From contig JBBQGB010000008.1 in the NCBI GenBank assembly GCA_038322575.1, positions 3,559 through 67,558 of the forward strand: DNA of 64,000 nucleotides, in the 5' to 3' direction. Position 1 is the first letter of the stretch, and each line of letters starts with the position of its first letter. The notes below the pieces were generated by a model. It saw nothing but the letters and a program-made list of their open reading frames with translations, was not told where the DNA came from and searched no databases. This document shows positions 1 to 64,000 of the stretch, in pieces. This DNA comes from Actinomycetales bacterium (GTDB lineage: Bacteria; Actinomycetota; Actinomycetes; Actinomycetales; Angustibacteraceae). The translations under genes and the position numbers were made by a program.

Positions 1-1
1 C

Positions 2-592
2 GGTTCCTTCACGTCGTTCGGGGTGGTCAAGGCCCCGGATGCGCAACCCAGTCAGCTCGGCCTCGAGGGGTACTTCTTCCCCACCGCGGCGCTCGGGCCA
101 GGCGCCGCGCCGTACTCCGCCTTCCCCGGTCCGCTGAACCCCGTGCTGTCCCTCGTCGCCTACCACGGCGACCTCGGCCTCGACACCGGCGTGCCGCAGT
201 CGCTGTACACCCTGGACAAGGCCAAGCTGACGCCGTACCGCTCGGGCTCGGGCCGGCCCATGCCGCTGCTGCTGCGTAAGGGCCAGACCGTCGACCTGCC
301 GGACGGGGCTGGAACGGTCACGTTCAACGGCCTCCGAACGTGGGTGAAGCTGCAGATCAACGACCAGCCGGGCAAGGTGATCCCGCTGGTCGGCGTGGTG
401 GCGGCGATCCTCGGCCTGCTGTGCTCGCTGTTCATCCGGCCACGGCGAACCTGGGTCCGGGTGCGGGACGAGGACGGGCGTACCGTTGTCGAGGTCGCTG
501 CCCTCGACCGGGTATCCGGTGGAGACCCGGGGCGCCACGTCGAACAGGTGGCCGCCGCGCTGCGACCGACCGACCAGGAGAAGCGCCAGTGA
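2..592 (+). CDS. resB: cytochrome c biogenesis protein ResB/Ccs1, C-terminal part (5' end outside window)
   Basis: The frame is open from the window edge. It has a C-terminal TM helix (IPLVGVVAAILGLLCSLFIRPRR) followed by a charged tail. The stop overlaps the GTG of the downstream ccsB (GTGA), matching the classical resB-ccsB synteny. Confidence 0.7.
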   Translation, partial: GSFTSFGVVKAPDAQPSQLGLEGYFFPTAALGPGAAPYSAFPGPLNPVLSLVAYHGDLGLDTGVPQSLYTLDKAKLTPYRSGSGRPMPLLLRKGQTVDLPDGAGTVTFNGLRTWVKLQINDQPGKVIPLVGVVAAILGLLCSLFIRPRRTWVRVRDEDGRTVVEVAALDRVSGGDPGRHVEQVAAALRPTDQEKRQ

Positions 593-1590
593 CCGAGACG
601 TACGCCCACCTGAGCAACAACGCCGTCTACTCCGCGACGATCATCTTCACCCTGGCCATGCTCGCGCACGTCGCGGAGTGGGCGATGGCCCACCAGCTGG
701 TCGCCGTGCCCACTCGGACCGAACCGCGTGCCCTGGTGGCCGCCGGGGACCGGGGCGTCGACCCGACGCAGGGCAGGGTCGGCGCTCCGCCGGTGCACGG
801 GGTGGACGATGTGGACGATCTCGAGCGCAGCGACCGATACGGGCGGATCGGCTTCGGGCTTACCTGTCTGGGCCTTGTCGTGCTCGCGGCCGGGGTGCTG
901 ACCCGCGGGCTGGCAGCACACCGGGTGCCCTGGGGGAACATGTACGAGTTCGCGATCACCGGGTGTCTGGCGGTCAGCGTGGCGTACGTCATTCTGGTCC
1001 GGGGCTACGCCATCCGCTGGCTCGGCCTACTGGTCACGGGGTTCCTCGTGATGGTGCTCGGCCTCGCGGTGCTGGTGCTCTACCGCCCGGTCTCGCCGCT
1101 GGTGCCGGCGCTGCACTCGTACTGGCTGATGATCCACGTCTCGTCGGCGGCGGTGGCCGGGGGTGCCTACACCGTGGGCGCGCTGGCCTCGGTGCTCTAC
1201 CTGGTGCGCCGGCGGATGGAGGTCAAGGCCGCCGGCCATCCGGAGCTGCCGCGGACCGGCTTCCTGTGGCGCACCCCGACTGCCGAGGCGATAGACCGGA
1301 TCGCCTACCGGGTGCATGCGTTCGCGTTCCCGCTCTGGACGTTCGCGGTGATGTGCGGCGCGATCTGGGCGCAGTACGCGTGGGGTCGGTTCTGGGGCTG
1401 GGACCCCAAGGAGGTATGGGCGTTCATCACCTGGGTGGCCTACGCGGCCTACCTGCACGCGCGGGCGACCGCCGGGTGGCAGGGCCGGGCTGCGGCGTAC
1501 GTCGCGCTGCTCGGCTACGCGACGTTCCTCTTCAACTTCGTCGGCATCAACCTGTTCGGTTCCGGCCTGCACTCCTACGCCGGGATGTAA
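589..1590 (+). CDS. ccsB: c-type cytochrome biogenesis protein CcsB/ResC (heme handling)
   Basis: Polytopic membrane protein with the Trp-rich heme-handling motif WGRFWGWDPKEVWAFITW. The GTG start at 589 overlaps the resB stop. The upstream part of ORF 340..1590 is Arg/Gly-rich out-of-context sequence. Confidence 0.85.
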   Translation: MTETYAHLSNNAVYSATIIFTLAMLAHVAEWAMAHQLVAVPTRTEPRALVAAGDRGVDPTQGRVGAPPVHGVDDVDDLERSDRYGRIGFGLTCLGLVVLAAGVLTRGLAAHRVPWGNMYEFAITGCLAVSVAYVILVRGYAIRWLGLLVTGFLVMVLGLAVLVLYRPVSPLVPALHSYWLMIHVSSAAVAGGAYTVGALASVLYLVRRRMEVKAAGHPELPRTGFLWRTPTAEAIDRIAYRVHAFAFPLWTFAVMCGAIWAQYAWGRFWGWDPKEVWAFITWVAYAAYLHARATAGWQGRAAAYVALLGYATFLFNFVGINLFGSGLHSYAGM

Positions 1591-1683
1591 CCACGCGAAC
1601 CACGTCGTGGCCTCGGGTGGGCGGCGCAGTGGTGGGTTGCGTACCGCTGTGGGTCATACCAGCCTCAGCTCGCCGCCGGATGG

Positions 1684-1965
1684 TCAGGCGTCGGGGGGTG
1701 GGTCGATCTTGAGGTTGCGCAGGAAGTCCGGGTCGTCGTCGGGCGCCATGGGCCTGGTGTGCGGGCGTGGGGCCACCGGGGTGGGGTCGTCGCCGTTGGG
1801 ACGGCCGTAGACCAGCCAGCCCACGGGCCCGAGGATCGGCAGCACGATGACGAACGCCCACGCCCAGCGCGGCAGCTGCCGGACGTCGCGAGCATCCGAC
1901 TGGGCCAGCTCGATCCAGCAGTAGATCGCCAGCACGATCGGGATCACGAACGGCAGGAACCTCAT
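1684..1965 (-). CDS. small membrane protein, PLD-nuclease-N-terminal (PLDc_N) type
   Basis: The internal ATG at 1965 gives a 93-aa protein, MRFLPFVIPIVLAIYCWIEL...LPRWAWAFVIVLPILGPVGWLVYGRP. This two-TM pattern is typical of PLDc_N proteins. The longer ORF upstream looks non-coding. Confidence 0.6.
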   Translation of the reverse strand: MRFLPFVIPIVLAIYCWIELAQSDARDVRQLPRWAWAFVIVLPILGPVGWLVYGRPNGDDPTPVAPRPHTRPMAPDDDPDFLRNLKIDPPPDA

Positions 1966-2065
1966 GGTCGCCAGTCTCCTCTCTACTCCAGAGTAGTCGG
2001 CCGTTCCAGGCCCTGCCTGCCGAGCGTGGGCTGGCGCCCGGAGGGGCTCGCGTAAGGTCGTTCGG

Positions 2066-3040
2066 GTGGACAGTGAGCATCTGGTCGGGCTGCCCGAGAT
2101 CACCGCGGCGGCGGACCGGATCTCGGGGCAGGTCCGTCGTACCCCGATCATCCCTACCAGCCTGGGCCGCGCGGCCCGGCCCCTGCTGCTGAAGGCCGAG
2201 TGCCTGCAGGTCACCGGCTCGTTCAAGGCGCGCGGCGCGGGTAACGCGGTAGCGCTGCTCGATGCTGACGCCCGCAGCCGTGGGGTCGTGACTCACTCGT
2301 CCGGTAACCACGCGCAGGCTCTTGCCAGGGCCGCGCGGGGGGCGGGCATCCCGGCCACCGTCGTGATGCCCCGGGCGACACCCGACGTGAAGCGGTTGGC
2401 AACCCTGCGGCACGGGGCAACCGTCGAGCTTGTCGAGCTGGCCGAGCGCGCGTCGCGGGTCGAGCAGATCCTGGCGGAGACCGGCGCGGTGTTCGTGTCG
2501 CCGTTCGACAACCCCGACGTGATCGCGGGCCAGGGCACGATCGGCCTGGAGATCATCGACGACGTGCCGGAGCTGGCGTCGGTGTGGGTTCCGGTCAGCG
2601 GAGGCGGTCTGATCAGCGGCATCGCGGCGGCGGTCAAGGCGCTGCGCCCGGACGTACGCGTGATCGGGGTCGAGCCAGAGCTGGCGGGCGACCTGGCTGA
2701 GGGGTTCGCCCTTGGTCGCCGAGTGACCTGGGAGGCCGCCCGGACGGGGCGCACCATCGCCGACGGGCTGCGGGTGCAGGCCGTCGGGGAGTGGAACTGG
2801 CCGCACATCACGGCGTACGTCGACGATGTGGTGACGGTCAGCGAGGAGGCGATCCGGTCCGCGCTGCGCAGCCTGGTGCTCGACTGCAAGCTGGTCGCCG
2901 AACCGAGCGGTGCCGTGAGCGTCGCCGGGTTCCTGCAGCACCACGCGATCGGGGGGCACGGACCCGCGGTCGCCGTTGTCTCGGGAGGGAACATCGAACC
3001 GCACGCGCTGGCCGCTCTGCTCACGGAGGGGCCTGGGTGA
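2066..3040 (+). CDS. PLP-dependent threonine/serine dehydratase family protein
   Basis: Contains the PLP-lysine motif TGSFKARGA, then HSSGNHAQALA and a Gly-rich loop PVSGGGLISG. The 324-aa length fits the catabolic dehydratase / serine-racemase-like group. Confidence 0.8.
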   Translation: MDSEHLVGLPEITAAADRISGQVRRTPIIPTSLGRAARPLLLKAECLQVTGSFKARGAGNAVALLDADARSRGVVTHSSGNHAQALARAARGAGIPATVVMPRATPDVKRLATLRHGATVELVELAERASRVEQILAETGAVFVSPFDNPDVIAGQGTIGLEIIDDVPELASVWVPVSGGGLISGIAAAVKALRPDVRVIGVEPELAGDLAEGFALGRRVTWEAARTGRTIADGLRVQAVGEWNWPHITAYVDDVVTVSEEAIRSALRSLVLDCKLVAEPSGAVSVAGFLQHHAIGGHGPAVAVVSGGNIEPHALAALLTEGPG

Positions 3041-3345
3041 GGATCTTCCTGCTCTACACGCTGGCCAGGGTGGCCCTGTTCGCGGCCGCGTTCGGGTTGA
3101 TCTGGCTGGCGTTCGGGCGGTGGCTGAACTGGGGCGCCGTGAGCGGGCTGTACACCGCGATCATCGCGATGGTGGTCTCGTCGGTCGTGGCGTTGCTGGT
3201 GCTCGGATCGCTGCGTGACGAGTTCGCCGTGCAGGTCGCGCAGCGGGCGGATCGGGCGAAGGCGGCGTACGACGCTCGGCGGGCCGCGGAGGATGCGGAC
3301 CAGCCGATCGACTCGCCTACGGACCAGAGCCCGGATGGCCGCTGA
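3037..3345 (+). CDS. DUF4229-like small membrane protein
   Basis: The GTG at 3037 overlaps the upstream stop (GTGA). It has two hydrophobic helices (IFLLYTLARVALFAAAFGLIWLAF / YTAIIAMVVSSVVALLVLG) followed by a charged tail. Confidence 0.55.
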   Translation: MRIFLLYTLARVALFAAAFGLIWLAFGRWLNWGAVSGLYTAIIAMVVSSVVALLVLGSLRDEFAVQVAQRADRAKAAYDARRAAEDADQPIDSPTDQSPDGR

Positions 3346-3365
3346 CCGGCCGCGGCGCAGGCGAG

Positions 3366-4250
3366 TCAGCCGGCTGCGGCGATGATGCAGCCGGCCAGGA
3401 TCCCGGCCGCGTAGACCAGCTCGGTGAGCCCGGTGTCCCGCAGTACCGGCACCAGTGCCGGCCCGGTCGTGCCACGGCGTACGACGCCCACGGCCCGCAT
3501 CCCGATGGGGGTGGCGGCCAAGCCGAGCAACGCCCACCAGGTCACGGTGGCGCCGACCCCGGCCAGCGTCACGGCGGAGGCGGCCAGCAGAGCGACGTAC
3601 AGCAGCCGTGAGCGACGGTCCCCGAGCACTACGGCGAGCGTGCGCTTGCCGACCGCCGTGTCGCTGGGGATGTCGCGCAGGTTGTTGGCGACCAGGATCG
3701 CGCAGGCCAGTGAGCCGATCGCGACGGCGGCGGCGAGCGCGGCCCACGACAGGCGCCCGGCCTGGGTGTACGTGGTGCCGAGCACCGCGACCAGACCGAA
3801 GAACACGAAGACGAACACCTCGCCGAGGCCGAGGTAGCCGTAAGGGTTCGAGCCCCCGGTGTAGTACCAGGCGGCGAGGATCGAGACGGCGCCGACGCCG
3901 AGCATCCACCACGTGTGCGACACGAGCACCAGGGCCAGCCCGGCGAGGGCGGCGACGGCGAAGGCGGCGAACGCGGCGAGCTTGACCGAGCGCGGGCTGG
4001 CCAGGCGCGAGCCGGTGAGCCGCAGTGGGCCGACCCGGTCGTCGTCGGTGCCGCGGATGCCGTCGGAGTAGTCGTTGGCGTAGTTGACCCCGACCTGCAG
4101 CGCGAGCGAGACGACCAGGGCCAGCAGCGCGCGGGGCAGGCTCGCGGCGCCGAGCGCTGCGGCGGCACCGGTGCCGGCTGCGACGGGGGCGACGGCTGCC
4201 GGCAGCGTCCGCGGACGGGCGCCCTCGATCCACTGCGCTGCGCTCGCCAT
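3366..4250 (-). CDS. menA: 1,4-dihydroxy-2-naphthoate polyprenyltransferase
   Basis: UbiA-family prenyltransferase with the motif [15 protein letters not shown], about 9 TM segments, and a men-gene neighbourhood. Confidence 0.9.
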
Positions 4251-4296
4251 GGCTCGATCCTGCCGTGTGCCGGGTGGGGTGGCCGCAGCGGCCCGG

Positions 4297-5481
4297 TCAG
4301 GCGCGGTCCACGAGCGCCGCGACGGCCGCCCGGTCGGGCTTGCCGGGGCCGCGCAGGGGAATGCGCTCGACCAGGACGAGCCGGCGCGGCGCAGCGGCCG
4401 ACCCGAGAGCTGCGGTCACGGCGGCTCGCAACCGTTGCAGCACAACGGGTTGCTGGCCGCGTGCCACCACCACCGCGACGACGGACTGGCCCCACTCGAT
4501 GTCCGGGACGCCGACGACGACGCACTCGCTGACCTCGCGCAGGCCGGCGACGACGGTTTCGACGGCGGCGGGAGAGACCTTCAGGCCCCCGGTGACGATG
4601 ACGTCGTCTGCGCGGCCTGTGACCCGCAACCGGCCGTCGACGAGCTCGCCCAGGTCGTCGGTGCGGAACCATCGGCGTCCGTCCCGCTCGACGAACGCGT
4701 CGGCGCCCGGCCGCAGCCGGTAGCCGCGTGCGACCACGGGCCCGCCGAGCAGGATCCGCCCGTCGTCCAGGCCGACCTCGACGCCGTCCAGGGGCGTGCC
4801 GTCGTACACGCACCCGCCGCAGGTCTCGCTCATGCCGTACGTCGTGACGACGCGGACGCCGGCCGTGCCGGCACGAGCGAGCAGCGTCGGCGAGGTGGCG
4901 GCGGCGCCGACCAGCACCGCGTCGTACGACGACAGTGCGGCCACGGCGGCGGGCCCGGCGTCCAGCAGCCGCAGCAGCTGGGTCGGCACGAGCGCGGTGT
5001 AGCGGCGACCGTCGGCACGTCGCAGCAGACCGTCGGTGGCGCGCACGAAGGCGTCGGTCGAGAAGCCGGCCGCCAGGTCGACCACCGACGGGACGGTGCC
5101 CGCGAGGCTGGAGCGCACCAGCACCTGGACGCCAGCGACGTGGTGCGGTGCCAGCGCGAGCAGCCACGTGCCGGGGCCGCCCAGCCGGGCGTGCGTCGCG
5201 GTGGCGGACGCCGTCAGCGCAGACGCCTGCAGCAGCGCACCCTTCGGCGTGCCCGTCGACCCGGACGTCGCGAGTACCAGTGCGGTCGGGTCGGCGTCGT
5301 CGTCCTCACCCGGGCGCAGCGCGGTGGCGGGCTCGAGGGCGTCCAGGGTGTGCGCCCCCGAGGCGTCGGGCGGCAGGGGCAGCAGCACGTCGCCGCTGCC
5401 GTCCAGGGCCGACGCCACAGCCGCCACGGCCTCGGCGACGGGCAGGCCGCCCAGGGCGACGGCGCGCAGGATGCGCGGCAC
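4297..5481 (-). CDS. menE: o-succinylbenzoate-CoA ligase
   Basis: Short (394 aa) adenylate-forming enzyme with the AMP-binding motif [12 protein letters not shown] and a C-terminal GPGKPDR. It lies adjacent to menA. Confidence 0.85.
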
Positions 5482-5485
5482 GACC

Positions 5486-5881
5486 TCAGGCCGAGCCCGC
5501 GGCCGGGCCCTCGACGTTGGTGGTGGGGGCGCCGCGACCGCAGCGGACGATGACCGCCCGGGCGGGTGCGTCGTCGGGGTTGGTCTCGCGGTGGACCGCG
5601 TGCGCCGGCACGTGCAGGAAGTCGCCGGCCGAGGCGGTGACGACCTCGCGCCCGCCCGGGCCGGACTCCAGGCGCATCCGCCCGCGAACGACGTACAGCG
5701 TCGTCTCGTGCTCGCCGTGGTGGTGCCAGCCGGACGCGGCGTGCGGCTCGGTGTCGACCACGCCGCTCCACATGCCCTCGACCTCCAGCCCGACGCGCCT
5801 GGTCATGCCGGGGGTGGGGTCTGCCGGGCGCAGGTCACCCGCCGGGACGTGGGCGCAGGGGCGCGCTGCCGGATCGGTCAC
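5486..5881 (-). CDS. cupin domain protein
   Basis: Cupin metal-binding motifs GWHHHGEHETTLYVVRG and GDFLHVPAHAVH. The start is uncertain: GTG at 5881 or ATG at 5806. Confidence 0.65.
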   Translation of the reverse strand: MTDPAARPCAHVPAGDLRPADPTPGMTRRVGLEVEGMWSGVVDTEPHAASGWHHHGEHETTLYVVRGRMRLESGPGGREVVTASAGDFLHVPAHAVHRETNPDDAPARAVIVRCGRGAPTTNVEGPAAGSA

Positions 5882-6068
5882 GGGTGCAGTCTGGCCCAGG
5901 TGCCGCTCATGAAGCCAGACAGTGCCCAGCGAACGTCGGTCCCGCCAGGTCGCAGCTTCTGGTTCTCTCCTGCGGCGCACCGCCCAGACGGGGCGTGCCT
6001 GAGGACCTGCTGCCTAGCCCACTGTGGGGCAGCCCCGCTCCGCGGGGGACTGCCCCACGTCACGCGGC

Positions 6069-6779
6069 TCAGCGGTACTCGGGGTTGTGCCAGCCGAAGC
6101 GCTCGCCGGCGTTCCACTCCGACCGCTGGTTGCCGTGACCAGGCACGCCCCCTGCCGTCTTGAGCATGCGCGCGAGGTGCATGAGGTTCCAGGTCATGAA
6201 GGTCGTGTTGCGGTTGGTGAACTCGTTCTCGGGCCCCCCGCTGCCGGCATCGAGGTACGACGGGCCGGGCCCGGCCTCGCCGATCCACCCGGCGTCGGCA
6301 TTGGGCGGGATCGTGTAGCCCACGTGCTGCAGGCTGTACAGGATGTTCTGTGCGCAGTGCTTGATGCCGTCCTCGTTGCCCGTGATCAGGCACCCGGCCA
6401 CACGTCCGTAGAACAGGTACTGACCCTTGTCGTTGAGCAGACCGCTGAGGGCGTAGATCCGCTCGATCACGCGCTTGGTGACGCTGGAGTTGTCACCGAG
6501 CCAGATCGGGCCGGCGACCACCAGGATGTCGCTGGCCAGGAGGCCGGGGTACAGGTCCGGCCACGCGTCGGACTCCCACCCGTGCTCGCGCATGTCCGGG
6601 TAGACCCCGGTGGCGATGTCGTGGTCGACCGCCCGCACCAGGTCGACCTCGACACCGTGTTCGCGCATGATCGCCGCGCTGGCGTCCACGAGGCCAGCCG
6701 TGTGGCTCGGCTCCGGACTCTTCTTGAGGGTGCAGTTGACGTAGGTGGCGCGCAGGCCGCTGAAGTCCCAGTCGTTCAT
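6069..6779 (-). CDS. flavodoxin-like NAD(P)H-dependent FMN reductase family protein
   Basis: The internal ATG at 6779 gives a 236-aa protein, MNDWDFSGLRATYVNCTLKKSP...ILVVAGPIWLGDNSS...GCLITGNEDG, typical of the flavodoxin/FMN_red fold. The upstream 135 codons of the ORF overlap a gene remnant. Confidence 0.75.
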   Translation of the reverse strand: MNDWDFSGLRATYVNCTLKKSPEPSHTAGLVDASAAIMREHGVEVDLVRAVDHDIATGVYPDMREHGWESDAWPDLYPGLLASDILVVAGPIWLGDNSSVTKRVIERIYALSGLLNDKGQYLFYGRVAGCLITGNEDGIKHCAQNILYSLQHVGYTIPPNADAGWIGEAGPGPSYLDAGSGGPENEFTNRNTTFMTWNLMHLARMLKTAGGVPGHGNQRSEWNAGERFGWHNPEYR

Positions 6780-6847
6780 GGAGCCACTGTCTCTGCTGCA
6801 CTCGACTTCGTTACAAACCGCCACCCTATTCTTCCCAACCGCCTCAC

Positions 6848-7075
6848 GTAGAGCATCGTCGGCAGGCCCCGCGACAGCAGCAGGACCAGCATGGACACCG
6901 GCAGCAGCTGCTCTGGCGAGTGCACCAGCCCGGAGCCGTCCGGGCGCACGCCGCTCACGACGAAGAACCCCGGGATGAGCAAGCCGTACCCGATGGCGTC
7001 GAGCTTGGTGCCGAAGCGGGGGTGGGTAAAGGAGTCGCGATCGAGCGCCGCGACCGCTTGCAAGCGGATCTCCGC
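6848..7075 (-). pseudogene. remnant of a cation:proton antiporter gene (internal fragment only)
   Basis: The fragment AEIRLQAVAALDRDSFTHPRFGTKLDAIGYGLLIPGFFVVSG...LLPVSMLVLLLSRGLPTMLY aligns with AQIRVRL...ALDPDSDERHPQFRVKLDGLGFGFLIPIFFVTSG...LLRVPLYLVLLLVVRGLPALAY of the intact antiporter at 12329..13528. There is no N- or C-terminal remainder. Confidence 0.45.
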
Positions 7076-7262
7076 GGTCCTGTCCGGCAGCCGTATCAGC
7101 AGCCCGCCCCCGGTACATGCTGTGCGAGGTGATGGCGGCCGTGACACCTGGGCGCGTGCGACACGTCGCATCCCCGGAGTCCACCGCTCGACGATGTGGC
7201 GGAAGGACAACTCGTCGCGCGACCGCAGGGCCGCGACCCGGCGGGCGTCGTTCACCCGCCCT

Positions 7263-9194
7263 TCACAGGAGGGCGGCGTCCTGCTGAACACAGAGCAGGG
7301 CGGGCCCGGGTGAGCTGAACAGGTCTCGGACGGCGTCGTCGAGCTGGTCGCGGTGGTCGACGCGGATCCCGGTGGCGCCGCAGAGCTCGGCGTAGGCCGC
7401 CCAGTCCGGGTTGGACAGCGACGTGTGCCACACGGGGTAGTCGGCGGCGACCTGCTCCTTCTCGATCTTGCCCAACGCGTCGTTGTTGAGCAGCACGTGC
7501 TTGATCGCCATGCCGTACTTCACCGCCGTGGTGAGCTCCATCGCGTACTGGCCGAAGCCCCCGTCACCGGTCACGGCGACGACCGGCCGGGAGGGGTCGG
7601 CGGCCCAGGCGCCCATGGCCGCCGGGTAGCCGAACCCGATGGAGCCGAGGTACCCGGACATCAGCACCGGTTGTCCCCGCGACTCCAGGTAACGGCCGAG
7701 GGAGTAGGCGTGGTTGCCGACGTCGACACAGACGACCGCGTCGAGGGGAAGCTGTTGGGACAGCGCCGCGAAGACGGCGGCGGCCGAGACCCCGCGGCCT
7801 CGGTCGTCCTCGGTGCGCCGGCGTTTCTCGGCTCGCCACAAGGCCCAGCGGGCCGCCACGTCGTCTCGCTGGTCGACGGTACGCGCGTGAGCGGTCGCCG
7901 CGTCGAGCGCTCGGACGCCGAGGACGGCATCGGCCAGGATCGGCACGGTGACGGCGTGGAACCGGCCGATGGCCGCGGGCTCGTCGTCGATCTGGATGAT
8001 GGGCTTGTACGACGCGATCCCGGTGTGGTTGGAGAACGAGGCCCCCACCACCACGAGCAGGTCGGACTCGTTCATCAGCCAGCTGGCCACCGGCGTCCCG
8101 CTGCGGCCGAGGACCCCGGCGCCCAGCGGGTGGTCGTCGGGCACGAGGCCCTTGGCCTTGAAGGTGGTCAGCACAGGGGCACCGAGGCGCTCGGCGAGCG
8201 CGGTCAGCTCCGGTGCGCAGACCCGGGCACCGTGCCCGACCACGAACACCGGACGGGTGGCCGCCACGAGCAGGTCGGCCGCCGCTGCGACCGCGTCGGC
8301 GTCCGGACCGATCCGCCGGGTCGTGAACCGCCCCAGCGGCGTGGCGGGGTCGGCGTCCGACGGCTGGTCCTGCACCTCGTCGGGGATCACGAGGTGGGCC
8401 ACGCCGCGTCGGTCCACCGCGTGCTTGACGGCGAGCGCCGCGAGCTCGGCGTGATCGCTGCCGGCGGCCACCGTCGTGGTCGACACGGCGACGTCACGGA
8501 AGACGGCCGACAGGTCGAGGTCCTGGAAGGCCCCGCGCCCGATGAGGGGCGAGGGCACCTGACCGGAGACGGCGATCACGGGGGACTGGTCGAGCTTGGC
8601 GTCGTACAGGCCGGTGAGCAGGTTGGTCGAGCCCGGGCCGGCGATGGCGAAGCAGGCCGCCGGTCGTCCGGTGAGCTTGCCGTAGGCGCTGGCGGCGAAC
8701 GCCGCGGCGCCCTCGTGGCGGATCCCGATGAAGCGCAGCTCACCGCGCTCCTCGGCCCGCCGCATCGCGTCGGCGAACCCCAGGTTGGAGTGACCCACCA
8801 TCCCGAACACCGTGTCGACGCCGTGGGCGATCAGCGTCTCCACCAGGACGTCGGAGACGGAGCGGTGAGGTGTCGTCCGCGCGGGCAGGTTGACGTAGAC
8901 GCCGTCCGCGCGCTCGTCGACGTCGTAGGCGAGCACCGCGTCGGAGAAGCCCTCGGGGGGCTGTCCGGTCGCGGGGTCGTAGTCGTACCCGTGCCAGGGG
9001 CAGCGGAGCCATCCGTTCTCGATGGACCCCTCGCCGACCGGACCACCCTGGTGGGGGCACCGGTTCTCCAGTGCGCCGAGCCGGCCCCCGCACCGGGTGA
9101 GCGCGACCGATCGGCCGTCCAGCACGGTGCTGGTGACGCGTCCGTCCGCTGGGACGTCGGTCGGCAGGACCTGGTGCCATCCGTGCTCGCTCAT
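7263..9194 (-). CDS. Rieske [2Fe-2S] domain fused to a thiamine-diphosphate enzyme (pyruvate oxidase / acetolactate synthase-like)
   Basis: The N-terminal ~100 aa carry CPHQGGP-x-CPWHGY (Rieske CxH...CxxH). They are followed by TPP_N (GMVGHSNLGFADA, GPGSTNL), a middle domain, and a TPP-binding C-domain (TGDGGFGQ...NN). Confidence 0.85.
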   Translation of the reverse strand: MSEHGWHQVLPTDVPADGRVTSTVLDGRSVALTRCGGRLGALENRCPHQGGPVGEGSIENGWLRCPWHGYDYDPATGQPPEGFSDAVLAYDVDERADGVYVNLPARTTPHRSVSDVLVETLIAHGVDTVFGMVGHSNLGFADAMRRAEERGELRFIGIRHEGAAAFAASAYGKLTGRPAACFAIAGPGSTNLLTGLYDAKLDQSPVIAVSGQVPSPLIGRGAFQDLDLSAVFRDVAVSTTTVAAGSDHAELAALAVKHAVDRRGVAHLVIPDEVQDQPSDADPATPLGRFTTRRIGPDADAVAAAADLLVAATRPVFVVGHGARVCAPELTALAERLGAPVLTTFKAKGLVPDDHPLGAGVLGRSGTPVASWLMNESDLLVVVGASFSNHTGIASYKPIIQIDDEPAAIGRFHAVTVPILADAVLGVRALDAATAHARTVDQRDDVAARWALWRAEKRRRTEDDRGRGVSAAAVFAALSQQLPLDAVVCVDVGNHAYSLGRYLESRGQPVLMSGYLGSIGFGYPAAMGAWAADPSRPVVAVTGDGGFGQYAMELTTAVKYGMAIKHVLLNNDALGKIEKEQVAADYPVWHTSLSNPDWAAYAELCGATGIRVDHRDQLDDAVRDLFSSPGPALLCVQQDAALL

Positions 9195-9267
9195 CTGTAA
9201 CGCCTCTCCGCGTCGCGGGACTGTGCAGCTACTGTCCCTGCGCGTCGCGAACTGTTACGGAGCCGCC

Positions 9268-9882
9268 ATGTCCGACCTGGAGTCCACCCGGACGTCGTTG
9301 CACGCGATCGCCGAGCTGCTGCTCGCTGGGCCGCAGTACGTCCGGAGCAGGTCGATCCGGCTGCGCCCATCGCCCGGCGGTTTCGCGACGGTCGCACCGC
9401 CCGACGTGCGCGTCTTGGGCACCGACCTCGTGCTGGCCGACCGGTCGATCCCGCTCGACGGTCGCCGCGTGGCGGACGTCGCGAGCGAGGCCGGTCTGAC
9501 CCCCCGGCGCCTGAACGAGGTGTACGCCGATGGCTCTGGCCTCGGCGAGGACCACGTGCTGCGCATCGAGGCCGACGCTGCCCGGCAGATCGCTGACGGC
9601 TTCCAGCGCGGCACCCAGGCTCTGGCGGTCTTCGCGCCAGGGACCGAGCAGACGCTCTGGCCGGAGCACTTCGACCTGGCCATCACCCTCGACGAGGTCA
9701 ACTACGGGATCTCGCCCGGCGACACCCACCTCGCCGTGCCGTACGCCTACGTGGGCCCCCCGTCGCCCCGCGAGCTCGACGGGACGTTCTGGAACGCTCC
9801 CTTCGGGGCCGCCCTCCCGCTCACGCAGGTCGACGACCTGGAGGCGTTCTTCTCCGAGGGCAGGAGCAGGGCAGCCGGGTAG
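9268..9882 (+). CDS. hypothetical protein
   Basis: An ATG at 9268 within ORF 9022..9882 gives 204 aa with coding-like composition. It is divergent from the Rieske-TPP gene. I recognise no motif. Confidence 0.5.
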   Translation: MSDLESTRTSLHAIAELLLAGPQYVRSRSIRLRPSPGGFATVAPPDVRVLGTDLVLADRSIPLDGRRVADVASEAGLTPRRLNEVYADGSGLGEDHVLRIEADAARQIADGFQRGTQALAVFAPGTEQTLWPEHFDLAITLDEVNYGISPGDTHLAVPYAYVGPPSPRELDGTFWNAPFGAALPLTQVDDLEAFFSEGRSRAAG

Positions 9883-10034
9883 ACCGCCACGCGAGCCCCG
9901 GACCGCTGACCGCTGACGCGGGTCAGACGGGCTCGGACAAGGTCACGGCGAAGTCGTCCGCGGGGTCAGTGCTGCCAACCCAGAAACTGCTTGGACCGGT
10001 GGCCGCCGACGTCGTGCCGATGGCGTGGTCTGGC

Positions 10035-11009
10035 TCACCAGGTCGGCATGGCGCCCCGCGACGTGCCCCTACCGGCGACCGTGACGGAGGAGTCCCCGGC
10101 GGGGTCGGTCCACGTCGTCTCGACCTCGAACCCGGCGGCGACCAGCTCGGTGCGCAGGCCCTCGACGCGGAACTTCGCGCTGGTCTCGGTGAGGATCTGC
10201 TCGCCGGCGCCGATCCGCCACTCGAGCCCGAGCAGCGGCACGACGAGGTCACGGCGGGCTCGCAGCCGCATCTCGATGCGGTCGTGCTCGGTGTCGTAGA
10301 CCGCGACGTGGTCGAAGTCGTCGGGGTCCAGGGACCGGGGGTTGATCTCGAGCTCACGGGCGAGCACCCGCAGGACGTTCTTGTTGAAGGCGGCGGTGAC
10401 TCCCGCGCTGTCGTCGTAGGCCCGAAGGAGCCGGTCGGTGTCCTTGACGAGGTCGGCACCGAGCAGGAACAGGTCACCGGGCGCCGTTGCGCGATGGACC
10501 CGTCGCAGGAACGCCGCCCGCGGGCCGGGGGTGAGGTTGCCGATCGTGGAGCCGAGGAACGCGACCAGGCGGTCGCCGTCCGTGCCGGGCAGTGGGAACA
10601 GCTCGTCCTCGAAGTCGGCGACGATTCCGCGGACCTCCATGAGAGGGAAGTCCCGGTTGATGCGGACGGCGGCATCGCGGATCGGCCCTTCGCTCACGTC
10701 CAGCGGTACGAACAGGGCCGGCTGCAGCGCCTCCAGCAGCAGCTTGGTCTTGCGTGAGTAGCCCGCGCCGAGCTCGACGAGGGTCCCGACGTGGGGCAGG
10801 TCCCGAGCGTGCTCGGCGAGGATCGCGGTCTCGGTCCGGGTCGGGTAGTACTCCGGCAGGTCGGTGATCTCGTCGAAGAGCTGGCTGCCCTTCTCGTCGT
10901 AGAACCACTTCGGCGGGATCTCGACCGGTGACTTGGTCAGTCCTTCGCGCACGTCGGCAGCCAGCCGCCCGGGGTCCGGCGCGCGCCGGACCTCGACCGA
11001 CCAGCTCAT
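10035..11009 (-). CDS. egtD: L-histidine N-alpha-methyltransferase (ergothioneine biosynthesis)
   Basis: Matches EgtD family signatures: [52 protein letters not shown] and a WTDPAGD tail. The ATG at 11009 overlaps the egtB stop (ATGA). Confidence 0.9.
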
Positions 11010-12219
11010 CGGGCCAGCCTGAGTCCCGAGAACGCCCAGCGCGAGCCCGCCGGGAAGAAGTTGCGGTAGCTGATCCGTTCGTGGCCCGGCGGTGTCGCGC
11101 ACGACGCGCCCCGCAGGACGTGCTGGTCGTTCATGAACTTGCCGTTGTACTCGCCCACCGCGCCAGGGACCGGCCGGAAGCCGGGGTAGGGCAGGTACTG
11201 CGACGCGGTCCACTCCCACACGTCGCCGACCATGTGGTCGCCGGCGAGCCCGGGGTGCAGCCGCGCCAGGTCGAGCAGCTGCCCGCGCAGCGGCTCGCAG
11301 TCCGCCGCAGCGACCTCCCACTCGAACTCGGTCGGCAGCCGGCCCAGCGGGCATAGGCGTCGGCCTCGAAGAACGACACGTGCACGACCGGCTCACCGAG
11401 CCGCAGCTCCTTCACACCGGCGGTCGTGAACGTCATCCAGGAGCCGTCGACGTCCCACCAGTAGTCAGGGCTGCGCCAGCCCTCACGCTGCAGGGCGTAC
11501 CAGCCGTCCGACAGCCACAGGTCCGGACGGCGGTAGCCACCGTCGGCCATGAACGCCAGCCAGTCCTCGACCGTCACGGCCCTGCTGGCGATCTCGAAGT
11601 CCTCCAGGAAGACCCGATGGCGCGGCCCCTCGTTGTCGTACGAGAAGCCCCCGCCGGCCCCGATCTGGTGCAGCCCCCCGGCCACGCCCCGGAACCGCTG
11701 CGGGGTGGACGGTGGGTTGTCCTCGGCGTCGCGCGTGATGTACGCCGGACCCAGCGCATGACGCGAGAGCAGGTGCTTGATGTCCATCACGAGCAGCTCC
11801 TGATGCTGCTGCTCGTGGTTGATGCCCAGCTCGACCAGCGCCAGCACCGCGTCGGCGGGGCCCATCGCAAGCAGCGCCTCGACCCCGTTGTCGACGTGCC
11901 GGCGGTAGCGACCGACCTCCTCGACCCCGGGACGGGTCACCAGCCCACGCTCGGGTCGCGGGTGCCGAGGTCCGACCGCCTCGTAGTAGCTGTTGAACAA
12001 GTACCGGAAGCTCGCGTCGTAGGGCTCGTAGTCCCGCGAACCCAGGACGAACTCCTCGTAGAACCACGTCGTGTGCGCCCGGTGCCACTTGGTCGGGGAG
12101 GTGTCCGGCATCGACTGAGCGGTCTGGTCCTCCGGCGACAGCGGGGCGGCCAGCGCCTCGGTGAGGGCACGCGACCGGGTGAAGCGGTCAGTGAGTGTGG
12201 GCGTGCGCACGAGCGGCAT
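11006..12219 (-). pseudogene. egtB: hercynine oxygenase / sulfoxide synthase EgtB, interrupted by one frameshift near 11338-11343
   Basis: The N-terminal DinB-like part (SPTKWHRAHTTWFYEEF) and the FGE-sulfatase part up to [12 protein letters not shown] are in one frame. The continuation [13 protein letters not shown]...[19 protein letters not shown]...[18 protein letters not shown] is in another frame (ORF 11006..11233). Confidence 0.8.
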
Positions 12220-12328
12220 CTGCCTGGTTCCTCTCCGTCCGGTGGGGCTGACTGGCTCTAGTCTGCTCGGCGCCTTCGGCGTTACGTCGACCCCGCACGC
12301 TCAGCCCAGGAAGCGGGCAAGGGGTGGT

Positions 12329-13528
12329 TCACATCGCGTCCATGGTGATGGGACGGCGCGGCGCACCGACGTGGAGCAGCCGCAGTGCCAGGGCTGGGTA
12401 GGCCAGCACCGACACGAGACCGGCGGTGACGAGCGCGGCCGCGTTGCCTGCGCTGATGGCACCCAGGGCGAGACCGATCTGCGTGGCCGCGACGATGAAG
12501 GGAAGCGACGACGCCTGCAGGAGACCGACCGCGACCGTCTGCCGAGAGGTCAGCGCCTTGTGGTACGCCAGCGCGGGCAGACCGCGCACGACGAGGAGCA
12601 GCACGAGGTACAGCGGCACGCGCAGGAGCGTCGCCGGGTGGCTCATCAACGCGTCGAGGTCGAAGGTGATCCCGCTCGTGACGAAGAAGATGGGGATGAG
12701 GAAGCCGAAACCCAGGCCGTCGAGCTTGACCCGGAACTGCGGGTGGCGCTCGTCGCTGTCCGGGTCCAGCGCCCGCAGCAGCCCGCCGGCGAGGAAGGCA
12801 CCCAGGATCGCCTCGAACCCGAGCCGGACGGCGGCCGCAGCCAGGCCCACGAGCAACAGGACCGACAACCTGACCCGGATCTGCGCACTGGTGTCGGCGA
12901 GCATCCGCACCAGCTCGGACACCGCCGTCCTGCGCTCGGCGCGCCGAGCCAGGACCGCGACGACGAGGACGACCACGAGCAGCAGCGCGAGCAACGCCAG
13001 CCGGCCCAGCAACGGTCCGTCGTGCTGGGAGAACAGCAACGACAGCAGCACCACCGCGGTCACCTCGCCGGTCGAGGCTCCCGCTATCGCGAGCTGCCCC
13101 ACCGGCTGGTCCACGAGCCCGGCGTCGCGCAGCAGGGGGACCAGCAACCCCAAGGACGTGGCCATCAGCGCGATGCCGACCAGGACGGGGTCGCTCGCCA
13201 GCCCGACGAGGTGCAGCCCGTAGCCCACGGCCAGCCCGAGTGCCACCGTCAGGAGGACGCCTTGCAGGGCCCGCAGACCGAGATCGCCTCTGAACCGGCT
13301 CAGGTCGATCTCCACGCCGGCGAGGAACAGCAGGAAGCCCAGCCCCAGCACGGAGGCGGAACGGACGAGGTCATCGAGCTGCACGACGCCGAGCACAGCC
13401 GGTCCCAGGACGATCCCGGCGACGATCTCCAGCACCGGCCCCGGGACCGCGGTGATGCGCAGCGACCCCAGCAGCAACGGGATGGCGGCCGCGACGGCCG
13501 CGATGACGAACAGGTTGTCGAAGGACAC
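12329..13528 (-). CDS. cation:proton antiporter (Na+/H+ exchanger family)
   Basis: 399-aa polytopic membrane protein with typical Na_H_Exchanger helices (LEIVAGIVLGPAVLG, LLFLAGVEIDL). Confidence 0.85.
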   Translation of the reverse strand: MSFDNLFVIAAVAAAIPLLLGSLRITAVPGPVLEIVAGIVLGPAVLGVVQLDDLVRSASVLGLGFLLFLAGVEIDLSRFRGDLGLRALQGVLLTVALGLAVGYGLHLVGLASDPVLVGIALMATSLGLLVPLLRDAGLVDQPVGQLAIAGASTGEVTAVVLLSLLFSQHDGPLLGRLALLALLLVVVLVVAVLARRAERRTAVSELVRMLADTSAQIRVRLSVLLLVGLAAAAVRLGFEAILGAFLAGGLLRALDPDSDERHPQFRVKLDGLGFGFLIPIFFVTSGITFDLDALMSHPATLLRVPLYLVLLLVVRGLPALAYHKALTSRQTVAVGLLQASSLPFIVAATQIGLALGAISAGNAAALVTAGLVSVLAYPALALRLLHVGAPRRPITMDAM

Positions 13529-13617
13529 GGCTCGTAGTCGGTCAGGCGTCGTACGTGTTACACGTCAGGCCCGTCCAGGTGTGCCGGGGTCGGGATCGTG
13601 CGGTGGCTGCCGCCCGG

Positions 13618-13863
13618 TCAGCGCCCGACGTCGCGAAAGGCGAGGACCAGGGTCTGCACCGCGTCGGCGCTGAGGCTGGCGAGGGGAACGTGGCCGAGCC
13701 GGTCGATCGTGCCGCGCATCTGGTCCAGATAGGCGTCGCACCCGTCGCAGATCGCGAGGTGGGCCTCGAACTCGCGCACGGTGGCGTCGTCGAGCGCGCG
13801 CTCGAGGTAGTCGGTGACGAGGTCGACCACGTCGACGCAGTCCAGCTGCCCGGGGGCCGTCAC
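13618..13863 (-). CDS. zinc-binding anti-sigma factor (ZAS, RsrA-like spacing)
   Basis: 81 aa with C9, H35, C39 and C42 (HLAICDGC), the same C-26-H-3-C-2-C spacing as RsrA. The GTG start overlaps the stop of the ECF sigma gene (GTGA). Confidence 0.75.
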   Translation of the reverse strand: MTAPGQLDCVDVVDLVTDYLERALDDATVREFEAHLAICDGCDAYLDQMRGTIDRLGHVPLASLSADAVQTLVLAFRDVGR

Positions 13864-14552
13864 GAGCCACCCCGGTAGTACGTCTCCAGCGCACCGCGGA
13901 GCTTGGCCCGGCCTCGGTGCAGCAGCACCCGCTGGTTCTCCCGCGTCAGGCCCAGGATCTGACAGACCTCGTCGGAGCCGCAGCCCTCGATGTCACGCAG
14001 CACGACCACGTTGCGCTGCCGTTGCGGCAGCCCAGCCAGCGCAGCCTCGAGGAGCGCTCGCACCTCGACGCGCAGTGCGCCGCGGGGCGGGTCACCGTCC
14101 CAGCGCTGCGGGGCGCCGGCGGACGTCCAGTGGCCGGGGTAGCGGTCAGCTGGACCACGAAACCGGTCGGGGTCGACGATGGCCCCGTCGTCGTCGCCGG
14201 TGGCCAGCGACGACATCGGCGTCATCCGACTCTCCGTGACCCCGCGGGTCTTGGCGGTGTTGACCAGGACGCGGAACACCCAGGTGCGTAGCGAGGAGCG
14301 CCCCTCGAAGCCGTCGAGTCCCTTGATCACCGCGAGCCAGGTCTCCTGCACGACCTCCTGAGCCGAGTCGTCGGTGGACACGTGTCCGCGCGCCACCCGC
14401 AGCATGGTGCGCGACCAGCGCCGGACCAGGTCGACGAACGCCGCCTCGTCACCGGCCCGCAGCCGGGCGAGCAGCTCGCGCTCACCCGCGGACGGCGTGG
14501 CCTGGGTGGGCAGGAAGACCACCAGTTGGTCCGGGCGGGTGTCCTTCGACAT
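13860..14552 (-). CDS. ECF-type RNA polymerase sigma-70 factor
   Basis: Sigma2 region (AQEVVQETWLAVIKGLDGFEGRSSLRTWVFRVLVN) and sigma4 region (LPQRQRNVVVLRDIEGCGSDEVCQILGLTRENQRVLLHRGRAKLR). The start is taken at ATG 14552. Confidence 0.85.
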   Translation of the reverse strand: MSKDTRPDQLVVFLPTQATPSAGERELLARLRAGDEAAFVDLVRRWSRTMLRVARGHVSTDDSAQEVVQETWLAVIKGLDGFEGRSSLRTWVFRVLVNTAKTRGVTESRMTPMSSLATGDDDGAIVDPDRFRGPADRYPGHWTSAGAPQRWDGDPPRGALRVEVRALLEAALAGLPQRQRNVVVLRDIEGCGSDEVCQILGLTRENQRVLLHRGRAKLRGALETYYRGGS

Positions 14553-14684
14553 GCTCGTTCTCCATCGGCGGGAGTTGAGCTGACCTTTCACCATGACGTC
14601 ACCGCTGCGTAACACTTCGGTTCGACGGCATACTGAACTGCACGATGACGGACCTGCGGGTGCAGCCTAGACCCAGGAGCCCGG

Positions 14685-14942
14685 ATGACCGCTAGAGCCA
14701 GGGACCACGTGTCGTGTGCGGATGTGGTCGCGCTGGTGACCCGCTACCTCGATGGCGACCTGGACACGGCATCGAGCGGCCTCGTCGAGGAGCACCTCGC
14801 GGACTGCCCCCACTGCGTCACCTACGTGCAGCAGACACGCGACACCGCCGCGGCGATCGGCCGGCTCGAGTCGCCCCCGCTGCCGCAGAGGATGTGCGAC
14901 GAGCTGGTGGCCGCGTTCCGCGACTGGAAGGGGAATCGGTGA
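14685..14942 (+). CDS. second zinc-binding anti-sigma factor paralog (ZAS)
   Basis: 85 aa with C11, H37, C41 and C44 (HLADCPHC), exactly the RsrA spacing. It is divergent from the ECF sigma gene, and its N-terminus CADVVALVTRYLDGDL parallels CVDVVDLVTDYLERAL of 13618..13863. Confidence 0.7.
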   Translation: MTARARDHVSCADVVALVTRYLDGDLDTASSGLVEEHLADCPHCVTYVQQTRDTAAAIGRLESPPLPQRMCDELVAAFRDWKGNR

Positions 14943-15305
14943 GCGACCAGCGAGGCAGAGTCCGTACCGAGCCGTGCCGCAAGCGGATCCGCGCACTGGT
15001 CAACGGGGTCGTGGTCCTCGACTCCGCACGGGTGACGTTGGTCTGGGAGAAGCCGGTGTACCCCGCCTGGTACGTCCCGTTCGCCGACGTCGAGCTGGTC
15101 CCGGACTACCTGGAGGACCAGGTCGGAGATGCGCTGCGCGCGGGGGTCGAGGCCCACCTGGGCCTGTGTGCGGGGTGTAACCAGTACCTCGACCAGATGC
15201 GCGACCATCGGGCTTGTCGGGCGAGTGCCGGTCCAGTCGCTGAGCGACGAGGCCCGCCACGACCTGATGGCCGCGTTCAGGACCTTCCACTTGCCCGTTA
15301 CGTGA
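14939..15305 (+). pseudogene. chimeric remnant: DUF427-like N-terminus joined to a third, frameshifted ZAS anti-sigma copy
   Basis: RVRTEPCRKRIRALVNGVVVLDSARVTLVWEKPVYPAWYVPFADVE (DUF427 pattern) runs directly into LVPDYLEDQ...EAHLGLCAGCNQYLDQMRD. After a frameshift near 15203-15210 the ZAS tail IGLVGRVPVQSLSDEARHDLMAAFRTF continues in the +1 frame to the TGA at 15303. Confidence 0.5.
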
Positions 15306-15445
15306 TGTTCGCGCCCTTCGACGGACTGACGGGGCGCCCAGCGACAGCGGAGCGACGTCGGACCTGACGTAACGCGGTGCGAGCTGGTGAGACGTACCAG
15401 TTGGTCGGAGCAACGAGGCTCCGCGCACTGATCAACGGAGGACCC

Positions 15446-16444
15446 ATGCGCGCGTTCGTTCGCACCACTCTCGCGGCGGTGGCAGTCGCCGCCGTGGCGA
15501 CCACGGTCGCGGTCGCACCGCCGGCTGTCGCGAGCGGCGGGGTTGACGCCCAAGGCTTCGCTGTGCACGACGGGACCGCCACGTTCCCGCTGCGCGCGGG
15601 CCGCAGCACCGATGGCAGAGCGTTCTGGTACGTCGCGATCGAGGCGTCCGACTCCTCGGCGGCCAAAGTGTTCGGCGTGCGGGTGGTCAACAAGCTGGAG
15701 GACGCCGCTGGCACCGACGCCGTGCAACCTGGCCGTCTGGTGAACGGCGTCCTCGTCACCCCCGGCTCCGTCGACTTCACCCCCAAACAGGTCGTGGCCG
15801 ACACGCCGGGCACCGGGTTCCCACCGGTCACCGCGCAGCCGGGCAGCGTCGCCGACGCGTCGTACAGCCCCCTGGTGCAGCTGCCCGGCGGCGCCGTCGT
15901 GAACGCGCCGGTGGTCGCCGACGACACCGGGACGCACGACAAGGTCGTCTCGCTCGACCTGTCCGCCCGTACGGTCACTCTCCGGCTGACCCACGGCTTC
16001 GCCCGTGGCACCGCGGTGCGCTACCTGTCCACCGACGCGACCGACCCAGGCGTGGCCGCGCTCGAGGGATCGACGTACGTTGCCCGTCTGGCCAAGGCGC
16101 CGAGCGCCGGGGACGACTCGACCCATTCCGCACGCGCCACGCTGGCAGCCTTCGTGAACGGTCCGACGGGCGCCGACAACCCGCAGCGCCAAGGCATCAA
16201 CAGCGCTTTACTCGGCGAGGGAGACCCACTCAACGTGCTCGCCTGGCTCCCCGGTCAAGGGCGCTACAGCTCGTTGTGGGACGTGCACCTGACCCAGTGG
16301 GCGCCCGGCCGTACGCCGGCGAGGGTCACCAGCATCGCCGACGTCGAGAACCTTGCCGAGCAGGGCGCCGTCACTGGTCCGGGTGGCGCCCCCTGGGTGG
16401 CGAACGACATCATCGTCAACTGCCCGATCCTCGCGATCGGCTGA
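15446..16444 (+). CDS. secreted protein of unknown function
   Basis: ATG at 15446 preceded by GGAGG. The signal peptide is MRAFVRTTLAAVAVAAVATTVAVAPPAVASG. The mature part has coding-like composition and no motif I can name. Confidence 0.65.
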   Translation: MRAFVRTTLAAVAVAAVATTVAVAPPAVASGGVDAQGFAVHDGTATFPLRAGRSTDGRAFWYVAIEASDSSAAKVFGVRVVNKLEDAAGTDAVQPGRLVNGVLVTPGSVDFTPKQVVADTPGTGFPPVTAQPGSVADASYSPLVQLPGGAVVNAPVVADDTGTHDKVVSLDLSARTVTLRLTHGFARGTAVRYLSTDATDPGVAALEGSTYVARLAKAPSAGDDSTHSARATLAAFVNGPTGADNPQRQGINSALLGEGDPLNVLAWLPGQGRYSSLWDVHLTQWAPGRTPARVTSIADVENLAEQGAVTGPGGAPWVANDIIVNCPILAIG

Positions 16445-16584
16445 CCCAGTTCTCCCTAACGGCATTAACGGGTCCGGCTTTTGGCGATCACATCCCCGTC
16501 GATGTGCTCTGCCTTCGAGAGCTGCGTGCCATTCACCCAACATGATCAGCCGCGTAACCTGTCGAACCTGCCGGCTTCGGTGTT

Positions 16585-16614
16585 GAACTCGAACTCGAAC
16601 TCGAACTCGAACTT
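16585..16614. repeat. hexanucleotide microsatellite (GAACTC)x4 plus one imperfect unit
   Basis: Direct reading gives gaactc gaactc gaactc gaactc gaactt. It lies in a ~290-bp lower-GC non-coding gap. Confidence 0.9.
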
Positions 16615-16731
16615 GACGCGGGCTAGCCCTGAGAACCACGTTCTGGGCGAGGACGGCCACCGACCCCGGGTCATCGCCCCGATAGGCAAGCGACCGCCGC
16701 TGCGTCAGCGCCTCTCCGTCGTCCATCTCGC

Positions 16732-18489
16732 TCAGTCTCCCGAGAGGGCCCGATCGCGCTCATCGATGAGTTCGCGGCGACGTCGTGAGACCAGGAGCCG
16801 CGGATCACCGGCTCGAAGGGAGCCATAGGTCAGGCGGGGATCGATCCCGGCTGCACGGATGAGCGACTGGGCCCGGTCCGAGACCGATCCGGCGATGCCG
16901 AAGTGGGCGAGGAGGTCCTTGCTGGTCATCGGCGATCCGTAGGGACCGGCGGTGCGGTTCGCCGTGGCGATCACCCAGGCGACTGCCGCGGCGCCGCGAA
17001 CAGGTGAACCTCTTCGCCGAAAGAGTCCGGGGTCATTGGTTGCGGCTTTGGCGAGGAAGCGACGCATCGCGGTCCGGTGTTCGACGTCCAGAATCATTTG
17101 GGCACAGGCATCGCACTCGTCCAAGATCGCCTGCACCGTCGGCCTGACGTCCTTGCCGATCCCGCTCCAATCGAACTGCTCGTCCGCGAGCGGCGCGGCC
17201 TCGAGCCTCATCAGCGTCTCGATGCCGCCGACCTCGTCGGCGATGTACCCCAGGTGCATCTCCTGATCGCTGAGGTGCTCGACCCGCTCGGACTCCAGAA
17301 TCACCTCGGCCAGACCCGCCATCGCCTGCTGTCGGTCACCGCGGATCAGCTCCTGGTACTCCGATTCCCATCGGTCAACTGCCGCGAGAGTGTCCTCGGT
17401 CAGGTCGGCGCGGATGTGGTTGCGGTCGTGGCAGTAGCGGATGTACGCGCGCACGAGGCCGGGCAGCTTCGCCAGGTACGGCTGCTCGGCGATCACTGTG
17501 CGCGGGAACCAGTCGGCCAGCAGCATCTCCACCGTCACCGAGCTCCACTGCCACGGATCCCCGGTCGCGTAGCCGATGCAAAACCACACCACGCTCTCGA
17601 GCAGGCTGTGATGGTCGTCATCGTCAAGAGCCGCGCCGAACGATGAGGCGAAGAATTCGGCCACCACTGCGGCCGTCTCCTCCGGCGACCACTCCTTTCG
17701 GTCCGGGGCCCGGCCTCCAGCCGGCAGCATCCGGAGCATCCACTCCACCAGCGGCCGGCACATCGGCCAGCTCTCCGACGTCAGCGGGGGGTACAGCAGG
17801 GAGCCGGTGTGGATCGCCGCCTCGATCACCGCGCGGGCCGTGGCCGGATCAGTGCGCTTCAACGACTGGTCGGCGTCATCGATCAGGGTCCCCATCCTGA
17901 TCGCCAGATCCTCCAGCGCCTCGGGGACCACGAACGCGTCTTTCACCACCGTGCCCATGTTGTGGTCCACGTACACGACCGCCGACAAGGCCTGACCCGA
18001 CGGCAGCGTCAAGCCGAGCAAGTAGTCGTCCCCGTCTCCAAGCACGTGAGTCATGAACCACACCTCTGGTTCAAGTCGGGCCCTGTCGAGACCGGTCAGC
18101 CAGTCCGGCATCGGATGCCGGCGAACCTCCAGTTCGCGTCCGATCCGGGCAGCAAGCAACTCATCGGTGACCAGCGCCCTGACCCCGGTCAGTGCGGCAG
18201 TGGTCTCGGCGTACGGTGTCCCAACGAACGACTCGATCAGATCGGCAAGACTGGTCCGCGGTTCGTCCGGTGCGAACGGATCCCGGCTCCGCGGGTCGGT
18301 GACCTCCAAGAACCCACTGACCATGGCCAGCAGCTCCAAGGGCTCACCTGACCGCAACGCGGCGCGCAGACTCTGGAACAGCCGCTGCTCCCGCGCGCCC
18401 TGCGACTGAACGTCCGGCTGCGAGGTGGGGTGCCGAGGCTGCGGCTGACGGCCCAGGCCGCGGCCATGCTTCTTCTTTGACACATCCAA
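16732..18489 (-). CDS. large hypothetical protein (585 aa), conserved-actinobacterial-looking, function unknown
   Basis: Long ORF with protein-like, acidic composition and lower GC than the core. The N-terminus is basic and low-complexity. I cannot confidently name any catalytic motif. Confidence 0.65.
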   Translation of the reverse strand: MDVSKKKHGRGLGRQPQPRHPTSQPDVQSQGAREQRLFQSLRAALRSGEPLELLAMVSGFLEVTDPRSRDPFAPDEPRTSLADLIESFVGTPYAETTAALTGVRALVTDELLAARIGRELEVRRHPMPDWLTGLDRARLEPEVWFMTHVLGDGDDYLLGLTLPSGQALSAVVYVDHNMGTVVKDAFVVPEALEDLAIRMGTLIDDADQSLKRTDPATARAVIEAAIHTGSLLYPPLTSESWPMCRPLVEWMLRMLPAGGRAPDRKEWSPEETAAVVAEFFASSFGAALDDDDHHSLLESVVWFCIGYATGDPWQWSSVTVEMLLADWFPRTVIAEQPYLAKLPGLVRAYIRYCHDRNHIRADLTEDTLAAVDRWESEYQELIRGDRQQAMAGLAEVILESERVEHLSDQEMHLGYIADEVGGIETLMRLEAAPLADEQFDWSGIGKDVRPTVQAILDECDACAQMILDVEHRTAMRRFLAKAATNDPGLFRRRGSPVRGAAAVAWVIATANRTAGPYGSPMTSKDLLAHFGIAGSVSDRAQSLIRAAGIDPRLTYGSLRAGDPRLLVSRRRRELIDERDRALSGD

Positions 18490-18962
18490 AGTCTACGAGC
18501 GGTACCTGCGCCCATTGTCGACGCGCGCGGTGCAAGGCCGCGTCAGAAGTCTCTGGCCGGCGACCCCTTCGCAGAGCATCTGTCGACCCGCGTAGGCCAG
18601 CGGCAACGGATCCCGCCTGCGGGCGTCGGGACTCCGAAGCAGGTGCCAACGGGTGGAAGGGGGTCACACCACCGCGGGTGCGGCAGTTCCACTCCACCGC
18701 CATCGCTCCATGTCGGCGCGCGGACGAGACGAGTCCGATGTCGAGAAGCTTGGTCCTGCCAGTGTCCGGCCATCACCGCAACGGTGTTCCGGGTAACTCA
18801 CCTTCACAGAGCACCCTCGCGGGTGGGTCATGCGGGAATCGGCGTTGGGCTGATCTGCGCCCGTCGTGTTGGTGGTGATGCGGCCGCCGCCTCGGTTGGA
18901 CGGTCCCACAGGATGTCGTCGTAGGGGAGGCGGACGTACCTCGGGCCGTCCTCAGTGCGGGC

Positions 18963-19814
18963 TCACGGGCTCGTGCCCGCCGGAGCCGTCGCCCAGTTGG
19001 CCAGCAGCGGCAAGACCCGGGCTGTCGGTGAGTCGGGCTCGACGGTGTAGACGACGAGGCGTTGATCCGGGTCGTTCGGCCCGATGACCGACTCGATGCC
19101 GAAGCTGAGGGGCCCGGCGACCGCATGGGTGACGTGCTTGGTCAGCGAGGTCCGGAAGGTGACCCGCTGGTCTTTCCACCAACGGTCGACGTCCGGGTCG
19201 GCGTGGCGCAGCTCGTCGACCAACGCGGCGAGGCGTTGGTCGTCCGGGCGGCGTCCGACCTCGTAGCGCAGCGCCCCCACGGCGGACGCGGCGAAGTCAG
19301 CCCAGTTCTTGATCCGCTGGCGGGCAGCGGGATCGAGGAACAACCACCGGACGAACGACGCTCCAGGTTCCGCCGGCCAGCCGAGGACCTCGCGCAGCAG
19401 ACGGTTGCTCGCCAGGACCTCCGAGCGGCGCCCGAGCAGCAGCGTCGGGACGTGGTCGAGCACATCCATCAGCCTCAGCATCCCGGCGTCGGCACGGGCC
19501 GGCAGGTCAGGCGCAGCTCGCCGCCGCCTGGCGATCGGCGCCGCGAGGTTGCGCAGGTGCTCAGCCTCGACGTCGTCCAGCTGCAGAGCACGCGAGAGCG
19601 CCTCCGCCACGTCATCGGTGACGGTCTGCTGCCGGCCCTGCTCCAGACGGCTGTAGTAGTCGGGGCTCAGCCCGGCGAGGATCCCCAGCTCCTCCTTGCG
19701 CAGACCCGGCACCCGACGCGCTCCCGGGAACGGTTTGATCCCGGCCATCGTCGGAGTGAGTCGGTCGCGGCGAGAACGCAGGAACGCGCCCAGCGGGGAA
19801 CGATCGGTCGGCAT
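18963..19814 (-). CDS. XRE-family helix-turn-helix transcriptional regulator (MmyB-like)
   Basis: ATG at 19814. The N-terminus LGAFLRSRRDRL...GLRKEELGILAGLSPDYYSRLEQGR is the typical HTH_31/MmyB-like pattern. It is divergent from an SDR gene, a common pairing. Confidence 0.8.
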   Translation of the reverse strand: MPTDRSPLGAFLRSRRDRLTPTMAGIKPFPGARRVPGLRKEELGILAGLSPDYYSRLEQGRQQTVTDDVAEALSRALQLDDVEAEHLRNLAAPIARRRRAAPDLPARADAGMLRLMDVLDHVPTLLLGRRSEVLASNRLLREVLGWPAEPGASFVRWLFLDPAARQRIKNWADFAASAVGALRYEVGRRPDDQRLAALVDELRHADPDVDRWWKDQRVTFRTSLTKHVTHAVAGPLSFGIESVIGPNDPDQRLVVYTVEPDSPTARVLPLLANWATAPAGTSP

Positions 19815-19916
19815 GCTCACGAGCGTAGGTGCCTGAGGCGTCGTCAGCCTGGGCACGTCGGGCCTAGGCACAGCTCGTCCTTGTACCGCCGGCCGCGGAC
19901 CTGTCGACTGGGACTC

Positions 19917-20672
19917 ATGACCCTCTCCACCACCACACGCACTGTCCTCGTCACCGGTTCCACCAGCGGCATCGGCGCAGCTACCGCACGCACGCTCGCC
20001 GCCGCCGACTGGCACGTCGTGGTCACCGGGCGCAACAGGGCCCGCGGTACCTCCGTCGTGGACGACATCACCGCGGACGGGGGCTCATCGGTCTTCGTCC
20101 CCTCCGACCTGACCGCCACCCCCAATGAGCTGCGGGCCTTCGCCGCGGTCGCGACCGCGGCCGCCGGCGGCCGGCTCGACGCCGTGGTGCACAACGCCGC
20201 GCTGTGCCCGGCTGTCGACACGCCGTCGCTGACCGACGCCGACCTCGAGGCGACGCTCGCCGTCAACGTGCGTGCACCGCACGTGTTGACCGCCGCGCTC
20301 GCCCCGGCCATGGCTGCCCGCGGCACGGGCGCCATCGTCGTCATCGGATCATGGATGGCACACGTGGGCCACGCGTTCGTCGGTCTGTACTCAGCGACCA
20401 AGGCGGCCGAGATCCAGCTGGCACGCAGCTGGGCTGCGGAGTTCGGGCCCAGTGGAGTGCGCGTCAACACTGTGTCCCCCGGTGCCACCCGCACCCCGAT
20501 CAACTCGGCCGATGACGACGTGATTGCCCAGATGACGGCCCGGACGCCTGCCGGGCGCCCCGGCACACCCGAGGAGATCGCCGCCTCGGTCGCCTGGGTG
20601 CTCTCTACCGACGCGGCCTACCTGCACGGAGCCGAGATCGCCGTCGACGGAGGAATCACCTCGACCCGCTGA
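19917..20672 (+). CDS. SDR-family oxidoreductase
   Basis: Has TGSTSGIGAA (cofactor binding), NAA, and YSATKAA (catalytic YxxxK). 251 aa. Confidence 0.85.
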   Translation: MTLSTTTRTVLVTGSTSGIGAATARTLAAADWHVVVTGRNRARGTSVVDDITADGGSSVFVPSDLTATPNELRAFAAVATAAAGGRLDAVVHNAALCPAVDTPSLTDADLEATLAVNVRAPHVLTAALAPAMAARGTGAIVVIGSWMAHVGHAFVGLYSATKAAEIQLARSWAAEFGPSGVRVNTVSPGATRTPINSADDDVIAQMTARTPAGRPGTPEEIAASVAWVLSTDAAYLHGAEIAVDGGITSTR

Positions 20673-20841
20673 CCACCGGCGACCTGTATGCGGGCGCCCC
20701 CCGGAGTCACACTCCTGGTGGACCGCACGCGGATCGATCGACGGGTACGCCACTTGGGCCGACGATGCTTCGAACCGGACCCGGAGTCCCGGATGGGCGC
20801 CTCCAGGTTCTTTGGGTGGTCTCCCACCGAAGGAGCCGGAA

Positions 20842-21093
20842 TTGTCGAGGACGATTGATCCCGAGCTGGCCCCACAGGTCAGGGAGGAGTCCGACCGCGC
20901 CAAGGATGCCGCGCCTCCTGAGGGGGCCGCCTACACGCGGCCAAACCGGAACCGGTCACAGGTCTACTCGGTGCGACTCAGCCCTGCCGAGCATGCCCTG
21001 GTCCAGCAAGTCGCAGACGCCAAGCACCTGCCGGCATCGACATTGGTCAGGTCCTGGATTCTCGAGCGGCTCAGCCACGAGCGGCCGGCCTGA
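20842..21093 (+). CDS. small ribbon-helix-helix-like protein (hypothetical)
   Basis: TTG at 20842 lies 6 nt after GAAGGAG. The C-terminus SVRLSPAEHALVQQVADAKHLPASTLVRSWILERL resembles CopG/RHH folds. An alternative start is at 20812. Confidence 0.45.
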   Translation: MSRTIDPELAPQVREESDRAKDAAPPEGAAYTRPNRNRSQVYSVRLSPAEHALVQQVADAKHLPASTLVRSWILERLSHERPA

Positions 21094-21219
21094 CTCGCGT
21101 GGTCAGGGTGCGCCCTGACTTGATTGAGACCGCGTCTATGCAGTGCCAGTCGGGCCGAAGAGGCCGAGGGCATCGATGGTCATCCACCTCCGAGGCGGGC
21201 GTGCGGGAAACGATGGGGT

Positions 21220-21861
21220 TCATCGCCGGAAGGTCACGTGGATGGTGCCGCTCTCAGCCGTCTCGCTGGTCACGGAGAAGTCGTGTTGGAGCATCCTCAG
21301 GTCGTCCCACAGCCGCTCGCCTCTTCCCAGCACGATCGGCGCCATGGCCACGTGGAGATGGTCAACCAGGCCGGCCAACAGGAACTCGCGCACGACTCCG
21401 GTGCCGCCGCCGATCCGCACATCGTGACCACCCGCTGCCGCCTGGGCCTGCTCCAAGGCCTCGGTGGGGGTTTCCGAGAGGAACTCGAACGTGGTCCCGT
21501 TGGGGAACGTCACCGCTGGGCGAGGGGCGTGGGTCAGCACGAACACGGGCACCCGGAACGGCGGGTCCTCGCCCCACCAGCCCGTCCAGTCCGGGTCGTC
21601 GGGGAAGGAGTGCAGGCCGAACATCCCGGCCCCCATGATCTCGGCGCCGACCCCTTCGAAGTAGGCCGCGGCATACGCCTCGTCCACCCCCGTCGTCCCG
21701 GCGCCGCTGGTGTCGCCCAGCACCCGCTGGCGGAAGGTGCGGGTCGCGGCATACGCCGCGGTCAGATGCCCCCAGTCCGCACCCATCGGCATCTCCGGCG
21801 TCGGGTCGGTCGGCGAAGCCACACCGTCGAGAGAGATGTTCAGGTCAGCGCGGACCGCCAT
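21220..21861 (-). CDS. dihydrofolate reductase family protein (RibD C-terminal domain type)
   Basis: Pattern typical of RibD_C proteins: NISLDGV...MGAGMFG...VFVLTH...HDVRIGGGTGVVREFLLAGLVDHLHVAMAPIVLGRGERLW. Confidence 0.8.
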   Translation of the reverse strand: MAVRADLNISLDGVASPTDPTPEMPMGADWGHLTAAYAATRTFRQRVLGDTSGAGTTGVDEAYAAAYFEGVGAEIMGAGMFGLHSFPDDPDWTGWWGEDPPFRVPVFVLTHAPRPAVTFPNGTTFEFLSETPTEALEQAQAAAGGHDVRIGGGTGVVREFLLAGLVDHLHVAMAPIVLGRGERLWDDLRMLQHDFSVTSETAESGTIHVTFRR

Positions 21862-22116
21862 GAGGCTCCTTCAGCAGTGGAGGTTTGCCCTATGCAAGCA
21901 CTACACGCGCATCGATGCCGTCGTTGCGGCGCGTCGTTGGTCCTGCTACGCGACGTACTCGCCCTGAAATCGTCGGGCTCGTCGACTCTTGACTGGGGTT
22001 GCGCTTCGCACCTGCCTACCCAATCCCCCAACACCCACACGGCCAAACTGAGTGCCCGGTGCTCGCCGATGGCGCGAATGCCTACCGCCAGTCCGGGAAC
22101 GCCGGTCCTGGTTTGG

Positions 22117-22512
22117 CTATCGCTGTGACTGGACCTTGCGCCAGCCACCGGCACGGTTGTTCGCGATCACGGCGCGAAACAACTCAGCCAAGGCAGCCTC
22201 GTCAAGCTCGTCGCCGGGGCGTACCTGGATCCCGCGTGCGGTCGCGTTTCCCTGGCCCTGATTGATCAGCCCGTGCGGGTCGGGCGCGATCGGATCGTAG
22301 ATGAAGACATTGAGATGGTCCTTCGCGCCGAGTAGGGCGCAGATGTTGCCGTCGAGAACGAAGTACGGCTGCGTTCGTCGCTTGATGACCTCCTCCACGG
22401 CGGGGTCTGCTTCGTGAACGAGCCGCCGAACGGTCTTGGCCACTTCCCTCTGCCACGGTTGGAGCGCGGCGATGTACGCATCCACCTGATGGTTCGCCCG
22501 TCCCCCGGCCAT
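22117..22512 (-). CDS. DUF1801 (YdhG-like) domain protein
   Basis: 131 aa. VDAYIAALQPWQREVAKTVRRLVHEADPAVEEVIKRRTQPYFVLDGNICALLGAKDHLNVFI is the characteristic DUF1801 pattern. Confidence 0.7.
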   Translation of the reverse strand: MAGGRANHQVDAYIAALQPWQREVAKTVRRLVHEADPAVEEVIKRRTQPYFVLDGNICALLGAKDHLNVFIYDPIAPDPHGLINQGQGNATARGIQVRPGDELDEAALAELFRAVIANNRAGGWRKVQSQR

Positions 22513-22915
22513 TCATCGAGGCTACCGCGCTGCAGATCGGGAGCACCAGGATCCTCGCGCCGTGGGCATGACCGCGACGACCCAACCCGCGACACTCCAC
22601 CGCGTTCAGGGTCGCAAAGCAGGTGTCGGTCCCCGACGCTTCCCGTCACCGCGCCGAACGCGAGCGCCCTTGACGAAGCTGTCAAGGGTGGGGTCGTCCG
22701 ACGATGTAGCACTCTCATGATGCAGTTCCGTCGGGCAGCAGCGCCGTTAGCACAGTCACACCACCGCGATCCGCACGCATGAGTCCACGGACGGGCGTCT
22801 GACCTTCGGGCGCACCCTGGTGCGACGGTCGATCAGGCAGTCAGGCGGTGTTCAGGTGACCTTTGTGAGGGTGAAACGTAGAGCGTTCCGTCCCTCAAGC
22901 CCAGGAGATCGTCTG

Positions 22916-23773
22916 ATGACCGACACCACCACGCACCGCACTACTGCCCGGTTCATGTTGTCGAAAGTCCCGGAGGTGACGGTCTGGTTCTGGGTGATCA
23001 AGGTGCTGTGCACCACGGTGGGTGAGACGTTCGCCGACAACCTGAACACCTCCCTCGGCCTGGGCCTGAGCGGGACGTCGTTGGTGATGGGTGCGCTGCT
23101 GGTGGTCGTGCTGGTGCTGCAGCTGCGGGCGCGCCAGTACGTGCCGGGTCTGTACTGGCTGACTGTGGTCCTGGTCAGCGTGGTCGGCACGCTGATCACC
23201 GACAACCTGACTGACAACGTGGGAATCTCGCTGGTGACCACGACGGTGGTGTTCTCGGTCGTCCTGGCGCTGGTGTTCGCCGGCTGGTTCGCGAGCGAGC
23301 GCACCCTGTCGATCCACAGCATCCTGACCACGCGCCGTGAGGGCTGGTACTGGATGGCGATCCTGTTCACGTTCGCCCTGGGCACCGCGGCTGGTGACCT
23401 GGTTGCTGAGCGGTTGGCCGTCGGGTACGGCCGTTCGGTGCTCCTCTTCGCCGTCCTGATCGCCCTGCTGGCGGCCGTCCACTACGCGCTGGCGGCGCGC
23501 CGCTCGACCCACGGGATGCGCCACGCCACCAACGCCGTGGTGGCGTTCTGGCTGGTCTACATCCTCACCCGCCCGCTCGGTGCCTCGATCGGTGACTTCG
23601 TGTCGCAGGCCAAGGCCGACGGCGGCCTCGGGCTCGGCACTACCGTCACCAGCGCGATCTTCCTGGCATCGATCCTGGCGTGCGTGGTGTACCTGTCGGC
23701 CACTCGCGTCGACCGTCCCCAGACCGACGGCGAGGCCTCGTCGGTCGCGCTTCCGGTGGCCGAGCGTCGCTGA
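22916..23773 (+). CDS. polytopic membrane protein (COG4705-like), upstream of a two-component system
   Basis: ATG at 22916 preceded by AGGAG. About 8 TM helices with internally repeated halves (FWVIKVLCTTVGETFADNL / MAILFTFALGTAAGDLV). Confidence 0.7.
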   Translation: MTDTTTHRTTARFMLSKVPEVTVWFWVIKVLCTTVGETFADNLNTSLGLGLSGTSLVMGALLVVVLVLQLRARQYVPGLYWLTVVLVSVVGTLITDNLTDNVGISLVTTTVVFSVVLALVFAGWFASERTLSIHSILTTRREGWYWMAILFTFALGTAAGDLVAERLAVGYGRSVLLFAVLIALLAAVHYALAARRSTHGMRHATNAVVAFWLVYILTRPLGASIGDFVSQAKADGGLGLGTTVTSAIFLASILACVVYLSATRVDRPQTDGEASSVALPVAERR

Positions 23774-23844
23774 CGCCGCGGGAGGTGGCTGCCTCGGGGG
23801 ATAGCCGCGTCGCCCCTAGCCGCCAGGGGAGGGACACTGTTACG

Positions 23845-24519
23845 GTGCAGGCGATCCGAGTCCTCGTGGTGGAGGATGACGCCGGACTGCGGTCGGCGGT
23901 CGTTCGGGCCCTGACCGGTGCCGACCTGCAGGCTGACGCCGTCGGCGACGCCGCCACGGCGCTGCAGCACCTGGAGCGCGGCGGCACCGACGTAGTGGTG
24001 CTGGACATCGGGCTGCCCGACGCCGACGGTCGCGACCTGTGCCAGGCCATGCGGGCCCGCGGCCTGGTCGCGCCAGTCCTGTTCCTCACGGCACGGGGGC
24101 ACGTCAGTGACGTCCTGTCCGGCTATGCCGCCGGAGGGGACGACTACCTGGCGAAGCCGTTCCACATCGACGAGCTCGTCGCTCGGGTCACCGCACTCGG
24201 CAGGCGCGCGCCGTCCCCCGGGGCCTCCCCGGCGGGCCCGGTCGTGCCGCACCTGGACCCGGGCTCTCATGCCTTGGTCCTGGGTGGTGAGCAGGTCCGG
24301 CTCACGCCGACGGAGTACCGGATCCTCGCGGTGCTGCTCGGAGCTGGCGACCGCATCGTGCGGCGTCGCGAGCTCACGGCCGCGGCCTGGCCGGCGGGGG
24401 CGCTGGTGAGTCAGAACACGTTGGACCAGTACCTGACCCGGGTACGTCGAAAGCTGGCAGCGGTGCAGGACGGCCCCACCGTTCTCACCGTCCACGGCGT
24501 CGGTTACCGCGTCGAATGA
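23845..24519 (+). CDS. OmpR-family response regulator
   Basis: GTG at 23845. The receiver domain has VLVVEDD...DVVVLDIGLPDADG...DDYLAKPF, and the C-terminal winged helix has LTPTEYRILAVLL...VHGVGYRV. Confidence 0.85.
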   Translation: MQAIRVLVVEDDAGLRSAVVRALTGADLQADAVGDAATALQHLERGGTDVVVLDIGLPDADGRDLCQAMRARGLVAPVLFLTARGHVSDVLSGYAAGGDDYLAKPFHIDELVARVTALGRRAPSPGASPAGPVVPHLDPGSHALVLGGEQVRLTPTEYRILAVLLGAGDRIVRRRELTAAAWPAGALVSQNTLDQYLTRVRRKLAAVQDGPTVLTVHGVGYRVE

Positions 24520-24549
24520 GTACCAGATGAGGATCGGAGGCAGGCTCCC

Positions 24550-25887
24550 GTGATGAGCCGTGGCCCGCGTGACCCGGGCAGCCTCAGGCACCGGGTCGCG
24601 CTGACCGCGCTCGTCGTCCTCTCCGTCTGGGTCGCCGTGCTGACCGTGGCGTTCAACCTGGTGGTCGCCTCGAGGTTGCGCGCCCAGGCCGACGACGTGC
24701 TGCGCTCTCGGGCGGAGGCCGCCGCAGCCACGGTCGAGGTCACCGGGTCCGGCACGGTCAGCATCCGCGACGTCCGCTCTGACGCCGCGATCGACGTCGG
24801 CACCTGGATCTTCGCCGGAAGTCAGGAGATCGAAGGCCCTCCTGGCGCGGGGAGTGCGTCTGCGCAGGCGGCCACACTGGCCGGGGTCGGCAACCGCACC
24901 GAACAGGTCGGAGGACGGGCAGGTGTGCTCTGGTACGCAGAGCCGGTCCTGCACCGGGGCCGCCAGGTGGCCACAGTGGTGACCTCACTGCCCCTGGCGC
25001 CGTACCGCAGCACCGAAGAGCTGACCCTCGTCGGCAGCGCCGCGTTCGCCGTTCTGCTGCTGGGCGCGGTGTACCTGGCGCTGCGCCTGGCGGTCGGGCG
25101 AGCGCTGCGGCCGGTGAACGAGATGACCCACCAGGCCGCCCGGTGGAGCGAGGACGACGTGGAGCAGCGGTTCGGTGACCAGCGGCTGCCGGCCGAGCTC
25201 GACGACCTGGCCGCGACCTTGGATCGGCTCCTCGACCGGCTGTCCTCGGTGCTCCATCATGAACGGCGGCTCAGCGCCGAGGTGTCCCACGAGCTCCGCA
25301 CGCCGCTCGCGCGAGTGCTGGCCGAGGTCGAGCTCCTGCGCACAGACGTCAGCCACCAGCCCGCGGGCCCGGCGCTGGACTCGATCCGTGCCAGCGTGGT
25401 CGAGGCCACCGAGATCCTCGAGACGTTGATGAGCGCCGCGCGCTCGGGCTACGCCGAGGACCCCGGCCGCTGCGAGGTCGCGGGCGCTGTCCGCGCCGTG
25501 ATCGCCGCCCGGCGCCAGGACCGGGTTCCGGTACTGGCGCGGACCCCAACCGCGGTCTACGCGGGAGTGGACGCCGCCGTACTGGCCCGAGCACTGGGTC
25601 CGGTGCTCGACAACGCCGTCCGCTACGCCACCTCGCGGGTCGTCGTCACGGTCCTGGCCGTCCGCGGACTGGTGCGGATCGGTGTGGCCGACGACGGCCC
25701 GGGCTTCGAGGGCGGTGACCTGGTCGCCGTGTTCGAGCCCGGCCACCGTCGATCCGATGACAGCCACCAGGGCGCCGGGCTCGGCCTAGCGCTGTCACGC
25801 AGGCTCATCACCACCTCAGGCGGCACCATCGTCGCTACCAATGACGACACCGGCGCGCGGGTGACCCTGAACCTGCCCGCGGGCTGA
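24550..25887 (+). CDS. sensor histidine kinase
   Basis: Two N-terminal TM segments, a HAMP-like linker, the H-box SAEVSHELRTPLA, and an ATPase domain with DDGPGF and GAGLGLAL. Confidence 0.85.
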   Translation: MMSRGPRDPGSLRHRVALTALVVLSVWVAVLTVAFNLVVASRLRAQADDVLRSRAEAAAATVEVTGSGTVSIRDVRSDAAIDVGTWIFAGSQEIEGPPGAGSASAQAATLAGVGNRTEQVGGRAGVLWYAEPVLHRGRQVATVVTSLPLAPYRSTEELTLVGSAAFAVLLLGAVYLALRLAVGRALRPVNEMTHQAARWSEDDVEQRFGDQRLPAELDDLAATLDRLLDRLSSVLHHERRLSAEVSHELRTPLARVLAEVELLRTDVSHQPAGPALDSIRASVVEATEILETLMSAARSGYAEDPGRCEVAGAVRAVIAARRQDRVPVLARTPTAVYAGVDAAVLARALGPVLDNAVRYATSRVVVTVLAVRGLVRIGVADDGPGFEGGDLVAVFEPGHRRSDDSHQGAGLGLALSRRLITTSGGTIVATNDDTGARVTLNLPAG

Positions 25888-25950
25888 CTGCCGCTGCCCC
25901 CCAACCTTCGAGACCTCGAACGGCGCGGCGGCCCCCGGTGGGGTCCGCGG

Positions 25951-26745
25951 TCAGGGCACGGCAGGGCCAGCCGTGGCCCTGGCACCGGGAGTGACCACGA
26001 CCGGACACGGGGCGAGCCCGGTGAGGTCGTCACTGACCATGCCGTGCAGCAGCTGGCTGAGCCTGTGGTGGACGTTGCGACCCACGACGATCAGGTCCGC
26101 GCCAGCACTGGCATCCAGCAGACCGTCCAGCGGGCCGCCATGGGTGACCTGCACCTCCGTCGGGGCGGGGCCCACGACCCGCTGTACCCACTGGTCGATG
26201 CGTTCGCGCGCCGCTGCTGCTTGTGTGGGGACCACCCGGCCGGGGTGCAGCACCTCGCGGAACGAGCCGGGGTGAACCTGCCAGACGTAGCAGACGACCA
26301 GTTTGGAGCGCCGCAGCAACGCCTCCTCCGCGGCCCACCGCAGCGCGGAGTCAGAGGCCGGCGTGCCGCACACCCCGACCACGATGCGGCCCGTCTGTGG
26401 CTGCTCGGTGCGAGGAACAACGACCACAGGGCAGGTGACGTGATCCAGACAGCTGCGGGTCAAGCGGTTGAGGTGCCCGGCGCCGTGGTGCCCACCCAGG
26501 ACGAGTAGTTCTGGGTGAAGGGCAAGGAGGACCGCTTCCGTGGGGCCGTGCACGGCGCAGGACGTTGCTGGCCCGAGGAGGTCCGGCAGGGACCTCGGGT
26601 CGAGGTCGACCGTCAGATCCAGTGGTTCGTTCCAGGCGTGCACGAGTGTGAGCGGCAGCCTTCGCAACGCGGCGGCTGTCGACGCCCATCGGACGGCCGT
26701 TCCGGAAGTGCCGGCGTGGTGCACGCCCACCACCACACCTGCCAT
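25951..26745 (-). CDS. tandem universal stress protein (two Usp domains)
   Basis: ATG at 26745. Two repeats end in ...CPVVVVP and ...CPVVVTP, with the G-x2-G-x9-G(S/M)V-type motif GRNVHHRLSQLLHGMVSDDL. Confidence 0.75.
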   Translation of the reverse strand: MAGVVVGVHHAGTSGTAVRWASTAAALRRLPLTLVHAWNEPLDLTVDLDPRSLPDLLGPATSCAVHGPTEAVLLALHPELLVLGGHHGAGHLNRLTRSCLDHVTCPVVVVPRTEQPQTGRIVVGVCGTPASDSALRWAAEEALLRRSKLVVCYVWQVHPGSFREVLHPGRVVPTQAAAARERIDQWVQRVVGPAPTEVQVTHGGPLDGLLDASAGADLIVVGRNVHHRLSQLLHGMVSDDLTGLAPCPVVVTPGARATAGPAVP

Positions 26746-26919
26746 GACCACTCCTGGCCGGCGAGCAACTGATCGCCTGATAGGAGCGTAAGTGGTGTGG
26801 CGCCGCGGAGGAAGGCTCAGCCTCCCCAGCGTCAACCACGACTCGTTCCACGGCCCGGTTGTCGCCACGCGTGACACCACCGCGAGGTGCCCGCGGATCC
26901 TCGGACTGAGACTCCGCGG

Positions 26920-27582
26920 TCAGGTGGGGACCGTGACTCGGGCGCGGCGGTAGAGCCGAGTCGCGGTACAGGTGTGGACCGCGAGGTATGCCAGCGCGGC
27001 GAGGATCAGTAACCAACCGGGCACCCCGCTACCCGTGCTCGTGCAGACCTGTGCGCTGGACGGCGCCTCAGCGCGTGTAATCATCCCGGTGCAGGCGGTT
27101 CCTCTCGCCGTCATGGGTGCAAAGATCCCGACGATCACCACGGCCGGCATCCCGAGGACGGTGTAGACGACCGAGGCCAGGGCCTTGTCGGACCGGCGCC
27201 AGCGTGGCGACATGAACACGAGGATCAGCCCGACGACGAGCAACAGGCCGGCGACGGGCACGGCGATCGCGATGATGACCGACAGGACGAGCATGGCGAG
27301 GGCGGCCGTCTCGCGACGGTTGCCGGGATTGGCAGCCGCGGAACCCCCATGCGCGACAACGCTGCCGACGGCATCGTCCACGAGGTCGGTTGGTGTGCCG
27401 ACCCGGTCGACGGCGTTGCGCACGTCGGACTCGGTCGCATCGGTGGCGATGCTTTCGCGCAGGTGTTCGCGCAGGTCGGCAACCAACTCGACGGCCTGGT
27501 CGGCTGGAAGGCGTACCGCGGCCTCATTCTGCAGGCGGGCGAGGAAATCCGTGACAAGGGGGTGTTGCCGGTCGGTCATCAT
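26920..27582 (-). CDS. membrane protein with N-terminal DUF1700/HAAS-like sensor-associated domain
   Basis: N-terminus DFLARLQNEAAVRLPADQAVELVADLREHLRE followed by TM helices. The start overlaps the stop of the upstream PadR gene (ATGA), a standard PadR partner arrangement. Confidence 0.6.
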   Translation of the reverse strand: MMTDRQHPLVTDFLARLQNEAAVRLPADQAVELVADLREHLRESIATDATESDVRNAVDRVGTPTDLVDDAVGSVVAHGGSAAANPGNRRETAALAMLVLSVIIAIAVPVAGLLLVVGLILVFMSPRWRRSDKALASVVYTVLGMPAVVIVGIFAPMTARGTACTGMITRAEAPSSAQVCTSTGSGVPGWLLILAALAYLAVHTCTATRLYRRARVTVPT

Positions 27583-27920
27583 GACGCGCCCTTCCCATTG
27601 AGGATGAGGTTGACGGAGGTGCTGAACTGCTCCCAGGCCTCCCGGAACGCCTCCACGGCGTCGGCCCCCGCCTGAGTCAAGGAGTAGTAGCGGCGTGGAG
27701 GCCCGGAGTCGGACTCGCGCCAGGTGGTGTTGACCAAGGCGTCCTTGCGCAGCCGTGAGAGCAGGGGGTACATGGTGCCCTCACTGGCGAGCAGACCGGC
27801 CGTCGACAACTCCATGACCAGGTCGTAGCCATATCGCTCGCCATCAGCCAGTAGCGCCAGCACGCAGTGCTCCAGCGCGCCCCGACGCAGCTGGGTGAGA
27901 GCCGAAGACTCCAGTGCCAT
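27579..27920 (-). CDS. PadR-family transcriptional regulator
   Basis: The sequence LRRGALEHCVLALLADGERYGYDLVMEL...GTMYPLLSRLRKDALV...RRYYSLT is the canonical PadR winged helix. Confidence 0.85.
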   Translation of the reverse strand: MALESSALTQLRRGALEHCVLALLADGERYGYDLVMELSTAGLLASEGTMYPLLSRLRKDALVNTTWRESDSGPPRRYYSLTQAGADAVEAFREAWEQFSTSVNLILNGKGAS

Positions 27921-28105
27921 GCAGTGCAAGGTAGCGCTCCCTACCCTGTGGCGCAAGGTAATCGTTCGTGCGCATCCTCATCGCTGCGGCGCTGCTGCAC
28001 GGTGCTGTGGTGGCGCCGACGACCAGATCGATGTCGATCTTGGCCTGGCTGTTCGGAGCCACGGACGCAGCGGTTGGTGCGGCTCGTCGCGATCGACGTC
28101 AGTAG

Positions 28106-28537
28106 CCGACCACCCGCTGTGGACGACGACGCCCGGCAGGTGGCCGCCACCGGGGCGCTGGCCTTCTCGGCGCCTGGCAGACCGTGTCCTGCGCCCTGGT
28201 CCTCGGCGCGCCTCTGATGCTGGGTCTGGCCCTCACCTCAGTGGTGCGGCAAACGCCCCAGGGGTCCCCGGCGCAGTGGGCTGCCTTCTGCTACCTCGGC
28301 GTCATCAGCATGTTCCTCGGGTTCTTCGCCTGGTACCGGGGGCTGGCCATCGGCCCGATGGCGCAGGTCAGCCAGGTGCAGCTGGTCCAACCCGTGCTGA
28401 GCAACACGTGGGCGGGTCTTCTGCTCGGCGAGACCCTCACGGAGGCAACCATCCTCGGTGGACCGGTCGTCGTCCTCTGCGCCCTGGGTGCCGTGCGTGT
28501 CCGGCTGGGAGGCCACGGCCACCGGCCCGTGGACTGA
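28106..28537 (+). pseudogene. C-terminal half of a DMT/EamA-family transporter (N-terminal half absent)
   Basis: WQTVSCALVLGAPLMLGLAL...WAAFCYLGVISMFLGFFAWYRGLAIGPMAQVSQVQLVQPVLSNTWAGLLLGE matches a single EamA repeat. Only ~150 bp are available upstream, and an in-frame TAG lies at 28103. Confidence 0.45.
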
Positions 28538-28620
28538 ACCCGGCGGCGAACGCCGGCCGAGTCGTGTCGCGACCAGCAGCGCGTCCAGCTGCGGATCTCC
28601 ATCACCAGTTGCGCAGAGCC

Positions 28621-28647
28621 GTATGCATAAAATATTGTGCATGCATG
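28621..28647 (+). promoter_or_regulatory. AT-rich patch with two ATGCAT palindromes 12 nt apart overlapping the start codon of the ArsR-like gene (candidate promoter/operator)
   Basis: The sequence is gtATGCATaaaatattgtgcATGCATg. It has about 30% GC in a genome of more than 70% GC and contains a TAAAAT -10-like hexamer. Confidence 0.3.
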
Positions 28648-29208
28648 ACGCTTGGCGAATCCGAGACTGCCGTCCTTCGGGCACTGGGCAGCAAGGTGCG
28701 ACAGAGGATCCTCGACCAGCTCGGCAGAGGGCCGGCCACCTCGGCCATGCTGGCGCGGGCGCTGGACTCCAACACCGGCGTCATGTCCTACCAGCTGCGC
28801 GAGCTGGCCAAGGCCGACCTCGTCGAGCGCGACGTGAGCCGAGGTCGAGCCAAGTTCTGGCGCCTCGCGCCGGGCGAGACCCGCTTCCGCGACCCGCAGG
28901 AGTCATCGGCCCCCACGCTGGCACGTTCCGTCATCGACCTTCGGCTGGCGGGGCTGGGCGCATCGGTCGAGGGCTACCTGGGTCGCGACGATCTCAGCCC
29001 GGCTTGGCGCGAGGCCGCTCTGTTCTCGCAGTCCGCCCTCGTGCTCACGTCCGACGAGCTCGCCCAGCTCGGTGAGGCGTATCTCGACCTCGTGCGGACC
29101 TGGGCCGAGGTCGCCCGTGACCGCACCGTCGGTCCCGGCTCGCGCGCCGTCCGGCTGGCCCTGTTCGCCTTCCCCGACGACGACACCGCGTCCCTACCGA
29201 GAGGATGA
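28645..29208 (+). CDS. ArsR-type winged-helix transcriptional regulator with C-terminal extension
   Basis: LRALGSKVRQRILDQLGRGPATSAMLARALDSNTGVMSYQLRELAKADLVE is a typical ArsR/HTH_20 pattern. The stop overlaps the next start (ATGA). Confidence 0.75.
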   Translation: MTLGESETAVLRALGSKVRQRILDQLGRGPATSAMLARALDSNTGVMSYQLRELAKADLVERDVSRGRAKFWRLAPGETRFRDPQESSAPTLARSVIDLRLAGLGASVEGYLGRDDLSPAWREAALFSQSALVLTSDELAQLGEAYLDLVRTWAEVARDRTVGPGSRAVRLALFAFPDDDTASLPRG

Positions 29209-30698
29209 GCATGGAGCCCTCGAACGTCACGACCTGGATCGGGGAGACGGCCCAAGGGGTCGTCGTCGCCCGGGCCGATGCGGGGCAGGTGCTGGTCGAC
29301 AGGCCGTCGCTGCGCAGCTTCCGCGAGCCCGTCCCGGCGACCACCGGGGACGGGGGCCTCGTCGTGGACGGAACGCAGCTGCGCCCGGTCGTCCCGCTGC
29401 CCGGGCGCCTGACCGAGCTGGCCGGGTGGTACGCGGGCGACGGTCGAGCGATCCTGCTCACGCAGATCCCCGAGGCCGACTTCGGCGAGCCCATGATCCT
29501 GGTGGCCGAGGACGACCGGGTCACCCGTGCGTACGCGCTGGACGATCGGCACCTGCTCACCGAGGACGGCACGACGATCGACGTCACGGACGACTGTCTG
29601 CTCCGGGTGACCAGCGGGGGTCGGGTCGCCACGCTCGCGCGTTCCACGCGCTACCGCGAGCAGGAGGTCAGCTTCATGGTCGAGGGCGTGCGGCTGGCCG
29701 GCACCCTCGTCCTGCCACCGGGGCCGGGACCCCACCCGGCCGCCGTCCTGCTGCACGGCGCAGCCGGTGGTCAACGGGACTTCTGCCGGCTGCACGCTGA
29801 CCCGATCCTGGCCGCCGGGGTGGCGGTCCTGATCTACGACAAGGCCGGCCACGGCCGCTCCGGCGGCGACGAGCCCTCCGTCTTTGGCCAGGCAGACGCG
29901 GCCGAGGCCGCGATGAGGACGCTCGCCGTCCTTCCCGAGGTCGACGCCGGCCGCATCGGTCTGGCCGGCTTCTCGAACGGGATGTGGGCCGGGCCGATCG
30001 TCGCCGCTCGGCACGGCGCGGCGTTCCTCGCGGGCGTGGGGTCGTCGGGGGTGTCGATGGCCGAGGCGGAGGTGCACCGCCGCACCCAGGTCCTGCGAGC
30101 TGCCGGCGTCGGCCCGGCGACCGTGGCGGCTGCAGGCGACGCCTGGCGCTGCATCTTCACGATCGCGGGCGAGGGGCCCGCGCCGGCTGTCCTGCAGCAG
30201 CTCGGCCGGGCGCTCGACACCGTCAGGGCAGCACCCGACCTCGACCGTTACGAGATCCCCGACTTCGTCCGTGTGAACCCCATGCTCTCCCCCGTCCCGC
30301 CGCTGATGCCGGTCGCCGAGCTCCTCGCCACGCTCGGCGATGGGGTCAACCCCGAGCTGACTCACGACCCGGCCGTCGACTACGCCCGCATCGACTGCCC
30401 CGTGTTCCTCCAGTACGGCTCGGACGACACCAGCGTCCCGGTCGAGGTCTCCGTCGAGCGGATCGAGCACGCGATGACCGGCACCGAACGGGCGCCGACG
30501 ATCCGCGTCTACCCGGGCCTGGAGCACATGCTGAACGTGCTGCCCACCGACCTCACCGGCCTGACGCCAGAGGCCGCCACGTACCAGTACCACCACTTCC
30601 GCTTCGGCCAGGGCGCCCGGGCCGACCTCACCGCCTGGCTGCTGCACGCAACCGGCAGCGGGACACGTGTCAGGCAAGGCCCTCCAGCCACTCGCTGA
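29205..30698 (+). CDS. alpha/beta hydrolase (S9 peptidase / dienelactone-hydrolase-like)
   Basis: The C-terminal domain has VLLHGAAGG, the nucleophile elbow GLAGFSNGMW, and a late D...H (YGSDD...PGLEHM). The N-terminal ~150 aa are non-catalytic. Confidence 0.7.
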   Translation: MSMEPSNVTTWIGETAQGVVVARADAGQVLVDRPSLRSFREPVPATTGDGGLVVDGTQLRPVVPLPGRLTELAGWYAGDGRAILLTQIPEADFGEPMILVAEDDRVTRAYALDDRHLLTEDGTTIDVTDDCLLRVTSGGRVATLARSTRYREQEVSFMVEGVRLAGTLVLPPGPGPHPAAVLLHGAAGGQRDFCRLHADPILAAGVAVLIYDKAGHGRSGGDEPSVFGQADAAEAAMRTLAVLPEVDAGRIGLAGFSNGMWAGPIVAARHGAAFLAGVGSSGVSMAEAEVHRRTQVLRAAGVGPATVAAAGDAWRCIFTIAGEGPAPAVLQQLGRALDTVRAAPDLDRYEIPDFVRVNPMLSPVPPLMPVAELLATLGDGVNPELTHDPAVDYARIDCPVFLQYGSDDTSVPVEVSVERIEHAMTGTERAPTIRVYPGLEHMLNVLPTDLTGLTPEAATYQYHHFRFGQGARADLTAWLLHATGSGTRVRQGPPATR

Positions 30699-30737
30699 CC
30701 GTCGCCACCCCGGGCTCGTCGGTCGCGGTGCTCAGGG

Positions 30738-31814
30738 TCAGAGGGCGGCGAGCTCAGCGGCGCTCAGGTCGGCCAGGCCCAGGGTCGCCAGGGTGCGCGC
30801 CCCCTCCGCGCGGAAGTCACGCCCCAGGACGACCGACGCCAGGGTGATCAGTGCCTGCATCGTCGGGGTCTGGACGCCGACCCGAGCGGCCAGGTCGGTC
30901 AGGAAGACCAGCGAGTAGCCGACGTCCTCGGTGAGATAGCGGTTGTCGAGCCGGCTCTGGGCGGCGATCCCGAGGAAGCCCGGGGCGGTGGAGTAGCCGG
31001 TCGAGTAGGTGGCCTCGCTCATGTACCCCTGCACGACCCCGAGGTCGGGTTCGGACAGCACCCGCACCCCGAGCGCCTCGGCGACAGCCAGCCGTTCGCG
31101 GTCCACCGCCTCGATAGCCCTGCCGACGGCCTCGGTGACTCCCTCCTCGTAGAAGAGGAAGGCACCGGCAGCCCGGTCGATGAGGCCGGCGTTGAGCAGC
31201 GTCACGGCGGGGTGGATGACCGGGTTGCCGTTCTGCAGGGTGGTCTGCAGGACGCAGTCACCCGCAGCCACGCCCGGGTAGACGTCCTGGATCATCGAGA
31301 GCAACCGGCCGGTGCCCGACCGGGGTAGCCCGGCGACGAAGACACCGCCGCCCAGCTTGTGGAAGACGTTGATCCGTCCGGGTCCGATGATCCGGACCGC
31401 GTACGGCAGCGTGCTGGTCTCGCCCACCGTGATCGTCTGGTCATCCAGCGCCAGGCCGACCGTGCGTCTGAACGTGATGGCACCCGCGCACGACGCCGGG
31501 CAGACCAGCACCGCGTGCCCGGGCACGAGGTGCGGCGCGAGGAGGGCCGCCTGGTGCTCGGTGCTGTACGCGGGGCCGACCAGCACGATCAGCTCGGTGC
31601 CCGCGAGCGCCTCCTCGACGTCGTGACCGGAGTACGCGATCTCGGCGAAGCCCTCGATCCGACCCGTGGCGTGGATCCCACCGGCGGCCGCCACCTCGGC
31701 CACGTGGTCGGGAAAGTGCGGGCTGTCGAAGAGCCGCACGGTGTGTCCGTGCTGCGCGAAGTCGAAGGCGGTCGCGAGACCGCCGTTGCCAGAACCGACG
31801 ACGGTGACGTTCAT
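30738..31814 (-). CDS. NAD/NADP octopine/nopaline dehydrogenase family protein
   Basis: ATG at 31814. It has the Rossmann motif VVGSGNGGLATAFDFAQHGH, then NPVIHPAVTLLNAG, typical of opine dehydrogenase-like enzymes. Confidence 0.7.
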   Translation of the reverse strand: MNVTVVGSGNGGLATAFDFAQHGHTVRLFDSPHFPDHVAEVAAAGGIHATGRIEGFAEIAYSGHDVEEALAGTELIVLVGPAYSTEHQAALLAPHLVPGHAVLVCPASCAGAITFRRTVGLALDDQTITVGETSTLPYAVRIIGPGRINVFHKLGGGVFVAGLPRSGTGRLLSMIQDVYPGVAAGDCVLQTTLQNGNPVIHPAVTLLNAGLIDRAAGAFLFYEEGVTEAVGRAIEAVDRERLAVAEALGVRVLSEPDLGVVQGYMSEATYSTGYSTAPGFLGIAAQSRLDNRYLTEDVGYSLVFLTDLAARVGVQTPTMQALITLASVVLGRDFRAEGARTLATLGLADLSAAELAAL

Positions 31815-31920
31815 CCTCGTCACCGTAGCTGCCCCCTCGCGCCGCACCCAGGGGTCGACGGGCAGGGGGCCCAGGGGTCCAAGGTCCCGACCCGCCGGGC
31901 CGAGCCTTCTCGTCGTCGGG

Positions 31921-32844
31921 TCAGAAGTACCAGGGGTACGGCGACCAGTCGGGCTCACGCTTGTCCAGGAAGGCGTCCCGGCCCTCGACGGCCTCGTCGG
32001 TCATGTACGCGAGGCGGGTGGCCTCACCGGCGAACACCTGCTGGCCCACGAGACCGTCGTCGGTGAGGTTGAAGGCGAACTTCAGCATCCGCTGGGCGGT
32101 GGGGCTCTTGCCGTTGATCTCGCGCGCCCACTGCAGCGCGACGGTCTCGAGCTCGGCGTGGTCGGCGACCTCGTTGACGGCGCCCATCCGCTGCATCGTC
32201 TCGGCGTCGTAGGTGCGGCCGAGGAAGAAGATCTCGCGGGCGTTCTTCTGGCCGACCATCTTGGCGAGGTACGCCGAGCCGTAGCCCGCGTCGAACGAGC
32301 CGACGTCCGCGTCGGTCTGCTTGAACCGCGCGTGCTGGCGACTGGCGATCGTCAGGTCGCAGACGACGTGCAGGCTGTGCCCGCCGCCGGCGGCCCAGCC
32401 GGGCACCACCGCGATGACCACCTTGGGCATCATCCGGATCAGACGCTGCACCTCCAGGATGTGCAGCCGCCCGCCGGCGGCGGCGACCCGAGCGGCGTCG
32501 ACGGTGTCGGCCGTCTCGCCGCTCGCGTACTGGTACCCCGACCGGCCACGGATCCGCTGGTCACCGCCGGAGCAGAACGCCCACCCGCCGTCCTTGGCGG
32601 AGGGCCCGTTGCCGGTGAGCAGCACGCAGCCGACGTCCGGCGTCATCCGGGCGTGGTCCAGGGCGCGGTACAGCTCGTCGACGGTCGCGGGGCGGAACGC
32701 GTTGCGCACCTCTGGTCGGTCGAAGGCGATCCGCACCGTCCCCTGGTCGATCGCCCGGTGGTAGGTGATGTCGGCGAAGTCGAACCCCTCCACCTCGGTC
32801 CACAGGGTCGGGTCGAACACGGGCTGCGCGCGGTCGTCGGTCAC
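31921..32844 (-). CDS. menB: 1,4-dihydroxy-2-naphthoyl-CoA synthase
   Basis: Crotonase fold with MenB signatures: ITYHRA...GTVRIAFDRPEVRNAFRP, FCSGGDQRIRG, VVPGWAAGGGHSLHVVCDL, and a C-terminal DWSPYPWYF. Confidence 0.92.
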   Translation of the reverse strand: MTDDRAQPVFDPTLWTEVEGFDFADITYHRAIDQGTVRIAFDRPEVRNAFRPATVDELYRALDHARMTPDVGCVLLTGNGPSAKDGGWAFCSGGDQRIRGRSGYQYASGETADTVDAARVAAAGGRLHILEVQRLIRMMPKVVIAVVPGWAAGGGHSLHVVCDLTIASRQHARFKQTDADVGSFDAGYGSAYLAKMVGQKNAREIFFLGRTYDAETMQRMGAVNEVADHAELETVALQWAREINGKSPTAQRMLKFAFNLTDDGLVGQQVFAGEATRLAYMTDEAVEGRDAFLDKREPDWSPYPWYF

Positions 32845-32862
32845 ATCGGCGAGGATAGGCCG

Positions 32863-34149
32863 GTGCGGCTGACCGGTGACTCCGTCTACCTGCTGGCGGG
32901 GATCGCCCTGCTGGGAGGAGCCGTGCTGCCCCGGCTGCTGCGCAACAAGGCCATCTCGACGCCGATGGCGTTCGTCGCCGTGGGTCTGCTGATCGGCCTG
33001 GTGCCCCTGCCGGACGGCGTGTCGGTGCTGCCGCAGAGCAACCCGGCACTGACCGAGCGGATGACCGAGCTGTGCGTCATCGTCGCGCTGATGGGTGTGG
33101 GCCTGGCCATCGACCGCCCGCTGCGCTGGCGCACGTGGACGACGGCCTGGCGCCTGGTGCTGGTCGCGATGCCGCTGTGCATCGGCGGGGTGGCGCTGCT
33201 CGGGTGGGGGCTGGCGGGCCTGGCCCCGGCGTCCGCGCTGCTGCTAGGGGCGGCCCTCGCGCCCACCGACCCGGTGCTGGCGTCCGACGTCCAGGTCGAC
33301 GGGCCGGACGTCGACGTCGGCGAGGGCGCGCCGACGCAGGACGAGGACGACGAGGTGCGCTTCGCCCTGACGTCGGAGGCCGGGCTCAACGACGGCGCCG
33401 CGTTCCCGTTCGTGTACGCCGCGATCCTGCTGGCCGGCGCCGGATCGGTCGGCGACTGGGCGCTGACGTGGGTGGCGTGGGACCTGGTCGGCAAGGTGGT
33501 CGTGGGCGTGCTGGTCGGGGCGGCGTCCGGCTGGGCGCTCGCGCGGCTCGCGTTCCGCTCGCACCGCAGGTCGTTGCGGCTGGCCGAGGCCGGCGACCCG
33601 ATCCTGGCGATCGCCGCGACCCTGGGCGTCTACGGCCTCACCGAGGTGCTCGGCGGGTACGGGTTCCTCGCCGTCTTCATCTGCGGCGTCGCGCTGCGCA
33701 GCCTCGAGCGCGACCACTCGTTCCACGCCTCGCTGCACGAGTTCATCGGCCAGCTCGAGCACATGCTCACCTGGGCGCTCCTGCTGCTGCTCGGCGCCGC
33801 AGTCAGCCAGGGGCTGCTGCGCTCGCTCACCCTCGGCGGCGCGGCCGTCGGACTGCTGCTGGTGCTGGTCGTTCGGCCGGCGATGGCGTGGATCTCGTTG
33901 CAGGGCACCGTTCTCGGCCCACGCGAGCGGCTCGTCACCGCCTTCTTCGGGGTGCGTGGCATCGGGTCGATCTACTACGTCGCCTACGGCACGGGGGCCG
34001 CGACGTTCGCGGGCACCGACCGGATCTGGTCGACCGCCGCCTTCACGGTGCTGCTGTCGGTGGTCGTCCACGGCGTCCTCGCCACGCCGGTGATGCGCCG
34101 ACTCGACACCATGCGCGCGCACCCGTCGGCGGCGGGGCAGCCGCTGTGA
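32863..34149 (+). CDS. cation:proton antiporter (NhaP/CPA1-like Na+/H+ exchanger)
   Basis: GTG at 32863 after GAGGATAGG. It has 10-12 TM helices and the motifs LGAALAPTDPVLASDV and LTSEAGLNDGAAFPF. The first ~400 codons of ORF 31666..34149 are antisense to menB and are not part of the gene. Confidence 0.8.
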   Translation: MRLTGDSVYLLAGIALLGGAVLPRLLRNKAISTPMAFVAVGLLIGLVPLPDGVSVLPQSNPALTERMTELCVIVALMGVGLAIDRPLRWRTWTTAWRLVLVAMPLCIGGVALLGWGLAGLAPASALLLGAALAPTDPVLASDVQVDGPDVDVGEGAPTQDEDDEVRFALTSEAGLNDGAAFPFVYAAILLAGAGSVGDWALTWVAWDLVGKVVVGVLVGAASGWALARLAFRSHRRSLRLAEAGDPILAIAATLGVYGLTEVLGGYGFLAVFICGVALRSLERDHSFHASLHEFIGQLEHMLTWALLLLLGAAVSQGLLRSLTLGGAAVGLLLVLVVRPAMAWISLQGTVLGPRERLVTAFFGVRGIGSIYYVAYGTGAATFAGTDRIWSTAAFTVLLSVVVHGVLATPVMRRLDTMRAHPSAAGQPL

Positions 34150-35126
34150 CCGGTGGCTGGGACGAGGTGCACGTCGTCCGGCTGCCCCTGCGGGTGCGCT
34201 TTCGCGGCCTCATGGAGCGCGAGGGCCTGCTGCTGCGCGGGCCTGCCGGCTGGGGCGAGTTCTCGCCGTTCGTCGAGTACGACGACGCCGAGTCCGCCCG
34301 CTGGCTCGCCGCCGCGGTCGAGGCCGTGACCGCATCGCCGCCGGCCGCCGTCCGCAGCCAGATCCCGGTCAACGCGACGGTCCCGGCGGTGCCGGCGGCC
34401 GACGTCGCGGACGTGCTCGCCCGTTTCGCCGGGTGCACGACCGCCAAGGTCAAGGTGGGCGAGCGCGGGCAGGCGCTCGCGGACGACGTCGCCCGGGTCG
34501 CCGAGGTGCGCGCGGTGCTCGGGGCGGCCGGTCGCATCCGGGTCGACGCCAACGGGGCCTGGGACGTCGACGAGGCGCGGCGCGCGCTGACAGCCCTGGC
34601 GCCGTACGGGCTCGAGTACGCCGAGCAGCCCTGCGCGACGCTGGACGACCTCGGCCGGCTGCGGGTCGCCCTGGCCCGGGCCGGGGTCGACGTGCTGGTC
34701 GCGGCGGACGAGAGCATCCGCAAGGCCGACGACCCGCTGAAGGTCGCGGCCGCCGGCAGCGCCGACCTCGTGGTGCTCAAGGTCGCCCCGCTCGGCGGGG
34801 TGCGCACCGCCCTCGCGGTGGCCGAGCAGTGCGGGCTGCCCGTCGTGGTCTCCTCGGCCCTGGACACCTCGGTCGGCATCGCGGCCGGTGTCGCGCTGGC
34901 GGCGGCCCTGCCCGACCTGCCGTTCGCCTGCGGGCTGGGCACCGCGGCGCTGTTCGCCCGCGACGTCGTCGACCCGCCGCTGCGGCCCGTCGGCGGAGCG
35001 ATCGACGTCGCCCTGGCCGCCGCGACGACGCCCGACCTGGCCGCACTGGCCGGGCTGGCCGCCCCCGAGGACCGCCAGCGGTGGTGGCGCGAGCGGCTCC
35101 ACCGGTGCCTGGCACTGCTGCCGTGA
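34146..35126 (+). CDS. menC: o-succinylbenzoate synthase
   Basis: Enolase-superfamily pattern: TAKVKVG, RIRVDANGAW, LEYAEQP, ADESIR, VLKVAPLGG. The GTG overlaps the upstream stop (GTGA). Confidence 0.85.
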   Translation: MTGGWDEVHVVRLPLRVRFRGLMEREGLLLRGPAGWGEFSPFVEYDDAESARWLAAAVEAVTASPPAAVRSQIPVNATVPAVPAADVADVLARFAGCTTAKVKVGERGQALADDVARVAEVRAVLGAAGRIRVDANGAWDVDEARRALTALAPYGLEYAEQPCATLDDLGRLRVALARAGVDVLVAADESIRKADDPLKVAAAGSADLVVLKVAPLGGVRTALAVAEQCGLPVVVSSALDTSVGIAAGVALAAALPDLPFACGLGTAALFARDVVDPPLRPVGGAIDVALAAATTPDLAALAGLAAPEDRQRWWRERLHRCLALLP

Positions 35127-36373
35127 CCACGGGCCGGCTCCGGGTGGCGCTGACGGCACTCGCGCTCACCGCGGTGCTGGCCGCCACCGTGGTGGCCGGC
35201 TGCGCGCCCAGCGAGCGACCCGCTCGAGCCGCCGGCAGCGCCCGCGTGGTCGACCCGGCGTCCTTCGGCCTGAACACGCCGCACTCCGCGGCGACCGTCC
35301 CGTACGGGGCGCTGCGGCTGTGGGACACCCGCACCACCTGGGCGCACCTGCAACCCGCGCGCGGCGTGTTCGACTGGGCCAGGCTGGACGGGTACGTCGC
35401 CCGGGCCCGAGCCCAGCGCGTCCCGGTGCTGCTCGTCCTGGGTTCGACACCCGCCTGGGCCGCGACCCAGCCCACGGCCCCGGGCGCCGGGTGGCTGGCG
35501 CGGGGCAGCTCGTCGCCGCCCCGCTCGGACGCCGACTGGGTGGCCTACGTCGACGCCGTCGTCGCCCGCTACCGCGGTCGGATCGCGGCCTACCAGATCT
35601 GGAACGAGGCGCAGTCGCCGCAGTTCTGGAAGGGCACGCCGGGGGGTCTGGCGCACCTCACGCAGCTGGCGGCAGCCCGGGTCGCCGCCCTGGACCCCGC
35701 GGCGACCGTGGTGGCGACACCCCTGCAGCCCAGGCAGTCGGGCTGGCAGGCGTGGTCGGCCGCATACCTGAGCGCGCTGGCGGCACGAGGCTGGCCGGTC
35801 GACGTGTTCGCCGTGCACTCCTACCAGCCGGACGCGCTCGCGACGCCGGACGGGCGGTTCGACCTGCTGCGTCAGGCGCAGTCGGTGCTGCGGGCGGCCG
35901 GTGCGCCGCGCCGTCCACTGTGGGACACCGAGGTCAACTACTCGAGCCCCGCCTTCGCCGCGCACCCGGTGCGGGGCCAGGCGGCCGCTGACTGGACTGC
36001 GCGCACCTACCTCGACTCGATCCGCCTCGGCGTGGCCCGCACCTACTGGTACGCCTGGGACGACCCGATCGACGTCCTCGGGGTCACGATGAGCCCCGGC
36101 GGCCCGAGCCAGCGGGCGTTCACCACGCTGCAGGAGTGGCTGGCCGGCAGCACGTTCCGCGGGTGCGTCTCGCCCACCCCGGCCAGGGGGGCGGTCGTGA
36201 CGGCGTGCACGTTCACGACGGGCGCCCGGCGCTTCCTCGTCGTGTGGGCGGCGGCCGGCGGCAGCGCCCCGGTGCCGGTGCCGGCCACGTCGATCTGCGG
36301 TCTGCTGAGCGGGTGCCGACCCGTGGACAGGCGCACGTCGATCACCACCTCGCCGGTGCTGCTGCGGCCGTAG
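35123..36373 (+). CDS. lipoprotein with clan GH-A glycoside-hydrolase-like (beta/alpha)8 signatures
   Basis: Signal peptide plus lipobox (LAATVVAGC). A candidate acid/base is in YQIWNEAQ and a candidate nucleophile in LWDTEVNY. The GTG overlaps the menC stop (GTGA). Confidence 0.6.
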   Translation: MTTGRLRVALTALALTAVLAATVVAGCAPSERPARAAGSARVVDPASFGLNTPHSAATVPYGALRLWDTRTTWAHLQPARGVFDWARLDGYVARARAQRVPVLLVLGSTPAWAATQPTAPGAGWLARGSSSPPRSDADWVAYVDAVVARYRGRIAAYQIWNEAQSPQFWKGTPGGLAHLTQLAAARVAALDPAATVVATPLQPRQSGWQAWSAAYLSALAARGWPVDVFAVHSYQPDALATPDGRFDLLRQAQSVLRAAGAPRRPLWDTEVNYSSPAFAAHPVRGQAAADWTARTYLDSIRLGVARTYWYAWDDPIDVLGVTMSPGGPSQRAFTTLQEWLAGSTFRGCVSPTPARGAVVTACTFTTGARRFLVVWAAAGGSAPVPVPATSICGLLSGCRPVDRRTSITTSPVLLRP

Positions 36374-36415
36374 CCCGCCGCGCACGGTGGGTTCGCGCCC
36401 GGTGAGAATGGGACC

Positions 36416-38101
36416 GTGAACCCCTCCACCGCACTGGCCACGGTGCTCGTCGACGAGCTGGTGCGCGGCGGCGTCCGGCACGCGGTGCTGTGCCCGGGGT
36501 CGCGGTCGGCACCGCTGGCGTACGCGCTGCACGCCGCGGACGCCGAGGGCCGGCTCGCGCTGCACGTGCGGGTCGACGAGCGCAGCGCGGGTTTCGTGGC
36601 CCTGGGCCTGGCGAAGGCGAGCGGGCCGGTGGTGGTCGTGACGACGTCCGGGACGGCGGTCGCCAACCTGCACCCGGCGGTGCTCGAGGCCGACCACGGC
36701 GGGGTGCCGCTGGTGGTGATGACCGCCGACCGTCCGCCCGAGCTGCGCGGCACGGGCGCCAATCAGACGACCGACCAGGTGCGCTTCTTCGGTGCCGCAG
36801 CGCGGTTCGCCCACGACCTCGGCGTCCCCGACGAGCGGCCCGGCCAGGTCGCGACCTGGCGCGCCGTGGTGGCGCGGGCGCTCGCGGCGGCGACCGGGTC
36901 GCGCGGGGCCGCCCCGGGCCCGGTGCAGCTCAACGTCCCCCTGCGCGAGCCGCTGGTGCCGGACGACGACCCGTCCTTCGTCGAGCCGCTGGACGGTCGC
37001 TCGGGCGGGGCGCCCTGGGTGCAGGTGGCGGCGCGGCAGGCCCTCGCGGGCAACCCGGCGCTCGGACCCCGGACGGTGGTGCTCGTCGGTGACCTGCCGA
37101 CCGGTGGCCCCGACTGGGGGGCGCTGGCCGCCGACCTCGCCGACGCGGGCGGGTGGCCGCTGCTCGCGGAGCCGTCCAGCGGCGGGGCCTGGGCGCGGGC
37201 GCTGCCGGGCGGCTCGCTGCTGCTCACCTGCGCGGACTGGGTCGACCGGCACCGGCCGGACGCCGTCCTGGTCGTCGGGCGCGTCACCCTCAGTCGCGCG
37301 GCGGCCGCCCTGCTGCGGCACGACGGCACCGTCGTCGAGGTGGTCAGCGACGACCCGACCTGGCCCGACCCCGGTCACCGCGCCCACCGCGTGCACCCGC
37401 TGGCCGCGCTGGTCGACCCGATGGCCCAGGGCGCGCTCGACGCCGACTGGCACGGCCGCTGGCAGCAGGCAGCGGCGCGGGTGGCGGCCGCCGCGCGCCC
37501 CGTGGTCGAGGGCAGCTGGCCGTCGGCGCCCGCGGTGGCCGCGGCCGTGGCCGCGGCCCTGCCGCCGGACGCCGTGCTGTTCGTGGGGTCGTCCAACCCC
37601 GTGCGCCACCTGGACCTGGTCGGCCGCGCGGGCGCGCGCGTGGTGGCCAACCGCGGGCTCGCCGGCATCGACGGCTGCGTGTCGACGGCGACTGGGCTGG
37701 CGCTGGCAGGCTCGGTGCCGACGTACGCGCTGGTCGGCGACCTCACGTTCGTCCACGACACCGGGGCGCTGGTGGTCGGCCCGAACGAGCCGCATCCCGA
37801 CCTCACCGTCGTGGTCGTCAACGACGACGGCGGCGGGATCTTCAGCCTGCTCGAGCCCGGTGCCCCCGAGCGCGCCGCGCCGTTCGACCGGGTGTTCGGA
37901 ACCAGCCACGGAACCGACCTGCAGAACCTTTGCGCCGCAACGGGTTCGCGGCACGTCCGGGTGACCGACCCGTCCGGGCTCACCGACGTCCTCGGCGAAC
38001 CACCGCGGGGCGTCACGGTGGTCGAGGTCACCGTCGACCGCACCGCGCACCGCGGCCTCGACGCGGCGCTGCGGGACGCGGCAGCGGCAGCCACCGGCTA
38101 G
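36416..38101 (+). CDS. menD: 2-succinyl-5-enolpyruvyl-6-hydroxy-3-cyclohexene-1-carboxylate synthase
   Basis: TPP enzyme with MenD-type N-terminus (LVDELVRGGVRHAVLCPGSRSAPLA, TSGTAVANLHPAV.EA, LVVMTADRPPELR..GANQT) and a C-terminal GDLTF.HD...NNDGGGIF. Confidence 0.9.
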   Translation: MNPSTALATVLVDELVRGGVRHAVLCPGSRSAPLAYALHAADAEGRLALHVRVDERSAGFVALGLAKASGPVVVVTTSGTAVANLHPAVLEADHGGVPLVVMTADRPPELRGTGANQTTDQVRFFGAAARFAHDLGVPDERPGQVATWRAVVARALAAATGSRGAAPGPVQLNVPLREPLVPDDDPSFVEPLDGRSGGAPWVQVAARQALAGNPALGPRTVVLVGDLPTGGPDWGALAADLADAGGWPLLAEPSSGGAWARALPGGSLLLTCADWVDRHRPDAVLVVGRVTLSRAAAALLRHDGTVVEVVSDDPTWPDPGHRAHRVHPLAALVDPMAQGALDADWHGRWQQAAARVAAAARPVVEGSWPSAPAVAAAVAAALPPDAVLFVGSSNPVRHLDLVGRAGARVVANRGLAGIDGCVSTATGLALAGSVPTYALVGDLTFVHDTGALVVGPNEPHPDLTVVVVNDDGGGIFSLLEPGAPERAAPFDRVFGTSHGTDLQNLCAATGSRHVRVTDPSGLTDVLGEPPRGVTVVEVTVDRTAHRGLDAALRDAAAAATG

Positions 38102-38134
38102 TGGTGTGTCTCAGCCGGTCACCCGACGGGTGAA

Positions 38135-38184
38135 GCCCCGACAACGGGGCAACGGGGCGTCAGATGTGACGCGCAGTTGCCCCG
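38135..38184. terminator. nested/alternative GC-rich hairpins in the convergent menD / phosphatase gap (likely bidirectional terminator)
   Basis: Three pairings are visible: GCCCCG-acaa-CGGGGC (38135-38150), CGGGGCAAC (38145-53) with GTTGCCCCG (38176-84), and an inner GCGTCA-gatg-TGACGC. Confidence 0.4.
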
Positions 38185-38230
38185 ATCAGCCACATAGATG
38201 CTCTGTCGTCGCGCTCGTCGAAGCGCACCT

Positions 38231-39487
38231 CTAGCTCGAATCGACCTCGACGATGAGCAGGGCGACGTCGTCGTCGGCCGCACCGGCGTCCAGGCGCGAC
38301 AGCAGGACGTCGGCCAGCTCGTCCGGGTGCCCGGCGTCGGCGCCGGTCGCCACCTGACGCAGCTGCTCGAGGCGTGCGTCCAGCGACGTGCCGCGCACCT
38401 CGACCAGACCGTCGGTGTAGAGCACGAGCACGTCGCCGGGCACCAGCCGGTGCTCGTGGTCGTGCCGGTCGCTGCCCGGGTCGACCCCCAGCATCAGGTC
38501 GACGCTGGTCTCCAGGAAGTCCGCCCGGTCGCCGCGCACCAGCAGCGGCGGCAGGTGGCCCGCGTTGGTCCACTGCAGCCGCCACGTGCCGTCCCCGTCG
38601 GGGTGCAGCCGCGCGACCACGCAGGTGCCGGTGGCGTCCAGGGCCAGGGTGGCCGACGTCCGCTCCAGGCGGGTCACGACGCCGCTGGGCGACTCGGCGC
38701 GGTCGACGGCGTGGGCCCGGACGGTGTGCCGCAGCGCCGCCATCCGGGCCGCGGCGCTGACGTCGTGGCCGCTGACGTCGCCGATGACCACCACCAGGTC
38801 GCCCTCGACCGCGAAGGCGTCGTACCAGTCGCCCCCGACGTCCAGACCACGGGTGGCGGGGGAGTAGCGCGCAGCCAGGTGCAGCCCGGGCACCGCGGGC
38901 AGCGGCGGCAGCAGGCTGGTCTGCAGGGCGGTCGCCACGGCGCGCTGCACCTCGAGCAGCCGGGCCGCCTCGAGGGCCACACCCAGGTGTGCGGCGACGT
39001 CGGCCAGGGCCGTGACGTCGTCGGGGCGGAACGTGGTGCGGGTGCCCAGGGTCAGCACGCCGACCGCCGTGTCGCGGGCGGCCAGGCGGATGAGCAGCAC
39101 CTCGTGCGCCCCGTACGACAGCGCCATCGCCGCCTGGGCGGCGCGGTGCGGGTCGCCGGAGGCGGCCACCGCGGCCAGCTCGGGCGCCCGCAGGTGCATC
39201 GTCGCGTCGGGGGACCGCAGCAGGGTGGGCAGCAGACCCTGCGACCCGGCCGAGGACCGGCGCGGTGACCGCTGGCCGGGTGACCGCGACCCCATCGACA
39301 CGGGCAGCGCGAGTGCGCCGTCGGCGCCGTACGCCGCGACGCGCACGACGAGGTCGGGGTCGTCCAACCGGTCGGCGATGACCCAGTCCGCCACCGCGAG
39401 CAGCACCCGGGCGCTGCGATCCAGGATGGTGGCGCTGTCGGTGGCCGACGACGTGGCGCGCACGACGTCGGTGAGCAGGTCGGGCAT
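38231..39487 (-). CDS. GAF-domain PP2C-family (SpoIIE-type) protein serine/threonine phosphatase
   Basis: N-terminal GAF-like ~180 aa. The C-terminal PP2C motifs are GGDWYDAF, VVIGDVSGHD and LVLYTDGLVE. Confidence 0.8.
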   Translation of the reverse strand: MPDLLTDVVRATSSATDSATILDRSARVLLAVADWVIADRLDDPDLVVRVAAYGADGALALPVSMGSRSPGQRSPRRSSAGSQGLLPTLLRSPDATMHLRAPELAAVAASGDPHRAAQAAMALSYGAHEVLLIRLAARDTAVGVLTLGTRTTFRPDDVTALADVAAHLGVALEAARLLEVQRAVATALQTSLLPPLPAVPGLHLAARYSPATRGLDVGGDWYDAFAVEGDLVVVIGDVSGHDVSAAARMAALRHTVRAHAVDRAESPSGVVTRLERTSATLALDATGTCVVARLHPDGDGTWRLQWTNAGHLPPLLVRGDRADFLETSVDLMLGVDPGSDRHDHEHRLVPGDVLVLYTDGLVEVRGTSLDARLEQLRQVATGADAGHPDELADVLLSRLDAGAADDDVALLIVEVDSS

Positions 39488-39491
39488 CTGC

Positions 39492-40202
39492 TCAGGCCCT
39501 CAGGTGGTGGTCGAAGAACGCGAGCATGCGCGCCCAGGCGTCGTCAGCCGCGACCGGGTCGTGGCCGAGGCCGGCAACCCGCTCGAGCGACGCGAACGGA
39601 CCGGTGCGGTGCTGGTTGAGGAACGAGTGGCCGGCGTCGGGGTACTCCTTGACGTCGTGCTCGACCCCCAGCTCGGTCAGCACGGACTCGAGCCGGCCGG
39701 CCACCCCGCGCAGCATCGGGTCGCGCCGTCCGTAGCTCGCGACGACCGGGCAGGCGCCGGCCAGGACGGTGCGCGCCTCACGCGGCAGCGGCCCGTAGCT
39801 CGGCGCCGCTGCGTCGAAGCCGCGGGCGGCCAGCAGCAGCGCGAACCCCCCGCCCATGCAGAACCCGAGCACCCCCACCGGCCCGGCGCAGTCCGGCCGG
39901 CCGGTCAGCCAGTCGCGGACGGCCAGGACGTCGTCGACGGCCGCCCCGTGCCCGCTGGTCAGGGCGCCGAACGTCGCCCGCAGGCACCGCAGGGCGCCGC
40001 CGGCGCTGAACAGGTCGGGAGCGACGGCGAGGAACCCCGCGCCCGCGAGCCGGTCGTTCTGCCGGCGGATGTCGTCGGTGAGGCCCAGCAGCTCGTGCAG
40101 GACGACGACCCCCGGCCACGGCCCCCCGCCGCCGGGTGGCACGGAAAGGTGCGCGCGCAGCAGGGGCGTGCTCACCCCACCGGGCACCAGGACGTCGACC
40201 AT
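39492..40202 (-). CDS. dienelactone hydrolase family protein
   Basis: Has VVVLHELLGL, the nucleophile region GVLGFCMGGGFAL, and a late D...H (YPDAGHSF). Its end lies 4 nt from the phosphatase start. Confidence 0.8.
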   Translation of the reverse strand: MVDVLVPGGVSTPLLRAHLSVPPGGGGPWPGVVVLHELLGLTDDIRRQNDRLAGAGFLAVAPDLFSAGGALRCLRATFGALTSGHGAAVDDVLAVRDWLTGRPDCAGPVGVLGFCMGGGFALLLAARGFDAAAPSYGPLPREARTVLAGACPVVASYGRRDPMLRGVAGRLESVLTELGVEHDVKEYPDAGHSFLNQHRTGPFASLERVAGLGHDPVAADDAWARMLAFFDHHLRA

Positions 40203-40267
40203 GAGCTGATCCTGTCAATATCACCGGCCGTGGCGCCAGCGTGACTCGGTGCCACCACCGGCTCGGG

Positions 40268-41344
40268 CTAGCCCGACCGGCGGCGGTCCAGCCCCCAGAC
40301 GACGGCGGCGTGAGGGAACGTCAGGGCCAGCAGTACGCCGACCTCGGCCTGCAGCCCGGCCAGGTCGCGGGCCCACCACAGGCCCAGCACCGCGAGCAGC
40401 GCCACGGCGGCCGGCAGGGCCGCGGCCCGGGCCAGGACGCGACCGGCGGTCGACCACGCGGGGGTGGCCCCCTCGTCGGAGCGGTCGGAGCGGTCGGAGC
40501 GGTCGGAGCGGTCGGAGCGGTCGGAGCGGTCGGACCGCGCGGCCCCGCGGGCCAGGTCGAGCAGCCGGCCGGTGTGGCGCAGCGAGTGCCACAGGCCGAA
40601 GTAGACGCCGAAGGCAGCCAGCGGCGGCGCCAGGGTGAAGGTCGCGGCGAGCAGGGCCAGCTCGGCCGCCTCCAGGTGCCGGCGGGCGCGCACCAGGACG
40701 ACCAGGGCCACGACCACGCTGACGGCGAGGAGCACCAGACCAGGCACCCGGGCCGCCTGGGCCGTCTCGGCGAGCCGCGGTGACAGGCCGGCCAGCAGGA
40801 CGCCGATGTCGCGGGGCCGGGCCCACAGCAGCAGCCCCACGACGACCGCGCCGTGCGCGAGGGCCAGCGACCAGTCCTCGCGGGAGGTGGGCACCCGGCG
40901 TCCGGCCCGCTCGGCGGAGGTCACGACCTCGCCGCGGCCGAAGTGGACGGCGGACAGCACCAGGAAGGCCGCCAGCGCCGGGGTCGGGGCGAGGAGGAAG
41001 GCGCCGAGCGCGAGGGCGGCGACGGCGGCGTACGCACCGGCGAACAGCGCCAGCCGCGTCGTGCTCGGGCGGCGCGAGCCGCCGCGCGGGTCGCCGGCAC
41101 CCCACCACCACGGGACGAGGTGGTCGACGGCGCCGTGCGGGACGCCCAGGGCGACACCCACCAGGGCGAGGGGCAGGGCCAGGGACGAGGTCAGGGCGGG
41201 CGCAGCGACGGCGAGCAGCAGGAGCGAGCCCATCGCCGCCACCGGGACCCAGGTGAGCCAGGGCAGGGCCTGCATGGCAGGGCCCGAACGCGCACCGACC
41301 GGCCACCGCGAGGTCGCGGTGGCCGGTCGGTGCAGCAGGGACAT
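40268..41344 (-). CDS. blh: Brp/Blh-family beta-carotene 15,15'-dioxygenase (retinal synthase)
   Basis: Polytopic membrane protein with the four conserved His contexts GVPHGAVD, SAVHFG, FGLWHSLRH and TFPHAAV. It lies 16 nt downstream of the rhodopsin gene. The start could alternatively be the internal ATG at 41275. Confidence 0.85.
   Translation of the reverse strand: MSLLHRPATATSRWPVGARSGPAMQALPWLTWVPVAAMGSLLLLAVAAPALTSSLALPLALVGVALGVPHGAVDHLVPWWWGAGDPRGGSRRPSTTRLALFAGAYAAVAALALGAFLLAPTPALAAFLVLSAVHFGRGEVVTSAERAGRRVPTSREDWSLALAHGAVVVGLLLWARPRDIGVLLAGLSPRLAETAQAARVPGLVLLAVSVVVALVVLVRARRHLEAAELALLAATFTLAPPLAAFGVYFGLWHSLRHTGRLLDLARGAARSDRSDRSDRSDRSDRSDRSDEGATPAWSTAGRVLARAAALPAAVALLAVLGLWWARDLAGLQAEVGVLLALTFPHAAVVWGLDRRRSG
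40475..40537 (-). repeat. in-frame 9-bp tandem repeat (GTCGGAGCG x6 plus one imperfect unit) encoding (RSD)n inside blh
   Basis: Direct reading of 40475-40537. The translated loop is ARSDRSDRSDRSDRSDRSDRSDEG, between the FGLWHSLRH helix and the last TM segments. Confidence 0.95.
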
Positions 41345-41360
41345 GAACGTCAGCCGATCC

Positions 41361-42209
41361 TCAGACCCGAGCGCCGCTGGGCGCCGTGGCGTCCGGCACG
41401 AGCTCGTCGTCGGAGTACGTCGGGTCCTCGAGACCGCTCTTGACGCGGGCGATCTTGTAGATGGCCAGGCCGTACGCCGCCTTGGCGAAGATGTCGGCGA
41501 GGCTGTAGCCGCCCTGGCGCAGGACGAACCCGCTGGCGCCGCCGAAGAAGTCGCCGCCGATCATCGGGAACAGGTAGGCGATGGGGTAGACGCCCCACAG
41601 GCCGACCAGCGCGAGGCGGAGCATCTTGATCGTGTGCTGCACCTCGACGGGCTGGCGCACCAGCGAGCGCGACAGCTCGACGAACAGCACGTAGAGCAGG
41701 TAGATGAAGGGGATCGTCGACAGGAAGCCCCACAGCGCGCGGGAGCCGACGGTGGTGGCGATCTCACCCGGGTAGCCGAGCAGGATCATCAGGGCCGAGG
41801 CCGGCACCAGCTTGTAGAGCAGCCCGCGCTGGGCGACGCGGCCCAGGGCCATGACGGCGACCGTCTCGACGAGCAGCAGCGGCACGGTCAGCAGCCAGTC
41901 GACGTACCGGTAGGCCTCGTTGAACTCGATGTTCGAGAGGTTGTGCGGCGCGCTGACCGAGCTGCCCGGGGGGTAGCTCTCGTTGAAGTTGCTGAAGATC
42001 CGGAAGTAGTGGTACGCCGCGATGCCACAGACGATCGCCGAGACGACCAGTGCGTTGCGGTAGCGCGGCGCGACGCGCCCGCGCGAGAGGAGCAGGAACA
42101 GCGCCGTGAAGAGCATCGACGCGATGACGAGTGAGAAGAGGTTGTAGACGGTGGCGAACTGACCCGCGGAGAGCGAGGGGATGTTGACGCCTGATACGTC
42201 GGTGAGCAT
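41361..42209 (-). CDS. microbial (type-1) rhodopsin, proteorhodopsin/xanthorhodopsin-clade outward proton pump type (DTE motif)
   Basis: Seven TM segments. Helix C is RYVDWLLTVPLLLVE (D/T/E) and helix G is SLADIFAKAAYG (Asp-x3-Lys Schiff base). Helix B has the His in AAYHYF. The start is taken at ATG 42209 (GGGAG 6 nt upstream); the ORF-track start at 42233 adds 8 aa. Confidence 0.9.
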   Translation of the reverse strand: MLTDVSGVNIPSLSAGQFATVYNLFSLVIASMLFTALFLLLSRGRVAPRYRNALVVSAIVCGIAAYHYFRIFSNFNESYPPGSSVSAPHNLSNIEFNEAYRYVDWLLTVPLLLVETVAVMALGRVAQRGLLYKLVPASALMILLGYPGEIATTVGSRALWGFLSTIPFIYLLYVLFVELSRSLVRQPVEVQHTIKMLRLALVGLWGVYPIAYLFPMIGGDFFGGASGFVLRQGGYSLADIFAKAAYGLAIYKIARVKSGLEDPTYSDDELVPDATAPSGARV

Positions 42210-42296
42210 GACGACTCCCAGGTGATGCGGCACCTATGCCGCCTTCTTCGTGACCACTCACCGAGGGCTCGGCGAGGCAGGGCCAGTTCTACGCCC

Positions 42297-42335
42297 GGTG
42301 AAGATCCAAGAGCAACTCGTGCAGGTTTGGTGAAG
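42297..42335 (-). promoter_or_regulatory. two GGTGAAG (CTTCACC on the coding strand) direct repeats 32 bp apart in the regulator-rhodopsin spacer (candidate operator/promoter region)
   Basis: Copies are read at 42297-42303 and 42329-42335. They are located 90-125 nt upstream of the rhodopsin start. No consensus was tested. Confidence 0.25.
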
Positions 42336-42343
42336 CGCTTTGG

Positions 42344-43261
42344 TCACGGCACCGCCGTCGCCGAGGCGCGGCGCGCCCACGCGAGGGCGAGGCGGTCGAC
42401 CGCGTCGGCCAGGCTCACGCACAGCGTCGCCGGCCCGCCGTCGACGCCGGACCACCCCGGCCCACCCACCAGCAGCATGAGCCGGCGGTGGGCTCGGGCG
42501 ACGGCCGTCAGCCCCGGTGCCGCAGCACCGTCGGGCGAGCTGAGCCACACCAGGACGCCGGCTGCCCGGGTGCGGCGCGCCGCGCTGGCCAGGGACGTCA
42601 TCGGCGTCCGCGCCCCCAGCAGCCGGGCCGGCACCCCCTGCTCGGCCAGGGCCGACCGCACGGCGTGCAGCGCGAGGACGTGCTCCTCGTGCGGGCCACC
42701 CGCGAGCAAGACGGGGTTCTCTCGTGCAGGTTCGGGAAGACGCGCGACGTGACGGACGAAGGCGGTGGTCAGCGCCTGGGTGAGCATGTGCTCGACCTCG
42801 ATGCCCTCGCCGGTGCGCTGCCAGTGCTCACCGGCGGCGACGAGCACCGGGCGCAGCGCCAGGTCCCACGCCGTCAACGTCCCCTGCTCGCCGAGCAGGT
42901 CCAGGACGGTGTCCTCGACGGCCATCTCGTCCAGGCGCGCGGCCGCCCGGGCCAGGCCCCGGGCCGCTCTGCCGGCGCCCGGCACCGCGAGCACCGCGCC
43001 GCCGGGCCCGCCGCGGCGCGGGGGGCCCGGGGGACCTGGCGCGACGCCGTTGACGAGGGCGGCCGCCGCGGCCGGGCTGGTGCCCGACACCACGGCCTCG
43101 TGCACCTGCTGGAGCCGCTGGAGGTCCTCGGCGGTGAAGCGCCGGTGGCCACCGGGCGAGCGGGCCGAGGCGGTCAGCCCGTAGCGCCGGCCCCACATGC
43201 GCACTGTCGAGGCGGACACACCCAGCCGGGCGGCCACCTCACCCACCGGCAGCAGGCTCAC
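42344..43261 (-). CDS. MerR-family regulator with C-terminal cobalamin-binding domain (CarH/LitR-like candidate B12 photoreceptor)
   Basis: The N-terminal MerR HTH is VGEVAARLGVSASTVRMWGRRYGL...GGHRRFTAEDL. Downstream are W147-x9-E157-H158 (WQRTGEGIEVEH) and PHEEH194VLAL, followed by a Rossmann-like LLGARTP...GVLVWLS...LMLLVGGPG. Confidence 0.7.
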   Translation of the reverse strand: MSLLPVGEVAARLGVSASTVRMWGRRYGLTASARSPGGHRRFTAEDLQRLQQVHEAVVSGTSPAAAAALVNGVAPGPPGPPRRGGPGGAVLAVPGAGRAARGLARAAARLDEMAVEDTVLDLLGEQGTLTAWDLALRPVLVAAGEHWQRTGEGIEVEHMLTQALTTAFVRHVARLPEPARENPVLLAGGPHEEHVLALHAVRSALAEQGVPARLLGARTPMTSLASAARRTRAAGVLVWLSSPDGAAAPGLTAVARAHRRLMLLVGGPGWSGVDGGPATLCVSLADAVDRLALAWARRASATAVP

Positions 43262-43272
43262 GAGGGCTCGTC

Positions 43273-44544
43273 TCAGCGCCGGGCGAGGGCGTCACGCATC
43301 GGCACCAGCTTCGCGTCGCTCTCGGCGAGCTCGGCCTCGGGTGCCGACCCGGCGACGATCCCGCACCCGGCGAACAGCCGCAGCCGCCCGGCGTCCCGGT
43401 CGACCTGGGCGCAGCGCAGGGCGATGCCCCACTCGCCGTCACCGCGACCGTCGATCCACCCCACCGGCCCCGAGTACCGGCCGCGGTCCATGCCCTCGAG
43501 CTCGCGGATGGCCCGCAGGGCGACGGGTGTGGGCGTTCCGCAGACGGCCGCCGTCGGGTGCAGGGCGGCGGCCAGGCCGAGCGAGCTGGCGCCGTCCGCG
43601 AGGACACCGGCGACGTCGGTGGCCAGGTGCATGACGTTGGCCAGGTGCAGCACGAACGGCGACTCGGGGACGTTCATCGACGAGCAGTGCGGTGCCAGGG
43701 CCTCGGCGAGGGACCGGACGGCGTACTCGTGCTCCTCGAGGTCCTTGCTGCTGCGCGCGAGCGACCCCGCGAGCACCAGGTCGTGGTCGTCGTCGCCGGT
43801 GCGCCGGATGGTGCCGGCCAGCACCCGCGAGTGCACCAGCCCGCGCTCGAGGCGCACCAGCAGCTCGGGGGTGGCGCCGACCAGGCCGTCGACGGCAAAG
43901 GTCCAGCACCCGGGGTAGCGCTCGGCCAGCCCGGCCAACAGCCAGCGCGGGTCGACGGCGCACTCGGTGGTCGCCAGCAGGTCACGTGCCAGGACGACCT
44001 TGTCGACCGCCCCGGTGCCGATGCGTGCCACGGCGGCCGCGACCACCTGCTCCCACTGTGGTCCGGTCATCGCACCGTCGGCGTAGGCCACCTCACCGGG
44101 GGCGAGCGGCTCGTGGGGACGCAGCCGGGGCGCGGCGGCCAGGGAGGCCTCGGGGGCGATGGTCGTCACCCACCACCGACCGGCCCGGTGGCCGACGACG
44201 ACCTCGGGCACCACGAGCGCGCCCCCCTCGGGCGAGCGGTCGTCGAAGGAGAACGACCCGAACGCGACCGGCCCGCTGCCGGGCAGGCCGACGTCGTCGC
44301 GCACCACGGTGCGGGCGAGCAGCGCCCGCCACCACTGCTCGGCGTCGGCGAACTGCGACCCGCCCGCCGCGGTGAAGCGGGCGGTCTGGCCCCACCCGAC
44401 CAGACCCTCGCCGCGGCGCACCCACGACAGCACCGGCGTGTCCGGCAGCAGGGCCAGCAGGGGGCCGGGGTCGGCGATCTCGCTGGTCCGCACGACCAGC
44501 CCCAGCACGGGGTCGCCGTCGAGCGACGCGGTGAGGATCGACAC
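43273..44544 (-). CDS. menF: isochorismate synthase
   Basis: Chorismate-binding domain: [64 protein letters not shown]. The start is taken at GTG 44544. Confidence 0.85.
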
Positions 44545-44650
44545 GCGGTCAAGAGTAGGTCGCCGTGCTCGCACCCGCCGGGGGAGTGGCGCGGAGCGCG
44601 GTGGCGCGCAGCCCGGTGGCGCGCCGCACCGCCGGTGCGAGGATGACGGG

Positions 44651-45349
44651 GTGAGCAGAGCGAGTCTGGCCAAGGCGCCCCACGAGGTCGCCGCGATGTT
44701 CGACGACGTGGCCCGGCGCTACGACCTGACCAACGACGTGCTGTCGCTCGGCCAGGACCGCGCCTGGCGGCGCGCGGTCGTGCGGGCCGTCGACCCGCGA
44801 CCGGGCACGGTCGTCCTCGACCTGGCCGCCGGGACGGGCACCAGCAGCGAGCCGTTCGAGGTGGCCGGTGCACGGGTGGTGCCCGCCGACTTCTCGCTGG
44901 GGATGCTGCGGGTGGGCAAGCGCCGCCGTCGCGACCTGGGCTTCACCGCCGCCGACGCGCTGCGGCTGCCGTTCGCCGACGCCTCGTTCGACGCCGTGAC
45001 GCTGTCGTTCGGGCTGCGCAACGTGGCCGACACCGACCTGGCCCTGCGTGAGCTGCTGCGGGTGACCCGCCCCGGTGGGCGCCTGGTGGTGTGCGAGTTC
45101 AGCCGGCCGCGCTGGGCGCCGTTCCGCCGTGTGTACGTCGACTACCTCGTGCGGGCGCTGCCCGGCGTGGCGAGGGTCGTGAGCTCCAACCCCGAGTCCT
45201 ACGTCTACCTCGCCGAGTCCATCCAGGGCTGGCCGGACCAGGCCGCACTGGCCGCGCGGGTTCGCGCCGCGGGCTGGGACGACGTCGCCTGGCGTGACCT
45301 GTCCGGCGGGATCGTCGCCCTGCACCGCGGCACCCGACCGCTCGTCTGA
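44651..45349 (+). CDS. menG: demethylmenaquinone methyltransferase
   Basis: UbiE/MenG signatures: [55 protein letters not shown]. The GTG at 44651 is divergent from menF. Confidence 0.9.
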
Positions 45350-45434
45350 GGGACGGCGCCCGAGATGCGCGATCGGTCCCCCGGGGGTTGACTCGCAGTC
45401 GTAGGCGCGACCCCAACCGAAGGAGCTGACGGGC

Positions 45435-45608
45435 ATGGGCCTGGACGACAAGCTGAGCAACGCCAAGGACGACCTGCAGGGCAAGGCCAAGGAGGCCACC
45501 GGCAAGGTCACCGACAACGAGCGGCTCGAGGCCGAGGGCAAGGCCGACCAGTCCGCCGCCGACGCCAAGGCGGCCGGCGAGAAGGTCAAGGACGTCTTCA
45601 AGCACTGA
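45435..45608 (+). CDS. CsbD-family small stress protein (57 aa, below the ORF-track cutoff)
   Basis: ATG at 45435 lies 9 nt after GAAGGAG. The translation is MGLDDKLSNAKDDLQGKAKEATGKVTDNERLEAEGKADQSAADAKAAGEKVKDVFKH, the classic CsbD pattern. Confidence 0.7.
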   Translation: MGLDDKLSNAKDDLQGKAKEATGKVTDNERLEAEGKADQSAADAKAAGEKVKDVFKH

Positions 45609-45624
45609 CCGCCCCGACGTTCCT

Positions 45625-45660
45625 GCGGCCGGCCCTCTGACACACCGGGGGGCCGGTCGT
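45625..45660 (+). terminator. GC-rich hairpin after the csbD-like gene (possible terminator, no U-tract)
   Basis: CCGGCCC (45629-35) pairs with GGGCCGG (45650-56), extendable by G-C/G-U pairs. It lies 17 nt after the stop. Confidence 0.3.
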
Positions 45661-45725
45661 CGTCATGCTGCGAGGTCATAGACTGCGACGGTGCTCGTGA
45701 ACCGGGTCACAAGCGGCCCGGCAGC

Positions 45726-46139
45726 ATGTCAACCGAGAACCAGCAGCACGACCAACCAGCAGAGGGGAGCGGGAGCGGCGTGAACCCCTATGTGCCGATC
45801 CTCGTCCTGTTCGCCATCGGCGCCGGCTTCGCGGTCTTCTCGGTCCTGGCCGGGTCGCTGTCGGGACCCAAGCGCTACAACCGGGCCAAGCTCGACGCCT
45901 ACGAGTGCGGTATCGAGCCGACCCCGCACGCCGTGGGCGGCGGCCGGTTTCCCGTCAAGTACTACCTGACAGCGATGCTCTTCATCATCTTCGACATCGA
46001 GTCGGTGTTCCTGTTCCCGTTCGCGGTCGGCTTCGGCCAGCTCGGGATCTTCGCCCTCGTCGAGATGGTGCTGTTCATCCTCACCGTGTTCGTTGCGTAC
46101 GCCTACGTCTGGCGTCGCGGCGGGCTGGAATGGGACTGA
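45726..46139 (+). CDS. nuoA: NADH-quinone oxidoreductase subunit A
   Basis: Has YECGIEP...[24 protein letters not shown] and three TM segments. It is first in the nuo operon. Confidence 0.9.
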
Positions 46140-46146
46140 GGCCAGC

Positions 46147-46701
46147 ATGGGAATCGAAGAGAAGCTGCCCGCGGGCTTCATGCTCACCAGCGTCGAGAAG
46201 CTCGCCGGCTACATGCGCAAGAGCTCGGTGTGGCCGGCCACGTTCGGCCTGGCCTGCTGCGCGATCGAGATGATGGCCGTCGGCACGCCGGACTACGACA
46301 TCGCCCGCTTCGGCATGGAGCGCTTCAGCGCCACCCCGCGCCAGGCCGACCTGATGATCGTCGCCGGTCGGGTCAGCCAGAAGATGGCGCCCGTCGTCCG
46401 CCAGGTGTACGACCAGATGCCCGAGCCCAAGTGGGTCATCTCGATGGGCGTGTGCGCGAGCAGCGGCGGGATGTTCAACAACTACGCGATCGTGCAAGGG
46501 GTCGACCACATCATCCCGGTCGACGTCTACCTGCCCGGCTGCCCGCCGCGACCGCAGATGCTGCTGAACGCGATCATCACCCTGCACGAGCAGATCCAGA
46601 ACGCACCGCTCGGCGTCAACCGCGAGAAGGCCGCCCGCGCGGCCGAGGCGGCCGCCCTGGAGGCCACCCCCACCTCGCAGCTGAAGGGTCTGCTGGCGTG
46701 A
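46147..46701 (+). CDS. nuoB: NADH-quinone oxidoreductase subunit B
   Basis: N2 cluster ligand motifs [18 protein letters not shown] and LPGCPPRP. Confidence 0.95.
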
Positions 46702-47491
46702 GCGACCCCACCCCGCAGGCCGGGCCGGTCCCGCAGACCAAGCCCGACTCGGTCGTGGCCCAGGAGTCCGCGCCGCAGACCGCCGAGGTGCACGCCGCGT
46801 CCACCGAGGTCGCCACCACCGACGCCCTGCCCGAGGTCGTCGACGTCCGTCGCGGCATGTTCGGCGCGCACGACGCGGGCGACACCAGCGGGTACGGCGG
46901 ACTGGTGCGCACGGTGGCGATGCCCGCGCCCGTCCAGCGCCCGCTGGACGGCTGGTGGGACCTGGTGCCCGAGGTGCTCACCCGCACCCTGCCCGACTCC
47001 GGCGCCACCTACGACGCGGCGGTCGAGAAGGTCGTCGCCGACCGCGGCGAGGTCACGTTCTTCGTGCGCCGCGAGCACCTCGTGGCGGTCGCCCGCGCCC
47101 TGCGCGACGAGCCCGAGCTGCGCTTCGAGATCTGCACCGGGGTCAGCGGCGTCCACTACCCGCACGAGACCGGTCGCGAGCTGCACGCCGTCTACCACCT
47201 GCTCTCGATCACCCACGGCGGGCGGCGGGTGCGCCTGGAGGTCGTCTGCCCGGACGCCGACCCGCACGTGCCGTCGGTGGTCAGCGTCTACCCCGGCAAC
47301 GACTGGCACGAGCGCGAGACGTGGGACATGTTCGGCTTGGTCTTCGACGGCCACCCGGCGCTGACCCGCATCCTGATGCCGGACGACTGGCCCGGCCACC
47401 CCCAGCGCAAGGACTACCCCCTCGGCGGCATCCCCGTCGAGTACAAGGGCGCGCAGATCCCGCCGCCCGACGAGCGGAGGTCGTACAGCTG

Positions 47492-47492
<1 letters not shown>
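46698..47492 (+). CDS. nuoC: NADH-quinone oxidoreductase subunit C (with ~45-aa low-complexity N-terminal extension)
   Basis: Has [21 protein letters not shown] and [16 protein letters not shown]. The GTG overlaps the nuoB stop. Confidence 0.9.
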
Positions 47493-48837
<1,345 letters not shown>

Positions 48838-48838
<1 letters not shown>

Positions 48839-49761
48839 TGAGCGCTGACGAGGCGATCGGGCTCACGCCCGGCTCCACCCGCGCGGGCGGTTACCCGGAC
48901 GACGTCCGGCTGCGGCTGACGGCCGACTCGGCCGCGATCGTGGCGCGCTACCCGGTGGCCCGCTCGGCCCTGCTGCCGATGCTGCACCTGGTGCAGAGCG
49001 AGGAGGGGTACGTCAGCCAGCTCGGCATCGAGTTCTGCGCCGACTTCCTGGGCCTGTCGACGGCCGAGGTCGCGGGTGTCGCGACGTTCTACACGCAGTA
49101 CAAGCGCCACCCCAACGGCACCTACACCGTCGGTGTCTGCACCAACACGCTCTGCGCCGTCATGGGCGGCGACGCCATCTGGGACGCGGTCAGCGAGCAC
49201 CTCGACGTCGAGCACGACGAGACGACGGACGACGGGGCGATCACCCTCGAGCGGATCGAGTGCAACGCGGCGTGCGACTACGCGCCCGTCGTGATGGTCA
49301 ACTGGGAGTTCTTCGACAACCAGACGCCGGCCACCACCCGGGCGCTCGTCGACGACCTGCGCGCCGGGGTCGACGTCCGCCCCTCGCGCGGCGCCGACCG
49401 CGTGTGCACCTTCAAGCAGGTCTCGCGCACCCTCGCCGGTTTCGCCGACGGCCTGGCCGACCAGGGCGTGGGCGCCGGTGCACCCACCACGGTCGGCCTG
49501 CGGCTGGCCCGCGAGCGCGACTGGCAGGCCCCGACACCGTCGAGGTCCGACGCCGTGGCCGACGCCCCGGTCGAGCAGATCGCCGCCGACCACGTCGCCT
49601 CGCCGGGAGCCCCCAGCGCCAACGACGCCGCCGTCGCGCCCGGCGTCGACGGCGCAGCACCCACCGCCCGAGCCGGCGAGACCACGTCGCCGAACGCGCC
49701 CCGCACCGCCGCCGCCAAGCGCGCCCCCCGCAAGCGAGCCACCCCGACGAAGGAGGCCTGA
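48838..49761 (+). CDS. nuoE: NADH-quinone oxidoreductase subunit E (with ~100-aa Ala/Pro-rich C-terminal tail)
   Basis: 2Fe-2S ligand contexts VCTNTLCAVMGG and IECNAACDYAP. The tail from about 49440 is low complexity. Confidence 0.9.
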
Positions 49762-49765
49762 GCCG

Positions 49766-51102
<1,337 letters not shown>

Positions 51103-51103
<1 letters not shown>

Positions 51104-53625
51104 TGACCATCACCACGCCGCCCCCGGCCACCCCGTCCGCCAACCCGCCCGGCAGCTCCGCCGGGGAGACCGCCGTCCGGGACGACCTGGTGCGCCTGGT
51201 GATCGACGGCACGGACGTCGAGGTGCCCAAGGGCACCCTGGTGATCCGGGCGGCCGAGCAGATCGGCGTCCAGATCCCGAGGTTCTGCGACCATCCGCTG
51301 CTCGCGCCCGTCGGCGCCTGCCGCCAGTGCCTGGTCGAGATCGCGATGCCCGGCCCGGACGGGTCGCTGCGACCGATGCCCAAGCCGCAGGCCTCGTGCA
51401 CCATCACCGTCACGGCGGGCATGGAGGTCAAGACCCAGCGAACGTCACCGGCCGCCGACAAGGCCCAGCACGGGGTGATGGAGCTGCTGCTGATCAACCA
51501 CCCGCTGGACTGCCCGGTGTGCGACAAGGGCGGCGAGTGCCCGCTGCAGAACCAGGCGCTGTCCAACGGCCGCAGCCAGTCGCGCTTCGAGGACGTCAAG
51601 CGCACCTACGAGAAGCCGATCAACATCTCGAGCCAGGTGCTGCTCGACCGCGAGCGCTGCGTGCTGTGCGCCCGGTGCACGCGGTTCAGCACCCAGATCG
51701 CCGGTGACCCGTTCATCGAGATGCTCGACCGCGGTGCGCTGCAGCAGGTCGGCATCTACAGCAAGCAGCCGTTCGAGAGCTACTTCAGCGGCAACACGGT
51801 GCAGATCTGCCCCGTCGGGGCGCTCACCGGTGCGGCCTACCGGTTCCGCTCGCGGCCCTTCGACCTGCGCTCGACCCCCGGCGTCTGCGAGCACTGCGCG
51901 TCCGGCTGTGCGATCCGGGTCGACTCCCGGCGCGGCACCGTCCTGCGCCGCCCGGCCGGCAACGACCCCGCGGTCAACGAGGAGTGGAGCTGCGACAAGG
52001 GTCGCTGGGCCTTCACCTACGCCACCACCGACCGGCTGACGCACCCGCTGGTGCGCAACGGCGAGACCGGCGAGCTCGAGGTCGCGTCCTGGCCCGAGGC
52101 GCTCGAGATCGCCGCCCGCGGCCTGGCCGCGGCCCGCGACGCGCACGGCGTCGGCGTCCTCACCGGGGGACGCCTCACCCACGAGGACGCCTTCGCCTAC
52201 GCCAAGTTCGCCCGCGTCGCGTTGCACACCAACGACATCGACTTCCGCGCCCGGCCGCACTCGGCCGAGGAGGCCGAGTTCCTCGCCCACGCCGTCGCGG
52301 GTGCGTGGGTCGGTGCCGGCGGCGTGAGCTACGACGAGCTCGAGGCCGCGGCGACGGTCCTGCTCGTCGGGTTCGAGCCGGAGGACGAGTCGCCGATCGT
52401 CTTCCTGCGGCTGCGCAAGGCCGTGCGCGCCCACCACCAGAGGGTCGTGTCCGTCGCGAGCTGGGCGTCGCGGGGGCTGGAGAAGCTGGACGGCGTCCTC
52501 GTCCAGGCCGCTCCGGGCACCGAGGCCGAGGTGCTGCTGGCCCTGGCCGCCGACCCCGGCCCCGGCACGGGCCCGGTGGCCGACACCGCCGGGCTGCTGC
52601 GCTCGCCCGGTGCCGTCGTCCTGGTCGGTGAGCGTCTGGCGACCGTCCCCGGTGGCCTGACGGCGGCCCTTCGCCTCGCCGAGGCGACGGGGGCGCGCCT
52701 GGCGTGGGTGCCCCGGCGCGCGGGCGAGCGCGGCGCGGTCGAGGCCGGCGCCCTGCCGAACCTGCTGCCCGGCGGCCGTCCCGTGAGCGACGCCGCCGCC
52801 CGCGTCGACGTCGCCGCCACCTGGGGCGTCGACTCGCTGCCGGGCGGCCCCGGCCGCGACACCGCCGGGATCCTGGCTGCCGCCCGCACCGGCGCCCTGT
52901 CCGGCCTGCTGGTCGCCGGGGTCGACCCGGGTGACCTGCCCGACCCCCGCGCCGCCCTCGAGGCCCTGGACGCCGCCTCGTTCGTGGTCTCGCTCGAGCT
53001 GTCGCCCAGCGAGGTCACCCGCCGCGCCGACGTCGTCCTGCCGGTCGCCGCCGTGGGCGAGAAGTCCGGGACGTTCTGGAACTGGGAGGGCCGCGAGCGG
53101 CCGTTCCCGACGGTGCTCGAGACCTCGGCCATGAGCGACCACCGAGTCCTCGACCTGATCGCCGGCGAGCTCGACCTGCACCTGGGGCTGCGCGACGTCG
53201 ACGCGGTCCGCCGCCAGGCGGCCGAGCTGGCCGGCTGGGAGGGCGCCGGCACCCCCGCGCCCGTCGTCGCTCCGGCGCCCGCGCCCCAGGTGGCTGCGGG
53301 CGAGGCGGTCCTCGCGACCTGGGCCCAGCTGCTGGACGCCGGCCGTCTGCAGGCCGGTGAGCCCTGGCTGGCCGGCACCGCCCGACGTCCCGTGGCCCGG
53401 GTCAGCGCGGCCACCGCGGCCGCCGCGGGGCTGCCCGACGGCGAGCTCGTGTCGCTCGCGACCGCGGCGGGGTCGATCACCCTGCCGCTCGTGGTGACCG
53501 AGATGACCGACGGCGTCGTGTGGGCGCCCACCAACAGCACCGGTCACCCGGTGCGATCCGCGCTGCGGGCCGACTCCGGCGCCGTCGTCACGCTGACCCG
53601 ACCCACCCCTGGACGTGTCTCATGA
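51103..53625 (+). CDS. nuoG: NADH-quinone oxidoreductase subunit G
   Basis: N-terminal Fe-S motifs [32 protein letters not shown] and [10 protein letters not shown], followed by a molybdopterin-oxidoreductase-like domain. 840 aa. Confidence 0.95.
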
Positions 53626-54965
53626 GCAGCTCCCAGACCCTCGCGAGCCTGACCGCGGCAGGGCCCGGCGCCGCCGACTTCAGCCAGGAGACCTGGTGGC
53701 TGGTGATCGCCAAGGCGCTGGCCGTGTTCGTGTTCCTGGTGGTGACCACGCTGCTCGTCATCTGGTTCGAGCGCCGCGTGATCGGCCGCATGCAGCAGCG
53801 CCCGGGCCCCAACCGCACCGGCCCGTTCGGGCTGCTGCAGACCCTCGCCGACGGCGTGAAGCTGGCGCTGAAGGAGGACATCATCCCCAAGGCGGCCGAC
53901 AAGGTCGTCTACATCATCGCGCCGGGCATCGCGGCCGCCATGTGCTTCGTGGCCTTCTCGATCATCCCGTTCGGCCCGGCCGTCAGCGTCTTCGGGCACC
54001 TGACCCCGCTGCAGCTCACCGACATCCCGGTCGCGGTGCTCTTCGTGCTGTCGGTCGCCAGCGTCGGCGTCTACGGCATCCTGCTGGCCGGCTGGTCGTC
54101 CGGCTCGACCTACCCGCTGCTCGGCGCCCTGCGCTCCTCGGCCCAGGTCATCAGCTACGAGATCGCGATGGGCCTCTCGCTGGTCGCCGTGTTCCTGTAC
54201 GCCGGCTCGATGTCGACGTCCGAGATCGTGTACGCCCAGCGCGGGCTGTGGTTCATCATCCCGGCCTTCTTCTCGTTCGTGGTCTACGTGATCACGATGC
54301 TGGGCGAGACCAACCGGCTGCCGTTCGACCTCGCCGAGGGTGAGGGCGAGCTCACCGGTGGGTTCCACACCGAGTACTCGTCGCTGAAGTTCGCCCTGTT
54401 CTTCCTGGCCGAGTACGTCAACATGGTGACCGTCTCGGCGCTGGCCACCACGCTGTTCCTCGGTGGGTGGCGGGCGCCGTGGCCGCTGTCGCTGGTCGGC
54501 GACGGGGTGCTCAACACCGGCTGGTGGCCGCTGCTGTGGTTCGTCGCCAAGCTGTGGGGCTTCCTGTTCTTCTTCGTCTGGGTGCGCGGCTCGCTGCCGC
54601 GGGTGCGCTACGACCAGTTCATGCGGTTCGGCTGGAAGTTCCTCATCCCGGCCAGCCTGGTCTGGATCGTCGCGGTGGCGCTGATCCAGGGCAGCCGCAC
54701 CTTCGGGGGCATCGGCCGCACCCCGACGTTCGTCGTGATCGGCGTGGTCGCGGTCATCGCCCTGGCCCTGGGCTGGGTGTGGGACTCGCGCGCCGCGGCC
54801 AGCGAGAAGCAGACCGGCGGCTGGGACCTCGGCGAGGTCGACCCGTTCGCCGGCGGACACCCCGTCCCGCCGCTGCCCGGCCAGAGCGTCGCCGTCACCC
54901 GCGGCCCCGGCGAGCGCGCGCTCGCCGGTGCCTCACCCGCGTCCCAGGAGGACCTTCGTGGCTGA
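53622..54965 (+). CDS. nuoH: NADH-quinone oxidoreductase subunit H (with ~100-aa C-terminal extension)
   Basis: Has [28 protein letters not shown], and ETNR.PFDL.EGE.EL..GFHTEYS. ATGA overlap with nuoG. Confidence 0.93.
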
Positions 54966-55656
54966 CCAGCCCTCCGGCAGCACCGACCGCGGTCGGGCCC
55001 CCGAGACCAACCCCGACAAGGGCCGCACCGACGGACCGATCGCGAAGGCGCTCGCGCCGGTCGCCGGCTTCGGGGTGAGCTTCGCGACGATGTTCCGCAA
55101 GGTCTACACCGAGGAGTACCCCGAGAAGCCGCGGCCCACCGAGCCGCGGTTCCATGGCCGACACCAGCTCAACCGGCACCCGGACGGGCTGGAGAAGTGC
55201 ATCGGCTGCGAGCTGTGCGCCTGGGCCTGCCCCGCGGACGCGATCTACGTCGAGGGCGCCGAGAACGACCCCGACGAGCGCTACTCGCCCGGGGAGCGCT
55301 ACGGCCGCGTCTACCAGATCAACTACCTGCGGTGCATCTTCTGCGGGCTGTGCATCGAGGCCTGCCCCACCCGCGCGCTGACGATGACCAACGAGTACGA
55401 GATCGCCGACGACCGGCGGGGCAAGCTGATCTTCGACAAGGAGCAGCTGCTCGCGCCCCTGCAGCAGGGCATGCTGCGCGCCCCGCACCCGATGGTTCCC
55501 GGCGCCGACGACCAGACGTACTACCGCGGTGAGGTCACCAAGGCCGTCCCCGAGCAGCAGGCGTGGGTCGACGCGCACCCCGACGTCGTCCCCGAGAGCG
55601 TCGAGGTCACCGGACCCAAGTCCGCCGGCGAGCGCGTGGCCAAGGCCACCCGGTGA
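54958..55656 (+). CDS. nuoI: NADH-quinone oxidoreductase subunit I (N- and C-terminal extensions)
   Basis: Two 4Fe-4S motifs, [12 protein letters not shown] and [12 protein letters not shown]. The GTG lies after AGGAGG. Confidence 0.93.
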
Positions 55657-56471
55657 ACGCGACCGTGACGGCCGCCCTGTCCGCCGCGGCGACGGGCAGC
55701 TCGAACCCCGGCGGCGGCGAGGCCGTCCTGTTCTGGGTGCTGGCGCCCACGATGGTGCTCTCGGCGCTCGGGCTGCTGTTCGCGAAGAAGGCCGTCCACG
55801 CGGCCCTCGCCACGGCCGTCGTGATGGTCTCGCTCGGCATCATCTACGTCGCTCAGCACGCGGACTTCCTGGGCGTGATCCAGGTGTTCGTCTACACCGG
55901 CGCGGTGATGATGCTGTTCCTGTTCGTGCTGATGCTCGTCGGCGTCGACTCGGCCGACTCGCTCGTCGAGACCATCCGCGGCCAGCGCTGGGTCGGCCTG
56001 CTGCTCGCCGTCGGGCTCGGCGTCCTGCTGGTCACCGCGGTGGGCTCGGTCACCTTCGCCAGCCCGGTGGGGCTGACCGAGGCCAACGCGCAGGGCAACG
56101 TGCTCGGCATCGCGAACAAGATCTTCGGCCAGTACGTCTGGGCGTTCGAGGTCACCAGCGCGCTGCTGATCACCGCCGCGATGGGGGCCATGGTGCTCGC
56201 GCACCGCGAGCGACTCGGCGTCCGCTCGTCCCAGCGCGTGCAGTCCGAGCGACGCTTCCTCAGCGGTCGTCTCGCGGCCGGGCTGCCCGCACCCGGGGTC
56301 TTCGCCCGGCACAACGCGGTCGACACGCCGGCCCTGCTCCCGGACGGTCGGCCGAGCGAGCTGTCCGTCTCGCGGGTGCTGCGCGCCCGCGAGCAGGTGC
56401 GGGGCACCGACGACTTCGACACGGCCGTCGGCCGGATCGAGACCGACGTCGAGCAGGGGGGCCGGCGATGA
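55653..56471 (+). CDS. nuoJ: NADH-quinone oxidoreductase subunit J (long C-terminal tail)
   Basis: Has [24 protein letters not shown] and five TM segments. GTGA overlap with nuoI. Confidence 0.9.
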
Positions 56472-56767
56472 GCCTGACCAACTACGTCTACCTGTCCTGC
56501 ATCCTGTTCTCGATCGGCTCGGCGACGGTCCTGCTGCGCCGCAACGCGATCGTCGTGTTCATGGGCGTCGAGCTGATGCTGAACGCCACGAACCTCGCGT
56601 TCGTCACGTTCGCCCGCATGCAGGGCACGCTCGACGGCCAGGTCGTGGCGCTGTTCGTCATGCTCGTCGCCGCGGCCGAGGTCGTCGTCGGTCTGGCCAT
56701 CATCATGAGCATCTTCCGCGCCCGCCGATCGGCGTCGGTGGACGACGCCAACCTGCTCAGGCTCTAG
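56468..56767 (+). CDS. nuoK: NADH-quinone oxidoreductase subunit K
   Basis: 99 aa with three TM segments and [11 protein letters not shown]...[15 protein letters not shown] overlap with nuoJ. Confidence 0.95.
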
Positions 56768-56774
56768 CCTCTGA

Positions 56775-56801
56775 CGTGCCGTGCCCGCGTGGCACGGCAC
56801 G
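56775..56801 (+). promoter_or_regulatory. perfect 11-bp stem / 5-nt loop hairpin inside the nuoK-nuoL spacer
   Basis: The structure is CGTGCCGTGCC-cgcgt-GGCACGGCACG. I verified that the arms are exact reverse complements. Confidence 0.6.
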
Positions 56802-56835
56802 CCGCGCACCGAGATCGAACGGAACCGATACCCAG

Positions 56836-58773
56836 ATGACCAGCACATGGGCACTCGCCGCACCTGGCGCGATGGCCACCCAGGCGTCGTCGGGGGTGTT
56901 CTCCCTGACCTGGCTGCTCATCGGTCTGCCCCTGCTCGGCGCCGCCGTCCTGCTGCTCGGTGGCCGGCGCACCAACCGGTTCGGTCACCTGGTCGGGGCG
57001 GGGTTGTCGTGGGCCTCGTTCGTCGTCGCCGCGATCCTGTTCCTCGCCCTGCTCGCCAAGCCGGGCGAGGAGCGCGCGATCTCGCAGCACCTGTTCTCGT
57101 GGATCGCCGCGGGGTCGTTCAGGGTCGACGCCGGTCTGCTGCTCGACCCGCTGTCGCTGGCGTTCGTGCTGCTCGTGACGTTCGTCGGGTCGCTGATCCA
57201 CGTCTACTCGATCGCGTACATGGAGCACGACCCCGACCGGCGTCGCTTCTTCGCCTACCTCAACCTGTTCGTCGCGGCGATGCTGCTGCTGGTGCTGGCC
57301 GACAGCTTCCTGCTGCTGTACGTCGGCTGGGAGGGGGTGGGCCTCGCGTCCTACCTGCTGATCGGGTTCTGGAACCACAACTCCGCCTACGCCGCCGCGT
57401 CGAAGAAGGCGTTCGTCGCCAACCGGGTCGGCGACTTCGGGCTGTCGGTCGCGATCATGATCATGTTCGTCCAGTTCGGTGCCGTCGACTTCACGACCGT
57501 CTTCGCCGGTGCCTCGGGCGCCTCGACCGCGGCCCTCACCGCGATGGGCCTGATGCTGCTGCTGGGCGCCTGCGGCAAGTCGGCCCAGTTCCCGCTGCAG
57601 TCCTGGCTCGGTGACGCGATGGCCGGCCCGACGCCGGTCTCGGCGCTGATCCACGCGGCGACGATGGTCACCGCCGGCGTCTACCTCGTCGTCCGCTCGC
57701 ACCCGATCTTCGACCTCGCCCCGGACGCGCGACTGGTCGTGGTCATCGTGGGCGCGGTCACCCTGGTGTACGGCGCGGTCGTCGGCTGCGCCAAGGACGA
57801 CATCAAGAAGGCGCTGGCCGCCTCGACGATGAGCCAGATCGGCTACATGATGCTCGCCGCCGGCCTCGGCCCCGTCGGGTACGTCTTCGCGATCTTCCAC
57901 CTGCTGACCCACGGCTTCTTCAAGGCCGGGATGTTCCTCGGCGCCGGCTCGGTGATGCACGGCATGGGCGACCAGGTGAACATGCGTCGCTTCGGGGGCC
58001 TCGGCGCCGTCATGAAGGTCACCTGGGTGACGTTCGGCCTGGGCTGGCTGGCCATCATCGGCTTCCCCCTGCTGTCGGGGTTCTGGAGCAAGGACAAGAT
58101 CATCGAGGCCGCGTTCGTCGGCGACGGCTGGCGGCCCTGGGTGTTCGGGCTCACCGCGATGCTGGCCGCCGGGCTGACCGCGTTCTACATGTCCCGGCTG
58201 TTCCTGCTCACGTTCCACGGCAAGCGGCGCTGGACCGACGACGTCCACCCGCACGAGTCGCCGCTGCTGATGACGGTGCCGATGATGGTGCTGTCGATCG
58301 GCTCGGCGTTCCTCGGGCTGCTGCTCGGCCCGACCGGCGCCATCGAGTCGTGGCTGTCGCCCGTGGTGGGCGAGCACCCCGAGGAGAGCCCGGTCCTGCC
58401 CGCGGTCGCGATCACGGTGCTGACGCTCGTCCTCGTGGCCGCCGGCGTCGGGCTGGCCTACGTCCGCTACGTGCGCGAGCAGGTGCCCGAGCTGGCGCCG
58501 GTGGGCTCGCTCGCGACCCGGGCGGCCCGGCGCGACCTGTTCCAGGACGACGTCAACGAGGCCATCCTGATGCGTCCGGGCCAGCACCTGACCCGCTCGC
58601 TGGTCTACGTCGACAACGAGGGCGTGGACGGCGGGGTGCGCGGCCTGGCCGCGCTGATCGGCGGGACGTCGGGCCGGGTGCGCCGGCTGCAGACCGGCTT
58701 CGTGCGGTCGTACGCCCTCACCATGCTCGGCGGGGTCGTCGTGGTCGCCGCAGCCCTGGCGGTGGCCCGGTGA
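56836..58773 (+). CDS. nuoL: NADH-quinone oxidoreductase subunit L
   Basis: Antiporter-like subunit with [39 protein letters not shown] and [31 protein letters not shown]. The start is ATG 56836; an alternative is at 56872. Confidence 0.92.
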
Positions 58774-58849
58774 ACGGCGACGGCTCGACCACCGGCGACG
58801 GCCCGTCGAACGGCCCCCATCTCGCCCGCCCCACCCGATCGGACATCTG

Positions 58850-60388
58850 ATGCAGAGCTTCCCCTGGCTGACCGTGACGGGCGTCGTCCCGCTCGTGGGC
58901 GCCGTGGTCGTAGCGCTGCTGCCCCGCGCCCTCGCACCGCGCGCCAAGGTCGTCGCGCTCGCCGCGTCCCTCGTGACGCTCGCCCTGACCATCGCGCTGG
59001 CGCTGCGGTTCGACACCGGTGCCACCGAGCAGTTCCAGCTCGCCGAGCAGCACCAGTGGATTCCGCAGTTCGGGGTCAGCTACGCCGTCGGGGTCGACGG
59101 GATCGCGCTCGTGCTCGTCGCGCTGGCCGCGGTGCTGACGCCGATCTGCCTGCTCGCCGCGTGGCACGACGTCCCCGAGGTCGGCCGCCGCGAGCGGAAC
59201 TACATGGCGCTGATCCTGGTGCTCGAGACGATGATGATCGGCGTCTTCTCGGCCACCGACGTCTTCTTGTTCTACGTCTTCTTCGAGGCCATGCTCATCC
59301 CGGTCTACTTCCTGATCGGCTCGTTCGGCGGCCCGCGCCGGCAGTACGCGGCAGTCAAGTTCCTGCTGTACTCGCTGCTCGGCGGGCTGGTCATGCTGGT
59401 CGCCGTCATCGCCCTGTACGTCGCCGGGCCGGGCGGGCCGGACGGGTTCCTGCTGTCCAACCTCACGGGGCTCGACATCGGGGTCGGCGCCGAGCGGCTG
59501 ATGTTCCTCGGCTTCTTCTTCGCCTTCGCCGTCAAGGCACCGATGTTCCCGGTGCACACCTGGCTGCCCGACGCCGCGGCCGAGGCGCCGCCGCCGGTCG
59601 CCGTCCTGCTCGTCGGGGTGCTCGACAAGGTCGGCACGTTCGGCATGATCCGGTTCTGCCTGCCGCTGTTCCCCGGCGCGGCCAAGTGGGCGACGCCGGT
59701 CGTGCTCGTCCTCGCGGTGGTCTCGATCGTGTACGGCGCACTGCTGGCGATCGGGCAGACCGACGTCATGCGGCTGATCGCCTACACTTCGGTGTCGCAC
59801 TTCGGGTTCATCGTGCTCGGTATCTTCGCGATGACCTCGACCGGCCAGAGCGGCTCGATGCTGTACATGGTCAACCACGGCTTCTCGACCGCCGCCCTGT
59901 TCCTCGTGGCCGCGATGCTCGCCGTCCGGCGCGGATCCAGCCGGATCCCGGACTTCGGCGGCTGGCAGCGGGTGACCCCGCTGATCGCGGGGGTGTTCCT
60001 CATCGCGGGCCTGTCGAGCCTCGCCCTGCCGGGGCTGTCGACCTTCGTCAGCGAGTTCCTCGTGCTGGTGGGCACGTTCCAGCGGTATCCCGTCGCCGGC
60101 GTCGTCGCCACCGTGGGCATCATCCTGGCCGCCATCTACATCCTGCTGGCCTACCAGCGGATGATGACCGGCCCGCGCCCCGAGACCGTCGGCGTCACCC
60201 GTGACCTGACCCGCCGTGAGGCGTGGGTGGTGGCGCCCGTGCTCGCCGCGATCATCGGCCTGGGCGTGTACCCGGGGCCGGTCCTCGACATCATCAACCC
60301 CGCCGTCACCCGCACGATGACCTCGATCGGCATGACCGACCCCGCGCCCCGCGCCGGTGTGCCCGCAGCCGAAGGGACGGCCAAGTGA
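58850..60388 (+). CDS. nuoM: NADH-quinone oxidoreductase subunit M
   Basis: Has FLFYVFFEAMLIPVYFLIG.FGG, and KAPMFPVHTWLPDA. 512 aa. Confidence 0.95.
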   Translation: MQSFPWLTVTGVVPLVGAVVVALLPRALAPRAKVVALAASLVTLALTIALALRFDTGATEQFQLAEQHQWIPQFGVSYAVGVDGIALVLVALAAVLTPICLLAAWHDVPEVGRRERNYMALILVLETMMIGVFSATDVFLFYVFFEAMLIPVYFLIGSFGGPRRQYAAVKFLLYSLLGGLVMLVAVIALYVAGPGGPDGFLLSNLTGLDIGVGAERLMFLGFFFAFAVKAPMFPVHTWLPDAAAEAPPPVAVLLVGVLDKVGTFGMIRFCLPLFPGAAKWATPVVLVLAVVSIVYGALLAIGQTDVMRLIAYTSVSHFGFIVLGIFAMTSTGQSGSMLYMVNHGFSTAALFLVAAMLAVRRGSSRIPDFGGWQRVTPLIAGVFLIAGLSSLALPGLSTFVSEFLVLVGTFQRYPVAGVVATVGIILAAIYILLAYQRMMTGPRPETVGVTRDLTRREAWVVAPVLAAIIGLGVYPGPVLDIINPAVTRTMTSIGMTDPAPRAGVPAAEGTAK

Positions 60389-61953
60389 ACGCCCTGGGCG
60401 CTGCCGCGATCCACGCCGCGTCGGTCTCGGCGCCGTCGATCTCCTACCGTCTGCTGGCGCCGGTGCTCGTGGTGTTCGGTGCCGCACTCGTCGGTGTCCT
60501 GGTCGAGGCGTTCGCGCCGCGCCGCGGTCGGCACGGCATTCAGGTGGGCGTCGCCCTCGTCGGGTTGATCGCGGCCTTCGTGACCGTCGTCCTCGCCGCC
60601 GACCGCACCAAGGCGGCGACGGCCGCGCGCGCCGTCGTCGTCGACAGCCCGACGCTGTTCCTGCAGGGCACGATCCTGGTGCTCGCCGCGCTCGGTGTGC
60701 TGACGATGGCCGAGCGGTTCTCCGGCAACGAGGGCGACGCCTTCACCTCGACCGCCGCCAGCGTCCCCGGGTCGGCGTACGAAGCGGCCACCGCCCGCGC
60801 CGGCTGGACGCAGACCGAGGTCTTCCCCCTCACCATGCTGGCGATCGGCGGCATGCTGCTGTTCCCCGCCGCCGGCGACCTGCTCACGATGTTCGTCGCC
60901 CTCGAGGTGCTCTCGCTGCCCCTGTACCTGCTCAGCGGGCTGGCCCGGCGCCGTCGTCTGCTCTCGCAGGAGGCCGCGCTGAAGTACTTCCTGCTCGGGT
61001 CGTTCTCGTCCGCGTTCTTCCTGTTCGGTGCGGCGATGCTCTTCGGCTTCTCGGGCTCGCTGTACCTCGGCGACATCGCGACGGCGATCGCGACCCGCGG
61101 CGGCCAGGACGGCATGCTGCTGCTCGGCATCGGGCTGGTGTCGATCGGTCTGCTCTTCAAGGTCGGCGCCGTCCCGTTCCACGCCTGGACCCCGGACGTC
61201 TACCAGGGCGCGCCCACCCCGGTCACCGGGTTCATGGCCGCGTGCACCAAGGTCGCGGCGTTCGGCGCGCTGCTGCGGTTCCTGTACGTCGCGGTGGCCG
61301 GCGCCCGCTGGGACTACCAGCCGGTGCTGTGGACCGTCGCGATCCTGACCATGATCGTCGGCTCGGTGCTCGCCATCACCCAGACCGACGTCAAGCGGAT
61401 GCTCGCCTACTCCTCCATCGCCCACGCGGGCTTCGTCCTCACCGGGGTGCTGGCCTTCGACCGGACGGGGCTGTCCGGCGCGCTGTTCTACCTGGTGGCC
61501 TACGGGTTCACCACGATCGGCGCCTTCGCGGTCGTCACCCTGGTTCGCGACAGCGCCGGCGAGGCCACCCACCTGACCCAGTGGGCCGGGCTGGCCCGGC
61601 GCTCGCCGCTCGTCGCCGGCGTGTTCGCGCTGTTCCTGCTGGCTTTCGCCGGCATCCCGCTCACGTCCGGCTTCACCGGCAAGTACGCCGTCTTCTCGGC
61701 GGCCATCGCGCACGGTGGCACCTGGCTGGCCGTCGTCGGTGTGCTGTCCAGCGCGGTCGCGGCATTCTTCTACGTCCGGGTGATCGTCCTGATGTACTTC
61801 TCCGACCCGGACGGCGACGCCGTCAGCGTGGCCGCGCCGAGCGCGTACACGATCATCGCGATCGGGGTCGGCGCCGCGGCGACCGTGCTGCTGGGTGTCG
61901 TGCCCAGCGTGCTGCTCGACCTCGCCGACCGCTCCGCCCTGTTCCTGCCGTGA
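60385..61953 (+). CDS. nuoN: NADH-quinone oxidoreductase subunit N
   Basis: Has FVALEVLSLPLYLL and KVGAVPFHAWTPDVYQGAPTPVT. GTGA overlap with nuoM. Confidence 0.93.
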   Translation: MNALGAAAIHAASVSAPSISYRLLAPVLVVFGAALVGVLVEAFAPRRGRHGIQVGVALVGLIAAFVTVVLAADRTKAATAARAVVVDSPTLFLQGTILVLAALGVLTMAERFSGNEGDAFTSTAASVPGSAYEAATARAGWTQTEVFPLTMLAIGGMLLFPAAGDLLTMFVALEVLSLPLYLLSGLARRRRLLSQEAALKYFLLGSFSSAFFLFGAAMLFGFSGSLYLGDIATAIATRGGQDGMLLLGIGLVSIGLLFKVGAVPFHAWTPDVYQGAPTPVTGFMAACTKVAAFGALLRFLYVAVAGARWDYQPVLWTVAILTMIVGSVLAITQTDVKRMLAYSSIAHAGFVLTGVLAFDRTGLSGALFYLVAYGFTTIGAFAVVTLVRDSAGEATHLTQWAGLARRSPLVAGVFALFLLAFAGIPLTSGFTGKYAVFSAAIAHGGTWLAVVGVLSSAVAAFFYVRVIVLMYFSDPDGDAVSVAAPSAYTIIAIGVGAAATVLLGVVPSVLLDLADRSALFLP

Positions 61954-62966
61954 CCTCCGGTGCGCTGGTGGCGCCGGCGGACGACGCCGTCGCGCAGCTC
62001 CTGGACGAGGGGCTGGAGCGGGTCGAGGCCGAGCTGCGCGAGGCGACCAAGCACGCCGACGCGTTCATCGACGGGGCCAGCACCCACCTGGTCGCCGCCG
62101 GCGGCAAGCGGCTGCGTCCGCTGCTCACCCTGCTGGCCGGCCAGCTCGGGCCCCGCGGTGGCGCGGACGGTGCGGTGCCGGCGTCCGGCGACGTCGTCAA
62201 GGCCGCGGTGGTCGTCGAGCTGACCCACCTCGCCTCGCTCTACCACGACGACGTCATGGACGAGGCGGTGCTGCGCCGCGGGGTCGACAGCGCCAACACA
62301 CGGTACGGCAACACGGTCGCGATCCTCACCGGCGACCTGCTGTTCAGCCGTGCCTCGCAGGTCGTCGCCGACCTCGGCACCGACGCCGTGCGGATCCAGG
62401 CGCAGACCTTCGAGCGGCTGTGCGCCGGCCAGATCGCCGAGACCGTGGGGCCGGTCGAGGGTCGCGACGAGGTCGCCCACTACCTGCAGGTGCTGGCCGA
62501 CAAGACCGGGTCGCTGATCGCCACGGCCGGCCTGTTCGGAGCGCGCTTCGGCGGCGCCGACGACGCCACCGTCGACGTCCTGCGTCAGTACGGCGAGCGG
62601 CTCGGTGTGGCCTTCCAGCTGGCCGACGACCTGCTCGACCTGTCGTCGCAGGCCAGCGACCTGGGCAAGACGCCGGGCACCGACCTGCGCGAAGGGGTGC
62701 CGACCCTCCCGGTGCTGCTGGCGCGTCGCTCGACCGACCCGTCCGATGCCCGGTTGCTCGCCCTCCTGGGCGGTGACCTCAGTGACGACGCCGCTCACGC
62801 CGAGGCGCTCACGCTGCTGCAGGCCCACCCTGCCCTGCACGAGGCCACGCTCGAGACCCGCCGCTGGGCGGACGAGGCGCGCGACGTGCTCGCCCCGCTG
62901 CCGCCCGGCCCGGTCAAGGACGCCCTCGTCGCGCTGGCCCAGGGCGTCGTCGACCGCACCACCTGA
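61950..62966 (+). CDS. trans-polyprenyl diphosphate synthase (menaquinone side-chain; heptaprenyl/GrcC1-like)
   Basis: Has the first Asp-rich motif LYHDDVMDE and the second FQLADDLLD, plus GKRLRP. The GTG overlaps the nuoN stop (GTGA). Confidence 0.85.
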   Translation: MTSGALVAPADDAVAQLLDEGLERVEAELREATKHADAFIDGASTHLVAAGGKRLRPLLTLLAGQLGPRGGADGAVPASGDVVKAAVVVELTHLASLYHDDVMDEAVLRRGVDSANTRYGNTVAILTGDLLFSRASQVVADLGTDAVRIQAQTFERLCAGQIAETVGPVEGRDEVAHYLQVLADKTGSLIATAGLFGARFGGADDATVDVLRQYGERLGVAFQLADDLLDLSSQASDLGKTPGTDLREGVPTLPVLLARRSTDPSDARLLALLGGDLSDDAAHAEALTLLQAHPALHEATLETRRWADEARDVLAPLPPGPVKDALVALAQGVVDRTT

Positions 62967-63005
62967 GCGGCCGCGCTCGGGGGTGCGACGAGTGTCGAGC
63001 TCGAC

Positions 63006-63812
63006 TCACCCCGCTGGGTGCAGCGGACGGCCAGTGACGCACGCGACCACGTACGCAGTGAAGTCGGTCGTGTCTCGCAGCCGCGGCGCCGGGTCGTCGT
63101 ACTGCGGTGGCCCGCCCTCGCGCAGGCGCAGCGCCTCGCGGACCACCCGGTGCCAGCGTTCGTCGTAGTACGACAGGCCCCAGCGCCCAGCCCCCGACTT
63201 CGTGGTCATCGCACCGCTGACGAGGAGGTGGTGCAGGCGCGCGACGCCGAGGACGCACCAGCAGCAGGCGTCGTCCCGCGCCGCTCGCGGCTCGTCGGGG
63301 GACGCGGCGGCAAGCTGACCGGCGATGTCGCGCCAGTAGGTGTCGAGGTTGTCGACGGTGTGCGCGTGCAGCACGCGCGCGTCCGTCCAGATACCGAGCG
63401 CTGTCCGCTCGGGCCCGCTGACCGTGATGCCGTGCCAGGCCAGCTCGTGCCAGGCGACGAGCTGGTCGAGGTGCGCGAGGCTGAAGTCCTGGTGCAGCAC
63501 CACCGGCACCAGCGGCAGCTCCCTCGGGTCGCGGCTCAGGTCGGCGGTCAGGACGTGCATCCCGTCGAAGTCGACCGTCGAGACGGCCGCGAGCTGCTCG
63601 TGCACCTGCTCCAGCTGGTTGACCTCTTCGGTGGTCGGCCGATGGTCGAGCGTGGCGATGAAGTCGATGTCCGACTGGTCCTCGACCCACTCCCCGAAGC
63701 CGATGCCGCCTGTGAGGTAGAGGCCGGTCACCAGCCCTTCTGGAGCCAGTGACAGGAACCGGTCGCACAGGATCCGGACAGGGCCTGGCAGCGCGGGGTG
63801 GCGGACTGGCAT
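63006..63812 (-). CDS. nucleotidyltransferase-domain protein with DUF4111-like C-terminus (AadA/ANT-like fold)
   Basis: The N-terminal pol-beta NTase motif is LYLTGGIGFGEWVEDQSDIDFIA. The C-terminal helical domain is as in aminoglycoside adenylyltransferase-like proteins. The substrate is unknown. Confidence 0.65.
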   Translation of the reverse strand: MPVRHPALPGPVRILCDRFLSLAPEGLVTGLYLTGGIGFGEWVEDQSDIDFIATLDHRPTTEEVNQLEQVHEQLAAVSTVDFDGMHVLTADLSRDPRELPLVPVVLHQDFSLAHLDQLVAWHELAWHGITVSGPERTALGIWTDARVLHAHTVDNLDTYWRDIAGQLAAASPDEPRAARDDACCWCVLGVARLHHLLVSGAMTTKSGAGRWGLSYYDERWHRVVREALRLREGGPPQYDDPAPRLRDTTDFTAYVVACVTGRPLHPAG

Positions 63813-64000
63813 GCGGTGACGATAGGCGCGTCGGGGGTCCGGACGTGAACGGCTCCATCGTGGTCACCCGGTGTCCTGGTCGGTGGGTGCGGCTCGGCTC
63901 CGTTGCTGGCCCTGCGGTTGTTGTCGTTGTTGGCGCCTGTGCCAGCGGGTGGCGAGGGCGGTGATGGCTGTCTGGACGGCGACTGGTGGGAGGTGGGGGT

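Follow-up and report, generated by a model that had tools for sequence, protein, structure and literature searches.

The 5.1 kb that lie between menF and menD in this actinobacterial genome most likely represent a composite gene gain that was fixed in the common ancestor of the genus. Judging from synteny and gene distribution, the gained DNA would comprise a phototrophy cassette of litR, rhodopsin, and blh genes together with a pair of genes for a dienelactone hydrolase (DLH) family protein and a PP2C phosphatase, and its position beside menaquinone (men) and complex I (nuo) genes would be incidental. Overall, this is an ordinary but well-resolved gene gain.

Organization of the locus

The window is a 64,000-nucleotide stretch of the genome designated G000, which was compared with two congeners (G001 and G002; three genomes for the genus) and with G003 to G014, which include same-family relatives. 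Open reading frames (ORFs) and domain content bear out the layout given in a preliminary description of this DNA, wherein a minus-strand run of menF, a CarH/LitR-type regulator, rhodopsin, blh, DLH, and GAF-PP2C genes converges with menD on the plus strand, and menG, csbD, and nuoA-N diverge from menF (Table 1). The gaps of 11, 110, 16, 65, and 4 nt listed there are arithmetically right for the longest ORFs. Read from the sequence, menF begins at GTG 44544 rather than at the TTG that opens its longest ORF; with menG beginning at GTG 44651, the divergent spacer is 106 nt. For rhodopsin, ATG 42209 is a more likely start than GTG 42233, and the spacer to litR would then be 134 nt. This ATG and its GGGAG Shine-Dalgarno sequence are conserved across about 30 homologous loci. 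Because a hairpin with a 20-bp stem falls within the initial 23 codons of the blh ORF, the true blh start may be ATG 41275, making the rhodopsin-blh gap 85 nt.

Table 1. Features of the menF-menD interval and its flanks (positions in the window)
Feature	Position	Strand	Evidence or remark
menF (isochorismate synthase)	43273..44544	-	PF00425 and TIGR00543 above cut-off; left flank of insertion
litR/carH-like regulator	42344..43261	-	PF13411, PF02607, PF02310; best NCBIfam match CarH
Candidate LitR operator	42314..42327	-	Conserved palindrome, litR-rhodopsin spacer
DTE proton-pump-type rhodopsin	41361..42209	-	PF01036; longest ORF from GTG 42233
20-bp-stem perfect hairpin	41292..41333	-	Inverted repeat I8, 100% complementary
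blh (beta-carotene 15,15'-dioxygenase)	40268..41344	-	PF15461, TIGR03753; alternative start ATG 41275
Hairpin across blh stop codon	40247..40290	-	Fold -51.1 kcal/mol
DLH (dienelactone hydrolase family)	39492..40202	-	PF01738
GAF-PP2C (SpoIIE-type) phosphatase	38231..39487	-	PF07228; GAF under gathering score
Dispersed palindromic repeat copy, ~70 nt	38117..38193	.	PP2C/menD convergent gap; blastn
menD (SEPHCHC synthase)	36416..38101	+	TIGR00173, 378 bits; right flank of insertion
menG (demethylmenaquinone methyltransferase)	44651..45349	+	NF001241, 380.8 bits
csbD-like small gene	45435..45608	+	PF05532, 60.2 bits; between menG and nuoA

The gap between PP2C and menD had been called hairpin-rich. 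A palindrome is present, but it is a single copy of a dispersed repeat that both congeners lack; their gap is about 50 nt, and the G000 gap cannot be aligned to either. Matches to this repeat occur by blastn on 17 other G000 contigs (84-96% identity, 40-73 nt, E<=1e-3), and in all the repeat has dozens of matches elsewhere in this genome.

A probable insertion confined to one genus

The earlier proposal that a conserved men-nuo block was interrupted is supported by relatives without rhodopsin, whose menD/menF spacers are empty or otherwise filled and contain none of the five genes. Each of the three genomes of the genus has rhodopsin, which was found in 0 of 12 other same-family genomes, a set that includes incomplete MAGs (62-100% complete). 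Likewise, the five genes occupy the menD/menF site in these three genomes alone, and their arrangement is kept in each. The same gap measures 100-165 bp in four same-family genomes (G005, G009, G013, and G014) and 1.3-5.7 kb in five (G003, G011, G006, G012, and G007). The cargo of the larger gaps is unrelated, and its ORFs encode PAP2, M1 peptidase, MFS, APH, esterase, BNR-repeat, and PH-domain proteins; no ORF was called in the G006 gap. Throughout the order menD and menF are convergent; in most genomes they lie 30 bp to a few kb apart, and this spacer is probably a frequent landing site. Nine same-family genomes outside the genus preserve the menF/menG-nuoA-nuoB arrangement, and menF is untruncated, because orthologues from family relatives (75-78% identity) align to residues ~12-423.

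It is conceivable, albeit improbable, that the family ancestor already carried the block between menF and menD and that all other genera lost it. Such vertical inheritance would be consistent with the fully host-like composition of the block, with the clear instability of the menD/menF spacer, and with the rhodopsin tree, in which the protein falls within a supported clade (SH-aLRT 95) composed mostly of Intrasporangiaceae/Dermatophilaceae and unclassified Actinomycetales bins. However, this clade also contains Motilibacteraceae and Sporichthyaceae, and no remnants of the inserted genes were found by tblastn (E 1e-8) in the spacers of relatives. Vertical inheritance would also require that genera g2 to g6 each lost the block independently and without a scar, a minimum of five losses as opposed to one gain.

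We therefore prefer a gain in the genus ancestor. Among the three species, the inserted genes have a dS of 0.11-0.51, similar to that of menF (0.27-0.31), and a dN/dS of 0.13-0.33, which indicates that the insert predates the split of these species and is under purifying selection. The comparison of GC3 and codon usage that had been suggested for exposing the insert revealed no foreign signature. The five genes fall at GC3 percentiles of 16-59 and synonymous-codon likelihood percentiles of 11-74, and the dinucleotide distance of the insert ranks at the 73rd percentile among random 5-kb windows. Neither a tRNA nor a flanking repeat pair was found around the insert, and Pfam matches of the ORFs scanned (~29.2-62 kb of the window) include no integrase or transposase domain. 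With integrase, tRNA, flanking repeats, and deviant composition all lacking, a classical genomic island or integrative element was rejected. Given host-like composition and no mobility signature, the case for transfer draws only on synteny and distribution.

Two modules rather than one

The five genes had been presented as one phototrophy module, a view that does not hold when other genomes are considered. The order litR-rhodopsin-blh is kept, without DLH or PP2C, at about 30 loci in other actinobacterial species, whose hosts belong to Motilibacteraceae, Intrasporangiaceae/Dermatophilaceae, Geodermatophilaceae, Nakamurella, and Sporichthyaceae. Conversely, the DLH-PP2C pair is present beside recC in G004, an 80% complete assembly in which no rhodopsin was found. 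The DLH orthologue there (71% identical) adjoins the PP2C orthologue, between recC and a TetR gene. This PP2C is the sole full-length orthologue outside the genus (59% identity), and other PP2C matches are paralogues with 49% identity or less. Near all other rhodopsin loci surveyed (80), DLH and PP2C are absent except at the locus of a congener. In G000, PP2C begins 4 nt after DLH. On this distribution, DLH-PP2C is a separate two-gene module that is unrelated to the phototrophy cassette, and it might serve as a stress-signalling unit. The litR-rhodopsin-blh trio would form a self-contained cassette for light-gated retinal phototrophy, passed between actinobacteria of soil and freshwater. Inspection of eight cassette loci showed genes of seven different families upstream of litR.

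The preliminary description also saw in this locus two generators of proton-motive force (PMF), placed together by design. According to this idea, all five genes form one phototrophy module that is kept beside men and complex I genes, with light-driven and respiratory PMF co-regulated, for example by read-through from menF. The tight co-directional run, which has only 11 nt and no detected hairpin between menF and litR, is compatible with such coupling, as is the conservation of the arrangement in three of three genomes of the genus. However, these genomes are one lineage and amount to a single event, the neighbors of the cassette differ in other lineages, and the DLH-PP2C pair exists where rhodopsin was not found. 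Furthermore, a search within 8 kb of 80 rhodopsin loci finds men or nuo genes at just one, again in a congener, so the link to quinones and complex I looks incidental. The run also does not read as a single menF-PP2C operon free of internal promoters and terminators, as it appears to contain a conserved promoter/operator before rhodopsin and hairpins after rhodopsin and across the blh stop. Among the five genes, only litR could plausibly be reached by read-through from menF. We consider the coupled, single-module arrangement very unlikely.

One precedent deserves mention in this regard. According to Kovalev et al. 2020, as cited in bioRxiv 10.1101/2024.05.16.594530, nuo clusters flank heliorhodopsin genes in some aquatic actinobacteria, which lends the coupling idea some credence in that a rhodopsin-family gene again lies near complex I genes in an actinobacterium. 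However, heliorhodopsins are another family and are not pumps, and the proximity seen here, which the insertion site explains, does not extend beyond one genus. The men/nuo adjacency of the cassette would then be a consequence of its landing place rather than a selected coupling of PMF generators.

A predicted proton pump

The rhodopsin has a seven-helix domain (PF01036, Bac_rhodopsin; 124.5 bits) and matches Gloeobacter rhodopsin (GR) 6NWD, xanthorhodopsin 3DDL, and 9HFK with E values of 1e-67 to 1e-79. By our estimate, identity is about 55-60%. Helix C, DWLLTVPLLLVE, aligns column for column with D121/T125/E132 of GR and thus carries the D-T-E residues of proteorhodopsin (PR) positions 97/101/108. 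The Schiff-base lysine, in ...SLADIFAKAAYGL, aligns to the lysines of 6NWD and 9HFK. Like other members of the xanthorhodopsin/Gloeobacter rhodopsin/actinorhodopsin clade, the protein has, besides the DTE motif, a Leu at the position aligned with PR 105 and a Gly at that aligned with the antenna window of GR (Gly178). The protein is a xanthorhodopsin/actinorhodopsin-type DTE rhodopsin and a predicted outward proton pump.

A putative light-responsive repressor and its candidate operator

The regulator joins an N-terminal MerR-type HTH to a C-terminal B12-binding module, as in CarH/LitR class I proteins. PF13411 (49.2 bits) and PF02607 score above their cut-offs, PF02310 (24.3 bits) is under its 32.1 cut-off, and NF052513 CarH is the best NCBIfam match, though below its cut-off. 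In an alignment to Thermus thermophilus LitR/CarH (3WHP, 5C8D), the protein retains the W-x9-EH motif and the lower-axial His. Specifically, GEHWQRTGEGIEVEH aligns to GEAWHRGEIGVAEEH of 3WHP and PHEEHVLAL to PGERHEIGA, which places both the cap motif and the cobalt-ligating His. The roles given to these residues are those that they have in 5C8D.

The candidate operator, AACCTGCACGAGTT (family consensus AACTTGCACAAGTT), is a 14-bp palindrome in the litR-rhodopsin spacer. It abuts a -35-like TTGCTC (42315-42310), which an 18-nt spacer separates from a -10-like TAGAAC (42291-42286). Of 35 loci with litR, about 30 have the palindrome, located at -80 to -130 relative to the rhodopsin start, and it is nearly absent from rhodopsin loci without litR. 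As an exact 14-mer, it is unique in the 3.4-Mb genome. Across the three congeners the spacer is 93-97% identical, above any other spacer tested and above all neighboring genes except the small csbD. The -35 and -10 hexamers are weak, and a sigma-70 scan turned up none. On sequence evidence, rhodopsin has its own conserved candidate promoter with a palindromic operator. In the dark, the adenosylcobalamin-bound regulator would occupy the palindrome, and light would release it.

Photoreceptor-repressors of class I that use adenosylcobalamin are known from T. thermophilus (5C8D/3WHP), Myxococcus xanthus, Bacillus megaterium, and Streptomyces (LitR). As with their sites, the candidate operator overlaps the -35 element and fits the nAnnTnnACAn repeat. 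However, known sites consist of three tandem repeats rather than a single palindrome, and known regulators act on carotenoid genes or on the sigma factor LitS, whereas the adjacent putative target here is a proton-pump rhodopsin.

Perhaps LitR is instead a light-dependent activator of the rhodopsin promoter, with no change to the evolutionary history. Streptomyces LitR has been reported to act in this manner at litS, class II activators also use a position directly upstream of or overlapping -35, and weak hexamers would suit an activated promoter. We regard this as unlikely, however, since the nearest homologues of known structure are the repressor-type T. thermophilus proteins, and since G001 has an internally deleted litR and yet retains intact rhodopsin and blh under constraint (dN/dS 0.18-0.33) along with the litR-rhodopsin spacer. 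Such a natural loss is easier to reconcile with a repressor than with an essential activator.

Unlike known CarH/LitR genes, litR of this genus has no upstream spacer of its own, as it starts 11 nt after the menF stop, and so it is probably cotranscribed with menF. A more speculative and rather doubtful extension is that, by landing there, litR lost its own promoter and joined the menF transcription unit, such that menaquinone expression sets the amount of the light repressor. If true, the induction threshold of the pump would follow the expression of menaquinone biosynthesis, and a regulatory link between respiratory-chain status and phototrophy would have newly evolved in this genus.

Hairpins and the supply of retinal

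The blh product scores 142.8 bits against PF15461 (cut-off 28) and 157.8 bits against TIGR03753 (cut-off 95.25), as expected for a Brp/Blh protein. In G000, its gene also contains a tandem repeat (9 bp x 6.7, 40475-40534) that is specific to this genome; the congeners lack even two consecutive exact units.

The hairpin behind rhodopsin starts 27 nt past the stop codon and is nearly invariant in the congeners. The surrounding 116 nt fold with -74.4 kcal/mol (z = -5.7). Of 30 other loci, 23 also have a hairpin with dG <= -40, of different sequence, behind the rhodopsin stop; such folds occur in 3% of random segments, and so the element is, by these predictions, conserved as structure and not as sequence. 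It has no U-tract and sits inside the longest blh ORF, and is a candidate terminator, attenuator, or mRNA-stabilizing element between rhodopsin and blh. This strong hairpin may pass only some transcripts into blh, an attenuation that would yield much opsin and little of the retinal-forming enzyme. Beta-carotene may be supplied by unlinked gene clusters, as crtB-crtI-crtYcd is located on contig C94 and a second crt cluster on C9. The hairpin across the blh stop (z = -2.4) is largely conserved in the congeners and precedes the 65-nt gap to DLH. It is conceivable, though unlikely, that transcripts passing both hairpins place the DLH-PP2C signalling pair under light control.

Implications

Laterally transferred rhodopsin "photosystem" cassettes have reportedly been found in marine bacteria and archaea. 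These combine blh with proteorhodopsin or xanthorhodopsin, and some also include crtEIBY. The present cassette resembles them in that blh directly follows the opsin, distribution is patchy, and the same genes occur in unrelated contexts. In contrast, it is headed by a B12-type light regulator, lacks crt genes (which are on other contigs), and resides between menF and menD.

Because the quinone/complex I adjacency is lineage-specific, the locus also cautions against inferring function from gene neighborhood. Its testable by-products are a 14-bp candidate LitR operator, a structurally conserved opsin-blh hairpin, and a natural litR deletion in a congener. Most broadly, the locus appears to offer a clean, datable case in which non-phototrophic soil actinobacteria gained rhodopsin phototrophy, by a route in which a three-gene, self-regulating cassette would have entered a neutral convergent spacer and then come under purifying selection.

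A gene gain between menF and menD

A rhodopsin gene is present in 8 of 61 related genomes, including all three of the genus studied here, and none was found in the 12 other genomes of the same family (62-100% complete). The genes menF and menD are convergent neighbors in nearly all genomes of the order that carry both on one contig. Their matches lie 100-165 bp apart in four same-family genomes (G005, G009, G013, G014) and 30-130 bp apart in several other families (G036, G049, G048, G025). The spacer measures 1.3-5.7 kb in five same-family genomes, where the open reading frames (ORFs) that could be called encode unrelated proteins: a PAP2 phosphatase, an M1 peptidase, and an MFS transporter in G007; APH, esterase, and BNR proteins in G012; a BNR protein in G011; and a PH-domain protein in G003 (ORF calling gave none in G006). 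When the same-family spacers outside the genus were searched by tblastn, they yielded no match to any of the five window genes, namely litR, rhodopsin, blh, and the genes for dienelactone hydrolase (DLH) and a GAF-PP2C phosphatase. Moreover, in nine genomes of the family that lie outside the genus, menG-(csbD)-nuoA-nuoB remain joined to menF. Because the spacer is short or otherwise filled in these relatives, we consider it a landing site of variable content within a conserved men-nuo block, in which the five genes reside only in this genus. A preliminary description of this DNA had proposed an insertion into such a block, and synteny with rhodopsin-less relatives, whose spacers are empty or differently filled, upholds this view.

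Comparison of the three congeners gives the inserted genes dS values of 0.11-0.51, versus 0.27-0.31 for menF, and dN/dS values of 0.13-0.33. By these values, the gain is older than the divergence of the three congeners, and all five genes have been maintained. By its gene order, we regard the locus as a real gene gain with clear limits. At the insert we found no integrase, no tRNA, and no flanking repeats, nor any direct or inverted repeats that might represent att-like scars. The GC3, codon use, and dinucleotide signature of the insert are host-like. As a result, the compositional comparison originally suggested revealed no foreign signature and is uninformative on this point.

Two units rather than one module

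A scan of one genome per GTDB species yielded 80 rhodopsin loci (54-95% identical), whose neighborhoods were compared by tblastn with the window proteins. The litR gene is immediately upstream of rhodopsin and co-directional with it in about 35 of these, and blh is immediately downstream in about 30. Carriers of the cassette belong to Motilibacteraceae, Sporichthyaceae, and Nakamurella, to Intrasporangiaceae/Dermatophilaceae (Humibacillus, Terracoccus, Lapillicoccus), and to Geodermatophilaceae (Geodermatophilus, Blastococcus, Modestobacter). Humibacillus sp. DSM 29435 and Geodermatophilus obscurus DSM 43161 are cultured strains that carry it. Among eight loci checked, the upstream neighbor of litR comes from seven different families (WYL regulator, Sap, radical-SAM protein, CtaG, HAD hydrolase twice, helicase, and MMPL), and this variety leads us to view the litR-rhodopsin-blh trio as a portable unit. 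Laterally transferred opsin-blh cassettes are well established, as are CarH/LitR photoreceptor-repressors. We found no description of a LitR-rhodopsin cassette, or of a rhodopsin inside a men cluster, in the open-access literature, which does not in itself prove novelty.

Outside the genus, a full-length PP2C orthologue was found only in the relative G004 (59% identical in HMMER, 58% in tblastn), where it lies 18 nt behind a 71% identical DLH. The pair is flanked by recC and a TetR gene, its contig carries no men genes, and no rhodopsin was found in this assembly (80% complete). Given this occurrence, DLH-PP2C is best regarded as an independent pair. The five genes had initially been taken for a single phototrophy module, but the trio occurs without DLH-PP2C, and the pair is found in G004. 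In the genome of the window, recC is split over contig ends. We do not favor DLH as a missing MenH, because no relative has DLH-PP2C at its men locus and the pair sits beside recC in G004.

Any of menF, menG, nuoA/B, menD, DLH, or PP2C occurs within 8 kb in only one of the 80 rhodopsin loci, that of the congener G002 ('Actinomycetota bacterium ant_bin.614'). Functional coupling of two generators of proton motive force, one light-driven and one respiratory, had been suggested from the juxtaposition with complex I genes and is unsupported by this distribution. The proximity of heliorhodopsins to nuo genes has been remarked on earlier (Kovalev et al. 2020, as cited in bioRxiv 10.1101/2024.05.16.594530). 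The likeness is that of a rhodopsin-family gene near nuo; here, however, we interpret the proximity as an accident of the landing site.

Layout and transcription of the locus

The window (73-79% GC) comes from contig C8 of an actinobacterial metagenome-assembled genome (MAG) of 134 contigs (3.41 Mb, 90.6% complete). Pfam and NCBIfam scans agree with the genes named in the preliminary description, and the intergenic distances that it quotes hold for the longest ORFs.

Features of the men-rhodopsin-nuo region (window positions)
Feature	Position	Strand	Basis or remark
GH-like gene	34433-36373		upstream of menD
menD	36416-38101	+	convergent with minus-strand run
Palindromic repeat	38117-38193		menD/PP2C gap
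GAF-PP2C phosphatase	38231-39487	-	Pfam/NCBIfam scans
DLH	39492-40202	-	Pfam/NCBIfam scans
Second hairpin	40247-40290		
blh	40268-41344 (longest ORF)	-	Pfam/NCBIfam scans
9-bp tandem repeat	40475-40534		within blh
20-bp-stem hairpin	41292-41333		
Rhodopsin	41361-42233 (longest ORF)	-	Pfam/NCBIfam scans
14-bp palindrome	42327-42314		litR-rhodopsin spacer
litR (MerR + B12-binding)	42344-43261	-	CarH is best NCBIfam match
Operator half-copy	42719-42732		within litR
menF	43273-44544	-	Pfam/NCBIfam scans; start read from sequence
15-bp tandem repeat	44586-44624		menF/menG spacer
menG	44651-45349	+	Pfam/NCBIfam scans
CsbD gene	45435-45608	+	Pfam/NCBIfam scans
nuoA to nuoN	from 45726	+	Pfam/NCBIfam scans

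The rhodopsin most likely starts at ATG 42209 behind GGGAG, since both elements are conserved in homologous loci; with this start, 134 nt separate it from litR. Likewise, blh may start at ATG 41275 rather than at the longest-ORF start, because a perfect 20-bp-stem hairpin falls within the first 23 codons of that ORF. Reading of the sequence places the menF and menG starts at GTG 44544 and GTG 44651, with a divergent spacer of 106 nt that is only 66-76% identical among congeners. In this promoter spacer, the 15-bp unit GTGGCGCGCAGCCCG is repeated in tandem (2.6 copies).

The convergent menD/PP2C gap had been called hairpin-rich. A hairpin is indeed present, but it belongs to a dispersed family of palindromic (REP- or MITE-like) repeats of about 70 nt, for which blastn detects matches of 84-96% identity (40-73 nt, E<=1e-3) on 17 further contigs of the MAG. 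Neither congener has the repeat at this site, where the gap is about 50 nt. Upstream of menD, the GH-like gene is a tandem duplicate in the relative G007 (C58:1218-3615), and both copies are about 54-55% identical to the C-terminal part (residues 277-645) of the window gene.

The 11-nt gap between menF and litR contains no hairpin and leaves no room for a promoter, whereas other cassettes with a co-directional gene before litR have gaps of at least 30 nt, mostly 46-120 nt by a crude ORF-based estimate. Given this difference, co-transcription of litR with menF, specific to this genus, is plausible. For the genes downstream of litR, the sequence speaks for separate control.

The 20-bp stem starts 27 nt past the rhodopsin stop, and the 116-nt region around it folds with -74 kcal/mol (z = -5.7). 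A different, equally strong hairpin (dG <= -40, a threshold that only 3% of 110-nt segments drawn at random from these loci attain) follows the rhodopsin stop in 23 of 30 other loci. Conservation of structure and not of sequence points to a terminator, attenuator, or stabilizer that uncouples opsin and blh levels; attenuation at this hairpin would separate opsin from blh output. The second hairpin (stem of about 14 bp, z = -2.4) places the stop codon of blh in its loop. All three congeners largely retain this hairpin, which may act as another terminator ahead of DLH. Within blh there is also a perfect in-frame 9-bp tandem repeat (GTCGGAGCG x 6.7). Neither congener has a blh run of two or more exact GTCGGAGCG units, and thus the repeat is a recent expansion specific to the genome of the window (G000).

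A candidate operator for LitR

The regulator aligns to Thermus thermophilus LitR/CarH (3WHP, 5C8D), with W-x9-EH and the cobalt-ligating His conserved. The litR-rhodopsin spacer is 93-97% identical among the three congeners, versus 81-98% for coding regions and 66-93% for other spacers. An alignment of this spacer from 36 loci contains a conserved 14-bp palindrome, AACTTGCACAAGTT (AACCTGCACGAGTT in G000), that agrees with the CarH repeat nAnnTnnACAn. It directly adjoins a -35-like TTGnnn, followed by an 18-nt spacer, a TAnnnn -10 element, GGAG, and ATG. Of 35 litR-bearing loci, about 30 have the palindrome 80-130 nt ahead of rhodopsin, whereas it is nearly missing where litR is absent. A candidate CarH/LitR-type repressor bound there would give the rhodopsin promoter light control.

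A sigma-70 scan found no promoter and a terminator consensus scan gave no more than two weak terminator-like sites, as expected by chance; both consensus models are ill-suited to actinobacteria of 75% GC. An Rfam scan of 37800-46000 returned zero matches, so no known riboswitch or leader accounts for the conserved spacer. A half-copy of the operator (AACCTGCACGAG) lies inside the litR coding region, +529 from its start, with the main site some 400 bp further downstream. In about 17 of 36 homologous loci, the stretch of litR from +520 to +580, in the linker that precedes the B12-binding domain, contains a word like AAnnTGCACAAG; it may reflect an auxiliary operator or a coding constraint. A LitR regulon reaching the crt clusters through such an operator was rejected: the exact 14-mer occurs once in G000, and looser matches on other contigs include none in the clusters on contigs C9 and C94.

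In the congener G001, a natural litR-null, about 840 bp of litR are deleted, which leaves the first ~14 and last ~9 codons with TGGG microhomology at the junction (C306:5197-5392). The spacer with the operator is still present, and rhodopsin and blh remain intact (dN/dS 0.18-0.33 for these two genes). This pattern is easier to reconcile with a repressor that the cell can do without than with an activator that it needs.

The rhodopsin and its setting

In a quick IQ-TREE search with SH-aLRT support, the genus falls in a supported clade (95) with rhodopsins of Intrasporangiaceae/Dermatophilaceae, Motilibacteraceae, and Sporichthyaceae; the tree does not identify a donor. Identity to these genomes is 77-84% for rhodopsin versus 55-70% for menF. 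A database look-up gave no record of a protein identical to this rhodopsin. We infer a pump of the xanthorhodopsin/actinorhodopsin type. Helix C reads DWLLTVPLLLVE, giving D-T-E, and the Schiff-base Lys is present. A Leu aligns with proteorhodopsin position 105, known as the green/blue tuning site, and a conserved Gly aligns with Gly178 of Gloeobacter rhodopsin, the carotenoid-antenna window.

Carotenoid genes are unlinked to the cassette, with crtB-crtI-crtYc/Yd at C94:3115-6236 and a second cluster at C9:6035-13700 (two crtI-like genes, crtB, and cyclase domains). These clusters would supply the retinal precursor from elsewhere in the genome. At the landing site itself, litR may have been captured by the menF transcription unit, which would tie repressor dosage to menaquinone synthesis.

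Follow-up and report, generated by a model that had tools for sequence, protein, structure and literature searches.

A CarH/LitR-family regulator gene beside a rhodopsin–blh pair: a candidate B12-based light switch for a proton pump in Actinomycetota

To our knowledge, little has been established about how bacteria that are not phototrophs time the production of rhodopsin. In several groups, light is seen to induce rhodopsin expression, but no sensor has been assigned to the response. A locus in the 64-kb stretch of actinobacterial DNA analysed here (the window) raises the question of whether a B12-based photoreceptor could take this decision. Three ORFs on the minus strand, lying where an earlier note on this DNA had placed them, encode a regulator, a rhodopsin and a Blh protein in this order (Table 1). 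The most likely explanation is that a B12-based photoreceptor acts as a dark repressor at the rhodopsin(–blh) promoter. More specifically, we assign a probability of about 0.6 to the regulator belonging to a subfamily dedicated, as a dark-repressing B12 photoreceptor, to one target, namely the promoter of the adjacent xanthorhodopsin-type pump together with blh where blh is present.

Table 1. Features of the regulator–rhodopsin–blh locus (positions in the window)
Feature	Position	Strand	Basis or remark
CarH/LitR-family regulator, 305 aa, GTG start	42344..43261	-	Pfam, alignment, model
Candidate operator, 14-bp inverted repeat AACCTGCACGAGTT (consensus AACTTGCACAAGTT)	42314..42327	-	conserved position
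Putative rhodopsin promoter	42286..42315	-	inferred; same geometry recurs across loci
Predicted 5' leader, ~70 nt	42210..42279	-	hairpin 1, hairpin 2, SD
Xanthorhodopsin-family DTE(W) rhodopsin, 282 aa	41361..42209	-	Bac_rhodopsin match, motif residues
Brp/Blh beta-carotene 15,15'-dioxygenase, 358 aa	40268..41344	-	PF15461, TIGR03753
Perfect 9-nt tandem repeat, 6.7 copies, inside blh	40475..40534	-	encodes (SDR)n, residues 271 onward

The pump, its chromophore enzyme and their surroundings

The rhodopsin matches Bac_rhodopsin (PF01036) with an E-value of 5.6e-36, and its earlier assignment to the DTE proton-pump type holds. D104, T108 and E115 form the DTE triad (positions 85, 89 and 96 of BR), K243 is the Schiff-base lysine, and W205 makes the protein a DTEW type; H67, G145 within the GYPGE segment, and D239 were marked in addition. 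The DTE motif and the Schiff-base lysine are those of xanthorhodopsin, Gloeobacter rhodopsin and the actinobacterial DTEW rhodopsins, and the GYPGE segment is identical to that of Gloeobacter rhodopsin. Among PDB entries, 9HFK, 6NWD (Gloeobacter rhodopsin) and 3DDL (xanthorhodopsin) are its best relatives. Homologues of the DTEW/DTEF type from Geodermatophilus pump H+ outward in the light (bioRxiv 10.1101/2024.05.16.594530), and the protein of the window is predicted to be a xanthorhodopsin-type proton pump as well. Its ATG at 42209, the start taken in the earlier note, follows an SD sequence GGGAG at 42219..42215 and agrees with the starts in 16 orthologous loci, so that it is preferable to a longer ORF with GTG at 42233. 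The regulator–rhodopsin gap of 110 nt that had been given is valid only with the alternative GTG start and amounts to 134 nt by the note's own coordinates, whereas the 16-nt gap between rhodopsin and blh stands.

The identification of Blh as the retinal-forming dioxygenase is borne out by PF15461 (E 2e-41; 142.8 bits against a cut-off of 28) and by TIGR03753 (157.8 bits; cut-off 95.25). The protein contains His70, His134, His253 and His257, which we take to be candidate iron ligands, and its translation may in fact begin at M24 rather than M1. Bacteria with a rhodopsin commonly carry it paired with blh (PMC4732338); in Bacteroidota, a MerR-type gene has been reported ahead of crtI, not of rhodopsin. 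The locus had been described as a self-contained module. Sensor, pump and retinal enzyme are indeed adjacent, but self-sufficiency was overstated: neither crtEBIY-type genes nor B12-synthesis genes are linked to them within the 64-kb window, and beta-carotene and AdoCbl must therefore come from elsewhere.

A CarH-like regulator with an altered Rossmann pocket

CarH of Thermus thermophilus (TtCarH, also named LitR; PDB 5C8D/5C8E/5C8F, 3WHP) is an AdoCbl-dependent light-sensing repressor of carotenoid genes, and the regulator shares its architecture: a MerR winged helix-turn-helix (wHTH) is combined with a four-helix bundle that bears Wx9EH and with a Rossmann B12 module that supplies an axial His. 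The N-terminal wHTH is matched by MerR_1 (PF13411; residues 6-70, E 5.8e-13) and PF00376 (E 6.4e-09) and aligns with the TtCarH DNA-binding domain. As had been proposed, the C-terminal half is classed as cobalamin-binding by B12-binding_2 (PF02607), which covers residues 101-168 and at 25.7 bits exceeds its gathering cut-off of 23; B12-binding (PF02310, Rossmann) covers residues 190-269 at 24.3 bits, below the gathering cut-off of 32.1. The best match of this half is Thermus CarH both in sequence (phmmer E 1e-18; profile E 1e-26) and in fold (Foldseek E ~1e-12). However, identity to TtCarH is only ~25-30%, and the NCBIfam equivalog NF052513 (TransRegCarH) gives 74.4 bits without reaching its trusted cut-off of 400. 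The regulator is thus a family relative and not an equivalog of the modelled CarH.

An AF2 model of the regulator (pLDDT 88.7, pTM 0.81) has CarH structures as its best overall fold match. TtCarH entries fill Foldseek ranks 1-39, and the cobalamin-binding domain of this predicted model compares with that of TtCarH at a target-normalised TM-score of ~0.80 and an rmsd of ~2.9 Å. A full-length MerR plus B12 photoreceptor-type protein of Chloracidobacterium thermophilum (PDB 8JBS/8JBT), which differs in phylum and has low identity to the regulator, can be aligned with residues 6-232 (E 1.8e-15), and both the Wx9EH motif and the His recur in it.

The pocket motifs described in the earlier note, W147-x9-E157-H158 in the four-helix bundle and E192-E193-H194 located 36 residues from H158 to H194, are found at the same numbering. 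Unbiased alignments place W147, E157, H158 and H194 on W131, E141, H142 and H177 of TtCarH, and all four residues are invariant in 26 orthologues and in 19 of 19 clade loci. The Wx9EH motif separates AdoCbl-dependent CarH from B12-independent CarA (PMC9304148). The lower axial His motif reads E192-E-H194-V-L-A197; the last position of D/ExHx2G/P is thus Ala in the regulator, and A, P or T rather than G/P in the clade. The remainder of the classic B12 motif, SxT/V-x22-27-GG, is incompletely kept: the x41 position reads W239-L-S, with W239 aligned to S222 of TtCarH, and G266-G267 places GG at the correct spacing. W239 is retained throughout the actinobacterial family, including crt-linked members of the LitR type, and is therefore not a degenerative change peculiar to the rhodopsin-linked clade. 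Streptomyces LitR, an actinobacterial MerR/B12 homologue of the litS ECF sigma–litR–crt cluster with ~39% identity to the regulator, shares W239 as well as the GGPGG...RGLxRAA block of the high-GC family.

Other positions also depart from TtCarH. H132, which follows the Trp and is the bis-His light-state ligand, is replaced by Gln. The Gly residues of the tetramer interface are not kept in the regulator, and their counterparts vary within the clade. The dimer salt bridge R176-D201 corresponds to a charge-swapped E193-R218 pair, a version common among CarH homologues (PMC9304148). The recognition helix is RMWGRRY at residues 21-27 (clade consensus RMWGxRY) compared with RxWERRY in TtCarH, the Glu being replaced by an invariant Gly, and the block at residues 84-112 comprises a conserved linker and first helix.

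Taken at the level of sequence and model, the regulator is supported as a CarH/LitR-family AdoCbl-dependent MerR-type light sensor, for which AdoCbl binding and a light response are predicted. None of the in-silico outcomes that the earlier note had listed as refuting its idea came up. Alternatively, the altered Rossmann pocket might bind a different corrinoid or none, so that the protein would sense cobalamin status or another signal instead of light and rhodopsin would be tied to B12 or another cue. Such a loss of light sensing would be in line with the Trp in place of Ser, with A197, with the sub-threshold PF02310 score and with the CarA paralogues of Myxococcus, in which the same fold has turned B12-independent; one clade member, L006, moreover lies near a cobalamin riboswitch and cobD/cobQ. 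However, Wx9EH and the axial His are intact and invariant, the Trp is common to the crt-linked LitR-type members of the family, and the target is a light-driven pump, all of which makes this alternative unlikely.

Conserved pairing and a palindrome ahead of the rhodopsin gene

The comparison across actinobacterial genomes that the earlier note had suggested shows the regulator–rhodopsin pairing to be kept across genera with different flanks. The regulator gene lies directly upstream of the rhodopsin gene in nearly all loci examined, which are spread over at least five actinobacterial lineages and whose flanks are unrelated, and such recurrence in nearly every orthologous locus makes the arrangement far more than chance. 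Synteny is strict from the regulator side, where rhodopsin is next door in every clade locus with downstream room except L006. From the rhodopsin side, the regulator is present in three of four loci, and the remaining one (L098) retains the palindrome described below and rhodopsin without an adjacent regulator. The invariant core consists of regulator and rhodopsin only, a SnoaL/DUF4440-like gene replacing blh in Nakamurella-type loci. Among ~75 homologues with at most 46% identity, no rhodopsin was found in the flanking DNA retrieved, which reached up to 4-6 kb if the contig was long enough. In an NJ tree without bootstrap, the regulators linked to rhodopsin group as a single clade, separate from Streptomyces LitR, and they seem to work on the target promoter itself with no sigma factor linked to them, the exception being L097 with a divergent ECF sigma gene. 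Unlike the window regulator, LitR of S. atratus has an ECF sigma factor and genes of carotenoid synthesis (lycopene cyclase, desaturases) as neighbours; the LitR-type genes of L007 and L023 adjoin crtI.

The palindrome has the architecture AACTTG-N2-CAAGTT and starts 16 nt past the regulator stop codon. It occupies the same position in 18 of 18 related rhodopsin-upstream regions, 85-112 nt from the start codon, against a chance expectation of 0.36 per 64 kb. Within these regions, the flanking positions are not conserved and the 11-bp phase on either side carries no information. In L006, two copies flank the regulator, one of them downstream. Distant homologues linked to guaB have a related palindrome 80-135 nt upstream (39 matches versus 8 ± 2.8 in shuffles). 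The palindrome appears to follow the regulator into other gene contexts and is probably bound by it.

It is very improbable that the two genes are neighbours without any direct regulatory link, the palindrome being the site of another factor or a promoter part and the MerR protein regulating other genes. Regulator and rhodopsin do occur apart from each other in L098 and L006. Nevertheless, the pair survives repeated neighbourhood changes, its regulator clade is exclusive to the rhodopsin context in the NJ tree, and similar palindromes accompany the regulator of L006 and distant homologues even where there is no rhodopsin. The recurrent pairing and the conserved palindrome suggest a light sensor that turns on a second light-responsive system, one that harvests light. 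A literature search found no report of a B12-type regulator linked to rhodopsin or blh genes.

Dark repression or light-dependent activation

The palindrome overlaps the first bases of a -35-like hexamer, TTGCTC (42315..42310), which an 18-nt spacer separates from a -10-like TAGAAC (42291..42286). With a predicted transcription start at ~42279, its centre falls at about -42. A strict sigma-70 scan found no rhodopsin promoter, and in roughly half of the loci the -10-like elements (TAGAAC, TACAAC, TATACC) do not end in the canonical T. The predicted leader contains hairpin 1 (42276..42257) and hairpin 2 (42242..42227; GCGGCA-TAGG-TGCCGC), and this layout repeats in orthologous leaders; folding z-scores and covariation of the leader were not significant, and Rfam gave no match to it. 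As in TtCarH, the operator overlaps the -35 element, contains TnnACA and precedes a light-related target gene. However, three tandem 11-bp direct repeats in TtCarH contrast with a single 14-bp inverted repeat here: the series of three or four nnnnTnnACAn repeats is absent, and TnnACA occurs once. The target also differs, being a divergent crt gene for TtCarH and the co-directional downstream rhodopsin–blh unit here.

In the proposed dark-repressor mechanism, the AdoCbl-bound regulator would oligomerise in the dark, at least to a dimer, and its winged-helix domains would sit on the palindrome abutting or overlapping the -35 element, thereby blocking RNA polymerase and read-through from the regulator gene. 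UV-to-green light would photolyse the Co–C bond, the oligomer would lose its affinity for DNA, and the rhodopsin–blh transcript would then be made. Transcription released by light in this way would confine the production of pump and chromophore to times of light.

The same sensor could work with the opposite sign, as a light-dependent activator that sits at a class-II-activator-like position and brings RNA polymerase to a weak promoter. A centre at about -42 and -10 elements often without the final T would fit an activator site too, as would the empty sigma-70 scan, the end of the palindrome exactly at the -35-like hexamer, and a single dimer-sized site in place of an extended repressor footprint. 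LitR of Streptomyces coelicolor is reportedly needed for light induction of litS. However, the biochemically and structurally characterised CarH proteins of Thermus, Bacillus, Myxococcus and Cystobacter are all dark repressors (PMC9304148), their operators likewise overlap the -35 element, and no activator-specific feature was identified. Activation is thus rather doubtful, and dark repression remains the preferred sign.

A broader picture can be offered tentatively. In Actinomycetota of soil, rock and freshwater, gating of rhodopsin by a second and chemically unrelated photoreceptor, coenzyme B12, may rely on a compact regulator–operator–rhodopsin(–blh) cassette moved between contexts, with a non-canonical dimer, possibly an activator, on a single palindrome at about -42 and with a conserved structured leader as a second control layer. 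If so, light harvesting by the carriers would depend on vitamin B12 supply. For a wide range of Actinomycetota, the locus offers a specific circuit that can be put to the test, comprising a sensor protein, a candidate 14-bp operator and a target, and cultured carriers include Geodermatophilus sp. DSM 44513, the Dermatophilaceae bacteria Sec6.4 and Soc4.6, and Nakamurella sp. GG22. If the proposed regulation is true, the optogenetic toolbox would gain a CarH variant whose operator is a simple palindrome, the ecology of vitamin B12 would be linked to phototrophy, and the CarH/LitR regulon would extend from photoprotection by carotenoids to the capture of light energy.

A CarH-like regulator upstream of rhodopsin and blh

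The three consecutive minus-strand ORFs of the earlier note, encoding a MerR/CarH-like regulator, a rhodopsin and Blh, were found exactly at its coordinates in the window, whose GC content is high (about 70–77%). The DTE-type assignment of the rhodopsin holds, with D104/T108/E115 and K243 present; W205 in addition makes it a DTEW type. Its nearest solved structures are 9HFK, Gloeobacter rhodopsin and xanthorhodopsin. The start at ATG 42209, which has GGGAG six bases ahead of it, is backed by 16 orthologous loci over a longer GTG ORF, and therefore the gap between the regulator and rhodopsin genes is 134 nt, not 110 nt as first reported. The blh gene contains a perfect 9-nt tandem repeat at 40475..40534 (GTCGGAGCG on the plus strand, 6.7 copies), which produces an (SDR)n insertion in Blh from residue 271 on. 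Blh of the orthologous locus L001 is about 17 residues shorter overall, suggesting that the (SDR)n copy number varies among Blh orthologues.

The B12-binding_2 match of the regulator (residues 101–168) scores 25.7 bits and passes its cut-off of 23; the B12-binding match (residues 190–269), with 24.3 bits, stays below its cut-off of 32.1. The top NCBIfam match is the CarH equivalog, with a score of 74, far below the trusted score of 400. In searches of the PDB, Thermus thermophilus CarH (TtCarH, also called LitR) comes first, both with the single sequence (phmmer, E 1e-18) and with a 26-sequence profile (E 1e-26), followed by a Chloracidobacterium MerR-B12 protein. W147-x9-E157-H158 and E192-E193-H194 are present at the residue numbers proposed before, and W147/E157/H158/H194 align with TtCarH W131/E141/H142/H177 in both the phmmer and the profile alignments, as expected of a CarH pocket. 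These four residues are invariant in 26 orthologues (59–84% identity) and at every locus of the clade of rhodopsin-linked regulators. The dimer salt bridge R176–D201 of TtCarH is charge-swapped to E193–R218, as is common among CarH homologues (PMC9304148). The AlphaFold2 model is confident (pLDDT 88.7, pTM 0.81) and resembles CarH, the best 39 Foldseek matches in the PDB all being TtCarH entries; the cobalamin-binding domain superposes with a target-normalised TM-score of about 0.8 and an rmsd of about 3 Å. Several independent lines, drawn from alignments and from the predicted structure, agree on a CarH-like regulator.

The regulator departs in several respects from the CarH family as defined in PMC9304148. 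Its recognition helix reads RMWGRRY instead of RxWERRY, and the clade has Ala, Pro or Thr in place of the G/P that follows the axial His. The His following the Trp (H132 of TtCarH) is Gln, the glycines of the TtCarH tetramer interface are not conserved in the clade, and the Ser of the SxT/V motif (S222 of TtCarH) is replaced by an invariant Trp, W239. W239 occurs throughout the actinobacterial family, crt-linked members among them, and so is a lineage trait and not a sign of decay. A block in the linker and first helix (residues 84–112, about 42928..43012), GGPGGxVLAVPGxxxxxRGLARAAxRLDE, is invariant in the clade, partly retained in other high-GC homologues and absent in low-GC ones; its GGPGG part is poorly modelled (pLDDT below 50 for residues 80–88).

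Coordinates of features in the window and at homologous loci (each locus in its own coordinates)
Locus	Feature	Coordinates	Strand	Remarks
Window	Regulator	42344..43261	-	305 aa; MerR_1 (residues 6–70, E 5.8e-13), B12-binding_2, B12-binding
Window	Rhodopsin	41361..42209	-	Bac_rhodopsin protein
Window	blh	40268..41344	-	Brp/Blh dioxygenase, score above TIGR03753 cut-off
Window	Palindrome AACCTGCACGAGTT	42314..42327		Candidate operator
Window	-35-like TTGCTC	42315..42310		
Window	-10-like TAGAAC	42291..42286		
L006	Palindrome copies	5617..5630 and 6959..6972		Flanking regulator
L006	tRNA	8141..8213		
L006	Cobalamin riboswitch	8330..8529		
L006	cobD/cobQ	8610..11062		
L098	rhodopsin-blh-crtE-crtI operon	3501..7864		Palindrome upstream
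L013	SnoaL_3/DUF4440-like gene	8094..8519		After rhodopsin
L014	SnoaL_3/DUF4440-like gene	5752..6240		After rhodopsin
L015	SnoaL_3/DUF4440-like gene	8086..8511		After rhodopsin
L016	SnoaL_3/DUF4440-like gene	8147..8686		After rhodopsin

Linkage of regulator and rhodopsin genes

The regulator was queried against one-per-species genomes, metagenomes and a protein-cluster index. The adjacency seen in the window extends across actinobacterial genomes: a rhodopsin gene directly follows every regulator that is at least 55% identical and has downstream sequence (L001, L002, L009, L010 from Geodermatophilus sp. DSM 44513, L011/L012 from Dermatophilaceae Sec6.4, L013/L014 from Nakamurella sp. GG22, and L015–L022). 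The sole exception is L006, a Jatrophihabitans MAG with a clade regulator of 54% identity and no rhodopsin, where about 1.1 kb without recognisable genes lies between the regulator and the tRNA; rhodopsin may have been lost here with the operator left behind. No rhodopsin was found near about 75 homologues of at most 46% identity within the fetched flank (up to 4–6 kb where the contig allowed). In a neighbour-joining tree without bootstrap, the rhodopsin-linked regulators all fall in one clade, apart from a guaB-linked group.

In the reverse approach, four rhodopsin homologues were picked solely by the amount of surrounding sequence, and three of them have a MerR-B12 gene directly upstream (L097, a Motilibacteraceae MAG; L099; and L100, Dermatophilaceae Soc4.6). 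The fourth, L098, has no adjacent regulator and keeps the palindrome AACCTGTGCAAGTT at 3389..3402. A full retinal pathway is apparently placed under the same operator there, the regulator presumably being encoded elsewhere. At L097, genes for an ECF sigma factor and for a 352-aa protein that matches nothing in Pfam (1601..2131 and 559..1617, minus strand) lie divergently upstream of the regulator, an arrangement resembling the Streptomyces litS–litR layout.

The flanks of the cassette vary by lineage: menF and dienelactone hydrolase in the window, a hemN-like gene and a two-component system in Geodermatophilus, and LigD and SDR in Dermatophilaceae. In third place some lineages have blh, and Nakamurella-type loci have a SnoaL_3/DUF4440-like gene, so that the conserved unit is the regulator and rhodopsin. 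An adjacency of these two genes that is not regulatory is the less likely reading. The SnoaL_3/DUF4440-like protein (NTF2 fold, 141–179 aa), whose gene overlaps the rhodopsin stop codon in two loci, gave nothing significant against the PDB by sequence; it may be a partner protein that handles carotenoids or retinal. A search of PLSDB for a plasmid-borne cassette returned no close homologue (best match, 39% identity).

Sampled distant homologues lie in the arrangement groEL–small ORF–regulator–guaB (IMPDH). This guaB-type group (L003, L004, L025, L041, L051, L062 and about 55 other metagenome loci; 29–40% identity, many low-GC and acI/Nanopelagicales-like) retains Wx9EH, the axial His and W239. 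Homologues at L007 and L023 adjoin crtI or crtE, and one lies within a classical Streptomyces ECF-sigma–litR–crt cluster.

The rhodopsin promoter and its candidate operator

Each of the 18 related regions examined upstream of rhodopsin genes has the palindrome AACTTGCACAAGTT with at most three mismatches, as does L006; 0.36 matches per 64 kb are expected by chance. The arms AACTTG/CAAGTT are nearly invariant, and the two bases between them and every flanking position are free to vary, which at the sequence level is the pattern of a classic phylogenetic footprint. A related palindrome, AAGTTGTTCAAGTA, often occurs 80–135 nt upstream of guaB-linked homologues and is enriched at these loci (39 matches vs 8 ± 2.8 in shuffles), and hence the motif tracks the regulator family, not rhodopsin. 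Of the in-silico evidence at hand, this speaks most strongly for the palindrome as the cognate site of the family. A second match in the window (937..950, three mismatches) was dismissed as chance because it lies inside a cytochrome-c-assembly (PF01578) gene.

The palindrome holds one TnnACA element of the type contacted by CarH domains. Tandem 11-bp direct repeats of the CarH type were rejected, there being no conservation beyond the 14–16 bp core. The right arm merges into a -35-like TTGnnn, followed after about 18 nt by a -10-like (c)GTAnAnC, and the rhodopsin start codon lies 85–112 nt downstream of the palindrome. These putative elements place the palindrome centre near -42. A strict sigma-70 scan of 39900..43700 returned no promoter. 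In the same interval no terminator was found between the regulator and the rhodopsin promoter; the only terminator-like match there is hairpin 2 of the rhodopsin leader, on the wrong strand. In most loci, the regulator has an apparent leaderless promoter of its own, with a -10-like CATGAT placed 6 nt before the start codon. At L001 and in the window (43262..43272), it begins 11 nt after the stop codon of a menF-like isochorismate synthase gene without the CATGAT element, and the window regulator is probably co-transcribed with menF.

The predicted rhodopsin leaders have a fold of two hairpins whose order is constant in the window (42210..42279, minus strand), L001, L002, L010–L022 and L097–L100. 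Hairpin 2, which has the core GCGGC-N4-6-GCCGC, stops about 10 nt short of the Shine–Dalgarno sequence and is often followed by AUCACC. The leader has no match in Rfam, no consensus structure emerged from RNAalifold run on the MAFFT alignment, and single-sequence folding z-scores are mostly -0.1 to -1.3 (below -2 in 4 of 13). Hairpin 2 shows no significant covariation: its core stem is invariant in sequence, and changes are confined to the edge pairs. On these results, the reading of the leader as an RNA element, known or new, was dropped.

A proposed light switch on rhodopsin expression

A CarH-type light switch acting on the rhodopsin(-blh) promoter is the best-supported reading. The analysis established domain architecture, pocket residues, fold, synteny and operator position, and we infer cofactor binding, a light response, binding of the regulator to the palindrome and the sign of control. 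In the dark, the AdoCbl-bound regulator would sit on the palindrome and block the promoter. In the light, photolysis of the cofactor would release the regulator from DNA, as in the AdoCbl-dependent repressor TtCarH, and the pump and the retinal synthase would be produced in light only. A serious alternative is that the regulator activates the rhodopsin promoter, as the class-II-like position of the palindrome and the weak -10 element would suit an activator. AdoCbl absorption spans UV to green. This range overlaps the maxima of Geodermatophilaceae rhodopsins at 513–559 nm (bioRxiv 10.1101/2024.05.16.594530). A pure sensor of B12 status is less likely than the light switch.

Contrary to the earlier proposal, the module is not self-contained: the window has no crtB/I/Y-type genes, no cobalamin riboswitch and no cobalamin genes, its only crt-relevant match being a polyprenyl synthase homologue (62088..62723). 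Its neighbours are menD-like, menF-like and ubiE/menG (menaquinone) genes, dienelactone hydrolase and the nuo operon. Two genes downstream of blh, after dienelactone hydrolase, 38231..39487 (minus strand) encodes a PP2C (SpoIIE-type) phosphatase with a GAF domain, which is outside the conserved cassette in other lineages.

A full-text search, with subscription literature largely outside it and an earlier mention hence possible, turned up no paper in which a rhodopsin gene is connected with CarH/LitR or with a MerR protein that binds B12. A preprint on Geodermatophilaceae rhodopsins, DSM 44513 included, does not mention the regulator (bioRxiv 10.1101/2024.05.16.594530), and in Bacteroidota a MerR-type gene is reported before crtI, not before rhodopsin. 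What we take to be new here is a CarH/LitR subfamily that is dedicated to a new class of target, a light-energy pump, and that differs in its operator design and in its modified B12 motif.
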